NCBI GenBank assembly: GCA_035534315.1 | Contig: DATLSD010000007.1 | Span: forward strand, 1 to 63,760 | Reading direction: 5' to 3' | Length of the DNA: 63,760 nt | From: Elusimicrobiota bacterium | GTDB lineage: Bacteria > Elusimicrobiota > Elusimicrobia > UBA1565 > UBA9628 | In this document: positions 1 to 63,760 of the stretch, in pieces | Layout of the letters: every line of letters starts with the position of its first letter | Numbering within the stretch: position 1 is the first letter of the stretch | Translations under genes and position numbers: made by a program | The notes under the pieces: generated by a model | What the model was told of the DNA's origin: nothing | The model's database searches: none | What the model saw: only the letters and a program-made list of their open reading frames with translations

Positions 1-676
1 AGAACGCCGACGCGTTGACGGAGCTTTGGCTCACGATGTAGCCGTTGGCGCCGGTCAGCGTCAGGCTCGAGCCGGAAATCGTCTGCGACGCCGTAAAAGT
101 ATTGCTTTGGTTCTGGTACGCCAGCGTCGGCGGCAAACTTACGGCGCTGCTAGTCGACACGGCCACGAACCCGGACCCATCATAGTATTCGAGGGCGCCC
201 GTGGCGGTGTCGTACCACAAATCGCCGGCGTTGGGGCTGCCCGGCGCGCTGGCCGCGGAGTTGTACTCCTTGCCTTGCAGCGACGCGACGCTAAACGCAT
301 AAGGAACAGCCGCCAAAGGCTGCAGCGGGCTCAACACCTGCCCATCCACAACGATCTCAAGATAGGTCTGGCCCGAAGAGAAAACGGAGGGCATCAAGGC
401 GGTCGAAGCGCCCAACTGCACCGCCAGAACGCCGTTATTGACGGTGATATTGTTCTGCGTCTCGTGCCACAGCGGGCTTCCCGTGTCGCAGGGCGAATTC
501 GTGGAGCAGATGTAGAAGGCAAAGTTATGAGTTCCTGAGTACGGATTATTGTTAGTATCGGTCAGGCGGCCCTGGAAGCTAATGGTCGTGGGAAGGCTCT
601 GCCCGAAGACGATGCGTGGAGAAGCGCAAAGCGCCAGCACGCTCAGCGCCGCGAAGAACCGGCCGAAGGTCTTCAT
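1..676 (-). CDS. secreted protein with phage-tail-fibre-like repeats (N-terminal 225 codons only; the gene runs off the left edge)
   Basis: Absent from the ORF track because its stop lies outside the window. I checked every codon from ATG (676-674) down to base 2 and found no stop. Translation: MKTFGRFFAALSVLALCASPRIVFGQSLPTTISFQGRLTDTNNNPYSGTHNFAFYI...GDLWYDTATGALEYYDGSGFVAV. It has a Sec-type signal peptide. The ATG overlaps the TGA of the upstream kinase (ATGA). Confidence 0.75.
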   Translation of the reverse strand, partial: MKTFGRFFAALSVLALCASPRIVFGQSLPTTISFQGRLTDTNNNPYSGTHNFAFYICSTNSPCDTGSPLWHETQNNITVNNGVLAVQLGASTALMPSVFSSGQTYLEIVVDGQVLSPLQPLAAVPYAFSVASLQGKEYNSAASAPGSPNAGDLWYDTATGALEYYDGSGFVAVSTSSAVSLPPTLAYQNQSNTFTASQTISGSSLTLTGANGYIVSQSSVNASAF

Positions 677-2097
677 ATGACCGCCTCCCGCGCCGGAACA
701 GGCGCCGGAGCCGGCGCCTGCGCCCGCGCTTTAGGCAGCGTCACGACGAACCGCGATCCTTTTCCGGGCCAGCTCTCGACCCGGATGCCACCGCCCATCA
801 TGACGACGGCGTCGCGCACGATGGAAAGACCTAATCCCGTGCCGGGAATGCCTTCGCCGCTTTTGCCGCGGCGGAATTTCTCGAAAATATGCGGCATATC
901 CTCTTTGGCGATGCCGCGCCCGTTGTCGGCCACCCAGAGCACGACGTCATCTCCGTGCGCCTGCGCTCCGAAGCGCACGGTTCCGCCGTTGGGAGTGTAT
1001 TTCAAAGCGTTGGAAACCAAATTAGTGAGCGCCTGCCGCAGAAGCTCTCTTTCCGCCAGGACGCACGGCGCCGGCTCGGCGGTCACATCCTGGACGGATA
1101 TCTTTTTGATGGCGGCCATGGGAGCGAAAAGCGCCTTTATTTCCCGCGACATCTCAGCGAAATTAACGGCCTGACGGCGAATCTCCCGCTGGCCGTTTTT
1201 CTGCGTTTTAAAGAACGTCAAGGTATTGCCCAGGAGTTCCTGCATCCGCGCCACCGCGGCCAAGAGCGTCATCACCGAACGGCGGCCTTCCTCACCGCTG
1301 GGAAACTTGCCGTCCTCCATGAGCTCCAAGTACGCCTTCAAGCCTCCCAGGGGCGTGTTCATATCATGAGTGAGGGATTGTAGTATGTAATCGCGCCAAC
1401 CGACAAAATCCTTGAGATGACCCGTCATCTCGTTGAAACGTTCCGCCAGCGCCCGGGTCTCCCGCGAGCCGGCGACAGGCACGGCGACGTCAAGACGCCC
1501 GGCTCCGACGGACTGCGCCCCACTGGCCAGCGCGCCCAGCGGCCTGGTCAGGACCGTGGATAAATAGATAGCAGCGATCACGCCAAAAATCAAGAGCAAA
1601 CCGGAGATTTCCAGTGTCCGGCGGATCATGGCGTCCAACGGCTTATCGATTTCTTCCTGAAGAGCGCGGGTCTTGAAGCCCAAGCGAATGCTCACGGGAG
1701 CCGCGGACGCCGGAGCAGCCGCCCTGGCCACCGACTCGCCAGTTGAAACGGGAAACGCGCTGGAGGTCAGTTCCCGGCTGACGAACGTCAGATCCGGAGC
1801 TTCCGGCCCGGACTTATGCGAAAATCCGTTGCTGGTGAATTCCCAGAAAGCCAATTCAGGGTGCTCTTTTTGGAGAAACATCAAGTCGCTGGGCAGCATC
1901 AGAGGGTCCTTCTGGACCAAGGATTCCGCCGCGATGCGGTTGATGCCCTGAATGAGGGCCTCTATCCTATCCCGCGACTGCTGCTTCAGGATGACGCGCT
2001 CGCTCCGAATCACGGTAAACGCGATGGAAGCCACGCTCAAGGCCGTGAGCGCCACGGCCATCAAAGCCACCTGGGTCCTGATGCTCAAGGATTTCAT
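673..2097 (-). CDS. sensor histidine kinase (2 TM, extracytoplasmic loop, HAMP, HisKA, HATPase_c)
   Basis: 474-aa ORF. H-box SLTHDMNTPLGGLKAYLELM, N-box NLVSNALKYTPNGG, G1 DNGRGI, G2 GTGLGLSIV. Hydrophobic helices near aa 10-30 and 165-190. ATGA overlaps at both ends. Confidence 0.9.
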   Translation of the reverse strand: MKSLSIRTQVALMAVALTALSVASIAFTVIRSERVILKQQSRDRIEALIQGINRIAAESLVQKDPLMLPSDLMFLQKEHPELAFWEFTSNGFSHKSGPEAPDLTFVSRELTSSAFPVSTGESVARAAAPASAAPVSIRLGFKTRALQEEIDKPLDAMIRRTLEISGLLLIFGVIAAIYLSTVLTRPLGALASGAQSVGAGRLDVAVPVAGSRETRALAERFNEMTGHLKDFVGWRDYILQSLTHDMNTPLGGLKAYLELMEDGKFPSGEEGRRSVMTLLAAVARMQELLGNTLTFFKTQKNGQREIRRQAVNFAEMSREIKALFAPMAAIKKISVQDVTAEPAPCVLAERELLRQALTNLVSNALKYTPNGGTVRFGAQAHGDDVVLWVADNGRGIAKEDMPHIFEKFRRGKSGEGIPGTGLGLSIVRDAVVMMGGGIRVESWPGKGSRFVVTLPKARAQAPAPAPVPAREAVI

Positions 2098-4049
2098 TGG
2101 GCTTTTAACTCCTCCAGGACCCGCTCCAGGGCTTTGCGGGCTTCCTGATTGGTCGGATCGGCGTCCAAAATCTTGCGGAAGTCCTCGGCCGCCTGCTGGA
2201 AGTCGCGTCGGGTGTAGGCGTCGATGCCTTGGTCAAAGAGCGAGTCGATTTCATCCTTCGATAGAGACGGCTGCGGCGCGGCGTTCCCTTGCCAGACCGC
2301 GCCGTTGAGTCGGCGGATGGAATCGATGTAGTTGTTGATGACCGCCCGCATGGACGGGCTCTTCTCCAAGTCATACGCCTTGTTCCAGGCCCGCAGGGAG
2401 TCGTCAAAGCGGCGCAGGCCCAAGTAAGCGATGCCCGCGTCCTCCCAGGCTTCCAAGTTATTCGGCTGGGAGACCAGGACCTTGTTGGCCAAATCCAGCG
2501 CCAAGCGGTATTGCCGGCTCCGGATGGCCGTGTCGGCCCGGGTCAGCGCCGCGGCCATATCCTGCGACTCGGCCGGCGCCGCATGAACGACCTCGGTGAT
2601 GCCGGTCAAGCGCTGGAGTTCCTCGAAGAACACCCGCAGCCCTTGATCGTCGGGCCGGATGGCCAGCGCGCGGGACACGTCCTCGATGGCGGTGCGGTCG
2701 TCGCCGCCCACGTAGGCCAGCACTCCCTGATGGAGCTCAGCCTGCTCGGGGTCGGCCTTGTAATCGGGAAGAACGGGATAGAGTTGGGCCACAAAATGCA
2801 GCCGCCCGAACTCGCGCAGCAGATTCGGATCCGACGGCGCGATGGCCATGGCTTGGCTGAGCGTGTCGACGGCCTTCTTATACTCGGCCGAAGCCTCCGC
2901 TTGGCGGGCCTGCGCGAGCAGATCGTTAAGTCGGGCTTGGTCTTCCGCGCTCAAGCCCGAAGTCGACGACGCGGTCAGGATGGCGCTCTTGCCTTGGCGC
3001 AGGCGCTCCATCGCTTCCAAGACCATCTCGACCGACTCCTCTTCCTCTGAGGGCTTGCCGAACCGGAAAGTCATCGCGATGCGCTGATCGCCGGCCGTGC
3101 CCGAGACGCTGTTGATGGGCATGTCGAACGCGTAGTCTACTTCGAATCGCGTCGTGCGGTAGGAGATGCCGGCCGCGAACTGGGTGAAGCTCGGGCTGCC
3201 CAAGCTCAGGGCGCCGCGAATGCCGAAATCGCCGAAGAATTGGACCGGGAACCAGCGCTCGGCCGCCAACGTGCCGATTGATTCCCGCGTGAAATAAGGC
3301 GACGCCTCGTTGTCGTATTCCACGACGACGTTGGAGATAAGGCTGCGGTAGTCCACGCCCATCTTCCACGCCATGGGCAAGGTTTCCGGGTTTCTCGGGT
3401 CGTAGGCGACGTTGGGCTGATTGATGTTGGTCGCCTCCACGCCGAAGGAGTAGTGCCGCGCGAAATTATAAAGAGCGCCCAAATCGCCCGAAAAAGCGCT
3501 TTGCACGTTGGTGCCGTTCAATACCGAGTTCTGCGAAGTGAGGGTCCCGCCGCTATCAAGAAGGTTCGCACCGAAGCTGCCGAAAGAGCTGCGCAGATAC
3601 TTGAGGCTGCCGCCCAAATAAAGATCTCCCCCGAAGGGATAATAAGGAAGCTGGCGCCCGTAGGACAAATAAAAACTGTCTTCGCGGTAGAGCGAATTAT
3701 TCAGAGAGAACGAATTCCAAGCCAAACCCAGAGTTCCCTCGCTGGCTTTTTTCCACGCCAACGGCTGGGCGTAGCCCAGAAATGAGGTGCCCAAGTTGGA
3801 GCCGTCGGTCAGGCCCACGTCCAAAAGAGAATAAGACGCGCCCAAACTCGGCCGGCTCAGCGTGGCCAATCCCGCCGGGTTGTAGTAAATGTCATAGACG
3901 TCGTCAGCCACGGCCACAAAAGCTCCTCCCATGCCCGGCGCGCGCGCGCCCGCGCCCAGATCCTCGAACGCAGCCATGGCCGCGGCCGGGCCCACGGCCG
4001 CCAAGCCTAATGCCAAGAGCGCGCTTCGCAGGCCTCGCATGGTTTTCAT
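2094..4049 (-). CDS. outer-membrane beta-barrel (PorV/PorQ/FadL-like N-terminal half) fused to a C-terminal TPR domain
   Basis: 651 aa with a signal peptide (MKTMRGLRSALLALGLAAVGPAAAMA). The barrel signature AFEDLGAGARAPGMGGAFVAVADDVYDIYYNPAGLA is followed by alternating beta-strand-like sequence to about aa 330. After that come TPR-like helical repeats (AYLGLRRFDDSLRAWNKAYDL..., DFQQAAEDFRKILDADPTNQEARKALE). Confidence 0.75.
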   Translation of the reverse strand: MKTMRGLRSALLALGLAAVGPAAAMAAFEDLGAGARAPGMGGAFVAVADDVYDIYYNPAGLATLSRPSLGASYSLLDVGLTDGSNLGTSFLGYAQPLAWKKASEGTLGLAWNSFSLNNSLYREDSFYLSYGRQLPYYPFGGDLYLGGSLKYLRSSFGSFGANLLDSGGTLTSQNSVLNGTNVQSAFSGDLGALYNFARHYSFGVEATNINQPNVAYDPRNPETLPMAWKMGVDYRSLISNVVVEYDNEASPYFTRESIGTLAAERWFPVQFFGDFGIRGALSLGSPSFTQFAAGISYRTTRFEVDYAFDMPINSVSGTAGDQRIAMTFRFGKPSEEEESVEMVLEAMERLRQGKSAILTASSTSGLSAEDQARLNDLLAQARQAEASAEYKKAVDTLSQAMAIAPSDPNLLREFGRLHFVAQLYPVLPDYKADPEQAELHQGVLAYVGGDDRTAIEDVSRALAIRPDDQGLRVFFEELQRLTGITEVVHAAPAESQDMAAALTRADTAIRSRQYRLALDLANKVLVSQPNNLEAWEDAGIAYLGLRRFDDSLRAWNKAYDLEKSPSMRAVINNYIDSIRRLNGAVWQGNAAPQPSLSKDEIDSLFDQGIDAYTRRDFQQAAEDFRKILDADPTNQEARKALERVLEELKAQ

Positions 4050-6523
4050 TAGCGGATCACCACCACGGTGCCGGTCCAGGTCTCCCCGCCGACCTTAATC
4101 TCATAAATATAAACGCCGCGGGCCACGATTTCCCCGTTGGAGCCGCGGCCGTCCCAAGTCAGGCACACATTAAACGTGCCGGGGCCGCCTCCATTGGAGC
4201 AACCCGTCTCGCCCATATCCGCTACGTGGAAACCGCGCACGTCAAACACCTCGCCCGAATAGTTTAGGTCCTGCGGGTTCCCGAAATTAAATTCCACGTG
4301 ATCGTCGCAGCCGTGCTCGGAACTATTGGAACGCCAGGAGCAGCTCGCCACGGTCGGCGTGATGACCTTGGTGGACATATCGGAGCTGGGATCAAACGAC
4401 GCCTGCGCCGGCGCCACGTAGGACTGCAGGCGAAAATCCCCAAGCATGCCCACTTGGCCGGTCACCTCTTGATTGACGGTGTCCACGGTCCCGTCGGCGT
4501 TGACGTTCTGCTGCCCGTTGTACCAGAAAAGCCCGACCGGAGCATTAGACTCGGACAACGGCACGGCGCGGGAAATGCCATCGGCCACGATTTGCCCGTT
4601 CTGGACCTTATAGCCAAGAGCCAAATCGAACATGGCATTGGAAGGCAGCGTCAAGTTCGCGATTTTCTCATTGGACGGCGCCTCGTAGGGCTCAAAGGCC
4701 ACGGACTTGAATATATAAGGAGAGGCCACCACATCCTGAGGCTGATCCACCGCTCGGATTAAAAGCGGCTCTCCCGAAGAATTCCCGTTGGGCTGAACCA
4801 TGCCGGCCATGGTCGCGGGAATCTCGATGCGCGTGATGTTGTCGGAATCAAGGGCGTAGAGATTGCCCTGGGTATCCACGGCCATGGCCGCGTCCGTCGT
4901 CTCGCCGGGGAAAGAATCCTGCGAGACGACTTTGTAGTAGTACACCATTCCCGGGCCCGCCATCGCTTCCTTGTCGCTGACGGCATCGGCCGGCAAAGTC
5001 GAAACCAAGACCCACGTGGGCCGGATAAGCCCGGTCGAGCGGTAGACGTCGTAGCCGCTCATTTCCCATCCGTCCGGAGCCGAAGGATCAGGAAACGCCG
5101 TCCCGTCGGTCTTGGATTTCACCTGGGCCCAGGTGATGGTCATGGAGCTGGCGCTGGGATTGATGGTCGCGGCCAAGCCCGCCGGCGCCAGGGGCGGCAA
5201 ATCAAGCGCCGCCGAGGTCGTCACCCCGATGGAGTAAGCGTTCAACGTGTTCTCGCTGAAAATGCCGAAATATTCCGTCGTATCGAGCGTCAGGCCCGCT
5301 TGCACAAAAGACGGCGTCGAGAGCAGAACGCCGGAAACGACGCCCGTCTGCGTGGAAGCCACCACCGAACCGTCCGGAAGCTTCTGTCCGGGACTGTAGG
5401 CCGTTCCGTTAACCAAATCCGTCGCGCTGATGACCATGCTGCTTACGAGAACCACTGCCCCGTTCTGATTGGGCGGCGTCGGATTAAACCACGTCCAGGT
5501 CAAGGTGATGGTCCGCGCCAGCGGCGCCGAAGAAACCGACACCAGGGTCACAGGTTGGATGCTTTCCGGCAGCGTCACGGTTTCGATAACGGTCTCGAAA
5601 TTCGTCAACCCCTGCCAGTTAAGGCTGGCGAGGTTAAAGTAATAAGTCCCGCCCGGCAACAGGCCATTTACGGTCAGCTGCAAAGTGCCCCCATTGGACG
5701 TCATTGCGGAATTGACGACGGGCCCGCTGTATCCTTGAGCTGTCAGGCTGGCGGCGGTCACCTCGAACCCCGCGGCGGTTCCAGACGCGGCGGGGAAAGA
5801 CCAGGTGAAGGTCGCGCTGGTGTAGGACACGCCTGTCAGCACAGGAGAGACGGGCAGGTTAGCCAAAGTCGAATAGGACGCGGTGGATGAAGTTTCGGCG
5901 AAAAACTTGGTCTCATCCCCAAGGTAAACCCTGGCATAATAGGTCGTGTTGGGAGAGAGATTTTGCAGGGTGTAGGACTGCGTTGAACCCTGAACGGTTG
6001 TCGTCGGAAACTGCACGACGAAGGCGTAGCTGGTCGTCGCGGTCGGATCGAAAAGCGCCGCCTGGGCCGGATCCGAGGAATAGTCGATGCGGTAGTAGCC
6101 GCTCTCAAGAGTTGTGGGAGCCTCGCCATCGAAGCCCGGCGCGGTCCAATTGAGCGTCAGGGTGCCGGTCGAAGTGGAGAGAGCCGCCGTGGAAATCGCC
6201 GTCACGCTGCCGGGCTGGGCGAAAATATTTTCCAACCCTGGCTCGAACGAGTAATTGGCGGAGGAGGAGTAAGAATAGGTGGAAACGCCGAATTCTCCCA
6301 CGGAACTGTCGAGAGAGTAGGACCCGCCGGAAGAAACTCCTCCCGCGTTGGCCACGAGATTGCGCGGAATGTCCTCGCTCGAGCCGAGCATTTTCTGCCC
6401 GGCGCGCGCGGGCAGCGCCCCAAAAGCCGCGGCCAGAACCGCGAAAGCGAAAACGGAAAAAACGCCCTTCCCCGCCTCGAAAAGCAGGCCGGAAAAAGAT
6501 TTCCCGTTTCCGCGCTGGTTCAT
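4049..6523 (-). CDS. large exported surface protein with fibronectin-III-like repeats and a FlgD-Ig / T9SS-CTD-like C-terminal beta-sandwich
   Basis: 824 aa with an N-terminal hydrophobic signal/anchor (VFSVFAFAVLAAAFGALPARA). Repeated FN3-type blocks (LTLNWTAPG..., TFTWSFPAA..., ITLTWTW..., MTITWAQV...YDVYRS). The C-terminus is LTWDGRGSNGEIVARGVYIYEIKVGGETWTGTVVVIR. Its stop shares one base with the next start (TAATG). Confidence 0.8.
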   Translation of the reverse strand: MNQRGNGKSFSGLLFEAGKGVFSVFAFAVLAAAFGALPARAGQKMLGSSEDIPRNLVANAGGVSSGGSYSLDSSVGEFGVSTYSYSSSANYSFEPGLENIFAQPGSVTAISTAALSTSTGTLTLNWTAPGFDGEAPTTLESGYYRIDYSSDPAQAALFDPTATTSYAFVVQFPTTTVQGSTQSYTLQNLSPNTTYYARVYLGDETKFFAETSSTASYSTLANLPVSPVLTGVSYTSATFTWSFPAASGTAAGFEVTAASLTAQGYSGPVVNSAMTSNGGTLQLTVNGLLPGGTYYFNLASLNWQGLTNFETVIETVTLPESIQPVTLVSVSSAPLARTITLTWTWFNPTPPNQNGAVVLVSSMVISATDLVNGTAYSPGQKLPDGSVVASTQTGVVSGVLLSTPSFVQAGLTLDTTEYFGIFSENTLNAYSIGVTTSAALDLPPLAPAGLAATINPSASSMTITWAQVKSKTDGTAFPDPSAPDGWEMSGYDVYRSTGLIRPTWVLVSTLPADAVSDKEAMAGPGMVYYYKVVSQDSFPGETTDAAMAVDTQGNLYALDSDNITRIEIPATMAGMVQPNGNSSGEPLLIRAVDQPQDVVASPYIFKSVAFEPYEAPSNEKIANLTLPSNAMFDLALGYKVQNGQIVADGISRAVPLSESNAPVGLFWYNGQQNVNADGTVDTVNQEVTGQVGMLGDFRLQSYVAPAQASFDPSSDMSTKVITPTVASCSWRSNSSEHGCDDHVEFNFGNPQDLNYSGEVFDVRGFHVADMGETGCSNGGGPGTFNVCLTWDGRGSNGEIVARGVYIYEIKVGGETWTGTVVVIR

Positions 6524-6907
6524 TTAGCTGGGCCTCAAGGACACCTTGAGAATCGAGCGGATGCGGGCGACCAGGACCCGAGGGCTCACCGGCTTGAAGA
6601 GATAATCCTCGGCGCCGACGTCCAAGCCCCGCACCCGCTCGGTCACGTCCCGGGCGTGCCCGGTCAGGATGATGACGGGCACGCTTTTCGCGATCGGGTC
6701 CGCCTTCAATCCGCGGCACACGTCGAACCCGCTCATGTCCGGCAGGTTGACGTCTAGGAGAATCAAATCAGGACGGCACGTCTTGACCTCCCGAAGTCCG
6801 GAAGTTCCATCGGGACAAAGAAAAACCTCGAACCCGTCCGCTTTGAGCACGTCGCGGAACGTTTGCCTTAGAATCTCGTCGTCCTCAACCACCATGATCC
6901 GGTACAT
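6524..6907 (-). CDS. stand-alone response-regulator receiver (canonical OmpR-type REC, no output domain)
   Basis: 127 aa: MYRIMVVEDDE..., phospho-Asp context PDLILLDVNLPDMSG, VIILTG, DYLFKPV. Strong SD (GAGGAGG) 6 nt upstream of the ATG. Its stop directly abuts the next ATG. Confidence 0.92.
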   Translation of the reverse strand: MYRIMVVEDDEILRQTFRDVLKADGFEVFLCPDGTSGLREVKTCRPDLILLDVNLPDMSGFDVCRGLKADPIAKSVPVIILTGHARDVTERVRGLDVGAEDYLFKPVSPRVLVARIRSILKVSLRPS

Positions 6908-6934
6908 GCGGCCTCCTCGAAGCTGCGGCTTATT

Positions 6935-7114
6935 TGAACCTCTATATATATAGATGCTTTTGGTTGCACCACAATTTCATGGCAGAAACTAATTTGTAAC
7001 ATTTTGATTTTAAAATAATGATTATAAATAGTTGATATATTTAAATTTTTATTCTAATTAATAAATCATATAGTCCTTGAATATCCGATATTTTAACGGT
7101 ATGATTTTTACGTC
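6935..7114. promoter_or_regulatory. extremely AT-rich divergent control region between the REC operon (-) and the OmpR-like gene (+)
   Basis: Hand counts: line 7021-7080 has 8/60 G+C and line 6961-7020 has 17/60, versus about 41/60 in ordinary coding lines. Contains a TATATATATA run (about 6943-6954) and three (T/A)TGAT motifs at 7004, 7018 and 7032 (14-nt spacing). Confidence 0.6.
7100..7105 (+). promoter_or_regulatory. -10-like hexamer TATGAT, 9 nt upstream of ATG 7115 (candidate leaderless transcript)
   Basis: TATGAT-ttttacgtc-ATG; no Shine-Dalgarno between the box and the start. Confidence 0.35.
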
Positions 7115-7828
7115 ATGAGCCGACACCTGCTGTTGATCGGATTGACTTCGGAGGATCAGGAGCTTGGCCGCGCCGCGGCCACGGCGGCGGGCTATTCCGC
7201 GGCCGCGTGTCTCACCGGCGTTGAAGCCGCGAAAATCATGCTGGAAAAAGCCGCGGCCGATCACTCCGGAGTGGAGTTGGCGCTGCTGGAAAAAGATCTT
7301 CCCGACATGTCCGCGCCCGCCTGGATTTCCATGATCCGCAAGACCCGCTTCGCGGAAAACCTCCCGGTCGTGGTTTTGAGCCGGCAGAACTGCCCCGAGA
7401 GCCGCATCGTGGAGATGTTCGAGGCGGGCGCCGACGATTTCATCCAAACGCCGTGCGCGCCGCAGGAACTGGCCGCCCGCATCCGCGCGGTCGTGCGCCG
7501 AAGAGCCGCGCGCGGCGAGGAAAGCCCGGTCCTGGAGATCGGACCCATTCTCCTCGATCCGGGCGCCCGGCAATGCCGCGTGCGCGGGAAAATCGCTTCC
7601 CTGCGCCCCCGCGAGTTTGAACTGCTTGACCTGCTGATGAGGAAAGCGGGCCGCACGCTCAGCCGTCCCTATCTGCTGGAGACGATTTGGGGCATGGACA
7701 AAACCGCGAACACCCGCGCCATCGACGTCGGGGTGAGCCGCCTGCGCCAAGCCTTGGGCGCGCGTGCGGGCCGCTGGATTGAGACGGTCGAGCGCTACGG
7801 CTACCGCTTCAAGCTTCCCGAAAGCTGA
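7115..7828 (+). CDS. OmpR/PhoB-family DNA-binding protein with a degenerate (pseudo) receiver domain
   Basis: 237 aa. The winged-helix part is typical (LRPREFELLDLLMRKAGRTLSRPYLLETIWG...RAIDVGVSRLRQAL...VERYGYRF). In the receiver, the acidic pair is replaced by G-L, the phospho-Asp position is Glu (LALLEKDLPDMS) and the conserved Lys is Thr (DFIQTPCAP). Confidence 0.85.
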   Translation: MSRHLLLIGLTSEDQELGRAAATAAGYSAAACLTGVEAAKIMLEKAAADHSGVELALLEKDLPDMSAPAWISMIRKTRFAENLPVVVLSRQNCPESRIVEMFEAGADDFIQTPCAPQELAARIRAVVRRRAARGEESPVLEIGPILLDPGARQCRVRGKIASLRPREFELLDLLMRKAGRTLSRPYLLETIWGMDKTANTRAIDVGVSRLRQALGARAGRWIETVERYGYRFKLPES

Positions 7829-7831
7829 AGC

Positions 7832-8227
7832 CTAGTCGTCGGCTCCGCCGGAGGGCAACGGATGCCGGCCCGCGAAACCTTCCTCAATTGCGTGGTAGTA
7901 GCCGATTTTCTTTTCTCCCCCGCTCCAGCACAAATAAACTTCTTTGCGCCCTAAGCGGAAGGGAAAATCGACGAGCGGAGGGTTATAGCCCTTGGGAAGA
8001 GCTCCCGTATCCGCTACTTTTTGAAACAGAGCGTCAATCTGCGCGGCTAGAAAGCGGATTTGGGCCTTTTCGATTTCAAGATCAGCCGCCCGACCCTGGG
8101 ATTGCTCGAGACGTCCGGCCAATTCGGCCTTCGCCTCGGCGCGATCCGCCAGGGCCGCGATATCCGAGAAAATATTCTCCAATTCCGGAATCAAAGCTTC
8201 CGCTTGCTTAAGAGTAAAATATTTCAT
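7832..8227 (-). CDS. DUF2203-family protein (coiled-coil N-terminus plus conserved C-terminal domain)
   Basis: 131 aa: MKYFTLKQAEALIPELE...PPLVDFPFRLGRKEVYLCWSGGEKKIGYYHAIEEGFAGRHPL. ATGA overlap with the upstream gene. Confidence 0.7.
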   Translation of the reverse strand: MKYFTLKQAEALIPELENIFSDIAALADRAEAKAELAGRLEQSQGRAADLEIEKAQIRFLAAQIDALFQKVADTGALPKGYNPPLVDFPFRLGRKEVYLCWSGGEKKIGYYHAIEEGFAGRHPLPSGGADD

Positions 8228-8601
8228 GTCGGGAAACCCGCGTATTTCATCGCGGCTTTTCGGCGGTGGCGCGCCTTGCGCCGTTTCTGGCGCGCGATAT
8301 CCTGAAGACGACGCGAAGTTTCCGGGGAAAGCCGCATTTCAATCCGGTCCACCAGCTCCCGGAGCGCCAAAAAACGGTTTAGGGCGCGGCTGCGCTCCCG
8401 CTGTACTCGAACGTTTATTTCCAGCGGCGCGTAAGCCAGACGGACGCAGCTGGACGTCTTGTTGATTTTCTGTCCGCCGGGCCCGCCGCCGCGGGTGAAG
8501 CTCTCATCAACAGCCTTGGGATCCACCCCCAAGCGCCGCATGCGGGAAAGGATTTCCTGAAGCTTAGCCGGAGTCACGCCGAAGTTTTCCCGCAGCTCCA
8601 T
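8224..8601 (-). CDS. small GGQ-motif peptidyl-tRNA hydrolase (RF-1 domain, ArfB-like) with a basic C-terminal tail
   Basis: Start moved to the in-frame ATG at 8601 (MELRENFG...), just downstream of the sdhB stop at 8616. Motifs: GGPGGQKINKTSSCVRLAY...VQRERSRALNR. Tail: RQKRRKARHRRKAAMK. Confidence 0.8.
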   Translation of the reverse strand: MELRENFGVTPAKLQEILSRMRRLGVDPKAVDESFTRGGGPGGQKINKTSSCVRLAYAPLEINVRVQRERSRALNRFLALRELVDRIEMRLSPETSRRLQDIARQKRRKARHRRKAAMKYAGFPT

Positions 8602-8615
8602 GTGGCAGGAAAAAT

Positions 8616-9407
8616 CTAGTTGTCGCCTGGTTCTAAATGGTCGGAAAAGAAGAGAGCGGCGCGCGCGTACTCGCGGTTTAAGCGCGCGATATTGGACACG
8701 CTGATGCCCTTGGGGCAGGCCGCTTCGCACTCGTACTCATTGGAGCAATTCCCAAACCCTTCGGCGTCCATGACTTTGCGCATGGCTAAAACGCGCCTTT
8801 CTCTCTCCGGCAAGCCTTGCGGCAAAAGCGCCAAGTGGGAAACCTTGGCCGCGACGAAGAGCATGGCTGCCGCGTTGGGGCAGGCCGCGACGCAGGCGCC
8901 GCAGCCGATGCAGGCCGCCGCGTCCATCGACGCCTCCGCCTTGGGCTTGGCTACGGGAACCGAGTTGGCCTCCGGCGCCGAGCCCGTGTTGGTCGAGATA
9001 AAGCCGCCCGCGGCCATGATGCGGTCGAAGGCCGAACGGTCCACCGTCAAGTCCCGAATAGCGGGGAAGGCTCGCGCGCGAAAAGGCTCAACGACAATGG
9101 TCTCCCCGCTCTTGAAGCACCGCATGTAGAGTTGGCAGGTGGTGGTGTTTTTCTCGGGGCCGTGCGCCTGGCCGTTGATGACCAGGCTGCACATGCCGCA
9201 GATGCCTTCCCGGCAGTCGTGATCGAAGGCGACCGGCTCTTCGCCTTTGGCGATGAGACCCTCGTTAAGAAGATCGAGCATTTCCAAAAAAGACATGTCG
9301 CCCGAGACGCCCGAAACCTCATAAGACACGAAGCGGCCCGCGTCCTTGGCGTTTTTTTGCCGCCACACTTTGAGGGTAAAATTCATCGCCTCGCCGCTCG
9401 CGCTCAT
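8616..9407 (-). CDS. sdhB: succinate dehydrogenase / fumarate reductase iron-sulfur subunit
   Basis: Start taken at ATG 9407 (ATGA overlap with the sdhA stop); ATG 9386 is an alternative. Cys clusters: [30 protein letters not shown]. Confidence 0.92.
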
Positions 9408-11317
9408 ACATAGCTCCTTTGCGCCAGATGGACGTTCTCGAAAGCCAACGGCTCCTTGCAGAGCTCGGGCTCGGCGCCGGCGCCTTGGTAGCGCCACGCG
9501 GCGACATGGGAGAAGTTCGCGTCGTCGCGCTTGGCCTCGTTGTCCGGCGTTTGGCATTCCTCTCGGAAATGCCCGCCGCAGGACTCCCGGCGCTCCAGGG
9601 CGTCCTTGACCACCAACTCGGAAAACTCCAAGAAATCGGCGACCCGGCCCGCCCGCTCCAGGTTTTGGTTGAATTCCTCGCCTCCGCCGGGCACCGAAAC
9701 GCTCCTCCAGAACTCATCGCGCAGCTTGGGAATCTCGGCCAAGGCTTTGCGCAGGCCCGTCTCGCTGCGGGACATGCCGCAGTAGTCCCACATGATGGCG
9801 CCTAATCTCTTATGGAACGATCCGGGGCTGCTCTTGCCGCCGACGGCCAGGAGTTTATCGATGCGGCCGCGGGCGTCGTTCTCCGCCTGGCGAAACGCGG
9901 GGTGGTCCGTGCCCGTTTTAGGCAAGGAACCTTGCGCCAGATAGCCTCCCAAAGTGTAGGGAATGACGAAGTAGCCGTCGGCCAGCCCCTGCATCAAGGC
10001 CGACGCGCCGAGGCGGTTGGACCCGTGGTCCGAGAAATTGGCTTCGCCCAGGCAGAAAAGCCCCGGGACGGTCGTCATCAGGTTGTAGTCCACCCAAAGG
10101 CCGCCCATGGTGTAGTGGACCGCCGGATAGATGCGCATGGGCGTTTTGTAGGGATTTTCGCCCGTGATGTGCTGGTACATGTCGAAAAGGTTCCCATACT
10201 TTTCCCGGATGGCGTTCTCGCCCATCCGCTTGATGGCGTCGGCAAAATCCAAATAGACCGCGAGCTTGGTCGTGCCGACGCCGCGCCCCTCGTCGATGAC
10301 CTGCTTGGCGTTGCGCGAGGCCACGTCGCGGGGAACCAAGTTTCCAAAGCTGGGGTATTTGCGCTCCAAATAGTAGTCGCGCTCGGCCTCGGGAATGGAC
10401 TCCGGCGAGCGCGCATCGCCCTTTTTCTTGGGCACCCAAACCCGGCCGTCGTTGCGCAGGCTTTCGCTCATCAGCGTCAGCTTTGACTGGTGCTCGCCGG
10501 TGACCGGGATGCAGGTGGGGTGAATCTGGGTAAAGCAGGGATTGGCGAAGAACGCGCCGCGCTTGTAGGCGCGCCACGTCGCGGTCACGTTGCCGGAGGC
10601 CGCGTTGGTGGATAAGTAGAACATGTTGCCGTAGCCGCCCGTGCAGAGAAGCACGGCGTGCCCGGCGTAGGACTCAAGCTCCCCGGTGACGAGATTGCGG
10701 CAGATGATGCCTCGGGCGGCGCCGTCCGCGACCACCAAATCGAGCATCTCCCGGCGCGTGAACATCTGGACCTTTCCCAGACCGACCTGGCGCATGAGCG
10801 CGGAGTAGGCGCCCAGCAACAACTGCTGGCCGGTCTGCCCACGGGCGTAAAATGTGCGCGACACCTGGGCGCCGCCAAAAGAACGGTTAGCCAAAAGCCC
10901 GCCGTATTCGCGGGCGAAGGGAACGCCCAAGGCCACGCATTGGTCGATGATGGAAGAACTAATCTGCGCCAGACGGTAGACGTTGGCCTCGCGGGATCTA
11001 AAATCCCCGCCCTTGACCGTATCGTAAAAAAGCCGCCAGACGCTGTCGCCGTCGTTAGGATAATTCTTCGCGGCGTTGATGCCGCCCTGGGCCGCGATGG
11101 AGTGCGCCCGTCGCGGGCTGTCCTGCAGGCAGAAGACCTTGACGTTGTAGCCCAACTGAGCCAACGTCGCCGCGGCCGAGCTTCCGGCCAAGCCGGTTCC
11201 CACGACCAAGATATCGAACTTGCGCTTGTTCGCGGGGTTGACCAGCTTTAAATCAAAGCGGTGCTTGTCCCATTTTTTCTCTATGGGACCCGAAGGAACT
11301 TTGGAGTCTAGAGTCAT
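9404..11317 (-). CDS. sdhA: succinate dehydrogenase / fumarate reductase flavoprotein subunit (Bacteroidetes/Bacillus type)
   Basis: Start at ATG 11317 (ATGA overlap with sdhC): [49 protein letters not shown]...[17 protein letters not shown]. Confidence 0.95.
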
Positions 11318-11958
11318 CGCGCGCCTCCCGTGACCAGGGCCCACACGGGCAGAAAAGCGAATCCAACCGCAAGCACGATGGCGACGGCCACGCCCGCCCG
11401 CTTAATCCACGGCGTGTAGCGCGGGTGGCTTATCCCGAACGTCTGGAAGGCGCTTTGGATGCCGTGGCTTAAATGAAGCGCCAGGGCGCCCATGGCCAGG
11501 ACGTAAAAGCCTACGTAATATTTGTTCTGGAAATCCTTCATCACCAGCGCATAGAGATCGCTTCGGTCCGCGGCGAAGCGGAATGATTTCAAATGGACGA
11601 TCAGAAACGCGAGGAGCAGCAGTGCCGTCGCCGTCATGCTTCGGGATCCCCACGTCCGTCCGCCTTTGGCCCGCTGGTTTTGGTAGCCTTCGGGCCGCGC
11701 CTTGCTGTTTTGCGTCCGGGCCACGAGGGCCGCCGCGATGTGCCACATAAAGAGCGCGGCCAGGAGAATCTCCGCCGCGGGCAGAATGGGATTATCCGCT
11801 AAATGCTTAGCGTAGCCGTTGAAGGCCTGCGGGCCCGCGAGAAGGAAAAGGTTGCCGGCGAGATGGATGGCGAGAAATCCCACCAGCAGAATCCCTGCCA
11901 AGGCGACGCTTATTTTTTTGGCGATGGACGACTGCAGCACTTCCAGGAAACAACGCAT
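11314..11958 (-). CDS. sdhC: succinate dehydrogenase cytochrome b subunit (single 5-TM, b558-type)
   Basis: 214 aa and highly hydrophobic, with conserved His-containing helices ([38 protein letters not shown]). It is first in the sdhCAB order. SD GGGAGA upstream. Confidence 0.85.
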
Positions 11959-12039
11959 GTCAATTCTCCCGAATTTAGAAAGAGCGGCGATGCCGCCGCG
12001 CGCGGCGCGTCCGGCACGGCGTCATTCTACCATTTTGGT

Positions 12040-12045
12040 TATAAT
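12040..12045 (+). promoter_or_regulatory. perfect -10 hexamer TATAAT, 9 nt upstream of ATG 12055 (candidate leaderless transcript)
   Basis: TATAAT-tcaagcacc-ATG, with no SD. Confidence 0.4.
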
Positions 12046-12054
12046 TCAAGCACC

Positions 12055-13227
12055 ATGGACGCTAAAAAACTTCGGCCGTTCCTGCGGCGCTCGCCGCCGG
12101 GCTCCGGGATTTTCACTCATCACAAGGATCGCTACGAGCGCGGCAACGTCATTGGGATACTAGAAGGCGGTCGCCACGCCTTCGACGTTATGCTCGGAGC
12201 GATAGAATCGGCCACAAAAACGGTCCACCTTGAGTCCTATATTTTCGATGGAAAGACGGCCCGGCGATTCGCCGACTGCCTTGCCGCCGCGGCCCGGCGC
12301 CAAGTCTCCGTTCGCCTCATCTACGATTCCCTGGGCTCCCTGGATATGGACCGTGCCGTCCTCGGCAAGATGCACCGCGCCGGCGTTCAAATCCTGGAGT
12401 ACCACCCCGTCGCTCCCTGGCGCGCGCGTTGGTCCTGGTGGCGCCGGGACCACCGCAAAATACTGGTTGTCGATGGCTGCGTGGCGTTTACCGGCGGGAT
12501 CAACATTTCCGATGTGAATCTGCCGTCCGACGCTGGCGGCGCCGGCTGGCGCGATCTGCACTTCCGCATGGAAGGCCCCGCGGTCTACGAACTCGATCGT
12601 CTGTTTCGAACCGTTTGGTTTAAGGAAACGGGCTCCTACTTTCCCTTAATAATGCCCGAATATCCAAAACCTCCGGGAAAATCCGCGGTTTGGGTCGCCG
12701 CCAATCAGGAATTTCTGCACCGCACCCGCATCCGCAATGCCTACCAGCGCGCGCTTTGGGCGGCGCGGGAGGAGGTCCTTCTTGCCCACTCCTATTTTCT
12801 TCCAGGCAGGCGGCTGCGGCGGGCCTTGGCCGCGGCGGCGCGGCGCGGCGTCCGGGTAAAAGTCTTGGTTCCAGGAAAATCAGATATTTCATCCGTCTGG
12901 CTCGCGGCCCGCAGCCGCTACGACTACCTGCTCAGCCGCGGCGTCCGACTCTTTGAATGGGACGGCCCCCTGCTTCACGAAAAAGTCGCGGTCGTGGACG
13001 GCATTTGGAGCGCGGTCGGCTCCTACAACATGGATCACCAAAGCCTCATGCACAACTTGGAAGTCAACCTGCACATCCTGGATCCGGCCTTTTCCCGCAG
13101 GCTCGCGGATATCCTGGCCGCGGACATGGCGGAATCACGTGAAATCAGCCTATCCGATTGGCGGCAGCGCCCTCTTCAAGAGAAAATTCTCGAGCGCTTC
13201 TTTTTCCAGCTCCGTTATTTTTTGTAG
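12055..13227 (+). CDS. phospholipase D / cardiolipin-synthase-like protein (two HKD motifs)
   Basis: Start moved to ATG 12055, because the longer ORF overlaps sdhC in antisense. HKD motifs: HRKILVVDGCVAFTGGINISD and LHEKVAVVDGIWSAVGSYNMD. Confidence 0.88.
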   Translation: MDAKKLRPFLRRSPPGSGIFTHHKDRYERGNVIGILEGGRHAFDVMLGAIESATKTVHLESYIFDGKTARRFADCLAAAARRQVSVRLIYDSLGSLDMDRAVLGKMHRAGVQILEYHPVAPWRARWSWWRRDHRKILVVDGCVAFTGGINISDVNLPSDAGGAGWRDLHFRMEGPAVYELDRLFRTVWFKETGSYFPLIMPEYPKPPGKSAVWVAANQEFLHRTRIRNAYQRALWAAREEVLLAHSYFLPGRRLRRALAAAARRGVRVKVLVPGKSDISSVWLAARSRYDYLLSRGVRLFEWDGPLLHEKVAVVDGIWSAVGSYNMDHQSLMHNLEVNLHILDPAFSRRLADILAADMAESREISLSDWRQRPLQEKILERFFFQLRYFL

Positions 13228-13236
13228 GCTAGCGGC

Positions 13237-13701
13237 ATGCGCCTTTATCTGTTGCGCCATGGACACGCCTTGACGGCGCAGGAATCCGGGGCCGTCAGCG
13301 ACGCGGAACGCCCCATTTCGGAAACGGGCCGCGCTGAAATCAAGGCCAGCCTCTCGGAATTGCTGCGCCGAGGCGGGCGCCCGGAGCTCATCCTGCACAG
13401 CCCGCTGCGCCGCGCGCGGCAGACGGCGGAAATCGCGGATAAAATCCTCCCCATGCCCCACGAACTTCGCCTTTACGAGCCCTTGGGCAACGTGCTTGCG
13501 GCCGAAGAACTCGAACCGCTTTTGAAAAAAGCGGGGATGGAGCGGGAACAAATACTCGCCATCGGGCACCAACCCCAGCTTGGCGATCTCGCGGCGCTGT
13601 TTTCCGGCCGAGAGTTTGATATCCGAACCGGAGGCTTGGTCGCGCTTGAGACTAACGAGGCGGGTGCCGCGAAGATGCTATGGAGCTACAATCCCGGCTG
13701 A
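13237..13701 (+). CDS. sixA: phosphohistidine phosphatase SixA
   Basis: MRLYLLRHGHA...RPISETGRAE...LHSPLRRARQTAEI (RHG histidine-phosphatase motif), 154 aa. Confidence 0.85.
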   Translation: MRLYLLRHGHALTAQESGAVSDAERPISETGRAEIKASLSELLRRGGRPELILHSPLRRARQTAEIADKILPMPHELRLYEPLGNVLAAEELEPLLKKAGMEREQILAIGHQPQLGDLAALFSGREFDIRTGGLVALETNEAGAAKMLWSYNPG

Positions 13702-14277
13702 CGCGCTCTTGGACCGCAGGAAATCGAGCAGCGTATCCCCATATTTTTCCTTCCTGATAAGCGCGAACTCCTCCGGCGCAAAAACTTCTTCCTTGATGTG
13801 ATGCTGGCAGACGGCAATCCCCCGGGGCGATAAAAGCCCCGCGCGCGCCACCTGGGCCAGGGCGGGAGAAGAATAGGCCAGCGGCTTTTTTTCCTCGTCC
13901 TTATAAGGAGGCCCCAAAAAAACCACATCGAACGCGGCAACGCCGGCGCGAAACGGAATCCACGACAAATCCTCCAGAGCGTTTCCGGGCCAGACTTTAG
14001 CCCGGCCCGCGAGACCGGATTTTTCCAGGTTCGCCGCTATAGCGTCGCGGCAAATCTTGTTTTTTTCCACGAAAAAGGCGAACTCGGCGCCGCGGGAAAG
14101 GGCTTCGAGCCCCACGGCCCCGCTGCCGGCGAAAAGATCCAAAAACCTCGAGCCGGGGATCACGTCCTTCAAAATATCGAAGAGCGACTTCTTGATGCGG
14201 GCCGAAATCGGCCGCAATCCAGGGTGACTCGGGGCGCTCAGATGACGACCCCGCACGGCTCCGGCGATGACTCGCAT
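13678..14277 (-). CDS. rsmD: 16S rRNA (guanine966-N2)-methyltransferase RsmD
   Basis: MRVIAGAVRGRHL...RPISARIKKSLFDIL...FLDLFAGSGAVGLEALSRGA...VFLGPPY. Its 3' end overlaps the convergent sixA by 24 nt. Confidence 0.88.
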   Translation of the reverse strand: MRVIAGAVRGRHLSAPSHPGLRPISARIKKSLFDILKDVIPGSRFLDLFAGSGAVGLEALSRGAEFAFFVEKNKICRDAIAANLEKSGLAGRAKVWPGNALEDLSWIPFRAGVAAFDVVFLGPPYKDEEKKPLAYSSPALAQVARAGLLSPRGIAVCQHHIKEEVFAPEEFALIRKEKYGDTLLDFLRSKSASAGIVAP

Positions 14278-14314
14278 AATTTAGTGTCGGCCGCAGACGG
14301 CCTTAAGTCCAATT

Positions 14315-14324
14315 ATTATAAGAT
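14315..14324. promoter_or_regulatory. overlapping face-to-face -10 elements (TATAAG on +, TATAAT on -) between rsmD and the REC-MBL gene
   Basis: Sequence aATTATAAGat. Plus strand: TATAAG 14317-14322, 10 nt before ATG 14333. Minus strand: TATAAT 14320-14315, 37 nt before the rsmD ATG. Confidence 0.35.
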
Positions 14325-14332
14325 AGAGTCGC

Positions 14333-15598
14333 ATGGCGGGCAAAATCATCATCGTGGACGACGACGACATCGCCGGAGATCTGTCCCGCGCCCTGCTCAA
14401 GGACGCCGGCTTCGAAGTGGAACTTCTGACCGAGAGCCGCCTGGCCCTCAACCGCATCCGCCAGGCGCGCCCCGACATCGTCGTGCTCGACATCCTGATG
14501 CCGGGAATCGACGGCCTGAGCCTTTGCCGCCAGATCAAGAACGATCCCGACCTCCCCGGAATGAAGGTCGCCATCGTCTCGGCCAAGTCCTTCAGCGCGG
14601 ATAGGGCAAGGGCCAAGGAGTCCGGCGCGGACATCTTCATTTCAAAACCCTATGACGTAGAAACCTTTTCCGCGCAGATCGGATCCCTTCTGGAGCCGAA
14701 AGAGCGCGCGCCCATTCCGGCCCACCCGGAACCCTTGGATGATTCGCCCAATCCGATTTTTCGCGTTTCGATATGGGGAAGCCGGAGCCGTTCCGAAACG
14801 GAACAGGCCCCCTCCCGCTATGGCCGCAATACGCCCTGCGTCGGCGTCGAAGCCGAGGATCACATGCTTCTTTTCGACGCCGGAACCGGCGCCGCCGCCG
14901 CGGGGCGGGAACTCGAATCTTCAGCCAGGCACAAGGAGATATGGATATTCCTCTCGCACTTTCACGCCGCTCACATCGAGGGTCTCGCCGAGTTTTCGCC
15001 TCTGGCTCAGGCCGGCGGCGCCGTGCACCTGTGCGCGGCGCCGGAAACGGGCACGGGCTTGGCCGAGCTTGTGCGCCCAATACTCGAAACGAGCGCCCGC
15101 CGCGGCCTGAAAATCCAGGCGAAAACGGATCTCTATGAACTGCGCGGCGAGCGCTATGAAATTTTGCCGGGCGTCGCCATGACGCCCTTTTACGCCAATC
15201 ATCCCGGCACGACTCTCGGCTTTATACTGGAAGCCGGCGGCCGGAAAATAGCGTACTGCCCTGACGATGAAATAAACGGCGAGAGCGTCCAGGCTCTGCA
15301 GGATCACGATGAAAAAATAGCCCGGCTCTACTCGGACGCCGACCTGGTCATCCATGACGCGCGCTACACCCGCGAAGACTACCCGCAATTCGAAGGAAAC
15401 GGCCACTCCAACTTTCTAAATACGGTCGATCTGGCCGGAAAATGCCGTGTAAAAAGGCTCGTCTTGTTCCATCAAGACGCGCGCTATTCCGACCAGGAAC
15501 TCGATGAGATGGGCGCCGAGGCCGCCAAGAGGGCGCAGGAAAAAGGATATCCCACCAAAATCGCCGTCGCCAGCGAAGGCTTGCGCGTCGCGGTTTAG
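14333..15598 (+). CDS. response regulator receiver fused to an MBL-fold (metallo-beta-lactamase-like) hydrolase domain
   Basis: REC: IIIVDDDD, DIVVLDILMPGIDG, FISKPY. MBL part: LLFDAGTG...IFLSHFHAAHIEGL (an HxHxDH motif with Asp replaced by Ala)...HDARY...GHSN...LFHQD. Confidence 0.85.
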   Translation: MAGKIIIVDDDDIAGDLSRALLKDAGFEVELLTESRLALNRIRQARPDIVVLDILMPGIDGLSLCRQIKNDPDLPGMKVAIVSAKSFSADRARAKESGADIFISKPYDVETFSAQIGSLLEPKERAPIPAHPEPLDDSPNPIFRVSIWGSRSRSETEQAPSRYGRNTPCVGVEAEDHMLLFDAGTGAAAAGRELESSARHKEIWIFLSHFHAAHIEGLAEFSPLAQAGGAVHLCAAPETGTGLAELVRPILETSARRGLKIQAKTDLYELRGERYEILPGVAMTPFYANHPGTTLGFILEAGGRKIAYCPDDEINGESVQALQDHDEKIARLYSDADLVIHDARYTREDYPQFEGNGHSNFLNTVDLAGKCRVKRLVLFHQDARYSDQELDEMGAEAAKRAQEKGYPTKIAVASEGLRVAV

Positions 15599-16446
15599 CG
15601 TCCGGCCGCGCTCCGCTTAGACAGCCCGCGCACGTACGCCAAGTTCCGGCCGTCTGCCCCGGACTCCTTGGGCGTCTCCAGAATCGCGGCGACATTTTCA
15701 TAGCCCGAACGCGACAAGAGGGCCGCGATCCCCGTTCCCTCTGAAAGACGGCCTTGGCCCCAATGCCAATGATTCTCCAAATGGGACCCCAACGGAGCCC
15801 GAGTATCGTTGAGATGAAAAAGGCGTATGACCGCGGCGCCCACCAAGCTTTCGGCATGGTCCATAAAACTAGCAAGGCCACCGGCCGAGGCAAGATCGTA
15901 TCCCGCGGCCCAAGCGTGCGCCGTATCCAGGCAAAGCCCGCAGGAGATGGAAAGCCGCTGGAGCGATTCGAGAATCCGCGCCAACTCCTCGAGCGTGGCC
16001 CCCATCCGGCGTCCCCCGCCGGGCACGTTCTCTAGAAGGATAGGCAACGCCGATTCCGCCGTCAGGACGGCCTCGCGGATGGCCTGGGTCAAGAGGCTTT
16101 CGGCCGAGGCGGAGTCATCGCCGGGAGAGTAGGCGCCGGCATGAAGCACGTAGGATTCCGCGCCCAGCGCCGCGGCGATGGCCAGTTCCCGGCTTAAAAG
16201 CTCTACGGATCGGCGGCGACGCTCCGCATCGCGCGAACCCAGGCTGGGCACGAAGCGTGAATGGACGATAAGCCGGGAAATGGCGGTTCTCTTCCTGGCT
16301 TCTCGAAAGCGGGCAAGCTCCTCTTGGCCCGGAATATGATGGCGCTGGTATGGAAGAATCTGCACGGCCTTGACGCCCAAAGGCCCGGCTTCGGACAAAG
16401 ACTCTAAAAGGCCGCGTCGGACCGAGGCATGAACGCCAAGAATCAC
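15595..16446 (-). CDS. nfo: deoxyribonuclease IV (AP endonuclease, Nfo family)
   Basis: ILGVHAS..., VHSRF, YVLHAGAY, ILLENV, CLDTAHAWAAGYD, LFHLND. I prefer the GTG start at 16446, which gives 283 aa and begins 4 nt after the upstream stop. The ORF-track start at 16551 would overlap the ALDH gene by 100 nt. Confidence 0.85.
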   Translation of the reverse strand: MILGVHASVRRGLLESLSEAGPLGVKAVQILPYQRHHIPGQEELARFREARKRTAISRLIVHSRFVPSLGSRDAERRRRSVELLSRELAIAAALGAESYVLHAGAYSPGDDSASAESLLTQAIREAVLTAESALPILLENVPGGGRRMGATLEELARILESLQRLSISCGLCLDTAHAWAAGYDLASAGGLASFMDHAESLVGAAVIRLFHLNDTRAPLGSHLENHWHWGQGRLSEGTGIAALLSRSGYENVAAILETPKESGADGRNLAYVRGLSKRSAAGR

Positions 16447-16450
16447 CGCG

Positions 16451-17908
16451 CTACCGGGGACGCAAACCGCGGCCAAGCAGGGAAAGGAGCCGCGCCTTCC
16501 ACGGCGCGGATGGAAAGTACCACACATCGGAGGCGTCGCGCGGCCACTCATGGACGAGAACCGACTGCGGCCAGCAAAACTGCCTGAGCCCTTCCTCGGA
16601 ATGGCGCCGGCCCAAGCCGCTGGACTTGATGCCCGCGAAAGGCAGCGACGGCACCGCGTAATGGATCATCGTCTCGTTGATGCCCACAAGACCCGCCTCC
16701 AGCGCCGCGCCCAATTTTTCAGCCTGCCTTAAATCCCGGCTCCAAACGCTGGCCGCGAGCCCGAAGCGACCGCGGTTAATCAAGGCGGCCGCCTCCGCGC
16801 CGCTTTTCACCCGCGCCAAGGCCAGCACGGGACCGAAAATTTCCTCGGTCATGGCCCGCATGCCGGGTTTGGCCTCCAAAATGACGGCCGGGCGGACCAA
16901 TCCCGAATCCTCGTCAAGCAGCTCGCCGCCGAAGACTTGCCCGCCCGAGTTGGCCGCTTCCTCCAGGACTTCGCGAATGGTTCGCGCGTATAGCGGCGGA
17001 GTCAGCCGGCCGAAATCGGCCTTGTACTTTTCCTGAAGATCCTTTAACTCCGCGAGCAAGCCGCTGGAAAACGCCTCGTAGATTTCGTCCTCGACAAAGA
17101 TTCGCCCGGCGCCGGTGCAAACCTGGCCGCAGTTGGAAAAGCCGCTCCAGATGGCGGCCCGGATCGCCCGTTTAAGCGGAGCGTCCCTTAGCACGATCAT
17201 GGCCTGCTTGCCGCCCAACTCCAGGACCGCGGGTTTAAGCGACTGCGCGCAGGCGGCCGCCACCCGCCGCCCATTTTCCGGCGAACCCGTGAAAACCACC
17301 ATGTCCGAGGCGCGCACGACGTCCTGTGCGGCGCGCTCTCCGCCGGTGACGACGGAGAAAAGACCTTTGGGCAAAAGACCGACGGCATCAATCAGGCGTT
17401 CTAGCCTCAGCGCCGCGCGCGAAGCCCGCTCCGAGGGCTTGAGCAGGACGGCGTTGCCCGCCAGCAGAGCGGGGGCGGCGTCGCCCCAAGGGATTAACAG
17501 CGGCATGTTCCATGGAGAGATAATCCCGATGACGCCGCGGGGATTATAGCGGACGTAGGCGCGCTTATTACCTAGAAACCACGGACGCGGCGCCGGATCG
17601 TCGCCCAAAATCCGACGGGCGTTGGCCGTGAAATAGGAAACGACGGCGTCCAGCGCCGGCATCTCCATCGCCTCCACTTCTGCGGCGGGCTTGCCTGTCT
17701 CCTCGTGGATAATCCGCGCGAATTCCGGGCTCTTGGCCCGGATTTCCCGCCAAATTCTGGCGATGATTTCGGAGCGCTCACGGATGGAATGGCCGCGCCA
17801 GCGCAAAAAAGCCTCGCGGCAAGCTCCGGCAGCCTGCGCGATGTCCTCGGTGGAGCTTTCCTGAATTAAAATCGAAGAATCGTCCATGGCGAATGGCCCG
17901 AACGCCAT
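16451..17908 (-). CDS. NAD(P)-dependent aldehyde dehydrogenase
   Basis: Start at ATG 17908 (MAFGPFAMDDSS...); 17887 is an alternative. Catalytic motifs VLELGGKQAMIV and FSNCGQVCTGAGRIFV. Confidence 0.9.
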   Translation of the reverse strand: MAFGPFAMDDSSILIQESSTEDIAQAAGACREAFLRWRGHSIRERSEIIARIWREIRAKSPEFARIIHEETGKPAAEVEAMEMPALDAVVSYFTANARRILGDDPAPRPWFLGNKRAYVRYNPRGVIGIISPWNMPLLIPWGDAAPALLAGNAVLLKPSERASRAALRLERLIDAVGLLPKGLFSVVTGGERAAQDVVRASDMVVFTGSPENGRRVAAACAQSLKPAVLELGGKQAMIVLRDAPLKRAIRAAIWSGFSNCGQVCTGAGRIFVEDEIYEAFSSGLLAELKDLQEKYKADFGRLTPPLYARTIREVLEEAANSGGQVFGGELLDEDSGLVRPAVILEAKPGMRAMTEEIFGPVLALARVKSGAEAAALINRGRFGLAASVWSRDLRQAEKLGAALEAGLVGINETMIHYAVPSLPFAGIKSSGLGRRHSEEGLRQFCWPQSVLVHEWPRDASDVWYFPSAPWKARLLSLLGRGLRPR

Positions 17909-17944
17909 TATATCATCCGCTTGAGGCCTTTCCAAAAAAAGGGC

Positions 17945-17950
17945 TATACT
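17945..17950 (+). promoter_or_regulatory. -10-like hexamer TATACT, 7 nt upstream of GTG 17958
   Basis: TATACT-gctcacc-GTG, with no SD. Confidence 0.3.
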
Positions 17951-17957
17951 GCTCACC

Positions 17958-19001
17958 GTGAGGCTCGTCACTTTCGAGGTTAAAACTCCGCTGGGGCCCT
18001 TCGAGCGCCTGGGCGCTCTTTGGAAGGGATCAATTGTTGACCTCAACTCGGCTTACGCCCTTTTCCTGAGAGAAAGCGGCAAAAGCTCCCCTAAAAAAAT
18101 CGCAGACGCGCTAACACCTCCGGACATGCTGGAATTTCTCGATTTGGGCGAAACCTCCCGCGCCGCGGCCCAAGACGCCTTAAATTTCCTTGATGGTGAC
18201 GGCGGCACCCAAATGCTCGGCGTTCGCGGGGAACGCATCCTATATAAGGAAGACGAAGTCCGCCTCTTAGCGCCCATGCCGCGGCCGCGCGCGCTGCGCG
18301 ATTTCTTCGCCTTCGAGGACCACGCGCTGCAAGGCTCCAAACGCCGCGGGGAATCGCTCTCGGAGGCCTGGTACGATCAGCCCGTCTACTATAAAGGAAA
18401 CCCGCGCGAAATCTATGGGCCGGGGGAAACGGTGCCTTGGCCCAGCTACACGCGCCGGTTCGACTTCGAGATGGAAATCGCCTGCATCGTGGGGGCCAAA
18501 GGCCGCGATTTGACGCCGCAGGAGGCGGCCAGGCACATCGCCGGCTACTGCATCCTGAACGATTTTTCAGCGCGAGACATCCAAAAAAACGAGATGATCT
18601 GCCGCATGGGCCCGGCTAAAGGCAAAGATTTCGCCACGGGGCTGGGGCCCTGCCTGGTCACCGCGGACGAGCTGCCCAATCCCGACAACCTCGCCATGGC
18701 CGTTTTCGTCAACGGGGAGAAATGGAGCGAGGGAAACTCTTCCGGCCGCTACTGGAGCTTCCCCGTCATGCTCTCGCACGTGTCCCAAGAGGAAACCGTC
18801 TATCCCGGCGACGTGCTGGGATCCGGGACCTACTACCGGGGCTGCGGGCTCGACTTGGATCGCTGGGTCAAGCCCGGCGACATCATCGAATTGGAAGTGG
18901 AGAAGCTCGGGCGGCTGCGGCACGTCGTCGGCGCTCCGAAATCCCAAAAGCACTTGAAATACTCGAAAACCGAGGCCCGAACCGATGGCGCTCATCCTTA
19001 A
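17958..19001 (+). CDS. fumarylacetoacetate hydrolase (FAH) family protein
   Basis: 347 aa with a GTG start. FDFEMEIACIVG, IAGYCILNDFSARDIQ, GPAKGKDFATGLGPCLVT, GDVLGSGT. Confidence 0.88.
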   Translation: MRLVTFEVKTPLGPFERLGALWKGSIVDLNSAYALFLRESGKSSPKKIADALTPPDMLEFLDLGETSRAAAQDALNFLDGDGGTQMLGVRGERILYKEDEVRLLAPMPRPRALRDFFAFEDHALQGSKRRGESLSEAWYDQPVYYKGNPREIYGPGETVPWPSYTRRFDFEMEIACIVGAKGRDLTPQEAARHIAGYCILNDFSARDIQKNEMICRMGPAKGKDFATGLGPCLVTADELPNPDNLAMAVFVNGEKWSEGNSSGRYWSFPVMLSHVSQEETVYPGDVLGSGTYYRGCGLDLDRWVKPGDIIELEVEKLGRLRHVVGAPKSQKHLKYSKTEARTDGAHP

Positions 19002-20220
19002 GCGGGGCGAAGTTCCCAAGACGCCCCACACCGAGTTTTACGTCAAGCCGGGCGTTTTGGCGCTCGAGGAAATCCACGGCAGCTACGGATTTTCCGGCGC
19101 CTACTCCCGGAAAATGCACGTGCGGCGCTACCCCACGGAGATTCTCGTCCAGCCGGCGACGGCGGCCTTCAATCTGTCTCCCCGAATCGCGCGGCCAGCC
19201 CCGCTCCAACCCTATCACATCAGAACAGGACGACTACCCTATGGCGGAGATTTCGTCCGATCACGAAAAGTTCTGTTGTGGGGCCCCACCACGTCTGTTG
19301 CGGCGGCTAAACCGACGCGCTCCATGCCGGAAAAAGAATTTTTCCGCAACGGAGACGGTCATGAAGCGGTGTTCGTCCAGGAAGGCTCCGGCATCCTCGC
19401 CACGGAATACGGTGAAGTCCCCTTCGGCCCCGAAGACTATCTCATCATCCCCAAAGGCACGACCGTGCAGTGGCGGCTTCAAAGTTCCCGCGCGTTTTTC
19501 CTTATCATGGAATCCGTCTATCCCATCCACTTCGCGCCGCACTACGTGAATCCTCACGGCCAAGCCACGCTCATGGCTCCGATCGTGGAAACGGAAATCA
19601 CCGCGCCCCGGTTTGCGCCGCCCATAGACAAGCAGGGACGCTATACGATTTGGACCAAGCACGGCAGCGGACGCGTGACCAAATTCGTTCTCGGCCACCA
19701 CCCGTTCGATTTGGCCGGATGGGAAGGCGCGCTCTATCCCTTCGCCTTTTCAAGCGCCTCGCACCACTCCATCGCGCGGGAAATCCACACAGCGCCGCCC
19801 GCGCGGCAGACGTTCCAGGCCGGGCAAGCCCCCTACGGCGGATTCTCGGTGTGCACGTTTCGCGCCCAAGTGGAGGGCTGGCACCCCAAGGATATTCCCG
19901 CGCCCTACGCCCACTACAACACGGACTGCGACGAGGCCATGTTTTTCTCCAACACGGCCTACGGCGCCCGGCGCGGCGTCATCGAGCCAGGCTCGCTGAC
20001 CTTTCATCCAGGAGCCATTCCTCATAGCCCACAGGGCAACGCCGCCCTGGAATCCCGAAAAGCCCGCGGCAAGCTGTCTTCCTATCTGGCGGTCATGCTG
20101 GACACCTATTTCGAAAACCTACGGCCGACGCAGGACGCCGTGGCCGTGAGTGATAAGAGCTATCCCATCAGCTGGGCGCGCCTGGCAGCCGCTTCGCGCG
20201 CGGAGACGCCATCGGCCTAG
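18985..20220 (+). CDS. hmgA: homogentisate 1,2-dioxygenase-like protein
   Basis: 411 aa: MALILKRGEVPKTPHTEFY...EEIHGSYGFSGAYS...DYLIIPKGTTVQW...NTDCDEAMFF...LTFHPGAIPHSPQG. Overlaps the FAH gene by 17 nt. Confidence 0.8.
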   Translation: MALILKRGEVPKTPHTEFYVKPGVLALEEIHGSYGFSGAYSRKMHVRRYPTEILVQPATAAFNLSPRIARPAPLQPYHIRTGRLPYGGDFVRSRKVLLWGPTTSVAAAKPTRSMPEKEFFRNGDGHEAVFVQEGSGILATEYGEVPFGPEDYLIIPKGTTVQWRLQSSRAFFLIMESVYPIHFAPHYVNPHGQATLMAPIVETEITAPRFAPPIDKQGRYTIWTKHGSGRVTKFVLGHHPFDLAGWEGALYPFAFSSASHHSIAREIHTAPPARQTFQAGQAPYGGFSVCTFRAQVEGWHPKDIPAPYAHYNTDCDEAMFFSNTAYGARRGVIEPGSLTFHPGAIPHSPQGNAALESRKARGKLSSYLAVMLDTYFENLRPTQDAVAVSDKSYPISWARLAAASRAETPSA

Positions 20221-20227
20221 GAACGCC

Positions 20228-20842
20228 ATGAATATAGATCCAAAAACACTCTCCGCGCGCGAGCGCTACGCCCTGCTGATTCAAACCATCGTCCCAAGGC
20301 CCATCGCCTGGGTTTCCACCGTCAATGCCCAGGGCGCCTTGAACCTAGCTCCTTTCAGCTTCTTCACCGGCATCGCGGCCGAGCCCATGAGCGTGTGCTT
20401 CGCCCCGGTCAACAACCGCCACGGCGCCGAAAAAGACACGCTGATTAATGTCCGGCAAACGGGGGAATTCGTCATCAACTCCGTCACCGAGGAAAACGCC
20501 GCGCGCATGAACGAAACATCGGCCGAATATCCTTACGGCGTGAGCGAGTTCGAGAAAGCGGGCTTAACGCCCCTGCCCAGCGTGGCGGTCAAGCCGCCCC
20601 GGGTTAAGGAATCCCCGCTCCAAATGGAATGCCGCCTCCTGCAGATCGTGACGCTGAGTTCTGGGCCATTGGGCGGGCACCTAGTCATCGGCGAGGTCGT
20701 CCATTTCCACGCGGCCGAACCGCCCTGGGACGGCCAAGAAATTGCCCCGGAAAAATTCAAGGCGATAGGCCGCATGGGCGGAACCCGGTACGCCCGCACC
20801 AGGGACTGCTTTGAGATGAAACGCCCGGAGGCTCCGCGATGA
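20228..20842 (+). CDS. flavin reductase family protein
   Basis: Start at ATG 20228. LIQTIVPRPIAWVSTVNAQGALNLAPFSFF...LINVRQTGEFVINSV...ESPLQMECRL...HLVIGEVVHFH. Confidence 0.85.
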   Translation: MNIDPKTLSARERYALLIQTIVPRPIAWVSTVNAQGALNLAPFSFFTGIAAEPMSVCFAPVNNRHGAEKDTLINVRQTGEFVINSVTEENAARMNETSAEYPYGVSEFEKAGLTPLPSVAVKPPRVKESPLQMECRLLQIVTLSSGPLGGHLVIGEVVHFHAAEPPWDGQEIAPEKFKAIGRMGGTRYARTRDCFEMKRPEAPR

Positions 20843-21600
20843 AAAAACCGTTTCAAAACCTCGTCGTCGATCACATGACTTTTTTGGTCGAGCCGCGTTT
20901 CTACAAAGTCGCCTACGCCCTGTTCCGGATCATCTTCGGCGTCGATTCCCGGGACATTCTTTACGAGAAGCGGCGGCGCTGGCCGGGCGCGGCGAAGGAA
21001 GAGTCCATGACTTTCGCCGCGCGCATCGGCGAGGCGGAAAAAAACCGCGGTTTGGGCCAGAGCATCATCGCCGTGGTCCAGCCCAGCGAGCCCAAAGGCC
21101 AAAAATCCCACGTCCGCGACATGCTTAAAAATCGCGGCGGCAGCGCCCATTGGCAGCATATCGCCCTGCGCACACCCGATCTCCTGGCCTTCCATCGCCA
21201 CGCCGCGGAGCGGGGCGTCAACTTCATCACGCCCATCTTGAAGGACGCCGAGGAGGACCTCATCCAGGTCTTCAGCGGCGAATGGATTCTGCCCGGCCGG
21301 CCGCCGTCCGGAATTTTCTTCGAGTTCGTCCAAAGAAACCCCGGCCGCGGCCTGCTTAAAAAATTGGCCGCCGCCAACCGGCAATCCTGGTTTCGCGACA
21401 AGACTTTTTTAGGCCTTTACCAGGAAAAAGAAACCGAGTACCGCGGCGGGAAGGTCGTTCCCTTCATCGCTCCGGAGCTTTTTTCCCGCATCGAGAAAAT
21501 CCTGACGCCCAAGGCGCTTTGGGAGATTACTGAAAAAGACATCGCTCGCGTCGAAAAGGTGATGAAAAACTTCGCCCGCGGGCACGGCCGCGGAGCCTAG
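20839..21600 (+). CDS. single-barrel 4-hydroxyphenylpyruvate-dioxygenase-like (VOC superfamily) protein
   Basis: 253 aa. HPPD C-terminal-domain motifs: VVDHMTFLV, WQHIALRT, LIQVFS, FFEFVQR, FRDKTFLGLYQEKE (equivalent to FGxGNFxxLFxxIE). ATGA overlap with the flavin reductase gene. Confidence 0.7.
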   Translation: MKKPFQNLVVDHMTFLVEPRFYKVAYALFRIIFGVDSRDILYEKRRRWPGAAKEESMTFAARIGEAEKNRGLGQSIIAVVQPSEPKGQKSHVRDMLKNRGGSAHWQHIALRTPDLLAFHRHAAERGVNFITPILKDAEEDLIQVFSGEWILPGRPPSGIFFEFVQRNPGRGLLKKLAAANRQSWFRDKTFLGLYQEKETEYRGGKVVPFIAPELFSRIEKILTPKALWEITEKDIARVEKVMKNFARGHGRGA

Positions 21601-21606
21601 ACCGAC

Positions 21607-22437
21607 ATGGACGAGCAAAACCCGGAATCCGCCGATTCCCCCAAACGCCGAACTCACGGCGCCGCCGTCGCGACCGCGGCCCTTGTCGCTTTGGCTGCGG
21701 CCGCCTCTTTTCTGGTCTACTACCGCTACCGCCAGGAAGTCAAAAGCTCCTCAACGACAAATCTGAGCGGGTTTGACATCACGCAAAACCAAGCCCCCGC
21801 CGCGCCGCAAGAGCCCGTTTCTCCCGCGCCCGAAACGGCGCCTCAGCCGGCCGATGGCGGGCTATCCCTGATCCGCGGAGGATTTTCGCAGCCCGCCCAA
21901 AACCCGGCCGCGTCACCCGCGCAGCAAGCCGCCCTGTCGCTCACCGCCGCCTGCCGCGCCCATGAGAGAGAAGTCCAGGCCCTGGCCGCCGCCTACACGC
22001 GCAAATACCCCATCATCGCCCAATACGGCCGCGACTGGATGCGCTATCCGGATCTGCGGCGGCTCGACCTGGAGTACGCGGAAAACCACGACCCGGTCGC
22101 GTTCATCAAAGGGGTCGCGGCATCCCCTAATTTCCGCATCCTGGTGCGCAAGTACGCCACCCAGCCCGCGATTCAATCTTTCGCAAAAGACGTGGTAACC
22201 CACGCGCCGGCCGACGTGCTCGCCGCCGCGTCAAGCTACCTCAACAACAACCAAAACATGACGTCTCTGGCCGACACGATATTGACGGCCCTGGGGCTTC
22301 CTCCGGGGATTATCGGCACGAACGGCTCGGGCAATCCCCAAATCAACGCGGGAGCGATGATTCAATCCCTGCTTAACAACCCGCCGAGCCAGCCGCAGCA
22401 ACAGCAGAACGGGGCGCCGACCCTGTCGCCTCCCTAA
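21607..22437 (+). CDS. hypothetical membrane-anchored protein with a Pro/Ala/Gln-rich linker
   Basis: 276 aa, single TM (AAVATAALVALAAAASFLVYY). I recognise no family. Confidence 0.6.
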   Translation: MDEQNPESADSPKRRTHGAAVATAALVALAAAASFLVYYRYRQEVKSSSTTNLSGFDITQNQAPAAPQEPVSPAPETAPQPADGGLSLIRGGFSQPAQNPAASPAQQAALSLTAACRAHEREVQALAAAYTRKYPIIAQYGRDWMRYPDLRRLDLEYAENHDPVAFIKGVAASPNFRILVRKYATQPAIQSFAKDVVTHAPADVLAAASSYLNNNQNMTSLADTILTALGLPPGIIGTNGSGNPQINAGAMIQSLLNNPPSQPQQQQNGAPTLSPP

Positions 22438-22443
22438 CTTGGG

Positions 22444-22725
22444 CTACTGATTCGCGGAACAGGGCCCGTTCGCCGGCATGTTTGGATTCGAATTGCAGGT
22501 CCATTGGCACGTGCTTTGGCTTTGGCAGGGAACCGTGTGCTGCTGCGTGCATTGGTTGACGATGGATTGCGAGGGGGCGGATGACGCGCTGCTTGATCCG
22601 AAACTGCAGGAAGGACATCCCGCGGACGCGCCGCATCCGGCGATTCCCGTCGTCATGCCCAGGCAGGCCAGACCCAGTAAAAACGCGAAGGTGCTCCCCA
22701 TCAAAGCCGCTTTTTTGACGTTCAT
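22444..22725 (-). CDS. small Cys-rich lipoprotein (93-aa precursor, about 63-aa mature part with 8 Cys)
   Basis: MNVKKAALMGSTFAFLLGLACLGMTTGIAGC: signal peptide plus lipobox IAG|C. Mature part: CGASAGCPSCSFGSSSASS...CTQQHTVPCQSQSTCQWTCNSNPNMPANGPCSANQ. Near-ideal SD GGAAGGAGAG, with its AGGAG core 7 nt before the ATG. It has its own promoter (next feature). Confidence 0.7.
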   Translation of the reverse strand: MNVKKAALMGSTFAFLLGLACLGMTTGIAGCGASAGCPSCSFGSSSASSAPSQSIVNQCTQQHTVPCQSQSTCQWTCNSNPNMPANGPCSANQ

Positions 22726-22755
22726 AAAATCTCTCCTTCCGTTCCGTCAGCCATT

Positions 22756-22784
22756 AGTTTATGGCCGCTCGGCCTGATTGTCAA
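22756..22784 (-). promoter_or_regulatory. sigma70-type promoter TTGACA-17 nt-TAAACT for the Cys-rich lipoprotein gene
   Basis: Minus strand: -35 TTGACA (22784-22779), a 17-nt spacer, and -10 TAAACT (22761-22756), about 30 nt upstream of ATG 22725. Confidence 0.5.
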
Positions 22785-22832
22785 CCCTCGCTGCCGCTTT
22801 TATCCGACTTTTTACCCAGTTTAGGCGCTGCC

Positions 22833-23753
22833 TTAAAGATTCTTTAGGAACTTGTCCGCCACATAGCGCGGCAGCCAGAAAAGATTGATGATGGACGAAT
22901 AATGTCCAAAAGGCACCCACTCTTGGCGGCTGTCCGGAAAAGCATACTTAAGCTTGCGGGCATAAGCCCGCGGAATAATGTGATCGAACCATCCGTTCAT
23001 CAAAAAAACTTTCTTGCCGCTGTTTTGCGCGCGGTAATCGATGGGGTCGAGCCCCGGCCAAGCCTTGGCCATCTCCTGCGGGGTCACCTTGAGCTTACGG
23101 ATGAACGCCGCGGTCATGGCGCTGTGCTCAATTAATTGCGGAAAATCAGCCCCGCCCAAAAGAAACACCGCGTATTTTGGAGTCGGATCCACGGAATAAA
23201 CCGCCGCGCCGACCAAAGAGCCCAGGCTGATGCCAAAGAGGCCGATGCGGCGCGAATCCACGGAAGGGTTTTTTCGGATCCACGCCAAAGTCCTTCGGGC
23301 GTCCAGAACTGACTCCCTAAAATTAAAAGCCAGCTCGTGCGCGCTGTGAGCCAGAAACACCTGTCCGCTGGGAACCAGCGGCGCCGGGCGGCGGTGGAAT
23401 TGATAGGGCATCTCGATCCACATGACGGCGAAGCCGTCCTTGCGGAAGCGCTTCATGAACTGATTCTCGATCCAAATATTTGGTTCGGCCATGCCCGGCA
23501 GGACCAGGATGCACGGGTAGCGTTTGCCGGCGGGGCCGTTGGGGACGAAGAAATGGCCCCAGACCGTGTTGTTCGCGCGGAAGAGACTCTTAAGCGCCGT
23601 GTGGTATTTCACCAGGTATTCCGTGTCGCTAGGCCCGCGCTTGACCACCGCGACGGTCGCCGAAAACGGCTTGTCCTGATAATCCAGGGGTCCGGCCCAA
23701 CCCCGGGAATTGAGCGCTCCCAGCGCCGCCAGAATCAAAAAGACTTTTTTCAA
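22833..23753 (-). CDS. secreted alpha/beta hydrolase
   Basis: 306 aa with a TTG start directly after the porin stop. Signal peptide MKKVFLILAALGALNSRGWA. Nucleophile elbow GISLGS. Confidence 0.8.
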   Translation of the reverse strand: MKKVFLILAALGALNSRGWAGPLDYQDKPFSATVAVVKRGPSDTEYLVKYHTALKSLFRANNTVWGHFFVPNGPAGKRYPCILVLPGMAEPNIWIENQFMKRFRKDGFAVMWIEMPYQFHRRPAPLVPSGQVFLAHSAHELAFNFRESVLDARRTLAWIRKNPSVDSRRIGLFGISLGSLVGAAVYSVDPTPKYAVFLLGGADFPQLIEHSAMTAAFIRKLKVTPQEMAKAWPGLDPIDYRAQNSGKKVFLMNGWFDHIIPRAYARKLKYAFPDSRQEWVPFGHYSSIINLFWLPRYVADKFLKNL

Positions 23754-25289
23754 TTAGAACCCCACCACGAACGACAAGGCCGTTTGATAAACGTTGACGC
23801 GGCCAAGCGAGTTAGGCAAAACGGAATTGTTCTCAAAGCTCGAGGACGCCCCCGGATAGACATTGCCGTCCGTGGCGCGCCCAAGAACCCAGTAAGACCA
23901 CTCCAACTTAATCCAAAAATTATTGGAAACTTGGTAGTTGAGAGCCGCCGTGTATTTGTCCATCTGCGTGGTGGCTCGCGGCCTCGAGGGATTGAGCGCA
24001 TCCAAGGATGAGTATTGCGTGCCGTTTAATGTTTGGTCAAAAAACAAATCCTCAGCCGGACCGCGGCGCCACATCTGATTAAGCACTAAAACGCCGGTCA
24101 ATTGCTTGCCCATGGGCGGCTTTTTCATCACCGGAAACGAAGCTTGAACATAATAGCCTTGATTGATCTCATAATCCTGGGCCAACGTGACGTTCGAAGC
24201 ATTGGAGAACGCTCCCGGCGATGTTTCCAACGGGGCCAAAAACTGGTTCAAGCTATAAACATACTCGCTCGCAAAGTTTATTCCTTTATATTCAAACGTC
24301 AAATCCGCGTCGTATATCTGGTAGTTCAGGTTGCCCTCCAGGTTGTATTCGCCGCCCATGGCGGAAAGACCCAGATTGACGCCGTTTAAATCTGAAATCT
24401 TTTCCGGAATGGGCCAGGGCAGGCGCAAATCGCCCAAGGCGAAAATCACGCGCGCCCCGGGAGACTTGGCGTTGTTGTTGTCCGCCAAATTGTTGTTCTG
24501 ATGGCCGAAATCGATGTTCGTGCCGTTGCCGGGAATGGGCGGAACGCCTAAATTGTCCGTGTTGGGAAAAGTGCGCAGGCGGTTGGTCTCCTCGCCCAAG
24601 CCGTTGACCACGAAAAACGTGATTTCATCCGGAATGAGCGGATTATCGATGGTGGGATAATAGCTCACCCGGGCGCCAACGTCAGTGTAGCCCACGGTCA
24701 AGGGAGGCCGCGGGGAATTGAGGCGCACGACCAAGTCCAAGCTGTCCGGCGACGAAAACAAGAGCGGGCGCGTGACCGTCAAAAAATCGTCGGGACGATA
24801 AAGTTCGTTGTAGCGGCCGAAGGGGACCAGGAATTTTCCCGCCTCAATGCGGGTATTCTTCAGGCGATCGTACTCGACGTTAAGCTGGCTTAGCTGGATT
24901 TGCCCTTCATTCGACGTCGGCGCGTTCCACTCCATCAAAAAAGGCATGCCGTCGGCGATCGGCCCTCCCAAGCCGAAATACATGTCGGCCAGATACAGCT
25001 CGTCCTGGATCTGAGCTTCGTACTGGGGATAGCGCGGTCCCACGTTGCGCCAATTCAAGGACGCGCTTCCCTCCAAATCCAGCTGCGAAAGCCGTCTGAA
25101 AAAAGACGCCAGCTTGGGATGAGATGACACCTCGTTGGCAAACCCGCCCATGGAAAAACCGGCGGAGGAAACGCCGACTTCGGGCGCCGCGGCGGAAGAT
25201 AAACGCGGAAGAAACGCCGCGCACAGGAGGGCCAAGCCCGCGCATTGACAGGATCGGGCAAAAAAGCTAGCATTCATGCGCAGCCGCAT
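23754..25289 (-). CDS. outer-membrane beta-barrel (porin-like) protein
   Basis: About 507-511 aa (ATG at 25289 or 25277) with a signal peptide. Asn/Gly/Tyr-rich alternating sequence. The C-terminus ALSFVVGF ends in Phe, as in OMP sorting signals. Confidence 0.75.
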   Translation of the reverse strand: MRLRMNASFFARSCQCAGLALLCAAFLPRLSSAAAPEVGVSSAGFSMGGFANEVSSHPKLASFFRRLSQLDLEGSASLNWRNVGPRYPQYEAQIQDELYLADMYFGLGGPIADGMPFLMEWNAPTSNEGQIQLSQLNVEYDRLKNTRIEAGKFLVPFGRYNELYRPDDFLTVTRPLLFSSPDSLDLVVRLNSPRPPLTVGYTDVGARVSYYPTIDNPLIPDEITFFVVNGLGEETNRLRTFPNTDNLGVPPIPGNGTNIDFGHQNNNLADNNNAKSPGARVIFALGDLRLPWPIPEKISDLNGVNLGLSAMGGEYNLEGNLNYQIYDADLTFEYKGINFASEYVYSLNQFLAPLETSPGAFSNASNVTLAQDYEINQGYYVQASFPVMKKPPMGKQLTGVLVLNQMWRRGPAEDLFFDQTLNGTQYSSLDALNPSRPRATTQMDKYTAALNYQVSNNFWIKLEWSYWVLGRATDGNVYPGASSSFENNSVLPNSLGRVNVYQTALSFVVGF

Positions 25290-25323
25290 TTTAGCACTTT
25301 TACCGAAGGGAGAACGGCGAAAA

Positions 25324-25638
25324 ATGGCTTACGTTATCACGGATAAATGCCTCGGCGAAGTCTACGCCGACTGCGTGGAAGTCTGCCCGGTTGAATGCAT
25401 CCACCCCGGCGATTACAAGAACGAAGGCTTCATGATCATCGATCCGGAGGTCTGCATCGACTGCGGCGTCTGCCTGCCGGAATGCCCCATCGGCGCCATC
25501 GTGGGCTCCACGGACGAAAGCCCGGAGTGGGCCAAAATCAACGCGGAATTGGCCCCCAATTTCAAGAACAATCCGAAAGTCACGCCCAGGCCGGCCAACG
25601 ACCCGCCGCGAAAATCCGAAAACAAGCTCGTCCGTTAG
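25324..25638 (+). CDS. ferredoxin (7Fe-type pattern)
   Basis: Start at ATG 25324 with SD AAGGGAGAA. MAYVITDKCLGEVYADCVEVCPVECIHPG...DPEVCIDCGVCLPECPIGAI. Confidence 0.9.
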   Translation: MAYVITDKCLGEVYADCVEVCPVECIHPGDYKNEGFMIIDPEVCIDCGVCLPECPIGAIVGSTDESPEWAKINAELAPNFKNNPKVTPRPANDPPRKSENKLVR

Positions 25639-25703
25639 GGCGCCTTTGCGGCGCGCTGATTGTTTTCCGGCTCCTGACGCTGCCGGCAGGCTCGGGGTTT
25701 TGC

Positions 25704-27593
25704 ATGTCCTACACCATCGTCCATAGGACTCCTCTTGACGTCTTAGCCGATCGCGCCGCGGGGCTTAAGCCCGTCCCTTTTTCGGAAGGCCTTTTCAAAA
25801 CTACCGGCACGGCGGCAGAACTCGTTTCTCCCGTCCTGGAGACTCCGGCGCCCTTCAATCGCCTGGTCGGTTCGTGGAACGCGAGCCTTCCATCCTCGGG
25901 AACGCTCATTCTGCAGGCGAAAATCCTGCCTGCCGCGCCGAAAGCGTCCTGGTCGCCTTGGTTCGAACTAGGCCGTCAAGACGGCGGCCGTTTTTTCTCG
26001 CCTGACCGGCAGGAAAACGCCTACGGTTTCGTGGACACGGACACATTGACGCTCAAAAAGCCCGCGGCGGCTTTCCGCTATCGAATTATCCTCCGGCAGC
26101 CCGGCGCGGCACGCGCGGTTCTAAGGCTCGTCGCCATGAGCGTCTCGGATGGAAAAATCCGCCCGGCGCGCGCCTTCGCGCCGGGGCCCTGGATTCGGGA
26201 AATCCGGGTCGCGCCGCGCTCCCAAATGACGGTGCAGTCCAAGTACCGCCGCGACATCTGCAGCCCGACGTCCCTGTCCATGGCGCTTTCTTTATGGGGA
26301 CGAGTCTTGCCGACGACCAAGGTCGCCGAGAGCGTGCAGGATCAAACCTCCGAAATTTACGGGGACTGGACGTTCAATACGGCGTTCGCGGGCACGGACG
26401 GCCTCATGAGCTACTTCTCCTATTTGGACTCCCTGCGGGCGTTGGAGCGCGAAATCGCCGCGGGCCGGCCCGTCGTGGCGAGCGTCTCATTCGGGCCCGG
26501 CGAGCTCTCCGGTGCGCCCATCAAAAAAACCAAGGGCCACCTGATGCTGGTCGTGGGGTTCACGCGCGCCGGAGACGTTATCGTCCTGGATCCGGCCGCC
26601 CCGACCGCGAAAACCGCGCGCAGGATTTACCGCCGCAAAGAGTTTCGCGAGGTCTGGCTCGTCCACAAGAGAGGGGCCGCCTACCTGATTGGCCCGCTGG
26701 AAAACCGCGTCATGACGGTGGGCGTAACGGACGCCGATCTCCTGGCCGAGCCTTCGGTCCGCTCGAACCACAGCCGGCATGATCCCAATCTTTTGTCCCA
26801 GGTCCTTTACGGCGAGCCCGTCCTGGTACGGGCCGCGCGCGGCGATTGGGCGCGCGTCGAGGCCGAGGACCAACCGCATTTTTCCAAAAACGGCTGGAGC
26901 GGGTACCCTGGATGGATCCGCGCGGAGAACCTCGCCTGCGCCCTGCCACCGCCGACGAACCGCGTCGTGAAGCTCAAGGCCGCCCGGGCCATCTCCGGCG
27001 GCAATACTATTTTATTCTCGCTGGGAACTCGCCTCGACACGGTGGGAAGCGCGGCGGGTAAAACCGTCGTCCGGCTGGTGGATTCGCGGACAGCCGCGAT
27101 CTCGCCCGGCGCCCTGGAGACTCTTTCTCCCGCGAAGAGCGCGCTCAAACGCCGGCGCATCCTGGATTCGGCCGCCCTTTTCATGGGATTTCGCTACGTC
27201 TGGGGCGGGCGCTCCGGCGTCCAAGCCCGACCCTCCTGGGGCGTGGATTGCTCCGGCCTCGCCAGTCTGGCCTACCGCACCGCCGGCCTATCGATTCCCC
27301 GCAACGCCGCGGATCAAAAACGGCGGGCGCGGCCCATGGCGCCGCGGGAAATGAAGCCGGGAGACTTGGTTTTTTTAAGCGCCGCGAATGGATCGCCGCG
27401 CATCACCCACGTGATGATTTACGCCGGGCAAGACTCGTTCATCGAAAGCCGCCACAGCGTAGGCGCGCACCGTGGAAGCTTCCAGGCGCGCTTCGGCGTC
27501 CCGCTCGCAAGATTAAAGCCGGGGCAAACCGTTTTAGATCGCGCCTTCTCCCCCCCACGCAAGCGGCGCATTTATTTCGGCGCCTATCTCTGA
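25704..27593 (+). CDS. multidomain cell-wall hydrolase: peptidase C39-like, SH3-like, and C-terminal NlpC/P60
   Basis: Start at ATG 25704, giving 629 aa. DICSPTSLSMALSLWG...GHLMLVVGFTRAGDVIVLDPA (C39-like). FRYVWGGRS...GVDCSGLASLAYRTAG...ITHVMIY (NlpC/P60 Cys/His). No obvious signal peptide. Confidence 0.82.
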   Translation: MSYTIVHRTPLDVLADRAAGLKPVPFSEGLFKTTGTAAELVSPVLETPAPFNRLVGSWNASLPSSGTLILQAKILPAAPKASWSPWFELGRQDGGRFFSPDRQENAYGFVDTDTLTLKKPAAAFRYRIILRQPGAARAVLRLVAMSVSDGKIRPARAFAPGPWIREIRVAPRSQMTVQSKYRRDICSPTSLSMALSLWGRVLPTTKVAESVQDQTSEIYGDWTFNTAFAGTDGLMSYFSYLDSLRALEREIAAGRPVVASVSFGPGELSGAPIKKTKGHLMLVVGFTRAGDVIVLDPAAPTAKTARRIYRRKEFREVWLVHKRGAAYLIGPLENRVMTVGVTDADLLAEPSVRSNHSRHDPNLLSQVLYGEPVLVRAARGDWARVEAEDQPHFSKNGWSGYPGWIRAENLACALPPPTNRVVKLKAARAISGGNTILFSLGTRLDTVGSAAGKTVVRLVDSRTAAISPGALETLSPAKSALKRRRILDSAALFMGFRYVWGGRSGVQARPSWGVDCSGLASLAYRTAGLSIPRNAADQKRRARPMAPREMKPGDLVFLSAANGSPRITHVMIYAGQDSFIESRHSVGAHRGSFQARFGVPLARLKPGQTVLDRAFSPPRKRRIYFGAYL

Positions 27594-27640
27594 GGCGCGG
27601 CCTCGTTAGATTTCCTTAAATAAAGAGGTAAAATCAATCG

Positions 27641-29545
27641 GTGATTATCTCGCTGCTTTTTCTTACCGCCTTCTCCCAAACAACTTCCGCCGCTCCTTTT
27701 AGTTTTCCCACTCCGGCGCGCTCGACCGCGCCCATCAACGTCATCTACCCCACTGAAGGCCTCGATTTGCCGCAAATGGACCATGAGTTCCTCATCGGCT
27801 TCGTTTCGGATCCCTCCGGCAAGCTCGCCATCAACGGCCAAACCGTCCCGGTTTATAAAGACGGGGCGTTCGCGACTTGGCTGCCGGTCGAGCCGGGAAA
27901 CTTCACCTTTCACTGCGAACTTTCCCTGTCCAGCGCCGCCATCGCCTATGACAGGCACGTCGTGTTCGCGGTTCCTCCCAAGCCCTTGCCGCTTTCGCCC
28001 CTGGCCATCGTCCCCTCGTCCTTGTATCCCGGCGAGAACGAAGTCCTGCGGCCGGGAGACTGGCTCGTGGCCCGCATGCAGGCCACGCCGCGCCAAAAAG
28101 CGCAGTTCTGGGTCCCCACGGCGGGCTGGCTGCCCATGAACGATGCGGGCGGCAACGGTTTTTACGAAGGAGCTTATCAAGTGCGGCCCGGAGACCGCTC
28201 GCCCCCTTTCGCCGTCAAATTCCGCGTCGGCGGCTGGTGGGGCGTCTCGGCCTTGTCCGCAGCCAAGATCTCGTTCACCGAGTCCTCGCCCCGAATCGCC
28301 GTGGCCACGGACAGCGCGGACGTCATCGTGAAGACCGGTCCGGAACAGGGCAATCTTTTTTCCGTCCTCAAGGGGATGCCCTTTGTCATTGTTGGGCGCG
28401 AGGGAGGCTGGGACAAAATTTGGCTCTCTCCAAATGAGACTGGGTGGCTCGAGGCCGACAACCTGCAAACCTTGCCCGCGGGCGCTCCGCCGCCCAACGC
28501 AGAGCTCAGCGCCATTTCCACGCGCCCCTCGGATGAAGGAACCTCCGTGCTCTTCGCCATGGACCAGCGCGTTCCTTTCCGCCTGACGGAGTCGGACGAT
28601 TTGCGGACCATTACCGTGCGGCTTTATTACACCCGCTCCCATGACAATTGGATCATCTACCGCCCCAAAGACGCCCTGGTCTCATCCATCAGCTTCAGCC
28701 AGGACGCCTCCGACGCGGTGGACGTCCGGATCAACCTCAAGAAGAGCGCGATTTTATGGGGATACCGCGCGAGCTACGAGGACGACTCGGTCCGAATCGA
28801 CCTGCGCCAAGCTCCCCATCTCGCCGCGGCCCCACGCTCGCCGCTCTACGGCCTGCGCGTGTTCCTCGACCCCGGGCACATGCCGTCCAAGCCCGGAGCC
28901 CTGGGCTGCCTGGGAACCCGCGAGATGGACGTCAATTACGCCATCGCCCTGGAAACCGAAGCCCTGCTCAAAAAACAGGGAGCCGTCCCCCTCATCAGCC
29001 GGCCCAACGATCAAAGCGAGGTGGGTCTGGTGGCGCGGCCCGAAGCCGCCGCGGCCGAGCATGCCGATTTGTTCGTAAGCATCCACAACAACAACACCTC
29101 GGACGGCCAAAATCCGTACGACTCCCCGCACGGCTACTCGATGTTTTATTACCACCCGCACAGCCTGGCCTTGGCCCGGGCGATTTACGCCTCCGAAGAG
29201 AAAATATTGCCCATCCCGGGGGAAGACGTGCGCTTTGGCAACCTCTTGGTCACCCGCATGACGACGTACATGCCGGCAGTCTTAAGCGAATCGGCCTACA
29301 TGACCCTGCCCGAGCAGGAAGCCCTGCTCCTGACTCCGGCGTTTCGCGAAAAAATCGCCGAGAGCCTGGTCGCGGGCATGCGCTCGTTTCTTGATTCCGT
29401 GCGGGACCAAGAGGCCGCCGCTCGCTCCCGCCGAGATTCGACGGCGCGGCGCCAGCCCCGCGTTCCGCAAAAACCGCAGAAACAAAAAATAAAGCCGAGG
29501 AGAAAACAATGGACACGGCATCGAAGCCGCCGGCGCCGCCGATGA
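27641..29545 (+). CDS. N-acetylmuramoyl-L-alanine amidase (Amidase_3) with N-terminal accessory domains and a very basic C-terminal tail
   Basis: GTG start. Signal peptide MIISLLFLTAFSQTTSA. VFLDPGHMP...EMDVNYAIALE...DLFVSIHNN...AVLSESAYMT. Tail: RRQPRVPQKPQKQKIKPRRKQWTRHRSRRRRR. Confidence 0.88.
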   Translation: MIISLLFLTAFSQTTSAAPFSFPTPARSTAPINVIYPTEGLDLPQMDHEFLIGFVSDPSGKLAINGQTVPVYKDGAFATWLPVEPGNFTFHCELSLSSAAIAYDRHVVFAVPPKPLPLSPLAIVPSSLYPGENEVLRPGDWLVARMQATPRQKAQFWVPTAGWLPMNDAGGNGFYEGAYQVRPGDRSPPFAVKFRVGGWWGVSALSAAKISFTESSPRIAVATDSADVIVKTGPEQGNLFSVLKGMPFVIVGREGGWDKIWLSPNETGWLEADNLQTLPAGAPPPNAELSAISTRPSDEGTSVLFAMDQRVPFRLTESDDLRTITVRLYYTRSHDNWIIYRPKDALVSSISFSQDASDAVDVRINLKKSAILWGYRASYEDDSVRIDLRQAPHLAAAPRSPLYGLRVFLDPGHMPSKPGALGCLGTREMDVNYAIALETEALLKKQGAVPLISRPNDQSEVGLVARPEAAAAEHADLFVSIHNNNTSDGQNPYDSPHGYSMFYYHPHSLALARAIYASEEKILPIPGEDVRFGNLLVTRMTTYMPAVLSESAYMTLPEQEALLLTPAFREKIAESLVAGMRSFLDSVRDQEAAARSRRDSTARRQPRVPQKPQKQKIKPRRKQWTRHRSRRRRR

Positions 29546-30426
29546 GCGCGGCCCCCCGTTTCCTGCCCGCGCTCTACGACATCCTGGATTTTCTCTCCCA
29601 AATCAAGGATTCCGACGACGACTCGAAAATTTGGGGCCGCATCGCGGACAAGCTCTGCGTGGCGCTGGACGCCGAAGCCGCCACCTACTACAGCTACCTG
29701 CCGGCCAAGCGCCAGCTTCTGCCGCGCTACAGCCTGGGCGTGGCGGCCCAAGATCTGCGCGGCACGGCCGTGGACCTGCGCACGGGGCTCTGCGGCTGGA
29801 CGGCTCTGCACCGCGAGCCGCTCATCGTGGACGACGCCTATAAAGACCCCCGTTTTTTGAAGGAAGTCGACGCGCTGACTGGATTTAAGACCGCGACGGT
29901 CATGGCCCTGCCGCTCATCGATCGGCTGGATTTGCTCGGCGTGCTGGAAATCATCAACAAGCGCGGCGGGACGTTTTCCGCGGAGGATCTCAAGTTCGCG
30001 CAGGCCGCCTGCCGGGCCGCCGTGACCGCGCTGCGGGCCGCGTGGCTCGAAGCCCGGGTCGACCGCATGGCGGCCAAGAACGCCAGCATCATCGAGAACC
30101 TGGGCGGAGGTTTTTTGGCCGTGGACACCAAGGGCTGCGTCATGCTCTGCAACCCCGCCGCCCGGCGCATCCTAAGCCTGTCCCCCGAGATGCCGCTGCA
30201 CCTGCCGGTCGAGGAGGCCATCGGCCACGTCCCGAAAATCACCGAAATTCTCCTGGAGACCCTGGCCATGCGGCGCACCGTCGCGCGCCAGGAATTCAAG
30301 GCCGTCATCGGCGGACGCGATCGCCTGCTGGGCTACAGCACTATCATCATCCAGGACCCGCAAGGCGAGATGACCGGCGCCGGCATCACTTTCCAAGACA
30401 TCACCGACGCGAGGAAACCCTCATGA
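29509..30426 (+). CDS. GAF plus PAS sensor protein without a recognisable output domain
   Basis: 305 aa. GAF: LCVALDAEAATYYSY...GLCGWTALHREPLIVDDAY...VMALPLIDRLDLLGVLEIINK. PAS: IIENLGGGFLAVDTKGCVMLCNPAARRILSL. Confidence 0.8.
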   Translation: MDTASKPPAPPMSAAPRFLPALYDILDFLSQIKDSDDDSKIWGRIADKLCVALDAEAATYYSYLPAKRQLLPRYSLGVAAQDLRGTAVDLRTGLCGWTALHREPLIVDDAYKDPRFLKEVDALTGFKTATVMALPLIDRLDLLGVLEIINKRGGTFSAEDLKFAQAACRAAVTALRAAWLEARVDRMAAKNASIIENLGGGFLAVDTKGCVMLCNPAARRILSLSPEMPLHLPVEEAIGHVPKITEILLETLAMRRTVARQEFKAVIGGRDRLLGYSTIIIQDPQGEMTGAGITFQDITDARKPS

Positions 30427-30950
30427 ATCTCGGCGACGCCGCCCCCGACTTTTCCCTCAAAGGCACGGACGAAAAAACATATTCCCTGGCCGACTTCAAG
30501 GACGCGAAAATTCTGATCCTGGTCTTTTCCTGCAACCATTGCCCCTACGTCCAAGCCTACGAGGACCGGCTCATCGCGGTCCAAAAAGACTACCAGGAGC
30601 GCGGCGTGCGCCTGGCCGCCGTCAACGCCAACGACGCCCAGAACTATCCGGAGGACGGCTTTGAAGAGATGAAGAAGCGCGCGGCGCAGAAAAAATTCAA
30701 CTTTCCTTATCTGCGTGACGAGTCGCAGGACACGGCCCGCGCCTACGACGCCACCCACACGCCGCATCTCTTCGTTTTCGACGCCGGCCGGCGCCTGGCC
30801 TACACCGGAAAAATCGACGACAACTGGCAGGACGCCGCCGCGGTCCAAAGACGCTATCTGCGCGATGCTTTGGATGATCTCCTTGCCGGCAAAACCCCCG
30901 CGACGGCGCAGACCCACGCCATCGGCTGCACCATCAAGTGGAAAAAATGA
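30423..30950 (+). CDS. thioredoxin-fold (AhpC/TSA-like) thiol-disulfide oxidoreductase
   Basis: Start at ATG 30423 (ATGA overlap). [43 protein letters not shown] (CxxC motif). Confidence 0.85.
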
Positions 30951-31357
30951 AGTCCTTGACCGAATACCTGTTTTTCCACACGCCCAAACGCCGCGAGCTC
31001 GTCAACATCACCCAGAAAATCGCGGATCTGGTCTCCAAAAGCAAGGTGCGCGAGGGCCTCTGCCTGGTCAGCGCCATGCACATCACCGCCGGCATCTGGG
31101 TCAACGACGAGGAGTCCGGGCTCAAGCAGGACTTCATGGAGCTCTTAGACCGCTTGGCGCCCGAGGGCGACTACCGCCACCACCAGACCGGCGAGGACAA
31201 CGGGGACGCGCACTTAAAGCGCACTTTGGTCGGCCACCAGACGACCTTTCCCGTCACCGAAGGCCGGCTGGACCTGGGCCCTTGGGAACAGATTTTCTAC
31301 GCGGAATTCGACGGCCGCCGGCAAAAACGAGTAGTGGTCAAAATCATCGGAGAATAA
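30947..31357 (+). CDS. YjbQ/UPF0047 family protein (secondary thiamine-phosphate synthase family)
   Basis: Start at ATG 30947 (ATGA overlap). [25 protein letters not shown]...[20 protein letters not shown]...[13 protein letters not shown]...[13 protein letters not shown]. Confidence 0.85.
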
Positions 31358-31362
31358 ACGCC

Positions 31363-34106
<2,744 letters not shown>

Positions 34107-34110
<4 letters not shown>

Positions 34111-35240
34111 AAGCGGGAAATCCGGAAGCGCTGCAGGTTGATGTCCGGCTTGCGGTCCTGGGCCAAATCCGCCAGCGCCTTGCCGAGGACGGGACCCATC
34201 CCGAAGCCCTTGCCGGAAAATCCGCAGGCGACTAGGGCGTTCGGCGCCCCAGGCAGGCGATCGACGATGAAATCCCCGTCCTTGCCGGAAACATAATACC
34301 CAATCGAGCTTTCGCTTTCCGTGAAGCGTTCGAGTTCGGGAATGAAGCGCCCCAAAAATTTCCGGCATTTTTTCTCGAATGCCGTGCCCGCGTCCTTAGC
34401 GACGGCCGGATCCGGGTTTTTCTCCAGCGTCCCGGGACGGTCATCCACGAATTTTAAGAAGCCATGGATGTGCAGGGGGAACCCGTAGAAGCCCGCGCTT
34501 TTAACCGAGAAAACGGGGAAATGCTGGGGGCGGTAGCGGCCCGAATTGAGCAACGGCCGGACGTAAATCTGCGCCTGGCGCGTGACGCGCACGGGCAAGC
34601 GCCACTGGGCCAGGAGCTTCGGGGTCCAGCAGCCGCCGGTAAAAAGGAAGCGGTCTCCCTCCCAGAGATGGCCCGCGGAATCGCGCAGGCCGCGGATGCC
34701 GTTTTTATCTTTGATGATTTGCGCGATGCGGACATGCGGCCTGACTTTGGCGCCCTGCTTCTGGGCCAAGGAGGCCAGTGCCTGGACCGCGCGAAACGCC
34801 CAAATGATGCCTCCGTCCTTGTGGAAAAGGCCCCAGCGGACGGCCCGCGTGTTGATCATCGGGTAGAGCTTGGCGATCTGTTTTTTCTCCAGGCGCTGCG
34901 CCGGGATGCGCATGTCCTTGAGGACCTTGAGGCTCTCCTCTTCATAGCCGTGCTCGGTCTCGGCCAAGTCCAGCATCCCATGCGGGCAGAACACGTCCGC
35001 TCCGTTTTCCTTGTTCAACTCCCGCCAAAACGCGAGCGCCTTGGCCGCCATCTCGGAGTAAAACGCGTCCCGGCCGTGCGTCAGGCCGAAAAGCTGCAGG
35101 TGATCGCCGGAAGCGGACCAGCGGTTGGGAACCTCGTATTGATCCAGCAAGGTGACGGGCACGCGGTTCTTGGACAGCCAATAGGCCGCGGAAACGCCCA
35201 CGATGCCCCCGCCCACGATGACCACGCCCTGCTTCGCCAT
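34107..35240 (-). CDS. FAD-dependent oxidoreductase (DAO / sarcosine-oxidase-like family)
   Basis: 377 aa. Rossmann motif VVIVGGGIVGVSAAYWL...LLDQ. Its stop overlaps the acnA stop (TTAA). Confidence 0.82.
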
Positions 35241-35327
35241 GAGAGGATAGTCTATCTAATTTGCATGAAGTTGCGGGAATATCCGGCCCCCGTATCATCC
35301 GCCGCGCCAATTCCCTATTTGAGGCCC

Positions 35328-35356
35328 TTGACAGGTCAAGGCTCCGTCTTTACACT
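35328..35356 (+). promoter_or_regulatory. sigma70-type promoter TTGACA-17 nt-TACACT upstream of the TPR gene
   Basis: -35 TTGACA at 35328-35333, -10 TACACT at 35351-35356, then GGGAAGAGGG (SD-like) and ATG 35374. Confidence 0.45.
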
Positions 35357-35373
35357 CGGGAAGAGGGCATTTT

Positions 35374-36840
35374 ATGCGAATACCTCTGGCATCGGCCGCC
35401 GTCAGCCTGCTCCTGGCCCGCGCCGCGTTCGGGCAGGACATGAAAGCGGCCGACCCGGTGGAAGAAGCCTCCTTTCCCGCCGGTGTTTCCGAGGCTTTTT
35501 CCGCCATCAACACGAGCCTGCCCGGCCTGGGGCAGGCCCCGGCTTTTGACTCCTTCACGGGCGATTTGCGGACCTTCGAAAATGAAATCCCCGCGATTAA
35601 GCCCCAAAACCGCTTAGCCGTGCTGCGCACGATGTCGGCGAGCCTGGGCGGAGAGGCGCGCGCGGCCCAGGACGCCACAGGGGAAACCGCCGCGGCCCTG
35701 GACCAGGGCCTGGCGGACCTGGACAACGCGGTCGGCAACTGGTCGGGCGCGGACGATTTCTCCCGGAGAGTTCTGCGGACCAATCCCGAGGATCCGGCCG
35801 CCTGGCTGAGCGTCTCGCAGGCGGACATGGGCGCAGGGCATGCGCCCCAAGCCCTTGCGGCCGCGCGAAAATCAACGTCTTTTGCCCCCAAAAATCCAGC
35901 CGCCTGGAGAAGCGAAGCGTTGGCCTACGCGGCCCTGGGGAAAAAATCCCTCGCCGCGGGCGCGGCCCGGCGCGCCTTGTCCCTTAATCCCGCCGACGCG
36001 GCCGCAAAGGCTCTTCTGCAGATTTTAAGCGAGAAAAACCCCCGCTTCCACCTGGGCAAAATCACGACCGGCTGGGACAATCCCGCCGCGGGCGCCTTTC
36101 CCGAGCCGGCCGGCTCCCTCGCAACTCCGGGCTCCGCCGCGGCGCCCGTTTTTGCCCCGCCCAAAGCCGCAAGGCCGGCCGCCGGCTCAGGGCTCGCGGC
36201 GCCCTCTCCGGCGCCGTCGAGCATCAACGGGCTTTTGCGCGACGCGGCGTATAAAATCGCCGTGGCGGATTACGCCTCGGCCTTGGCGGACGCGGCCCGG
36301 GCCGCGGAGATGAATCCCCAAAATCCGGCGGCCTATTACTACCAAGCCGCCGCGGACAATCTGCGCGGCCGATATCAATCCGCCGTCGCCAAGGCCACGC
36401 GCGGCCTGGCCGTCGACCCGGCGGACGTCTTGCTGCGCGACGAGCGCGCTTGGTCGTTCAACCGCCTGGGCCGGGTGGAGGACGCCGTCGCCGACGCGAA
36501 TTCCGCCCTGGAGAGCAACCCGCAAGACCCCTACGCCTACGCCAATCTTGGCCGGGCCAACGAGCAGGAAGGGGACATCCGCTCCGCCTTGGCTGATTTG
36601 GGGCGGGCGGCCGCGATAAATCCGGACTTTACGGCGCCTTACCAAGAGGCCCTGCGCCGCTACGGGCTCCTGCCGAAAAAAACCGGACAGGTTCCGCCGG
36701 CTCCCTGGAAAAGCAGCCGCGACAAGACTTTCCTTTTGGTCCTGGCTAGCTCCCTGGTCGGCGGAACGCTTCTTGCCCTGGGCGTCCTGGGGCTGGTCCG
36801 CCCGACGCAGGCCGCGTCTGCCCGGAAATTCCGGGCTTAA
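35374..36840 (+). CDS. TPR-repeat protein with a signal peptide and a C-terminal membrane anchor
   Basis: 488 aa. MRIPLASAAVSLLLARAAFGQ, several TPR-like units, Ala/Pro-rich linker, C-terminal TM FLLVLASSLVGGTLLALGVLGLV. Confidence 0.72.
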   Translation: MRIPLASAAVSLLLARAAFGQDMKAADPVEEASFPAGVSEAFSAINTSLPGLGQAPAFDSFTGDLRTFENEIPAIKPQNRLAVLRTMSASLGGEARAAQDATGETAAALDQGLADLDNAVGNWSGADDFSRRVLRTNPEDPAAWLSVSQADMGAGHAPQALAAARKSTSFAPKNPAAWRSEALAYAALGKKSLAAGAARRALSLNPADAAAKALLQILSEKNPRFHLGKITTGWDNPAAGAFPEPAGSLATPGSAAAPVFAPPKAARPAAGSGLAAPSPAPSSINGLLRDAAYKIAVADYASALADAARAAEMNPQNPAAYYYQAAADNLRGRYQSAVAKATRGLAVDPADVLLRDERAWSFNRLGRVEDAVADANSALESNPQDPYAYANLGRANEQEGDIRSALADLGRAAAINPDFTAPYQEALRRYGLLPKKTGQVPPAPWKSSRDKTFLLVLASSLVGGTLLALGVLGLVRPTQAASARKFRA

Positions 36841-38120
36841 GCCGCCGCGAAGGCCCGGCGAAAGGCCCTCAGAGTTTTCTCGCGCGTCGGCGCGTCATGA
36901 GCCGTGGACAAGAAAGCGGCCTCGAATTGAGCGGGCGGAAAATAAACCCCTCGCTCCAGAAGCCGGTTAAAGAAACGCGCGAAGCTGCGCGTGTCCGCAT
37001 TTTTGGCATCGGCGAAATTGCGCACCGGGCCGGCGGTAAAGAAAAGCGTGAACATCGAGCCTGCAGCGTTGGCGCGGAGCGGAATCCCGGATTTCTGAGC
37101 AAATTCCAGAGCGCCGGCGACGATTTCCTTGGTCGCCTCTTCGAGCGCGGGATAGGGGTTGGTCTGGCGCAAAAGATCCAGGCATTTTCTTCCCGCGGCC
37201 ACCGCGACCGGATTTCCCGAGAGGGTGCCGGCTTGATAGACCGGGCCCAATGGAGCAAGGAGTTCCATAATCTCGCGCCGCCCGCCGAAAGCCGCCAAAG
37301 GGAATCCGCCGCCCACAATTTTTCCCAGGCACGTTAAATCGGGTTTGATGCCGTAGATTTTTTGCGCGCCGCCAAAACCGAGGCGAAAACCCGTGATGAC
37401 CTCGTCGAAAATCAAAAGGGCCTTGTGCTTGCGTGTCTCCGTCCGCAGCGTCTCCAAAAATCCGTCGGCGGGCAGGACCACGCCCATGTTGCCGGCCACG
37501 GGTTCTACGATGACGGCCGCGATGCCATGGCCCCACTTTGCAAAAGCGTCCTTGACCGCCCGCGCGTCGTTGTAGGGAAGGACAATCGTGGTCTTGGCCC
37601 ACGCCGCCGGCACGCCCGCCGAATCGGGAATGCCCAGCGTGGCGGCGGCGGAGCCGGCGCCGACCAACAGGCTGTCCACGTGGCCGTGGTAGCAGCCGGA
37701 AAACTTCACGACAAGAGAGCGGCCGGTGTAGGCCCGGACCAAGCGCAGGGCCGAGCAGACAGCCTCCGTGCCCGAACTGGTCAGCCGCGCGGATTCGATG
37801 GACGGAAAGGCTTTTTTGACGGCCTCGATTAAAAGCGCCTCGGCCTCGGTCGCGGCGCCGAAGGTCGTGCCCTTGTCCATCGCGCTTTTTGCCGCGGCGA
37901 GAATTTCCCGCCGGGCATGCCCGAAAATCAAGGGGCCCCAGGACAGGCAGTAATCCACGTAGCGGCGCCCGTCCGCATCGAAAAGATTGGCGCCCGCGCC
38001 GCGCGCGGCGAAAATCGGGGTTCCGCCGACGGCCCTAAACGCGCGGACCGGAGAGTTGACGCCGCCCGGCATCGCGCGCAATGCCCGGCTGAAGAGCCGC
38101 CGGGATTTTACGCCAGCCAA
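36837..38120 (-). CDS. hemL: glutamate-1-semialdehyde 2,1-aminomutase
   Basis: TTG start with GGAGG 8 nt upstream, overlapping the hemB 3' end by 13 nt. [31 protein letters not shown]-Lys context [12 protein letters not shown]. Confidence 0.94.
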
Positions 38121-39079
38121 CGCGCGGCCTCCAAAGCGTGGTAGGTCACGATAAAGTCCGCTCCGGCCCGCTTAATCGCGGTCAAGGCTTCCAAGGCCGC
38201 TTTTTTTCCGTCTATCCACCCCGCCTTGGCCGCGGCCTTGATCATGGAAAATTCGCCCGAGACGTTGTAGGCCGCGACCGGAACTGGGCATTTTTGCCGC
38301 ACGGCGGACAAAACGTCCAGGTAGGGCAGCGCGGGCTTGACCATTATGACGTCCGCGCCTTCTTCGATGTCCAGAGCCGCTTCGCGCAGGGCTTCCCGGA
38401 AATTGGCCGGGTCCATCTGATAGGACGAGCGGTCGCCGAACTTGGGCGGAGACTCGGCCGCGTCGCGAAAGGGACCATAGAAAGCGCTGGCGTACTTGGC
38501 GGCATAGGCGAGAATGGGAGTTTCTGAAAAACCCTCCGCGTCCAGGCCCCGGCGGATGGCCGCGACTTGGCCGTCCATCATGCCGCTGGGCGCCACGACG
38601 TCTACGCCGGAACGGGCTTGGGACGCCGCGGTCCGCGCGTAAAACTCCAAAGTCTCGTCGTTGGCGACGCGTCCTTTGCGGATGATTCCGCAGTGGCCGT
38701 GATCGGTATACTCGCAGAAGCACAAGTCCGCGATGACGACCAGGTCCGGAAACTTCGCCTTGGCCGCGGACGCGGCGCGCTGCACGATGCCGTCCTTGGC
38801 CCAGGCGCCCGAGCCGCGCGCGTCTTTCTTTTCAGGAATGCCGAAGAGGATAATCGCGGGAACGCCGGCGGAAACGACGGCGGGAAGCGCCTTTAAGAAT
38901 TCGTCGCAGGAATACTGAAAATGCCCTGGCATGGAGGTGATGGGCCTCTTTTGGCCGCGGCCAGGACGGATAAAAAACGGCAGGACGAAATCCTCGGGCG
39001 ACAACGAGGTTTCCCGGACCAGGCGGCGCAGGCCCGGGCTTTGCCGCAAGCGGCGGGGACGCTCAGCTGGAAACGCCAT
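38108..39079 (-). CDS. hemB: porphobilinogen synthase (Zn-type)
   Basis: 323 aa. [18 protein letters not shown], Cys-rich metal site [24 protein letters not shown]. Confidence 0.95.
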
Positions 39080-39091
39080 CGGTTTTTCTCA

Positions 39092-48120: not shown

Positions 48121-50177
48121 TCCGGGATGACGGGGCTCGCCAAGCGCAGAGGGACTTGGCACGAATCCGCGAAAAAAGGCAGCAGCGACTTTACTTTCGG
48201 CATATACTGCTCGGCCGCGCGCTCTCCGGCTTCGATGAGAGCTTTGGCTTTTTCCAACTGCGTCCATGAAAAACCGGCCAATTCCGGCCGTATGACGACG
48301 TCCGCCAGGCCTAACCGCGCCTGGGCCACCCAGTTTTCCATGGTGAAGAACATCTGGGAAAAGGTCCGGAACATGGAGGGCGCCTTGAACGCTCCCGGCA
48401 GCGGCAGGCTTTCTAAAAGGGCGGCTCCGGCCGCCGCGACGCCGTCTTCCTTCGCGGCGAAAACGCCGCCCGAGGAGCCGTTAATCGGCCCGATGACCTC
48501 GGAGGCGATGAAGATGTCGGCTCCCAGCGACGGCAGGACGCTGACGGGAACGGGATTAACCAAGCCGCCATCGACCAAATAGCGCCCGGAGAGGCGATAC
48601 GGGGAAAAAATCATGGGAATCCCGCAGCTGGCCCGGACGGCCTCGGCCACCCGACCTTCCTTCAGGACAATCTCTTCCCCGTTTTGGATATCGGTGGCCA
48701 CGCAGGCGAAAGGCGTCCCCAGGTCCCGGAATTCCTTGGAGCCGAAATAGGAGCGCAAAAGACGCAGGAGAGTTTCCCCCGCGAAAAAACCCGACCGCGG
48801 CACGGTCAAATCCCAGAGGAGATTCTCATAAACCCAGCCGCGGTCGATGGAGCAGGCGATGTCCTCCATCTCTTCCGGCTCTATTCCCAAGGCGAACATG
48901 CCGCCCAAAAAAGATCCCATGGACGAGCCGGAAACCGCGTCGATGGGAATCCCGTGTTTTTTGAAGATTTTGAGGATCCCTATGTGCGCGAAGCCGAAAG
49001 CCGCGCCGGAACCAAGCGCCAAACCCACCCGCAACCCGGAAAGCCCGCGGGCCAGACGCCCGATGGCGCGCTTGGCGCCCGGACAGGCGTCCAGAGCGGC
49101 GTAGGGCGACTTGGTCCTTGCGTATTCGGCGGCGATCGCGCCGGGCCAGGGAAAAACCTGCGGGCTCACGCCGGCGGGGGCGGCCGCGTCCTCCGGTTCC
49201 ATCTCCCCCAGCCAAATCCGCGTCACCCTCCGGACATCGGCCGCGGGAAACACCTGGCCCTCCAATTGGCGGTATTGCGGCTTGTACAAGGAGGACCCCG
49301 CCAGCAGCACCACGTCGGCCTCGGACAAAACGGCTTTTTGCGCCGAGCTGGGGTTGGCGCCCGAACAGATCAGGACGTAGTCGTGCGACTCGCGCAGAAT
49401 ATTCAGGAAAAGATAAATCGCCTGCTCCCTGAACTCGTCGAAAACGCCCGCCGGAAGATTGAGCACTTTTAATCCCGACACATGCTGCTGAATCATGGTC
49501 TTGATGAGCCTGGGATCGCGGAAATTGGCCTCCAAAAGCATGCCGCGGCTGACCAAGACCGGGGTCAACCCCAGAGCCCGCGCGATGCCGCCCGCCTCGG
49601 AGGACATGTCGACCACGAGGACGCTGCGCCGGCTTTGCTCCAAGAGTTCCAAGGCCAGGTGCAGGCAGAAAAGAAGACGGTCCTCGGCGCCCAGGGCCGC
49701 GTTCAAGGACACCAGCTGGCTGTGAGCCTTGGCGAGATCCTTGTCGGCGCCGCCGGCCGGCACCAGCCGCCGCGCCAGAACGCGGGAAATATGCAGCAGG
49801 ACCGAGGGCCGATCGCGCAGCATTTGTTCGAAATCCCCGCGCACCATCTTCAGGAACTCGCAGGTCGTCAAAAGCTTGACCGTCATGGACCGGGGCTCCC
49901 CGGTCAGAAGGCCTCCCTCGCCGATAATTTCGCCGCGGCCCAAGACCGCGACCATGCTTTCCGAATCGCCGAAGGCGTGGACGATGCCCACCTGCCCCGA
50001 GGTGATGATGTAAAAGGCGTCCGCGTCGTCTCCCGGCTTGAAGAGAACGGAGCCCTTGGAAAGCGAGATGGGCTGCAGGCAGGCCGCGATGGAGGTGATA
50101 TCCTCCGAGGAAAGTCCCGAAAAGAAAGGAATGCGCTTTAAAAAAGGCTCCTGGAGTGAAATTTCCTCGGGAGTCAT
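48117..50177 (-). CDS. cyclic-nucleotide-binding domain / degenerate MinD-ParA-like domain / patatin-like phospholipase fusion
   Basis: Start at ATG 50177 (ATGA overlap with the Nudix gene), giving 686 aa. cNMP: FFSGLS...GEIIGEGGLLTGEPRSMTV. Middle: SVLVVDMS...GLKVLNLP...HDYVLICSG...ADVVLLAG, with no Walker-A GKT. Patatin: GLALGSGAAFGFAHIG, GSSMG, LVDGGLVNPVP. Confidence 0.82.
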   Translation of the reverse strand: MTPEEISLQEPFLKRIPFFSGLSSEDITSIAACLQPISLSKGSVLFKPGDDADAFYIITSGQVGIVHAFGDSESMVAVLGRGEIIGEGGLLTGEPRSMTVKLLTTCEFLKMVRGDFEQMLRDRPSVLLHISRVLARRLVPAGGADKDLAKAHSQLVSLNAALGAEDRLLFCLHLALELLEQSRRSVLVVDMSSEAGGIARALGLTPVLVSRGMLLEANFRDPRLIKTMIQQHVSGLKVLNLPAGVFDEFREQAIYLFLNILRESHDYVLICSGANPSSAQKAVLSEADVVLLAGSSLYKPQYRQLEGQVFPAADVRRVTRIWLGEMEPEDAAAPAGVSPQVFPWPGAIAAEYARTKSPYAALDACPGAKRAIGRLARGLSGLRVGLALGSGAAFGFAHIGILKIFKKHGIPIDAVSGSSMGSFLGGMFALGIEPEEMEDIACSIDRGWVYENLLWDLTVPRSGFFAGETLLRLLRSYFGSKEFRDLGTPFACVATDIQNGEEIVLKEGRVAEAVRASCGIPMIFSPYRLSGRYLVDGGLVNPVPVSVLPSLGADIFIASEVIGPINGSSGGVFAAKEDGVAAAGAALLESLPLPGAFKAPSMFRTFSQMFFTMENWVAQARLGLADVVIRPELAGFSWTQLEKAKALIEAGERAAEQYMPKVKSLLPFFADSCQVPLRLASPVIPE

Positions 50178-50785
50178 TTTGATATAATAAAAGGCAAGTC
50201 CCAATAGGCGCAGGCCAAGAGCCCAATCACCGTCTTGGAATCCTTTATTTTTCCGGAACGCACCAGCCGCAGAGCTTGGCGGAAGGGAATGATTTCCGCC
50301 GCCAAAAACTCGTCGGCGTCGCACGACGGCCTGCCGGCGGAAAGACCGCTGGCCGTAAAAATATGAATAACCTCGTTGGCGAACGCCGGAGTGGGGTAAT
50401 AGGAAATCAATTTTTTGACGGACTTGGCCCGGTAGCCGGTTTCTTCGGCGAGTTCGCGCCGGACGCAGGCCAGGGGCTTCTCCCCTCGGTCGAGCTTTCC
50501 GGCCGGAATTTCCAGCGTCTCTTCCCCCACCGGATAGCGGTATTGGCGCACCAAAACGATGCGCTCCGCATCAATGAAAGGAACGACGGCCCCCGCGCCC
50601 GGATGATCCAGATATTGGCGCTCGGCCCGGTGGCCGTCGGGAAGCGCGACGTCGTCCACGCAGAAATCGACGCTGCCGCGGTAGAGGCGGCGCCGGCGGA
50701 CGCATGTTTCCAGGAAAGAAACGCGCCCCCTGCTGTGTTTTTTCAAATTCGCCCCTTGAACCGGCCGCGGGGCATTATAAAACAA
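50174..50785 (-). CDS. Nudix hydrolase (ADP-ribose pyrophosphatase-like)
   Basis: Nudix box GKLDRGEKPLACVRRELAEETGY; RQYRYPVGEETLEIPAG. The start is uncertain. TTG 50785 is only 5 nt from the dnaE ATG; TTG 50746, preceded by AAGGGG, is an alternative. Confidence 0.82.
   Translation of the reverse strand: MFYNAPRPVQGANLKKHSRGRVSFLETCVRRRRLYRGSVDFCVDDVALPDGHRAERQYLDHPGAGAVVPFIDAERIVLVRQYRYPVGEETLEIPAGKLDRGEKPLACVRRELAEETGYRAKSVKKLISYYPTPAFANEVIHIFTASGLSAGRPSCDADEFLAAEIIPFRQALRLVRSGKIKDSKTVIGLLACAYWDLPFIISK
50774..50781. promoter_or_regulatory. overlapping face-to-face -10 elements (TATAAA on +, TATAAT on -) between the Nudix operon and dnaE
   Basis: cATTATAAAa. Plus strand: TATAAA 50776-50781, 9 nt before the dnaE ATG 50791, with no SD. 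Minus strand: TATAAT 50779-50774. Confidence 0.35.
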
Positions 50786-50790
50786 TAGTC

Positions 50791-53700
50791 ATGGCGACTT
50801 CCACCGCGTCCAAGGCCGAATTCGTCCACCTGCACAACCACTCCGAGTACTCCCTCATGGATGGGCTCATCCGGCTGAGCTCGCGAGACGGCAAGCCCTC
50901 GGAGACGCTCAAAAATCTGGCCTCCCGAAAAACCAGGGCCATGGCCCTGACCGATCACGGCAACATGTACGGGGCCGTGGAATTTTACCAGCAGTGCTCC
51001 GCGGTCGGCGTCAACCCCATCATCGGCTGCGAAATGTATCTCTCCAAGGGATCGCGGACGGACAGAGGCCATTCCCAAAAGGAAAATTGCCACCTGACCG
51101 TCCTGGCGAAGAATTTGGACGGCTACCGCAACCTGATGAAGCTCTCCACCATCGGCTTCATGGAGGGCTATTACTACGATCCCCGCATCGACAAGGACGC
51201 GCTGGCCCAATATGGAAAAGGCCTCATCGTCTTGTCCGGCTGCCTCAAGTCTGAAATCAGCCAAGCCATCACCTCCGGCGATTTGGCCCAAGCCGAACGC
51301 CTGGCCGTCCGCTTTCGCGACAGCCTGGAGCCCGAGAGCTTTTATCTGGAGATCATGGACCACGGCCTGGAGAAACAGCGGCAGGTCACGGCCGCGCTCT
51401 TGGAAATTCACAAAAGGACCGGAATTCCGCTGGTCGCCACCAACGACTGCCATTACGCCCATAAGGACGACTTCGAGGCGCACGACGCGCGCGTGTGCAT
51501 CTCCACGGGGCGCAAAATCGCGGACGCGGATCGCCTGCGCTTCGAGAGCCACGAGTTCTACCTCAAAACTCCGGAGGAAATGGCCGCGCTCTTTTCCTTC
51601 GCGCCCGAGGCCATCTCCCACACGCTCAAGATCGCCGAGATGTGCCACATCCAGATTCCCCTGGATCAAACGATTCTCCCGGACTTCGACGTTCCCAAGG
51701 GGCACACCCAGGACTCCTATCTTGAATCGCTCTGCCTGGACGGATTGAAGGACCGCCTGGGCAGCGTGGCGCCCGAGTACCGCGAACGTTTGAGTTACGA
51801 GCTTTCCGTCATCAAGCGCATGGGGTTCTCCGCGTACTTTCTCATCGTGTGGGACTTCATCAATTACGCGCGGGCCAACGGCGTCCCGGTCGGACCGGGG
51901 CGCGGCTCGGGCGCCGGCTCCTTGGTCGCCTACGCGCTCAAAATCACCAGTCTTGATCCGCTCAAGCACGGCTTGCTCTTCGAGCGCTTCTTGAACCCGG
52001 ACCGCAAGTCCATGCCCGATCTGGACATCGATTTCGCGGACACCGGCCGCGAGCGGGTCATCGAATACGTCCGCGGCAAGTACGGCGCCGAGAGCGTCGC
52101 GCAAATCATCACCTTCGGCTCCTTGGGCGCCAAGCTGGTCGTGCGCGACGTGAGCCGCGTCATGGGACTGCCCATCTCGGACGCGGACCGCATCGCCAAG
52201 CTCATTCCCGGCGGGCCCAACGTGAGCCTCTATGAGTCCATGAAAAGCCCGGAGATGCTCGCCGCGGCCAAGGACCCGCGCATCAAGAAGCTGCTGGACT
52301 TGTCCTTGCGACTGGAGGGATTAAAGCGCCACACCGGGGTGCACGCGGCCGGCACCGTGATCACCAGGGACCCGGTCGCCAACCACGCGCCCCTGGCCAA
52401 GAGCGCGCGCTCGGACGTGGTCACGACCCAGTACGACGGCGACATCCTGCCCAAGCTGGGCCTCCTTAAAATCGACTTCCTGGGCCTGCGCACTCTCTCC
52501 ATCATCACCGACGCCGTGGACTATGTGCGCGCGCGCCAAGACCCCGCCTTCGACATCGAAAAAGTTCCCATGGACGACGCGAAGACCTTCGAACTCCTGC
52601 GCTCGGCCAAGGCCTTGGCGGTCTTTCAGCTCGACAGCCAGGGCATGCGCGACCTGCTTTTTCGCATGCAACCCTCGGCCTTCAGCGACATCGTCTCCCT
52701 CATCGCGCTGTTCCGCCCCGGCCCCATGCAGTCGGGCATGCTCGACATGTTCGTCGAGCGCAAGCACGGCAAGAAAAAAGTCGCCTACGATCACGCGCTG
52801 TTGGAGCCCATCCTCAAGGACACCTACGGCTGCATCGTCTTCCAGGAACAGGTCATGGAAATCTCCAAGACCTTGGCGGGATTCACGCCCGGACAAGCCG
52901 ACGGCCTGCGCAAGGCCATGGGCAAGAAAATTCCCGAAGAGCTGGAAAAAATGCGCGACACCTTCGTCAAGGGCGCCGGCGAGCGCAAGATTTCCGCCAA
53001 GCTCGCCAACAAAATTTACGATCAGATGGTGCAGTTCGGGGGCTACGGCTTCAACAAGTCCCACTCCGCGGCCTACGGCGTCCTGGCCTACCAGACCGCG
53101 TACTTGAAGGCTAACTTCCCGGTCGAGTTCATGACCGCGGTCCTCTCCTCGGAAATCGGCCACTCCGCCGTGGACGTCGAGGGCAAAGAGAACAAAATGG
53201 TGACCTATCTTGAAGAATCCAAGAGCATGGGCATCCCCATTTTGCCGCCCGACGTCCAAAAATCGGAGGCGCGCTTCTCCATCGAGGATTCCGGAGCCAT
53301 CCGCTTCGGCCTCGTGGCCGTCAAGAACGTCGGCGCGGGCGCGGCGCAGTCCATCATCGAGGCCAGGAAGCAGGGCGCGTTCAAAAGCCTGGACGACTTC
53401 TGCGAGCGCATCGACGTTCACGCCGCCAACCGCAAGGCGATAGAATCGCTCATTAAGGCCGGCGCCCTGGACTGCCTCCTGCCCGGCCAGCCGGCCGGCG
53501 CGGCCCGCGGCCGCCTTTTATCCGCGGTCGAGTCCGTTCTGGAGCGCTCGGCGCGCCGCCGGCAGGACATCGAGTCGGGCCAAGGCCTCCTTTTCGAGGC
53601 TTTCGGGCCCGAGGCGCCCGCCGAGGCGCTCCCGGAAGGCAAGCCCCTGAATGATTCGGAGATTTTAAAGAATGAAAAAGAGGTCCTTGGGTTCTACTTC

Positions 53701-54327
53701 TCGGGCCACCCCCTTTTGAGCGTCAAGGACAAATTGTCCTGCGCGGCGACCCACGAAATCGCCAAGCTGGGCCAGGACATTTCCGGCCCCGTGCGCTTGG
53801 CCGGCCTTCTGGTCCATGTCAAGCGCATGGTCACCAAATCCAAGGGCGAAAACATGGCCAAAGCCACGCTCGAAGATCTCTCGGGCGAAATCGATCTCCT
53901 TATTTTCCCCAAGGCGTACGCTTCGGGCCTGGGCGACCGCTTGAAGGTCGGAGAATTCGTCGCGGTTTCGGGACGCCTGAGCTTTCGCGGCGAGGGGCCC
54001 GGCGGCAAATCGGAGAGCCCGTCTCCCGAGGGATCCGCCGAAATTATCGTAGACGACATCATGCCTCTGGACGCCGCGATCGTGCGCTTCAGCCGCCGCT
54101 TGAAGCTCTTTCCGGGCGCCAAGGCAGACGACGCGGCGGCCTTGGAGGAGCTTAAAGCCGTGCTGGAAACCGCGCACGGCTCGTGCCACGTTCTCCTGGA
54201 GCAGCGCACGACCGAAGGCTTGGCCTGGCTGGAAACGGATTATTGGGTGCGGCCGGAGCAAAATTTGCTAAAATCCATCGAAAGAATTCTTGGGGAAAAA
54301 TCATGGCGGATAGAAAGCGCATCCTAG
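50791..54327 (+). CDS. dnaE: DNA polymerase III alpha subunit
   Basis: Start at ATG 50791, giving 1178 aa. PHP motif FVHLHNHSEYSLMDG. GFSAYFLIVWDFINYAR, PVGPGRGSGAGSLVAYAL, MPDLDIDF, GYGFNKSHSAAY. Confidence 0.97.
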   Translation: MATSTASKAEFVHLHNHSEYSLMDGLIRLSSRDGKPSETLKNLASRKTRAMALTDHGNMYGAVEFYQQCSAVGVNPIIGCEMYLSKGSRTDRGHSQKENCHLTVLAKNLDGYRNLMKLSTIGFMEGYYYDPRIDKDALAQYGKGLIVLSGCLKSEISQAITSGDLAQAERLAVRFRDSLEPESFYLEIMDHGLEKQRQVTAALLEIHKRTGIPLVATNDCHYAHKDDFEAHDARVCISTGRKIADADRLRFESHEFYLKTPEEMAALFSFAPEAISHTLKIAEMCHIQIPLDQTILPDFDVPKGHTQDSYLESLCLDGLKDRLGSVAPEYRERLSYELSVIKRMGFSAYFLIVWDFINYARANGVPVGPGRGSGAGSLVAYALKITSLDPLKHGLLFERFLNPDRKSMPDLDIDFADTGRERVIEYVRGKYGAESVAQIITFGSLGAKLVVRDVSRVMGLPISDADRIAKLIPGGPNVSLYESMKSPEMLAAAKDPRIKKLLDLSLRLEGLKRHTGVHAAGTVITRDPVANHAPLAKSARSDVVTTQYDGDILPKLGLLKIDFLGLRTLSIITDAVDYVRARQDPAFDIEKVPMDDAKTFELLRSAKALAVFQLDSQGMRDLLFRMQPSAFSDIVSLIALFRPGPMQSGMLDMFVERKHGKKKVAYDHALLEPILKDTYGCIVFQEQVMEISKTLAGFTPGQADGLRKAMGKKIPEELEKMRDTFVKGAGERKISAKLANKIYDQMVQFGGYGFNKSHSAAYGVLAYQTAYLKANFPVEFMTAVLSSEIGHSAVDVEGKENKMVTYLEESKSMGIPILPPDVQKSEARFSIEDSGAIRFGLVAVKNVGAGAAQSIIEARKQGAFKSLDDFCERIDVHAANRKAIESLIKAGALDCLLPGQPAGAARGRLLSAVESVLERSARRRQDIESGQGLLFEAFGPEAPAEALPEGKPLNDSEILKNEKEVLGFYFSGHPLLSVKDKLSCAATHEIAKLGQDISGPVRLAGLLVHVKRMVTKSKGENMAKATLEDLSGEIDLLIFPKAYASGLGDRLKVGEFVAVSGRLSFRGEGPGGKSESPSPEGSAEIIVDDIMPLDAAIVRFSRRLKLFPGAKADDAAALEELKAVLETAHGSCHVLLEQRTTEGLAWLETDYWVRPEQNLLKSIERILGEKSWRIESAS

Positions 54328-54692
54328 TCGCGGACGACGATCCGGATCTTTTGGAGCTTCTCCAGACCTACCTGACCCATCAGGGCTACGACGTCATCGC
54401 CGCGGCCAAAGGCAAGGACGCGCTCAATCTGGCGCTCAGCGAATCCGTGGACCTCATCATGCTCGACGTCATGATGCCCTACATCGACGGATACCACGTG
54501 GCCTACGAGGTGAGCAACAAGCTGGGAGACAAAGCGCCCCGCATCGTCATCGTGACCAGCCGCAACACCAGCCGCGAGCAGGGCATCGCCTTGATGAGCG
54601 GCGCCTATGAAATCATCCAAAAGCCGTTCGACATGAACCAGCTCTCCACGCGCGTGGCCCAAATCATCGCCGGCTCCGGCGCGGCCAAGTAA
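54303..54692 (+). CDS. stand-alone response-regulator receiver
   Basis: Start at ATG 54303 (25-nt overlap with dnaE). RILVADDDPD, DLIMLDVMMPYIDG, IVIVTSR, IIQKPF. Confidence 0.88.
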   Translation: MADRKRILVADDDPDLLELLQTYLTHQGYDVIAAAKGKDALNLALSESVDLIMLDVMMPYIDGYHVAYEVSNKLGDKAPRIVIVTSRNTSREQGIALMSGAYEIIQKPFDMNQLSTRVAQIIAGSGAAK

Positions 54693-54698
54693 AACCAC

Positions 54699-55523
54699 AT
54701 GGGCCGCTCGCGCGCCTTAGCGCTTTTTTTGGTCTTGGGACTCTGCGCCGGCGCGCGCGCCCAGTCCGACGCCGCCGCCCCGGCCCCCGCAAATGCGCCG
54801 AAGCCCTACATCCCCATCCGCCCGCTTAATCCCGGGCAAGACCAGAACGCGGGCGAGGAAGAGGCCAATCCGTCTTTGGACGTCATCGACGCTCCGACGG
54901 CCGCCACTCTTGACCAAGGCTCCTTTTACAGCCGCAGCCGCTTTTATTCCGCCGGCGGAATCCTGCAGTACCTTTCGTTCGGCGTCTTCGATGGATTGAA
55001 CATCGGGGCTTCGGTGTCCCTCGATAGCCTCATCGGGCGGCAAAGCCCCATCCGCGTGCGTGCGCCGGAGGCCCAAATCAAGTACCGCTTTTACGACGGC
55101 GGGCGCTTCGTTCCCGCCATGGCCGTCGGCTACGACGGGCAGGGCTACGACTACGATCAAATCACGAAGAACTACAACGAAAACCGCCGCGGCATCTACT
55201 GGGTGGCCAGCCAGGAGCTTGGAATTCCCGGCCTGGAGGTGCACCCTTCCGTGAACCTCTCCGATTTTAACTCAAGCTCCTTCGGCGGCGCCATTCCCAT
55301 TACCTACACCTACCAGGATCGCGTCGCCGCCATGCTTGAATGGGACAACATCAACAGCCTCATGTCCCAGAGCCGCTTGAACGCGGGCGTGCGGTTTTTC
55401 GTGACGCCCGCCCTGCATATCGATTTTGCCGTGCGCGGCATCGGCCAAAGCGGCCGGTTCCCGGACGGGACCCACCGCGGCACGGAGCGGGTCATCCAGC
55501 TGGTCTATACTGGTTCTTTTTAA
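54699..55523 (+). CDS. outer-membrane beta-barrel protein
   Basis: 274 aa. Signal peptide MGRSRALALFLVLGLCAGARAQ. The C-terminus VIQLVYTGSF ends in Phe. Confidence 0.7.
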   Translation: MGRSRALALFLVLGLCAGARAQSDAAAPAPANAPKPYIPIRPLNPGQDQNAGEEEANPSLDVIDAPTAATLDQGSFYSRSRFYSAGGILQYLSFGVFDGLNIGASVSLDSLIGRQSPIRVRAPEAQIKYRFYDGGRFVPAMAVGYDGQGYDYDQITKNYNENRRGIYWVASQELGIPGLEVHPSVNLSDFNSSSFGGAIPITYTYQDRVAAMLEWDNINSLMSQSRLNAGVRFFVTPALHIDFAVRGIGQSGRFPDGTHRGTERVIQLVYTGSF

Positions 55524-55556
55524 GCCGCGGCAAAAGCCGCGCAAGGAGGAATATTT

Positions 55557-56636
55557 ATGGCGCAGACGACCACGGAAAAACCAACCGGTTCACGGAGCCA
55601 CTTCCAAAGCTTGTCCGCGGGCAAGCTCATGGGCCTAAGGCAAATCACGGACCCTGAGGGGCGCTTTCGGGTCCTCGCCATGGACCAGTCCAACTCGTTT
55701 AAAAAGGCGCTGCGCGCCATGCATGAGCGCGCGGGGCATCCCGCCGAGCCGACCTACGAGGAAATACGGGACGCCAAGCTGGAGATGGCGCGCATCCTGA
55801 GCCCTTTGGCCAGCGCGGTCCTGCTTGACGTCAACTACGGGGCGCGGCAAGTCGTCAACTCCTTCGCCCTGCCCAAGAACATCGGTCTCATCGTGCGCGT
55901 GGAAGCGTCCAAGGACGCCGGAACGCCGTCCGAATACGAGCCCGGCTGGTCGGTCGAGCAAATCAAAAGAATGGGCGCCTCGGCCGTCAAGCTTCTGGTC
56001 TATCTCGACACGGAGGACGCGGCCAACGTCAAGGCTCAGCTCGGATTCGCCGAGCAGGTCGCGCAAGAATGCCGCCGCCACGACATCCTGCTCATGACCG
56101 AAGAGCTTTCTTTTCCCAGGAAAGGCGAGGAGAAGACTTCACCGGCCTACAAGGCCCGCAAGGTCGCCAACATCTTCAAGGCCGCCGAACTTCTGGGGCC
56201 GCTCACGGACATCCTCAAGCTGGAATTCCCGGGAGACATCCGCAACGACCCCGAAAACCGGCTCAAGGACAATCTGGCCAAACTCGACGCCGTCGCCATC
56301 CGGCCTTGGGTGCTTTTGTCCGCCGGGGAGAAGTTCGATCTTTTCTCGAAGCAGGCGGAGACCGCAATGGCCGCCGGATGCTCCGGCTACATGGCCGGAC
56401 GCGCCATCTTCAACGAGTATTTCGAGCAGCCCACGCCGCAGGCCCGGCACGCGTTCCTGGAAAAAACCGGCTCCGAGCGCATGCGCACGCTCAACGCCAT
56501 CGTCGAGAGCAAGGCCCGGGGCTGGATGAAGCGCTACGAGCTTAAGGCTTCCGATTTGGCCGCGGCGGTCGCGCCGGATTGGTACGCCGCGGGAAAGATC
56601 AAGAAGGCCGCCGCGTCTTCCTCCGGAGATTATTAA
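55557..56636 (+). CDS. class I aldolase of the tagatose-1,6-bisphosphate aldolase (LacD) family
   Basis: 359 aa with SD AAGGAGG. LAMDQSNSF, AVLLDVNYG, VKLLVYLD, ILKLEFPGD, LLSAGE, GYMAGRAIF. These parallel the LacD blocks AFDQRG, ILLDPEYG, VKFLLYYD, VLKVEVP, YLSAGV and GVLCGRATW. Confidence 0.8.
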   Translation: MAQTTTEKPTGSRSHFQSLSAGKLMGLRQITDPEGRFRVLAMDQSNSFKKALRAMHERAGHPAEPTYEEIRDAKLEMARILSPLASAVLLDVNYGARQVVNSFALPKNIGLIVRVEASKDAGTPSEYEPGWSVEQIKRMGASAVKLLVYLDTEDAANVKAQLGFAEQVAQECRRHDILLMTEELSFPRKGEEKTSPAYKARKVANIFKAAELLGPLTDILKLEFPGDIRNDPENRLKDNLAKLDAVAIRPWVLLSAGEKFDLFSKQAETAMAAGCSGYMAGRAIFNEYFEQPTPQARHAFLEKTGSERMRTLNAIVESKARGWMKRYELKASDLAAAVAPDWYAAGKIKKAAASSSGDY

Positions 56637-56637
56637 G

Positions 56638-57708
56638 ATGTCCAAGCGGGTCGGCCTGTTGACCGGGGGCGGCGACTGCCCGGGGCTCAACCCCGCCATC
56701 CGCGCGGCGGTCATACGGGCCTTGGGGCTCGGCTGGGAGTGCGTCGCCATCCCCGAGGGCTGGAAGGGACTCCTGGAAGCGCAATCCTGGCCGCTACGCC
56801 TGGAAGCCGTCGAGGATATCGTTGGCCGCGGCGGCACCATCTTGGGAACCTCCCGGACCAACCCGTACAAGAAAGAGGGCGGACCTCAAGCCGCGATGGC
56901 CGCGTTTAAAACCTTGGGCCTTGACGCTCTCATCGCCATGGGCGGCGAGGACACCTTGGGCGTGGCCGCCAAGCTCCACCGTGACTTCAAGGCGCCGGTC
57001 GTGGGCGTGCCCAAGACCATGGACAACGACCTCTCCGCCACCGACTACACTTTCGGCTTCGACACCTCCGTGACCATCGCCATGGACGCGGCCCAGCGCC
57101 TTCTGGACACCGGGCGCAGCCATCGGCGCATCATGGTCCTGGAGGTCATGGGGCGCCACGCGGGCTGGGTGGCCCTTTACACCGGAATCGCGGCCGGGGC
57201 GGACGCCGTGTGTCTGCCAGAACGCCCAGTGGACGCAAAAAATCTCTCGGAGACTCTTAAAGCCGCGCACCGCCGCAAGGGCGTGGCTTTGGTGGTGACC
57301 TCCGAAGCGGTCGAATTTTCCGGCGAGGACAAGAAGGCCGAGGCTCTGGACGAGTTTGGGCACATGATTTTAAAGGAGCGGGGGGTGGGCGAGAAACTCG
57401 CCGGGCTCATCCAGAAGCATACCGGCGTCGAGACCCGCGCGGCGGTCATCGGGCACATCCAGCGCGGCGGCCCGCCGACGCTTTTTGATCGGATGCTGGC
57501 GACCCGCGCGGGCTTAAAAGCCATGGATTTGGCGCACGTGGGCCGCTTTGGGCTCATGGCGGCCCTGCGCGGAAACGACATGACCGCGGTGCCGCTTGAG
57601 GAGGCGACGGCCAAGCTTAAAACCGTGACCCCTGAGTGGCTCTCCCTGCTTGACCAGCTTTGCCCGGCCCTAACCCATGAGGCCGCGCCGGCCGGAAGGC
57701 CTTCATGA
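56638..57708 (+). CDS. 6-phosphofructokinase (discriminator residues of the PPi-dependent type)
   Basis: 356 aa. LTGGGDCPGLN, GGTILGTSRTNP, MGGEDTLG, GVPKTMDNDL, MGRHAGW. Confidence 0.92.
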   Translation: MSKRVGLLTGGGDCPGLNPAIRAAVIRALGLGWECVAIPEGWKGLLEAQSWPLRLEAVEDIVGRGGTILGTSRTNPYKKEGGPQAAMAAFKTLGLDALIAMGGEDTLGVAAKLHRDFKAPVVGVPKTMDNDLSATDYTFGFDTSVTIAMDAAQRLLDTGRSHRRIMVLEVMGRHAGWVALYTGIAAGADAVCLPERPVDAKNLSETLKAAHRRKGVALVVTSEAVEFSGEDKKAEALDEFGHMILKERGVGEKLAGLIQKHTGVETRAAVIGHIQRGGPPTLFDRMLATRAGLKAMDLAHVGRFGLMAALRGNDMTAVPLEEATAKLKTVTPEWLSLLDQLCPALTHEAAPAGRPS

Positions 57709-58274
57709 CGGAAACCACCCAGAAATTCCAGCGCCGCAAGGTGTTGGTCAAGCATTGGCTTCAGTTCCGCTACATGTCCCTGGTGTTCTTCAGCGTGCTC
57801 CTTCTTTGCGCCATCGTCTGGATGGACGCCTACTACACCATGCTGCGCATGGCCCTGGCGAGCAACCCGGGCCTGGGCCCGCTTTTGTTCCAATTCAATA
57901 AAATCCTCATCGCCAAGATGTTCATCTACCTGGCCATGATCCTGCTCATTTCCCTCTATATTTCCCACCGGTTCGCGGGGCCCATCTACCGGTTCGAGAA
58001 AAGCACGGACATCGTGGCCTCGGGGGATTTGACCCACCGGGTCACCCTGCGCACCGGGGACGAGCTCAAGGAGCTTCAGGACAAGTTCAACGCCATGCTG
58101 GCGGCGCTCCAGGCTTTGGTACTCAAGGACAGGAGCCTCGCCCGGCATCTCTCGGAACGATTGGCCGCGGCGGCGCAGCGGCTTCCCAAAACTCCCGAGG
58201 CCGAGGCCGCGCGGACGGAGATATCCTCCCTTGGCCAGGACCTCGGTCGCCTAACCGAGTCGTTCAAGGCTTGA
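57705..58274 (+). CDS. membrane protein with 2 TM and a HAMP domain only
   Basis: 189 aa with ATGA overlap. TM segments MSLVFFSVLLLCAIVW and IYLAMILLISLYI. HAMP: SHRFAGPIYRFEKSTDIVASGDLTHRVTLRTGDELKELQDKFNAM. Confidence 0.75.
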   Translation: MTETTQKFQRRKVLVKHWLQFRYMSLVFFSVLLLCAIVWMDAYYTMLRMALASNPGLGPLLFQFNKILIAKMFIYLAMILLISLYISHRFAGPIYRFEKSTDIVASGDLTHRVTLRTGDELKELQDKFNAMLAALQALVLKDRSLARHLSERLAAAAQRLPKTPEAEAARTEISSLGQDLGRLTESFKA

Positions 58275-58278
58275 CGCC

Positions 58279-59589
58279 ATGGCGGATAACATCGCTCTCC
58301 GCGCCGGTCTTTTTCTGGCGCTGTGCGCCGCCCTGCCGGCTGCGGCGCAGACTCCGCTTGAAAAATCGTTTTCCTTGGAAGACGCCGTGCGGCTCGCCGA
58401 GCTCAACAACGCGGATCTGCTTTCCGCGCGCCAGGGCGAGATCATCGCCGAGGAGCGCGTCAAGGAGGCTGAATATCTCTTCCTGCCCGAAGTCGGGCTG
58501 CAGGCCACGGCCACCCACTACGACGCCCGCTATCCCTTCGCGCCAACGGGCAACGACATCATCCTATTCCCCAACCAGTTTTTAAACCAGCCCGGAATCG
58601 AGGGCGTTCCCACCGGCAACATCTATTCGGGCTACGGCTACTTGACCATGTCCCTCTATGAGGGAGGTCGCACCCTCAACACCCTGCGCATGGCGGAAGC
58701 CGCGGAAAAGCAGGCGTTTAACAACGAGGAATCGGCCAAAATGCGCGTCATCCTCGAGACAAAGAAGGTCTTCTACCATCTCCTGTTGGCCCAGGAAACG
58801 GCGGCCGCGTGGGCGGATTATGCGGCGCGGACGGAAAACTTGGCGGATAGAACGCCCAAAGCCTCCTGGAGAAGCCTGGAGGCCCAGGCGGACCTCGAGT
58901 ATGCCCGGATACAGGCTGCGTCCGCCGAACACGACTTGGCCCTGGCCCGATTGACCTTCCTTAAAAATCTCAACCTGGAGATGGACACATCGTTCACCGT
59001 GAAAGGCTCCCTGGAAGCCAAGCCCGTCTCCATGGACATAGAGCGCGCCGTGCTTTGGGCGCTTGAGCTTCGCCCGGAGCTGCAAGCCCAGACCTACCAA
59101 GCCCAGATGGACGCGATTTCGGTCAACCTCGCTCTGGCCCGCCGCAGCCCGACCGTGTTCGTCGCCGGAGACTACGGCGTCACCGGCTTTGATTTTCCCC
59201 TTCAACTCAATAATTGGGACACGACCATAGGAGTGCGCATCCCCTTCACCTACGACTACTGGAGCCAAATTAAGGAGAAGCAGGCGGAGCAGCGCCAGGG
59301 AGAAATCCAGCGCTCCGAACTCCAGGATCAAGTCCGCGTCGAGGTCCGGAAGGCTTATGAAACCCTTCAGTACTGGCAGAAAGAATATCCCATCCGAAAG
59401 GACGAATACCTCAAATTTCAGACGCTTTACTCCCGCCTAAAAAAAGAAAACCCGCAGAACGCCCTGGACCGCATCGACGCCCTCAAGAGCCTCACTGAAA
59501 TGCGTCTCTCCTACTTGGATGCCGTAACCCGCCACATCCTGGCCAAAGCGGAGCTTGAACGCGCCGTGGGCCGGTCCATCACGCCGTGA
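58279..59589 (+). CDS. TolC-family outer-membrane channel protein
   Basis: 436 aa with a signal peptide. FSLEDAVRLAELNNADLLSARQGEIIAEERVKEAE, and a second repeat with LDAVTRHILAKAELERAVG. Confidence 0.85.
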   Translation: MADNIALRAGLFLALCAALPAAAQTPLEKSFSLEDAVRLAELNNADLLSARQGEIIAEERVKEAEYLFLPEVGLQATATHYDARYPFAPTGNDIILFPNQFLNQPGIEGVPTGNIYSGYGYLTMSLYEGGRTLNTLRMAEAAEKQAFNNEESAKMRVILETKKVFYHLLLAQETAAAWADYAARTENLADRTPKASWRSLEAQADLEYARIQAASAEHDLALARLTFLKNLNLEMDTSFTVKGSLEAKPVSMDIERAVLWALELRPELQAQTYQAQMDAISVNLALARRSPTVFVAGDYGVTGFDFPLQLNNWDTTIGVRIPFTYDYWSQIKEKQAEQRQGEIQRSELQDQVRVEVRKAYETLQYWQKEYPIRKDEYLKFQTLYSRLKKENPQNALDRIDALKSLTEMRLSYLDAVTRHILAKAELERAVGRSITP

Positions 59590-60623
59590 GGCGCCGGGCC
59601 GCGGCATCATTTTCTTGTGCGGCCCGGCACTGCTTGCCTCCCGGTTCGCGGCGCCGGCTCCTCGGCATCGCCCTGGGAGCGCTTTTTTTGTGCGCCGGTC
59701 CCTGCCGCGCGGCACTGGATCTCTCGCAGGATGGCTTGCTGCGCGATCATCTTTGGAACGAATTTTTAGCCCTTCCCCAAAGCCGGCGGCCGGTCGTGGG
59801 CGTGGCCCTGTCCGCGGGCTCCGCGCGCGGCCTGGCCCACGTCGGGGTCCTCCAAGCGCTCGACGACGCCGGATTCCCCATAGACGTCGTCGCCGGAACC
59901 TCCATAGGTTCCGTCATAGGCGCCCTCTATGCATCGGGAATTCCCGCGGCGAAGGAGAAAAAACTCCTGGAAAACGTTGATCTGGGGTCCATCGCGAATC
60001 TGGGGACGTTTAGCCTTCTGCGCCTGGTGATCTCGGACAGACTTATCTCCTCGCGCGGCGTCGCCGCGGCGCTCAACCGTTATTTGGCCGGCAAGCAGTT
60101 CGAGGATCTTCCCAAGCGCTTCGCCTGCGTCTCCATGGATCTCGATTCCGGCGAAGCCATCTTGTTCCGGCAGGGAAACGTCGGCGATGCGGTGCGGGCG
60201 AGCATGAACCTTCCCGGGGTCTTCGCTCCGGTGGAGTACCGGCAGCGCTATCTGGTCGACGGCGGCGTCGTGGACTATATTCCCGTGGACGCCGCGCGGA
60301 TTCTGGGCGCGCAATGGGTTCTCGCCTCGGTGACGGAACCGGACTATACGCTCGCCCGCCCCAAAAGCGCGCTGCAAAATCTCGATCAAGTCATCGATAT
60401 CCGCAGCTCTCTCATGGCCGACGCCCAGGAAAAAATCGCGAATTTCGTCATTGCCTCCGGCTCCGACGGCATCGGCACGTTCCAGTTTGACCGGGCATCC
60501 GAGGCCGCCGACACGGGCATCGTGACGGCGCACAAGCGCATCGGCGACGCCGAGGAGAACCTCATTCTTTTCGCCCTTAACGACATCATGCCGGATTTGT
60601 CCGCGAAACGGCCGCGCCCATGA
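59586..60623 (+). CDS. patatin-like phospholipase (RssA-like) with an N-terminal hydrophobic segment
   Basis: GTG start (GTGA overlap). GVALSAGSARGLAHVG, GTSIG, LVDGGVVDYIP. Confidence 0.85.
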   Translation: MRRRAAASFSCAARHCLPPGSRRRLLGIALGALFLCAGPCRAALDLSQDGLLRDHLWNEFLALPQSRRPVVGVALSAGSARGLAHVGVLQALDDAGFPIDVVAGTSIGSVIGALYASGIPAAKEKKLLENVDLGSIANLGTFSLLRLVISDRLISSRGVAAALNRYLAGKQFEDLPKRFACVSMDLDSGEAILFRQGNVGDAVRASMNLPGVFAPVEYRQRYLVDGGVVDYIPVDAARILGAQWVLASVTEPDYTLARPKSALQNLDQVIDIRSSLMADAQEKIANFVIASGSDGIGTFQFDRASEAADTGIVTAHKRIGDAEENLILFALNDIMPDLSAKRPRP

Positions 60624-61579
60624 GATTCTCGCTCCTTATGCTCGCTGCTTTGACGGCCGCCGCGCCTGCCAAGGCTTGGTGGTTCGGCCGGCAGGGGCCC
60701 GACCCATATAAAAAAACCGCGGCAGCCTACGAAAGCGGCCGCTATGCGGAAGTCATCCAGGACCTTTCCTCCGATTCTCTGCAGCTGGTTTCGCCAAGGC
60801 ACCTTGCCCGCGCCTACGAATATCTGGCCGAGAGCTACGCGCGCACCGGGCGCTTGACCGATGCTCTAGGCACCTACCAGCTGGGCGTCAAGCTTTTTCC
60901 CAAAGACGCCCGTCTGTTGGCGGGATTTGGCGAATTGCTGCATCAAGCGGGCTTAAATGAACAGGCCAAACCCTTGTTCGATGAGGCCCTGGCCCTCAAC
61001 CCGAACAATCCGCAGGCGAATCTCGGCGTGGCCGAAATCGACGCTGCGCTGGGCTTTTACCGCCGCGGCCGGACGCATTATTTTAAGGCGCTCGAAACCA
61101 TGAACAACAACCCGGCGGTTTGGGCCGAATACGCCGAGGTCCTCTGGCGCTTGAAGGACTATCCCACGGCCGAGGATGCCGCGCAGGAATCCCTCTCTCT
61201 TTCCTCGTCGACCCAGACCGAAGTTCTCCTGGCTTTCATCCAACGCTCCGATGGCCGCCTGCGGCAAGCCCTCGGCACTCTCGGCCGAGCCGCCGCGCAA
61301 AGCCCAGAGCGCACGGACATCGCCCTGGCTCGGGCGCTGTGGATGATGGAAGCCCGGCAATGGAACAAAAGCCTGGCCGTAGACCAGGCCGTGCTGGACC
61401 AATTCCCGCAGAACCCCTTGGGGCTTTGGATCCGGGCTTCCATTCTGCTCCAGAAGGGACGGCGCCGCGAGGCCACGGCCGATCTCACGGCCGCGGCGCA
61501 AGCCCAGGAAGAGTCTCCCTTCGTGGCGGCGGTCGCCGCGAAGATGCTTGCGCGCCTTGGAACTCCGGCGGCTCAGTAA
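60620..61579 (+). CDS. exported TPR-repeat protein
   Basis: 319 aa with ATGA overlap. Signal peptide MRFSLLMLAALTAAAPAKA. TPR units, e.g. AYEYLAESYARTGRLTDALGTYQLGVKLFPKDA. Confidence 0.75.
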   Translation: MRFSLLMLAALTAAAPAKAWWFGRQGPDPYKKTAAAYESGRYAEVIQDLSSDSLQLVSPRHLARAYEYLAESYARTGRLTDALGTYQLGVKLFPKDARLLAGFGELLHQAGLNEQAKPLFDEALALNPNNPQANLGVAEIDAALGFYRRGRTHYFKALETMNNNPAVWAEYAEVLWRLKDYPTAEDAAQESLSLSSSTQTEVLLAFIQRSDGRLRQALGTLGRAAAQSPERTDIALARALWMMEARQWNKSLAVDQAVLDQFPQNPLGLWIRASILLQKGRRREATADLTAAAQAQEESPFVAAVAAKMLARLGTPAAQ

Positions 61580-62412
61580 TGCGCCTTCCCTTTTTCAAAA
61601 TGGCCGGCGCCGGCAATGATTTCATCCTGCTGGAGCGGACGCCCGGAATTCCAAGCGGCAAGCGCCTGGCCGTCCGTCTCTGCGATCGCCGCAGCGGAAT
61701 CGGCGCGGACGGCCTCCTGATAGTGGACGCGCGTGCCCGCACGCCGCATATGAAAGATTATGCTGCGGCCCGATACTTCAACGCCGACGGCTCCGAGGCT
61801 TTCTGCGGCAACGGAACCCGCTGCGCCGCCTGGTGGCTTTACCGCCGCGGAAAAATTAGCGGCCGACGCTTCGTTCTGGAAACATCGGCCGGACCCGTGC
61901 GGGCGAGGATCACCGGGAAGAAGCGCGCCGCCATCCTCATGCCGGCCCCGAGCCGACCCCGATTGGGACTCAAGCTCCGCGCCGATGGAAGCGTCCACAG
62001 GGTTCATTGGATCCGCGCGGGAGTCCCTCACGCCCTCGTCGAAACGAAAGATCCCGCGTCGGCGCCCTTAGAGCGCCTCGGACCCCTGCTGCGGCGCCAC
62101 CGCGCCTTTGGCCGCGCGGGTGCCAACGTCGATTTCGTCCGCTTCGAGAAAGACCGCGTGGTTCTGCGCACCTTCGAGCGCGGCGTCGAGGCCGAGACCC
62201 TGGCCTGCGGCACGGGAGCCGTTGCCGCGGCCTGCGTGGGCCGCGCCCTAGGTCGCTTGCGCGGCGCTTCGGTGCGCGTGCTCACGGCCGGCGGAGACCT
62301 GCTGCGCGTTGATTTCAAGTCTTCACGCAACGGCGGCCGAAGCGGAGCGGGCCCCGACATATGGCTGGAAGGCCCCGCCGCGGAGATATTCTCGGGAGAA
62401 ATCGATTTATGA
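61579..62412 (+). CDS. dapF: diaminopimelate epimerase
   Basis: Start at ATG 61579 (TAATG junction). FFKMAGAGNDFILL, NADGSEAFCGNGTRCAAWW, ETLACGTGAVAAA. Confidence 0.93.
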   Translation: MRLPFFKMAGAGNDFILLERTPGIPSGKRLAVRLCDRRSGIGADGLLIVDARARTPHMKDYAAARYFNADGSEAFCGNGTRCAAWWLYRRGKISGRRFVLETSAGPVRARITGKKRAAILMPAPSRPRLGLKLRADGSVHRVHWIRAGVPHALVETKDPASAPLERLGPLLRRHRAFGRAGANVDFVRFEKDRVVLRTFERGVEAETLACGTGAVAAACVGRALGRLRGASVRVLTAGGDLLRVDFKSSRNGGRSGAGPDIWLEGPAAEIFSGEIDL

Positions 62413-63296
62413 AAATTAAATTTTCCGGATGCTACACCGCCCTCGTCACGCCTTTTCGCAGCGACCTGAGCCTGGACGAGGCCGCGTTGCGGCGCTTGGT
62501 CCGCGCGCAAATCGCGGGCGGGGTCTCCGGCCTTGTTCCCTGCGGCTCCACCGGCGAGGCCAGCGCCCTTGAGCACGCGGAATGGCGGCGCGTGCTGGCG
62601 ATTGCCATCGAAGAGGCCGCGGGGCGGCTGCCGGTTGTCGCGGGAATCAGCGCCAACGCAACCGCCAAAGCATCAAGCCTGGCCCGGGAAGCCCAGGCCC
62701 TGGGGGCGGACGCGCTTTTGGTCGTGTGCCCCTACTACAACAAGCCGACGCAGGAGGGTCTCTACCGCCATTTCAGCGCGGTAGCCAAGGCCGCGGGCAT
62801 CCCTTTGATCCTTTATAACATCCCCGGCCGGACGGCCGTCAACTTGGCGCCCAGCACCGCGCTCCGGCTCGCGCGTGATTATCCGAGCATCCGCGCGATC
62901 AAGGAAGCCTCCGGCAGCCTGGATCAGGCCTCGGAAATATTGGCCGGAGCCCCGCGCGGCTTTGCGGTGCTCTCCGGGGACGACAGCCTGACCCTGCCCA
63001 TGATGGCCGCGGGCGCGGCGGGCGTGGTCTCGGTGCTTTCCAACGTGGCCCCAAAAAAAGTTGCTGCGCTTTGCCGCGACGCGGCCGCGGAGCGCTCGGC
63101 GGCCGCGCGGCGCGCTCACTTAGGCCTTTTTGGGCTGACCAAGGCTCTTTTCGCCGAAACCAACCCCATCCCGGTCAAGGCGGCCTTGTCCATGATGGGG
63201 CTCTGCCGCGACCTTCCGCGCCCGCCGCTAACGCGGTTAAGCGCCAAACCTCGGGCCGCTCTGCGCCGCGCCCTGCAAAACGCCGGACTTATCTAG
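62409..63296 (+). CDS. dapA: 4-hydroxy-tetrahydrodipicolinate synthase
   Basis: Start at ATG 62409 (ATGA overlap). TALVTPF, GLVPCGSTGEAS, LILYNIPGRT, IRAIKEASG. Confidence 0.95.
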   Translation: MKIKFSGCYTALVTPFRSDLSLDEAALRRLVRAQIAGGVSGLVPCGSTGEASALEHAEWRRVLAIAIEEAAGRLPVVAGISANATAKASSLAREAQALGADALLVVCPYYNKPTQEGLYRHFSAVAKAAGIPLILYNIPGRTAVNLAPSTALRLARDYPSIRAIKEASGSLDQASEILAGAPRGFAVLSGDDSLTLPMMAAGAAGVVSVLSNVAPKKVAALCRDAAAERSAAARRAHLGLFGLTKALFAETNPIPVKAALSMMGLCRDLPRPPLTRLSAKPRAALRRALQNAGLI

Positions 63297-63760
63297 CGGA
63301 ACGGCAAGCCGCCGCGCCGGGGTGACCGGCGCAGACCAGGGATTTTAGGCTCTCCAGATTTTCCCGCAAGGCCGTGTTCTGCCGGAGAATGTCGCGGTTC
63401 TGTTTCTGGAGGTCTCCGATGTCCTTCATGTAAGCCTCTTGGTTGCCCCCGGCGTGAACGAAGCAGAGAATATTTCCGGTCTCTCCGTTTTCCCCCATCG
63501 CCCCGCTCTTCGTTCCGAAATTCTCCAGCGCGATGCCCACCGTCGGCCCCGGCCCAGCCGCCTTCATCGCGTAGCCGGGACGGGACGAGGACGTCAAGTA
63601 GTCCCCGATTTTAATCGGTCCGCCCTCCAGGTCCACCTTCACCGGCACGCGCCCCGCCAGCACCAACGGCTTTCCCGGATAGCTCTTGTCCAGGCTCATC
63701 ACGTGCGACTCGATCTCGAAGCTGCTCGAGCCGTCCGATATCACGCCCAACAGCCCCGAT
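63289..63760 (-). CDS. C-terminal part of a larger hypothetical protein (beta-rich domain followed by a coiled coil); the gene enters from the right edge
   Basis: The frame stays open to base 63759 (..SGLLGVISDGSSSFEIESHVMSLDKSYPGKPLVLAGRVPVKVDLEGGPIKIGDYLTSSSRPGYAMKA...DIGDLQKQNRDILRQNTALRENLESLKSL). The ORF-track start is a forced TTG. Its stop overlaps the dapA end by 8 nt. Confidence 0.65.
   Translation of the reverse strand, partial: SGLLGVISDGSSSFEIESHVMSLDKSYPGKPLVLAGRVPVKVDLEGGPIKIGDYLTSSSRPGYAMKAAGPGPTVGIALENFGTKSGAMGENGETGNILCFVHAGGNQEAYMKDIGDLQKQNRDILRQNTALRENLESLKSLVCAGHPGAAACRSAR

What the first reader, a model, noticed from the sequence alone, without database searches (positions are those of the whole stretch)
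1..6907. Five translationally coupled envelope genes: REC, FN3 giant protein with a CTD-like tail, PorV-like barrel fused to TPR, HAMP kinase, tail-fibre-like exoprotein
Every junction is 0 to -4 nt: TAA|ATG at 6523/6524, TAATG at 4047-4051, and ATGA at 2094-2097 and 673-676. The five genes are therefore one coupled unit. The 824-aa protein ends in ...LTWDGRGSNGEIVARGVYIYEIKVGGETWTGTVVVIR, which looks like a FlgD-Ig / type-A T9SS C-terminal sorting domain. The next gene starts with AFEDLGAGARAPGMGGAFVAVADDVYDIYYNPAGLA, the hallmark of PorV/PorQ/FadL-like shuttle barrels. Unusually, this barrel carries a C-terminal TPR domain of about 300 aa. No other T9SS core genes (PorK/L/M/N, Sov, PorU-like) are in the window. 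The unit also has its own kinase and receiver, and ends in a second secreted protein with phage-tail-fibre-like repeats. My reading is a self-contained module of CTD cargo plus a dedicated barrel for surface display or export, under a private two-component switch. I do not recognise this arrangement as a described system.
Basis: partly seen in the sequence, partly recalled or inferred. Interest (0 to 1): 0.7.

Follow-up and report, generated by a model that had tools for sequence, protein, structure and literature searches.

The report
Elusimicrobial surface-protein, barrel and kinase module
This is a conserved six-gene envelope module of Elusimicrobiota that uses two parts known from the Bacteroidota type IX secretion system (a type-B sorting tail and its PorP/SprF-like barrel, here fused to a TPR domain), together with its own sensor kinase and a long adhesive fibre, in a phylum where no such secretion system has been described.

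Summary
Five minus-strand genes have junctions of 0, -1, -4 and -4 nt. The fifth is cut by the contig end.

The tail of the 824-aa FN3 protein is a diverged type B T9SS sorting domain (TIGR04131/CHU_C), not type A or FlgD-Ig. The barrel belongs to the PorV/PorQ/PorP superfamily and sits where a cognate PorP/SprF shuttle sits, directly downstream of its type-B cargo.

The model of the barrel protein has 14 strands, is closest to solved PorV, and carries a TPR domain of about 310 aa, inferred to be periplasmic.

The module also includes a divergent, atypical OmpR regulator. The order OmpR | REC, FN3-CTD, barrel-TPR, HAMP kinase, fibre recurs in about 20 Elusimicrobiota loci at 38-95% barrel identity. 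The core (type-B cargo, barrel-TPR, kinase) recurs in about 15 more distant loci. Flanking genes differ between loci.

The fibre has an N-domain like that of Bdellovibrio MAT fibres and a variable tip.

No T9SS core gene is in the ORFs of the window that I scanned. I could not check the rest of the genome. I found no literature on T9SS parts in this phylum.

Verdict: a new variant of a known kind. Interest is moderate to high.

The parts
7115..7828 (+). Divergently transcribed OmpR-family regulator (237 aa) with a degenerate receiver domain.
   Evidence: Trans_reg_C 3e-21 and a weak Response_reg match, 1.3e-8. Conserved in this position in all close-group loci that extend far enough. The alignment of 16 orthologues lacks the acidic DD pair. 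The phospho-acceptor position is E in the window clade, G or S in some orthologues and D in others.
6908..7114 (.). AT-rich divergent control region: 207 nt, 28.5% GC in a window of about 61% GC.
   Evidence: Composition; sequence. One sigma-70-like match faces the OmpR gene at 7077-7105. No function was tested.
6524..6907 (-). Stand-alone CheY-like receiver (127 aa), first gene of the operon and the likely phospho-acceptor of the kinase.
   Evidence: Response_reg 5e-29. The canonical DD, D (LILLDVNLPDMSG), T and K residues are visible in the sequence. Conserved in this position in the close group.
4049..6523 (-). Secreted 824-aa protein made of tandem FN3-like beta-sandwich domains: signal peptide, a low-confidence linker at aa 36-99, then about five sandwich domains.
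   Evidence: fn3 6e-14. AF2 model at pLDDT 73.7, all-beta. Foldseek returns only FN3 arrays. 73 homologues, all named ones from Elusimicrobia.
4052..4381 (-). C-terminal sorting domain (about aa 715-824): a diverged type B T9SS CTD. The NGDGxND loop is replaced by a Cys-containing insert, and there is a second Cys-containing insert.
   Evidence: Alignment. 47 of 54 orthologues match TIGR04131, but the window protein itself does not. For the window tail alone: FlgD_ig 0.046, CHU_C 0.15, Por_Secre_tail 0.15. The only four Cys in the protein are at aa 728, 739, 775 and 787.
3045..4049 (-). Signal peptide plus a 14-stranded outer-membrane barrel of the PorV/PorQ/PorP (FadL-like) superfamily, in the PorP/SprF position (aa 1-335).
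   Evidence: PorV_fam 3e-14 and PorP/SprF 6e-7, both sub-cutoff. 58 of 58 family members match PorV_fam and 55 of 58 match PorP/SprF. AF2 model at pLDDT 86.7 with 14 strands. Top Foldseek hits are PorV chains 8gl6_F and 6h3i_F at TM 0.61-0.63, then FadL and TodX.
2097..3032 (-). C-terminal TPR domain fused to the barrel (aa about 340-651, about 15 helices), inferred to be periplasmic.
   Evidence: TPR_2, TPR_9, TPR_19 and other TPR models. Helices at aa 340-650 at high pLDDT. Of the 150 best barrel relatives, nearly all carry a C-terminal extension. Periplasmic location is inferred from the even strand number.
673..2097 (-). Membrane HAMP histidine kinase (474 aa) with a periplasmic loop of about 130 aa between two TM segments.
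   Evidence: HAMP 9e-11, HisKA 9e-11, HATPase_c 2e-29. A kinase follows the barrel-TPR gene in 30 of 31 loci that extend far enough: directly in most, after a gap of about 0.6-1 kb in L020 and L033, and after one extra TPR gene in L087.
1..676 (-). 5' part (225 codons) of a giant fibre-like adhesin gene with a signal peptide and an N-terminal domain like that of Bdellovibrio MAT fibres. It is cut by the contig end.
   Evidence: Bdello_MAT_N 1.6e-8, sub-cutoff, and 1e-9 to 3e-7 in three orthologues. In 11 of 12 loci checked the orthologous ORF runs off the end of the held sequence, and most database homologues are partial or on short contigs. Complete examples are 1009 aa (L013) and 1407 aa with a fibrinogen-like tip (L086).

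Best explanation
This is a conserved Elusimicrobiota cell-envelope module. Which steps are shown and which are inferred is set out below.

**Shown by sequence, models and comparison**
- A Sec-exported FN3 protein of 824 aa ends in a diverged type B T9SS-type sorting domain.
- The next gene encodes its cognate PorP/SprF-like 14-stranded outer-membrane barrel.
- This barrel is covalently fused to a TPR domain.
- A HAMP kinase follows the barrel gene in 30 of 31 loci that extend far enough, directly in most of them.
- A canonical single-domain receiver opens the operon.
- An atypical OmpR regulator is transcribed divergently.
- The operon ends in a giant fibre with a MAT-like N-domain and a variable tip.

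**Inferred, by analogy with PorP-PG1035, SprF-SprB and PorP-PorE**
- The barrel binds the cargo's CTD and holds the FN3 protein at the cell surface.
- The fused TPR lies in the periplasm and does what the TPR of a separate PorE-like partner does in Bacteroidota: it acts as a periplasmic scaffold.

**Inferred, by analogy with the PorA CTD acting as a ligand of PorY**
- The kinase's periplasmic loop reads the state of the barrel-TPR/CTD complex.
- It phosphorylates the CheY-like receiver, which adjusts expression of the module, perhaps through the phosphorylation-defective OmpR protein.

**Speculative**
- The FN3/barrel complex is the surface element that docks the fibre's MAT-like N-domain.

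The channel that takes the cargo across the outer membrane is not identified.
For: **Type B tail**
- 47 of 54 orthologues match TIGR04131, best E 3e-8.
- PF13585 (CHU_C) is precomputed in most of the 73 homologues, and NCBI names some of them 'gliding motility-associated C-terminal domain' proteins.
- The tail alignment shows the canonical motifs.

**Barrel**
- The model has 14 strands at pLDDT 86.7.
- The best structural matches are PorV in the SprA complexes 8gl6 and 6h3i.
- NCBI names many homologues 'T9SS membrane protein PorP/SprF'.

**Cognate pairing**
- In 31 of the 34 loci where an upstream ORF could be read, the gene just upstream of the barrel-TPR gene ends in a type-B-style tail. 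27 of them have a recognisable TPNGDGxND motif.
- PorV-like barrels of other phyla fetched in the same scan lack such a neighbour.
- The same adjacency, with functional dependence, is described in F. johnsoniae (PMC12618676).

**TPR**
- PorP binds PorE, whose N-terminal domains are a TPR and a beta-propeller. Six F. johnsoniae porP-like genes lie next to porE-like genes (PMC9143113).

**Kinase link**
- tblastn synteny covers the 38 loci that hold a full-length or end-truncated barrel-TPR match, plus L086 and L087.
- The precedent for a CTD signalling to a kinase is PMC12152298.

**Module autonomy**
- Flanking genes differ between loci: nusA-infB and allantoin genes in L086, acetate kinase in L002, uvrB in L003, the succinate dehydrogenase genes in the window.
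- Two full modules occur in single MAGs.

**Fibre**
-. PMC10769870 states that the MAT N-domain presumably binds an unidentified surface element.
Against: - The window's own proteins do not reach the curated cut-off of any T9SS model. PorV_fam scores 53 bits against a cut-off of 90. PorP/SprF scores 29 against 90.55. The type B CTD model gives no hit.
- The barrel scores at least as well against PorV/PorQ models as against PorP/SprF, so the PorP label rests on gene context rather than sequence.
- The window clade has lost the NGDGxND motif. The corresponding motif class is required for secretion in F. johnsoniae (PMC12618676).
- No interaction was tested: CTD with barrel, TPR with kinase, or fibre with FN3 protein.
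- A 14-stranded plugged barrel cannot by itself explain how an 824-aa folded protein or a fibre thousands of residues long crosses the outer membrane.
- The fibre is absent from the distant group of loci, so it is not part of the conserved core.
Confidence: 0.6

Rival explanations
1. This is an ordinary T9SS cargo and shuttle pair. The genome encodes a complete T9SS elsewhere (SprA/Sov translocon, GldKLMN/PorKLMN and others). The FN3 protein is simply one type-B substrate with its PorP/SprF shuttle, and the kinase regulates it.
For: - The type-B tail, the PorP-like barrel and their adjacency are exactly as in Bacteroidota (PMC12618676).
- Other Elusimicrobia proteins are named 'T9SS type A sorting domain' by NCBI and sit near FadL/UPF0164-like barrels.
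- The type-B motifs are strongly conserved across phyla, which suggests a conserved recognition machinery.
Against: - The reviews and primary papers I read describe T9SS as confined to Bacteroidota or the FCB group (PMC12618676, PMC7463736, PMC12398890).
- Full-text searches for Elusimicrobia or Elusimicrobiota with T9SS terms found no paper that reports T9SS components in the phylum.
- No T9SS core gene was found in the scanned ORFs of this 64-kb window, or in the flanks of the seven related loci for which called genes and Pfam families were listed.
- The rest of the genome could not be examined, so this evidence is weak.
Confidence: 0.3
2. This is a self-sufficient, T9SS-independent surface-display system. 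The barrel-TPR protein is both receptor and translocation or assembly factor for its adjacent CTD cargo. The logic is that of Slam/type XI secretion (periplasmic TPR plus 14-stranded barrel plus neighbouring substrate), built from T9SS-type parts.
For: - The architecture is a 14-strand barrel plus TPR, with the cargo gene adjacent.
- There is a sub-cutoff TPR_Slam match, 1.5e-5.
- Slam proteins have a periplasmic TPR domain and a 14-stranded barrel, lie next to their substrates, and are necessary and sufficient for display in E. coli (PMC5449769).
- The module moves as a unit between genomic contexts.
- No T9SS has been reported in this phylum.
Against: - The domain order is the reverse of Slam, and there is no DUF560 match.
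- The barrel model has the PorV/FadL-type N-terminal hatch segment. In T9SS, PorV and PorP are shuttles, not channels (PMC9143113, PMC12618676).
- There is no experimental evidence.
Confidence: 0.2
3. This is a periplasmic or outer-membrane signalling device rather than a display system. The FN3-CTD protein stays in the periplasm or at the barrel. Its CTD, or the TPR domain, is the ligand of the HAMP kinase. The module serves to sense envelope or surface state and to control the fibre gene.
For: - The most conserved partner of the barrel-TPR, after the CTD gene, is the kinase.
- In P. gingivalis the PorA CTD binds and activates the kinase PorY in the periplasm (PMC12152298).
- The operon carries two regulators.
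Against: - All characterised type-B CTD proteins are surface-located (PMC9143113).
- Cargo size in the distant group ranges from at least 608 aa to at least 3139 aa. That range fits adhesins better than a dedicated ligand.
- This reading is not exclusive of the main explanation.
Confidence: 0.15
4. The barrel is a FadL-type importer of hydrophobic compounds, and its adjacency to the CTD protein is incidental.
For: FadL, TodX and CymD are among the top structural matches. There are weak Toluene_X and TraF_2 matches.
Against: - PorV ranks first structurally, and PorV/PorP models score far better than Toluene_X: 3e-14 against 0.045.
- The type-B CTD gene lies immediately upstream in nearly all loci across 30-95% barrel identity.
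Confidence: 0.03

Closest known systems
Type-B CTD substrate with its cognate PorP/SprF-like shuttle or anchor in the Bacteroidota T9SS (SprB-SprF and Fjoh_3952-Fjoh_3951 in F. johnsoniae; PG1035-PorP in P. gingivalis)
   Same: - A C-terminal type-B sorting domain on a secreted, repeat-rich surface protein.
- A 14-stranded FadL/PorV-family barrel encoded directly downstream.
- One barrel per cargo, with paralogous pairs within one genome.
   Different: - The phylum is Elusimicrobiota, not Bacteroidota or the FCB group.
- The barrel is fused to a TPR domain of about 310 aa.
- The pair is followed by a HAMP kinase and embedded in a two-component operon.
- No SprA or GldKLMN is known for the host.
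- The window clade has replaced the NGDGxND loop with Cys-containing inserts.
- All HMM scores are below the curated cut-offs.
PorP-PorE complex of P. gingivalis, and porP-like/porE-like gene pairs of F. johnsoniae
   Same: A PorP-type barrel is coupled to a periplasmic protein that contains a TPR domain and is thought to scaffold or tether the complex (PMC9143113).
   Different: - Here the TPR is part of the same polypeptide.
- There is no WD40, CRD or OmpA_C peptidoglycan-binding domain.
- Homology between the two TPR domains was not testable.
PorA CTD signalling to the PorXY two-component system (P. gingivalis)
   Same: A CTD-bearing cargo is functionally tied to a membrane histidine kinase. 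In P. gingivalis the CTD is the kinase's periplasmic ligand (PMC12152298).
   Different: - In P. gingivalis the genes are dispersed, PorX carries an effector domain and the output goes through SigP.
- Here the kinase is encoded next to the barrel, and the partners are a CheY-like receiver and an atypical OmpR protein.
- The link here is genomic only.
Slam / type XI secretion (TPR plus DUF560 14-stranded barrel with adjacent substrate)
   Same: A periplasmic TPR domain and a 14-stranded barrel lie in one protein. The substrate gene is adjacent, and the substrate is recognised through its C-terminal domain (PMC5449769, PMC8406197).
   Different: - The domain order is reversed.
- The barrel belongs to the PorV/PorP family, not DUF560.
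- The cargo is not a lipoprotein.
- Slam is proteobacterial.
- The resemblance is architectural, not homologous.
Bdellovibrio mosaic adhesive trimer (MAT) fibres
   Same: - A signal peptide followed by a conserved beta-rich N-domain (NF053851, E about 1e-9).
- A long repetitive, tail-fibre-like shaft.
- Variable C-terminal tips, for example the fibrinogen-like tip in L086.
   Different: - Scores are below the curated cut-off (30-38 bits against 60).
- No S74 domain was detected.
- The proteins are much longer (up to more than 2858 aa).
- They are encoded in an operon with a barrel and a kinase.
- Trimer formation was not tested.

Membership tests
T9SS type B sorting domain (TIGR04131 / PF13585 CHU_C) | Match to the family HMM. 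| tested here: inconclusive
   The window protein has no hit at E<=1e-3, and its tail alone gives CHU_C at 0.15. However, 47 of 54 full-length orthologues match TIGR04131, best E 3e-8, and the window tail aligns column for column with theirs.
T9SS type B sorting domain (TIGR04131 / PF13585 CHU_C) | Conserved motifs within the last ~100 aa (the five conserved blocks A-E of PMC12618676). I did not map them one-to-one onto this alignment. | tested here: inconclusive
   Orthologue tails show conserved blocks: ITPNGDGxND; a FDNP...SG block; IYDxRGxxV; WDG...G..VP.GVYxYqI; GTvVViR. In the window clade the NGDGxND block is replaced by TVASCSWRSNSSEHGCDDH, and the other blocks are kept.
T9SS type B sorting domain (TIGR04131 / PF13585 CHU_C) | The domain lies at the extreme C-terminus of a Sec-exported protein, with a porP/sprF-like gene directly downstream. 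| tested here: met
   A signal peptide and a terminal ...GTVVVIR* are present. The barrel gene overlaps the stop codon. The same adjacency holds in 31 of the 34 loci where an upstream ORF could be read.
T9SS type B sorting domain (TIGR04131 / PF13585 CHU_C) | Secretion depends on the T9SS translocon SprA/Sov. | not testable with these tools
   For the window tail alone, Por_Secre_tail scores 0.15 and FlgD_ig 0.046. Only 5 of 54 orthologues touch TIGR04183, against 47 of 54 for type B.
PorP/SprF family (TIGR03519 / PF11751) | HMM score above the curated cut-off. | tested here: not met
   The window protein scores 29.2 bits against a cut-off of 90.55. 55 of 58 family members match at E<=1e-3, best 3e-18. 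PF11751 is precomputed in most homologues, and NCBI names many of them PorP/SprF.
PorP/SprF family (TIGR03519 / PF11751) | A 14-stranded FadL-family outer-membrane barrel. | tested here: met
   The AF2 model at pLDDT 86.7 has 14 strands between aa 68 and 329. Foldseek ranks PorV, FadL and TodX at the top.
PorP/SprF family (TIGR03519 / PF11751) | The gene lies next to, and the protein binds, a cognate type-B CTD protein. | tested here: inconclusive
   Adjacency is met. Binding was not testable, because no multimer prediction was available.
PorV (NF033710) and PorV/PorQ family (NF033709) | HMM score above the cut-off, and a partner that carries a type A CTD. | tested here: not met
   PorV_fam scores 53.3 bits against a cut-off of 90, and T9SS_OM_PorV scores 16.6 against 250. 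The partner tail is type B. Structural similarity to PorV is real, at TM 0.61-0.63.
Type IX secretion system (as a system) | Core components SprA/Sov, GldK/L/M/N (PorK/L/M/N), PorU, PorZ, SprE and SprT are present. | tested here: inconclusive
   None was found among the 34 window ORFs scanned, or in the flanks of the seven related loci listed with Pfam families. The rest of the genome was not examined.
Slam / T11SS | An N-terminal periplasmic TPR domain followed by a DUF560 14-stranded barrel. | tested here: not met
   The domain order is reversed and there is no DUF560 match. TPR_Slam scores 25.8 bits against a cut-off of 35.2.
Bdellovibrio MAT fibre family (NF053851 N-domain) | A conserved beta-rich N-domain directly after the signal peptide, scoring above the cut-off. 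| tested here: inconclusive
   The window protein scores 34.5 bits against a cut-off of 60, E 1.6e-8. Three orthologues score 30-38 bits at E 3e-7 to 1e-9, always at residues about 3-91.
Two-component system (HAMP histidine kinase plus receiver) | HAMP, HisKA and HATPase_c in the kinase, and a receiver with the conserved acidic pocket. | tested here: met
   All three kinase domains and Response_reg score above their cut-offs. The 127-aa receiver has DD, D, T and K. The OmpR-type protein lacks the DD pair and has E at the acceptor position.

The most novel reading that the evidence does not exclude
Elusimicrobiota lack the SprA/GldKLMN machine. On this reading the module is an autonomous surface-display system with three features.
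- The PorP-like barrel, through its fused periplasmic TPR, captures the type-B tail of its neighbour and mounts that protein on the cell surface.
- The FN3 platform in turn docks the MAT-like fibre.
- Occupancy of the complex is reported to a private kinase.

If so, type-B CTD/PorP pairs are an older, self-standing unit that the Bacteroidota T9SS later recruited. It would also name a candidate for the unknown surface anchor of MAT-type fibres.
Probability: 0.2. Interest if true: 0.85.

Novelty: new variant of a known kind. Interest (0 to 1): 0.6.

Why it matters
T9SS and its two sorting signals are treated as a hallmark of Bacteroidota and the FCB group. Here a type-B tail and its PorP/SprF-like partner are conserved as a portable module across a different phylum. 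The barrel is fused to the kind of TPR domain that a separate partner (PorE) supplies in Bacteroidota, and it is tied to a histidine kinase.

This matters in three ways.
- It gives a natural test of whether PorP-type barrels can work without the SprA translocon.
- It offers a genomic parallel to the recently found CTD-to-kinase signalling of PorA and PorY.
- It suggests a candidate anchor for MAT-like adhesive fibres, whose attachment point in Bdellovibrio is unknown.

If the host genomes turn out to have a full T9SS, the finding shrinks. It would then be an extension of the T9SS host range plus an unusual regulated shuttle.

Tried and rejected
- **Type A CTD, FlgD_ig or PorV reading.** Rejected on HMM counts: type B 47 of 54 against type A 5 of 54, and on gene context.
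- **Tail alone against Pfam and NCBIfam at E<=10.** Only sub-threshold hits. The cause is that the window clade has replaced the NGDGxND loop.
- **Foldseek of the FN3 protein model.** Only generic FN3 arrays and nothing CTD-specific. PMC12618676 states that no type-B CTD structure had been solved at its date.
- **PDB sequence search with the barrel-TPR profile.** Only designed or generic TPR proteins.
- **Literature searches for T9SS in Elusimicrobia or Elusimicrobiota.** Nothing relevant.
- **Type-B motifs next to PorV-like barrels of other phyla fetched in the same scan.** No type-B-tailed gene lies next to any of the barrels.
- **Promoter and terminator scan of 1-8300.** Weak consensus matches only, with no convincing internal terminator.
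- **Repeats in the AT-rich intergenic region.** Nothing beyond low-complexity AT matches.
- **Exact look-up of the window's barrel protein.** Not on record.
- **T9SS core genes elsewhere in the genome.** The collections cannot be queried by name or by genome.
- **Multimer prediction of CTD with barrel.** Not available.

Full report
**1. Observation**

The minus strand of 1-6907 carries five co-oriented ORFs:
- REC, 6524-6907.
- An 824-aa protein, 4049-6523.
- A 651-aa protein, 2094-4049.
- A 474-aa kinase, 673-2097.
- An ORF that starts at 676 and leaves the window at base 1, with 225 codons visible.

Upstream of REC lies a 207-nt intergenic region of 28.5% GC in a window of about 61% GC. Beyond it is a divergent OmpR-type regulator at 7115-7828.

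I scanned 27 of about 40 candidate ORFs in the rest of the window. They are chromosomal housekeeping genes, including the succinate dehydrogenase/fumarate reductase genes, aconitase, DnaE, ALAD and PFK. No T9SS core component is among them.

**2. Source organism**

Every named homologue of the barrel-TPR protein and of the FN3 protein comes from an Elusimicrobia or Elusimicrobiota MAG. So do the hits in the species-representative genome scan that hold a full-length or end-truncated match, apart from a few records titled only 'bacterium'. The closest contigs are DATLUA010000008 (95% barrel identity), DAIDHS010000016 (91%) and JAGWJU010000013 (91%).

**3. The cargo tail is type B, not type A**

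The window's tail alone gives only sub-threshold hits: FlgD_ig 0.046, CHU_C 0.15, Por_Secre_tail 0.15 and the C-terminal end of PorU 1e-4.

The protein has 73 homologues. Those closer than 1e-100 align over their full length at 35-85% identity, and most carry PF13585 (CHU_C). NCBI names several of them 'gliding motility-associated C-terminal domain-containing protein'.

I scanned 54 aligned members one by one. 47 match TIGR04131, the T9SS type B sorting domain (best E 3e-8). Only 5 match the type A model.

The tail consensus is ...ITPNGDGLND..F.FDNP.DS..SGKIYD.RG..V..M....L.WDGK..G..VP.GVY.YQI.AEGKTF.GT.VVIR, the usual type-B pattern.

In the window's own clade (at least 64% identity) the NGDGLND loop is replaced by a Cys-containing insert, TVASCSWRSNSSEHGCDDH. 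A second Cys-containing insert follows, GETGCSNGGGPGTFNVC. The protein's only four Cys are at aa 728, 739, 775 and 787, all in these inserts. This explains why the family HMMs miss the window protein.

The AF2 model at pLDDT 73.7 is a string of about five beta-sandwich domains plus the tail. Foldseek finds only FN3 arrays.

**4. The barrel**

The window protein matches PorV_fam at 3e-14 and PorP/SprF (TIGR03519) at 6e-7, both below their curated cut-offs. Across the family, 58 of 58 members match PorV_fam, 55 of 58 match PorP/SprF and 32 of 58 match PorV proper. By sequence, then, the barrel belongs to the PorV/PorQ/PorP superfamily and has no clean sub-assignment.

The AF2 model (58-sequence alignment, pLDDT 86.7) has these parts:
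- An N-terminal hatch-like segment.
- 14 strands between aa 68 and 329.
- About 15 helices of TPR between aa 340 and 650.

The best structural matches are PorV in the SprA translocon complexes 8gl6_F and 6h3i_F, at TM 0.61-0.63 normalised to the target. FadL, TodX and CymD follow.

With an even number of strands, both ends of the barrel are on the periplasmic side. The TPR domain should therefore be periplasmic. This is an inference.

A phmmer search with the barrel alone against 1.84 billion representative proteins gave 196 relatives at E<=1e-30 and 5228 at E<=1e-3. Nearly all of the best 150 have the barrel at residues about 1-340 followed by a C-terminal extension, with total lengths of about 430-1175 aa. 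The fusion is thus the rule for this family, not a one-off.

**5.

I ran tblastn with the six window proteins against the 38 related loci that hold a full-length or end-truncated barrel-TPR match, and later against L086 and L087.

The close group has 38-95% barrel identity and comprises L001-L018, L031, L086 and L087. It shows the full order OmpR(-) | REC, FN3-CTD, barrel-TPR, kinase, fibre wherever the contig reaches that far. The one partial exception is L013, where no receiver hit lies in the expected position.

The distant group has 30-35% barrel identity and comprises L019-L030, L032-L035 and L067. Where the contig reaches, it keeps the order CTD protein, barrel-TPR, kinase. A receiver sometimes follows the kinase, and there is no fibre.

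Among the 34 loci where an upstream ORF could be read, the gene immediately upstream of the barrel-TPR gene ends in a type-B-style tail in 31. In 27 of them a TPNGDGxND motif is recognisable. In the distant group the cargo ranges from at least 608 aa to at least 3139 aa.

PorV-like barrels of other phyla fetched in the same scan (Ignavibacteria, Bacteroidetes, Desulfobacterales, Aquificota and others) have no type-B-tailed neighbour.

Flanking genes differ from locus to locus: nusA-infB and allantoin genes in L086, acetate kinase in L002, uvrB in L003 and the succinate dehydrogenase genes here. Two MAGs each carry two loci of the module: both span all six genes in JACRDO01, and both are cut within the barrel gene in JACRDR01. 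The module is therefore a portable, paralogising unit. Its conserved core is cargo, barrel-TPR and kinase.

**6. Regulators**

The 127-aa receiver is canonical, with DD, the acceptor D in LILLDVNLPDMSG, and T and K.

The divergent OmpR-type protein has a weak receiver match. In 16 aligned orthologues it lacks the DD pair. Its acceptor position is E in the window clade, G or S in some orthologues and D in others. It is an atypical receiver and is unlikely to be phosphorylated in the usual way. Kinase to CheY-like receiver is the probable phosphorelay. How the output reaches DNA is open.

**7. The fifth gene**

The N-terminus (a signal peptide plus a beta-rich domain of about 110 aa) matches the N-domain model of the Bdellovibrio mosaic adhesive trimer family at 1.6e-8. 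Three orthologues match at 3e-7 to 1e-9. All are below the curated cut-off.

The L003 orthologue is more than 1785 aa of tail-fibre-like repeats, for example ASPTFTGTV..GLGNVDNTSDANKPVS. L002 has more than 2858 codons. L013 is complete at 1009 aa. L086 is complete at 1407 aa and ends in a fibrinogen-like globular domain. None has a CTD.

Most database homologues are annotated 'partial' or sit on very short contigs, and in 11 of 12 loci the ORF runs off the end of the held sequence. The repeats probably break assemblies, which would also explain why this window ends where it does.

**8. Comparison with what is known**

- In F. johnsoniae, type-B substrates need cognate PorP/SprF-like shuttles that are encoded directly downstream (PMC12618676).
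[quoted passage not shown] PorP binds PorE, whose N-terminal domains are a TPR and a beta-propeller. Six F. johnsoniae porP-like genes lie beside porE-like genes. [quoted passage not shown]
- The CTD of PorA binds and activates the kinase PorY in the periplasm (PMC12152298).

The Elusimicrobial module brings these three relationships together in one operon and, for PorP with TPR, in one polypeptide.

Architecturally it also mirrors Slam/T11SS, which has a periplasmic TPR, a 14-stranded barrel and an adjacent substrate. The domain order is reversed, however, and the barrel family is unrelated (PMC5449769, PMC8406197).

**9. What could not be settled**

The papers I read describe T9SS as confined to Bacteroidota or the FCB group (PMC12618676, PMC7463736, PMC12398890). 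No paper I found mentions T9SS parts in Elusimicrobia. I could not examine the rest of any genome that carries the module.

Other Elusimicrobia proteins are labelled as type A sorting-domain proteins and lie near small FadL/UPF0164-like barrels. A cryptic T9SS-like apparatus in the phylum therefore cannot be excluded. No protein-protein contact was tested.

**10. Verdict**

The best reading is a type-B cargo with its PorP-like anchor or shuttle, carrying a built-in PorE-like TPR and a dedicated two-component switch, and co-expressed with a MAT-like fibre. I put the confidence at about 0.6 for the whole, and higher for the identity of the parts.

Novelty is a new variant of a known kind. Interest is 0.6. 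It would rise to about 0.85 if whole-genome scans show that these bacteria lack SprA and GldKLMN.

Noticed in passing
window 1-676 (-); L002-L018 fibre ORFs: The window (a whole contig of 63,760 bp) ends inside the repetitive fibre gene. Most fibre homologues in the database are annotated 'partial' or sit on very short contigs, and in 11 of 12 related loci the ORF runs off the end of the held sequence. The repeats probably break short-read assemblies.
   Followed up: partly
window 4052-4381 (-), aa 715-824 of the FN3 protein: The window clade (at least 64% identity) has replaced the type-B NGDGxND loop with two inserts. These hold the protein's only four cysteines (aa 728, 739, 775, 787), which may form two disulfides. 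More distant orthologues keep the canonical loop.
   Followed up: partly
window 7115-7828 (+): The divergent OmpR-family regulator has a degenerate receiver. It has no DD pair in any of 16 orthologues. The acceptor position is E here, G or S in some orthologues and D in others.
   Followed up: partly
L084 1-18638 (GCA_028688015.1, Elusimicrobiales) and L085: This is a different Elusimicrobial cluster. It holds an 8467-aa protein, a 1150-aa protein, a 1319-aa FN3 protein that NCBI names 'T9SS type A sorting domain', a 574-aa protein, a 314-aa UPF0164/FadL-like barrel and a 637-aa protein. It suggests that pairing cargo with a small barrel is a wider theme in the phylum.
   Followed up: no
L087 12160-13449: One variant of the module has an extra stand-alone TPR protein of 429 aa between the barrel-TPR gene and the kinase gene. 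Another subgroup has shorter barrel-TPR proteins of about 535-557 aa, for example in L086.
   Followed up: no
L006 + L009 (JACRDO01); L015 + L017 (JACRDR01): Two paralogous copies of the module occur in single MAGs. In JACRDO01 both span all six genes. In JACRDR01 both are cut within the barrel gene by the contig ends. This is consistent with one barrel and one kinase per cargo.
   Followed up: partly
window 22000-26000: This stretch has lower GC (0.565-0.576 against about 0.62). It contains a 511-aa ORF (23754-25289, -) with no Pfam match and a 306-aa ORF (22833-23753, -) with a weak alpha/beta-hydrolase match. The ORFs 21607-22437, 43760-44995 and 54699-55523 also have no Pfam match.
   Followed up: no
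window 25395-29545 (+): Two large cell-wall hydrolase genes lie in tandem. One is a 732-aa protein with a C39-like peptidase domain and an NlpC/P60 domain. The other is a 634-aa protein with an Amidase_3 domain.
   Followed up: no
window 14333-15598 (+); 48117-50324 (-); 44992-48267 (-): Three other ORFs stand out: a response regulator fused to a metallo-beta-lactamase-fold domain, a patatin-like phospholipase with a cyclic-nucleotide-binding domain, and a 1091-aa HEAT-repeat protein whose ORF overlaps it by about 150 nt.
   Followed up: no
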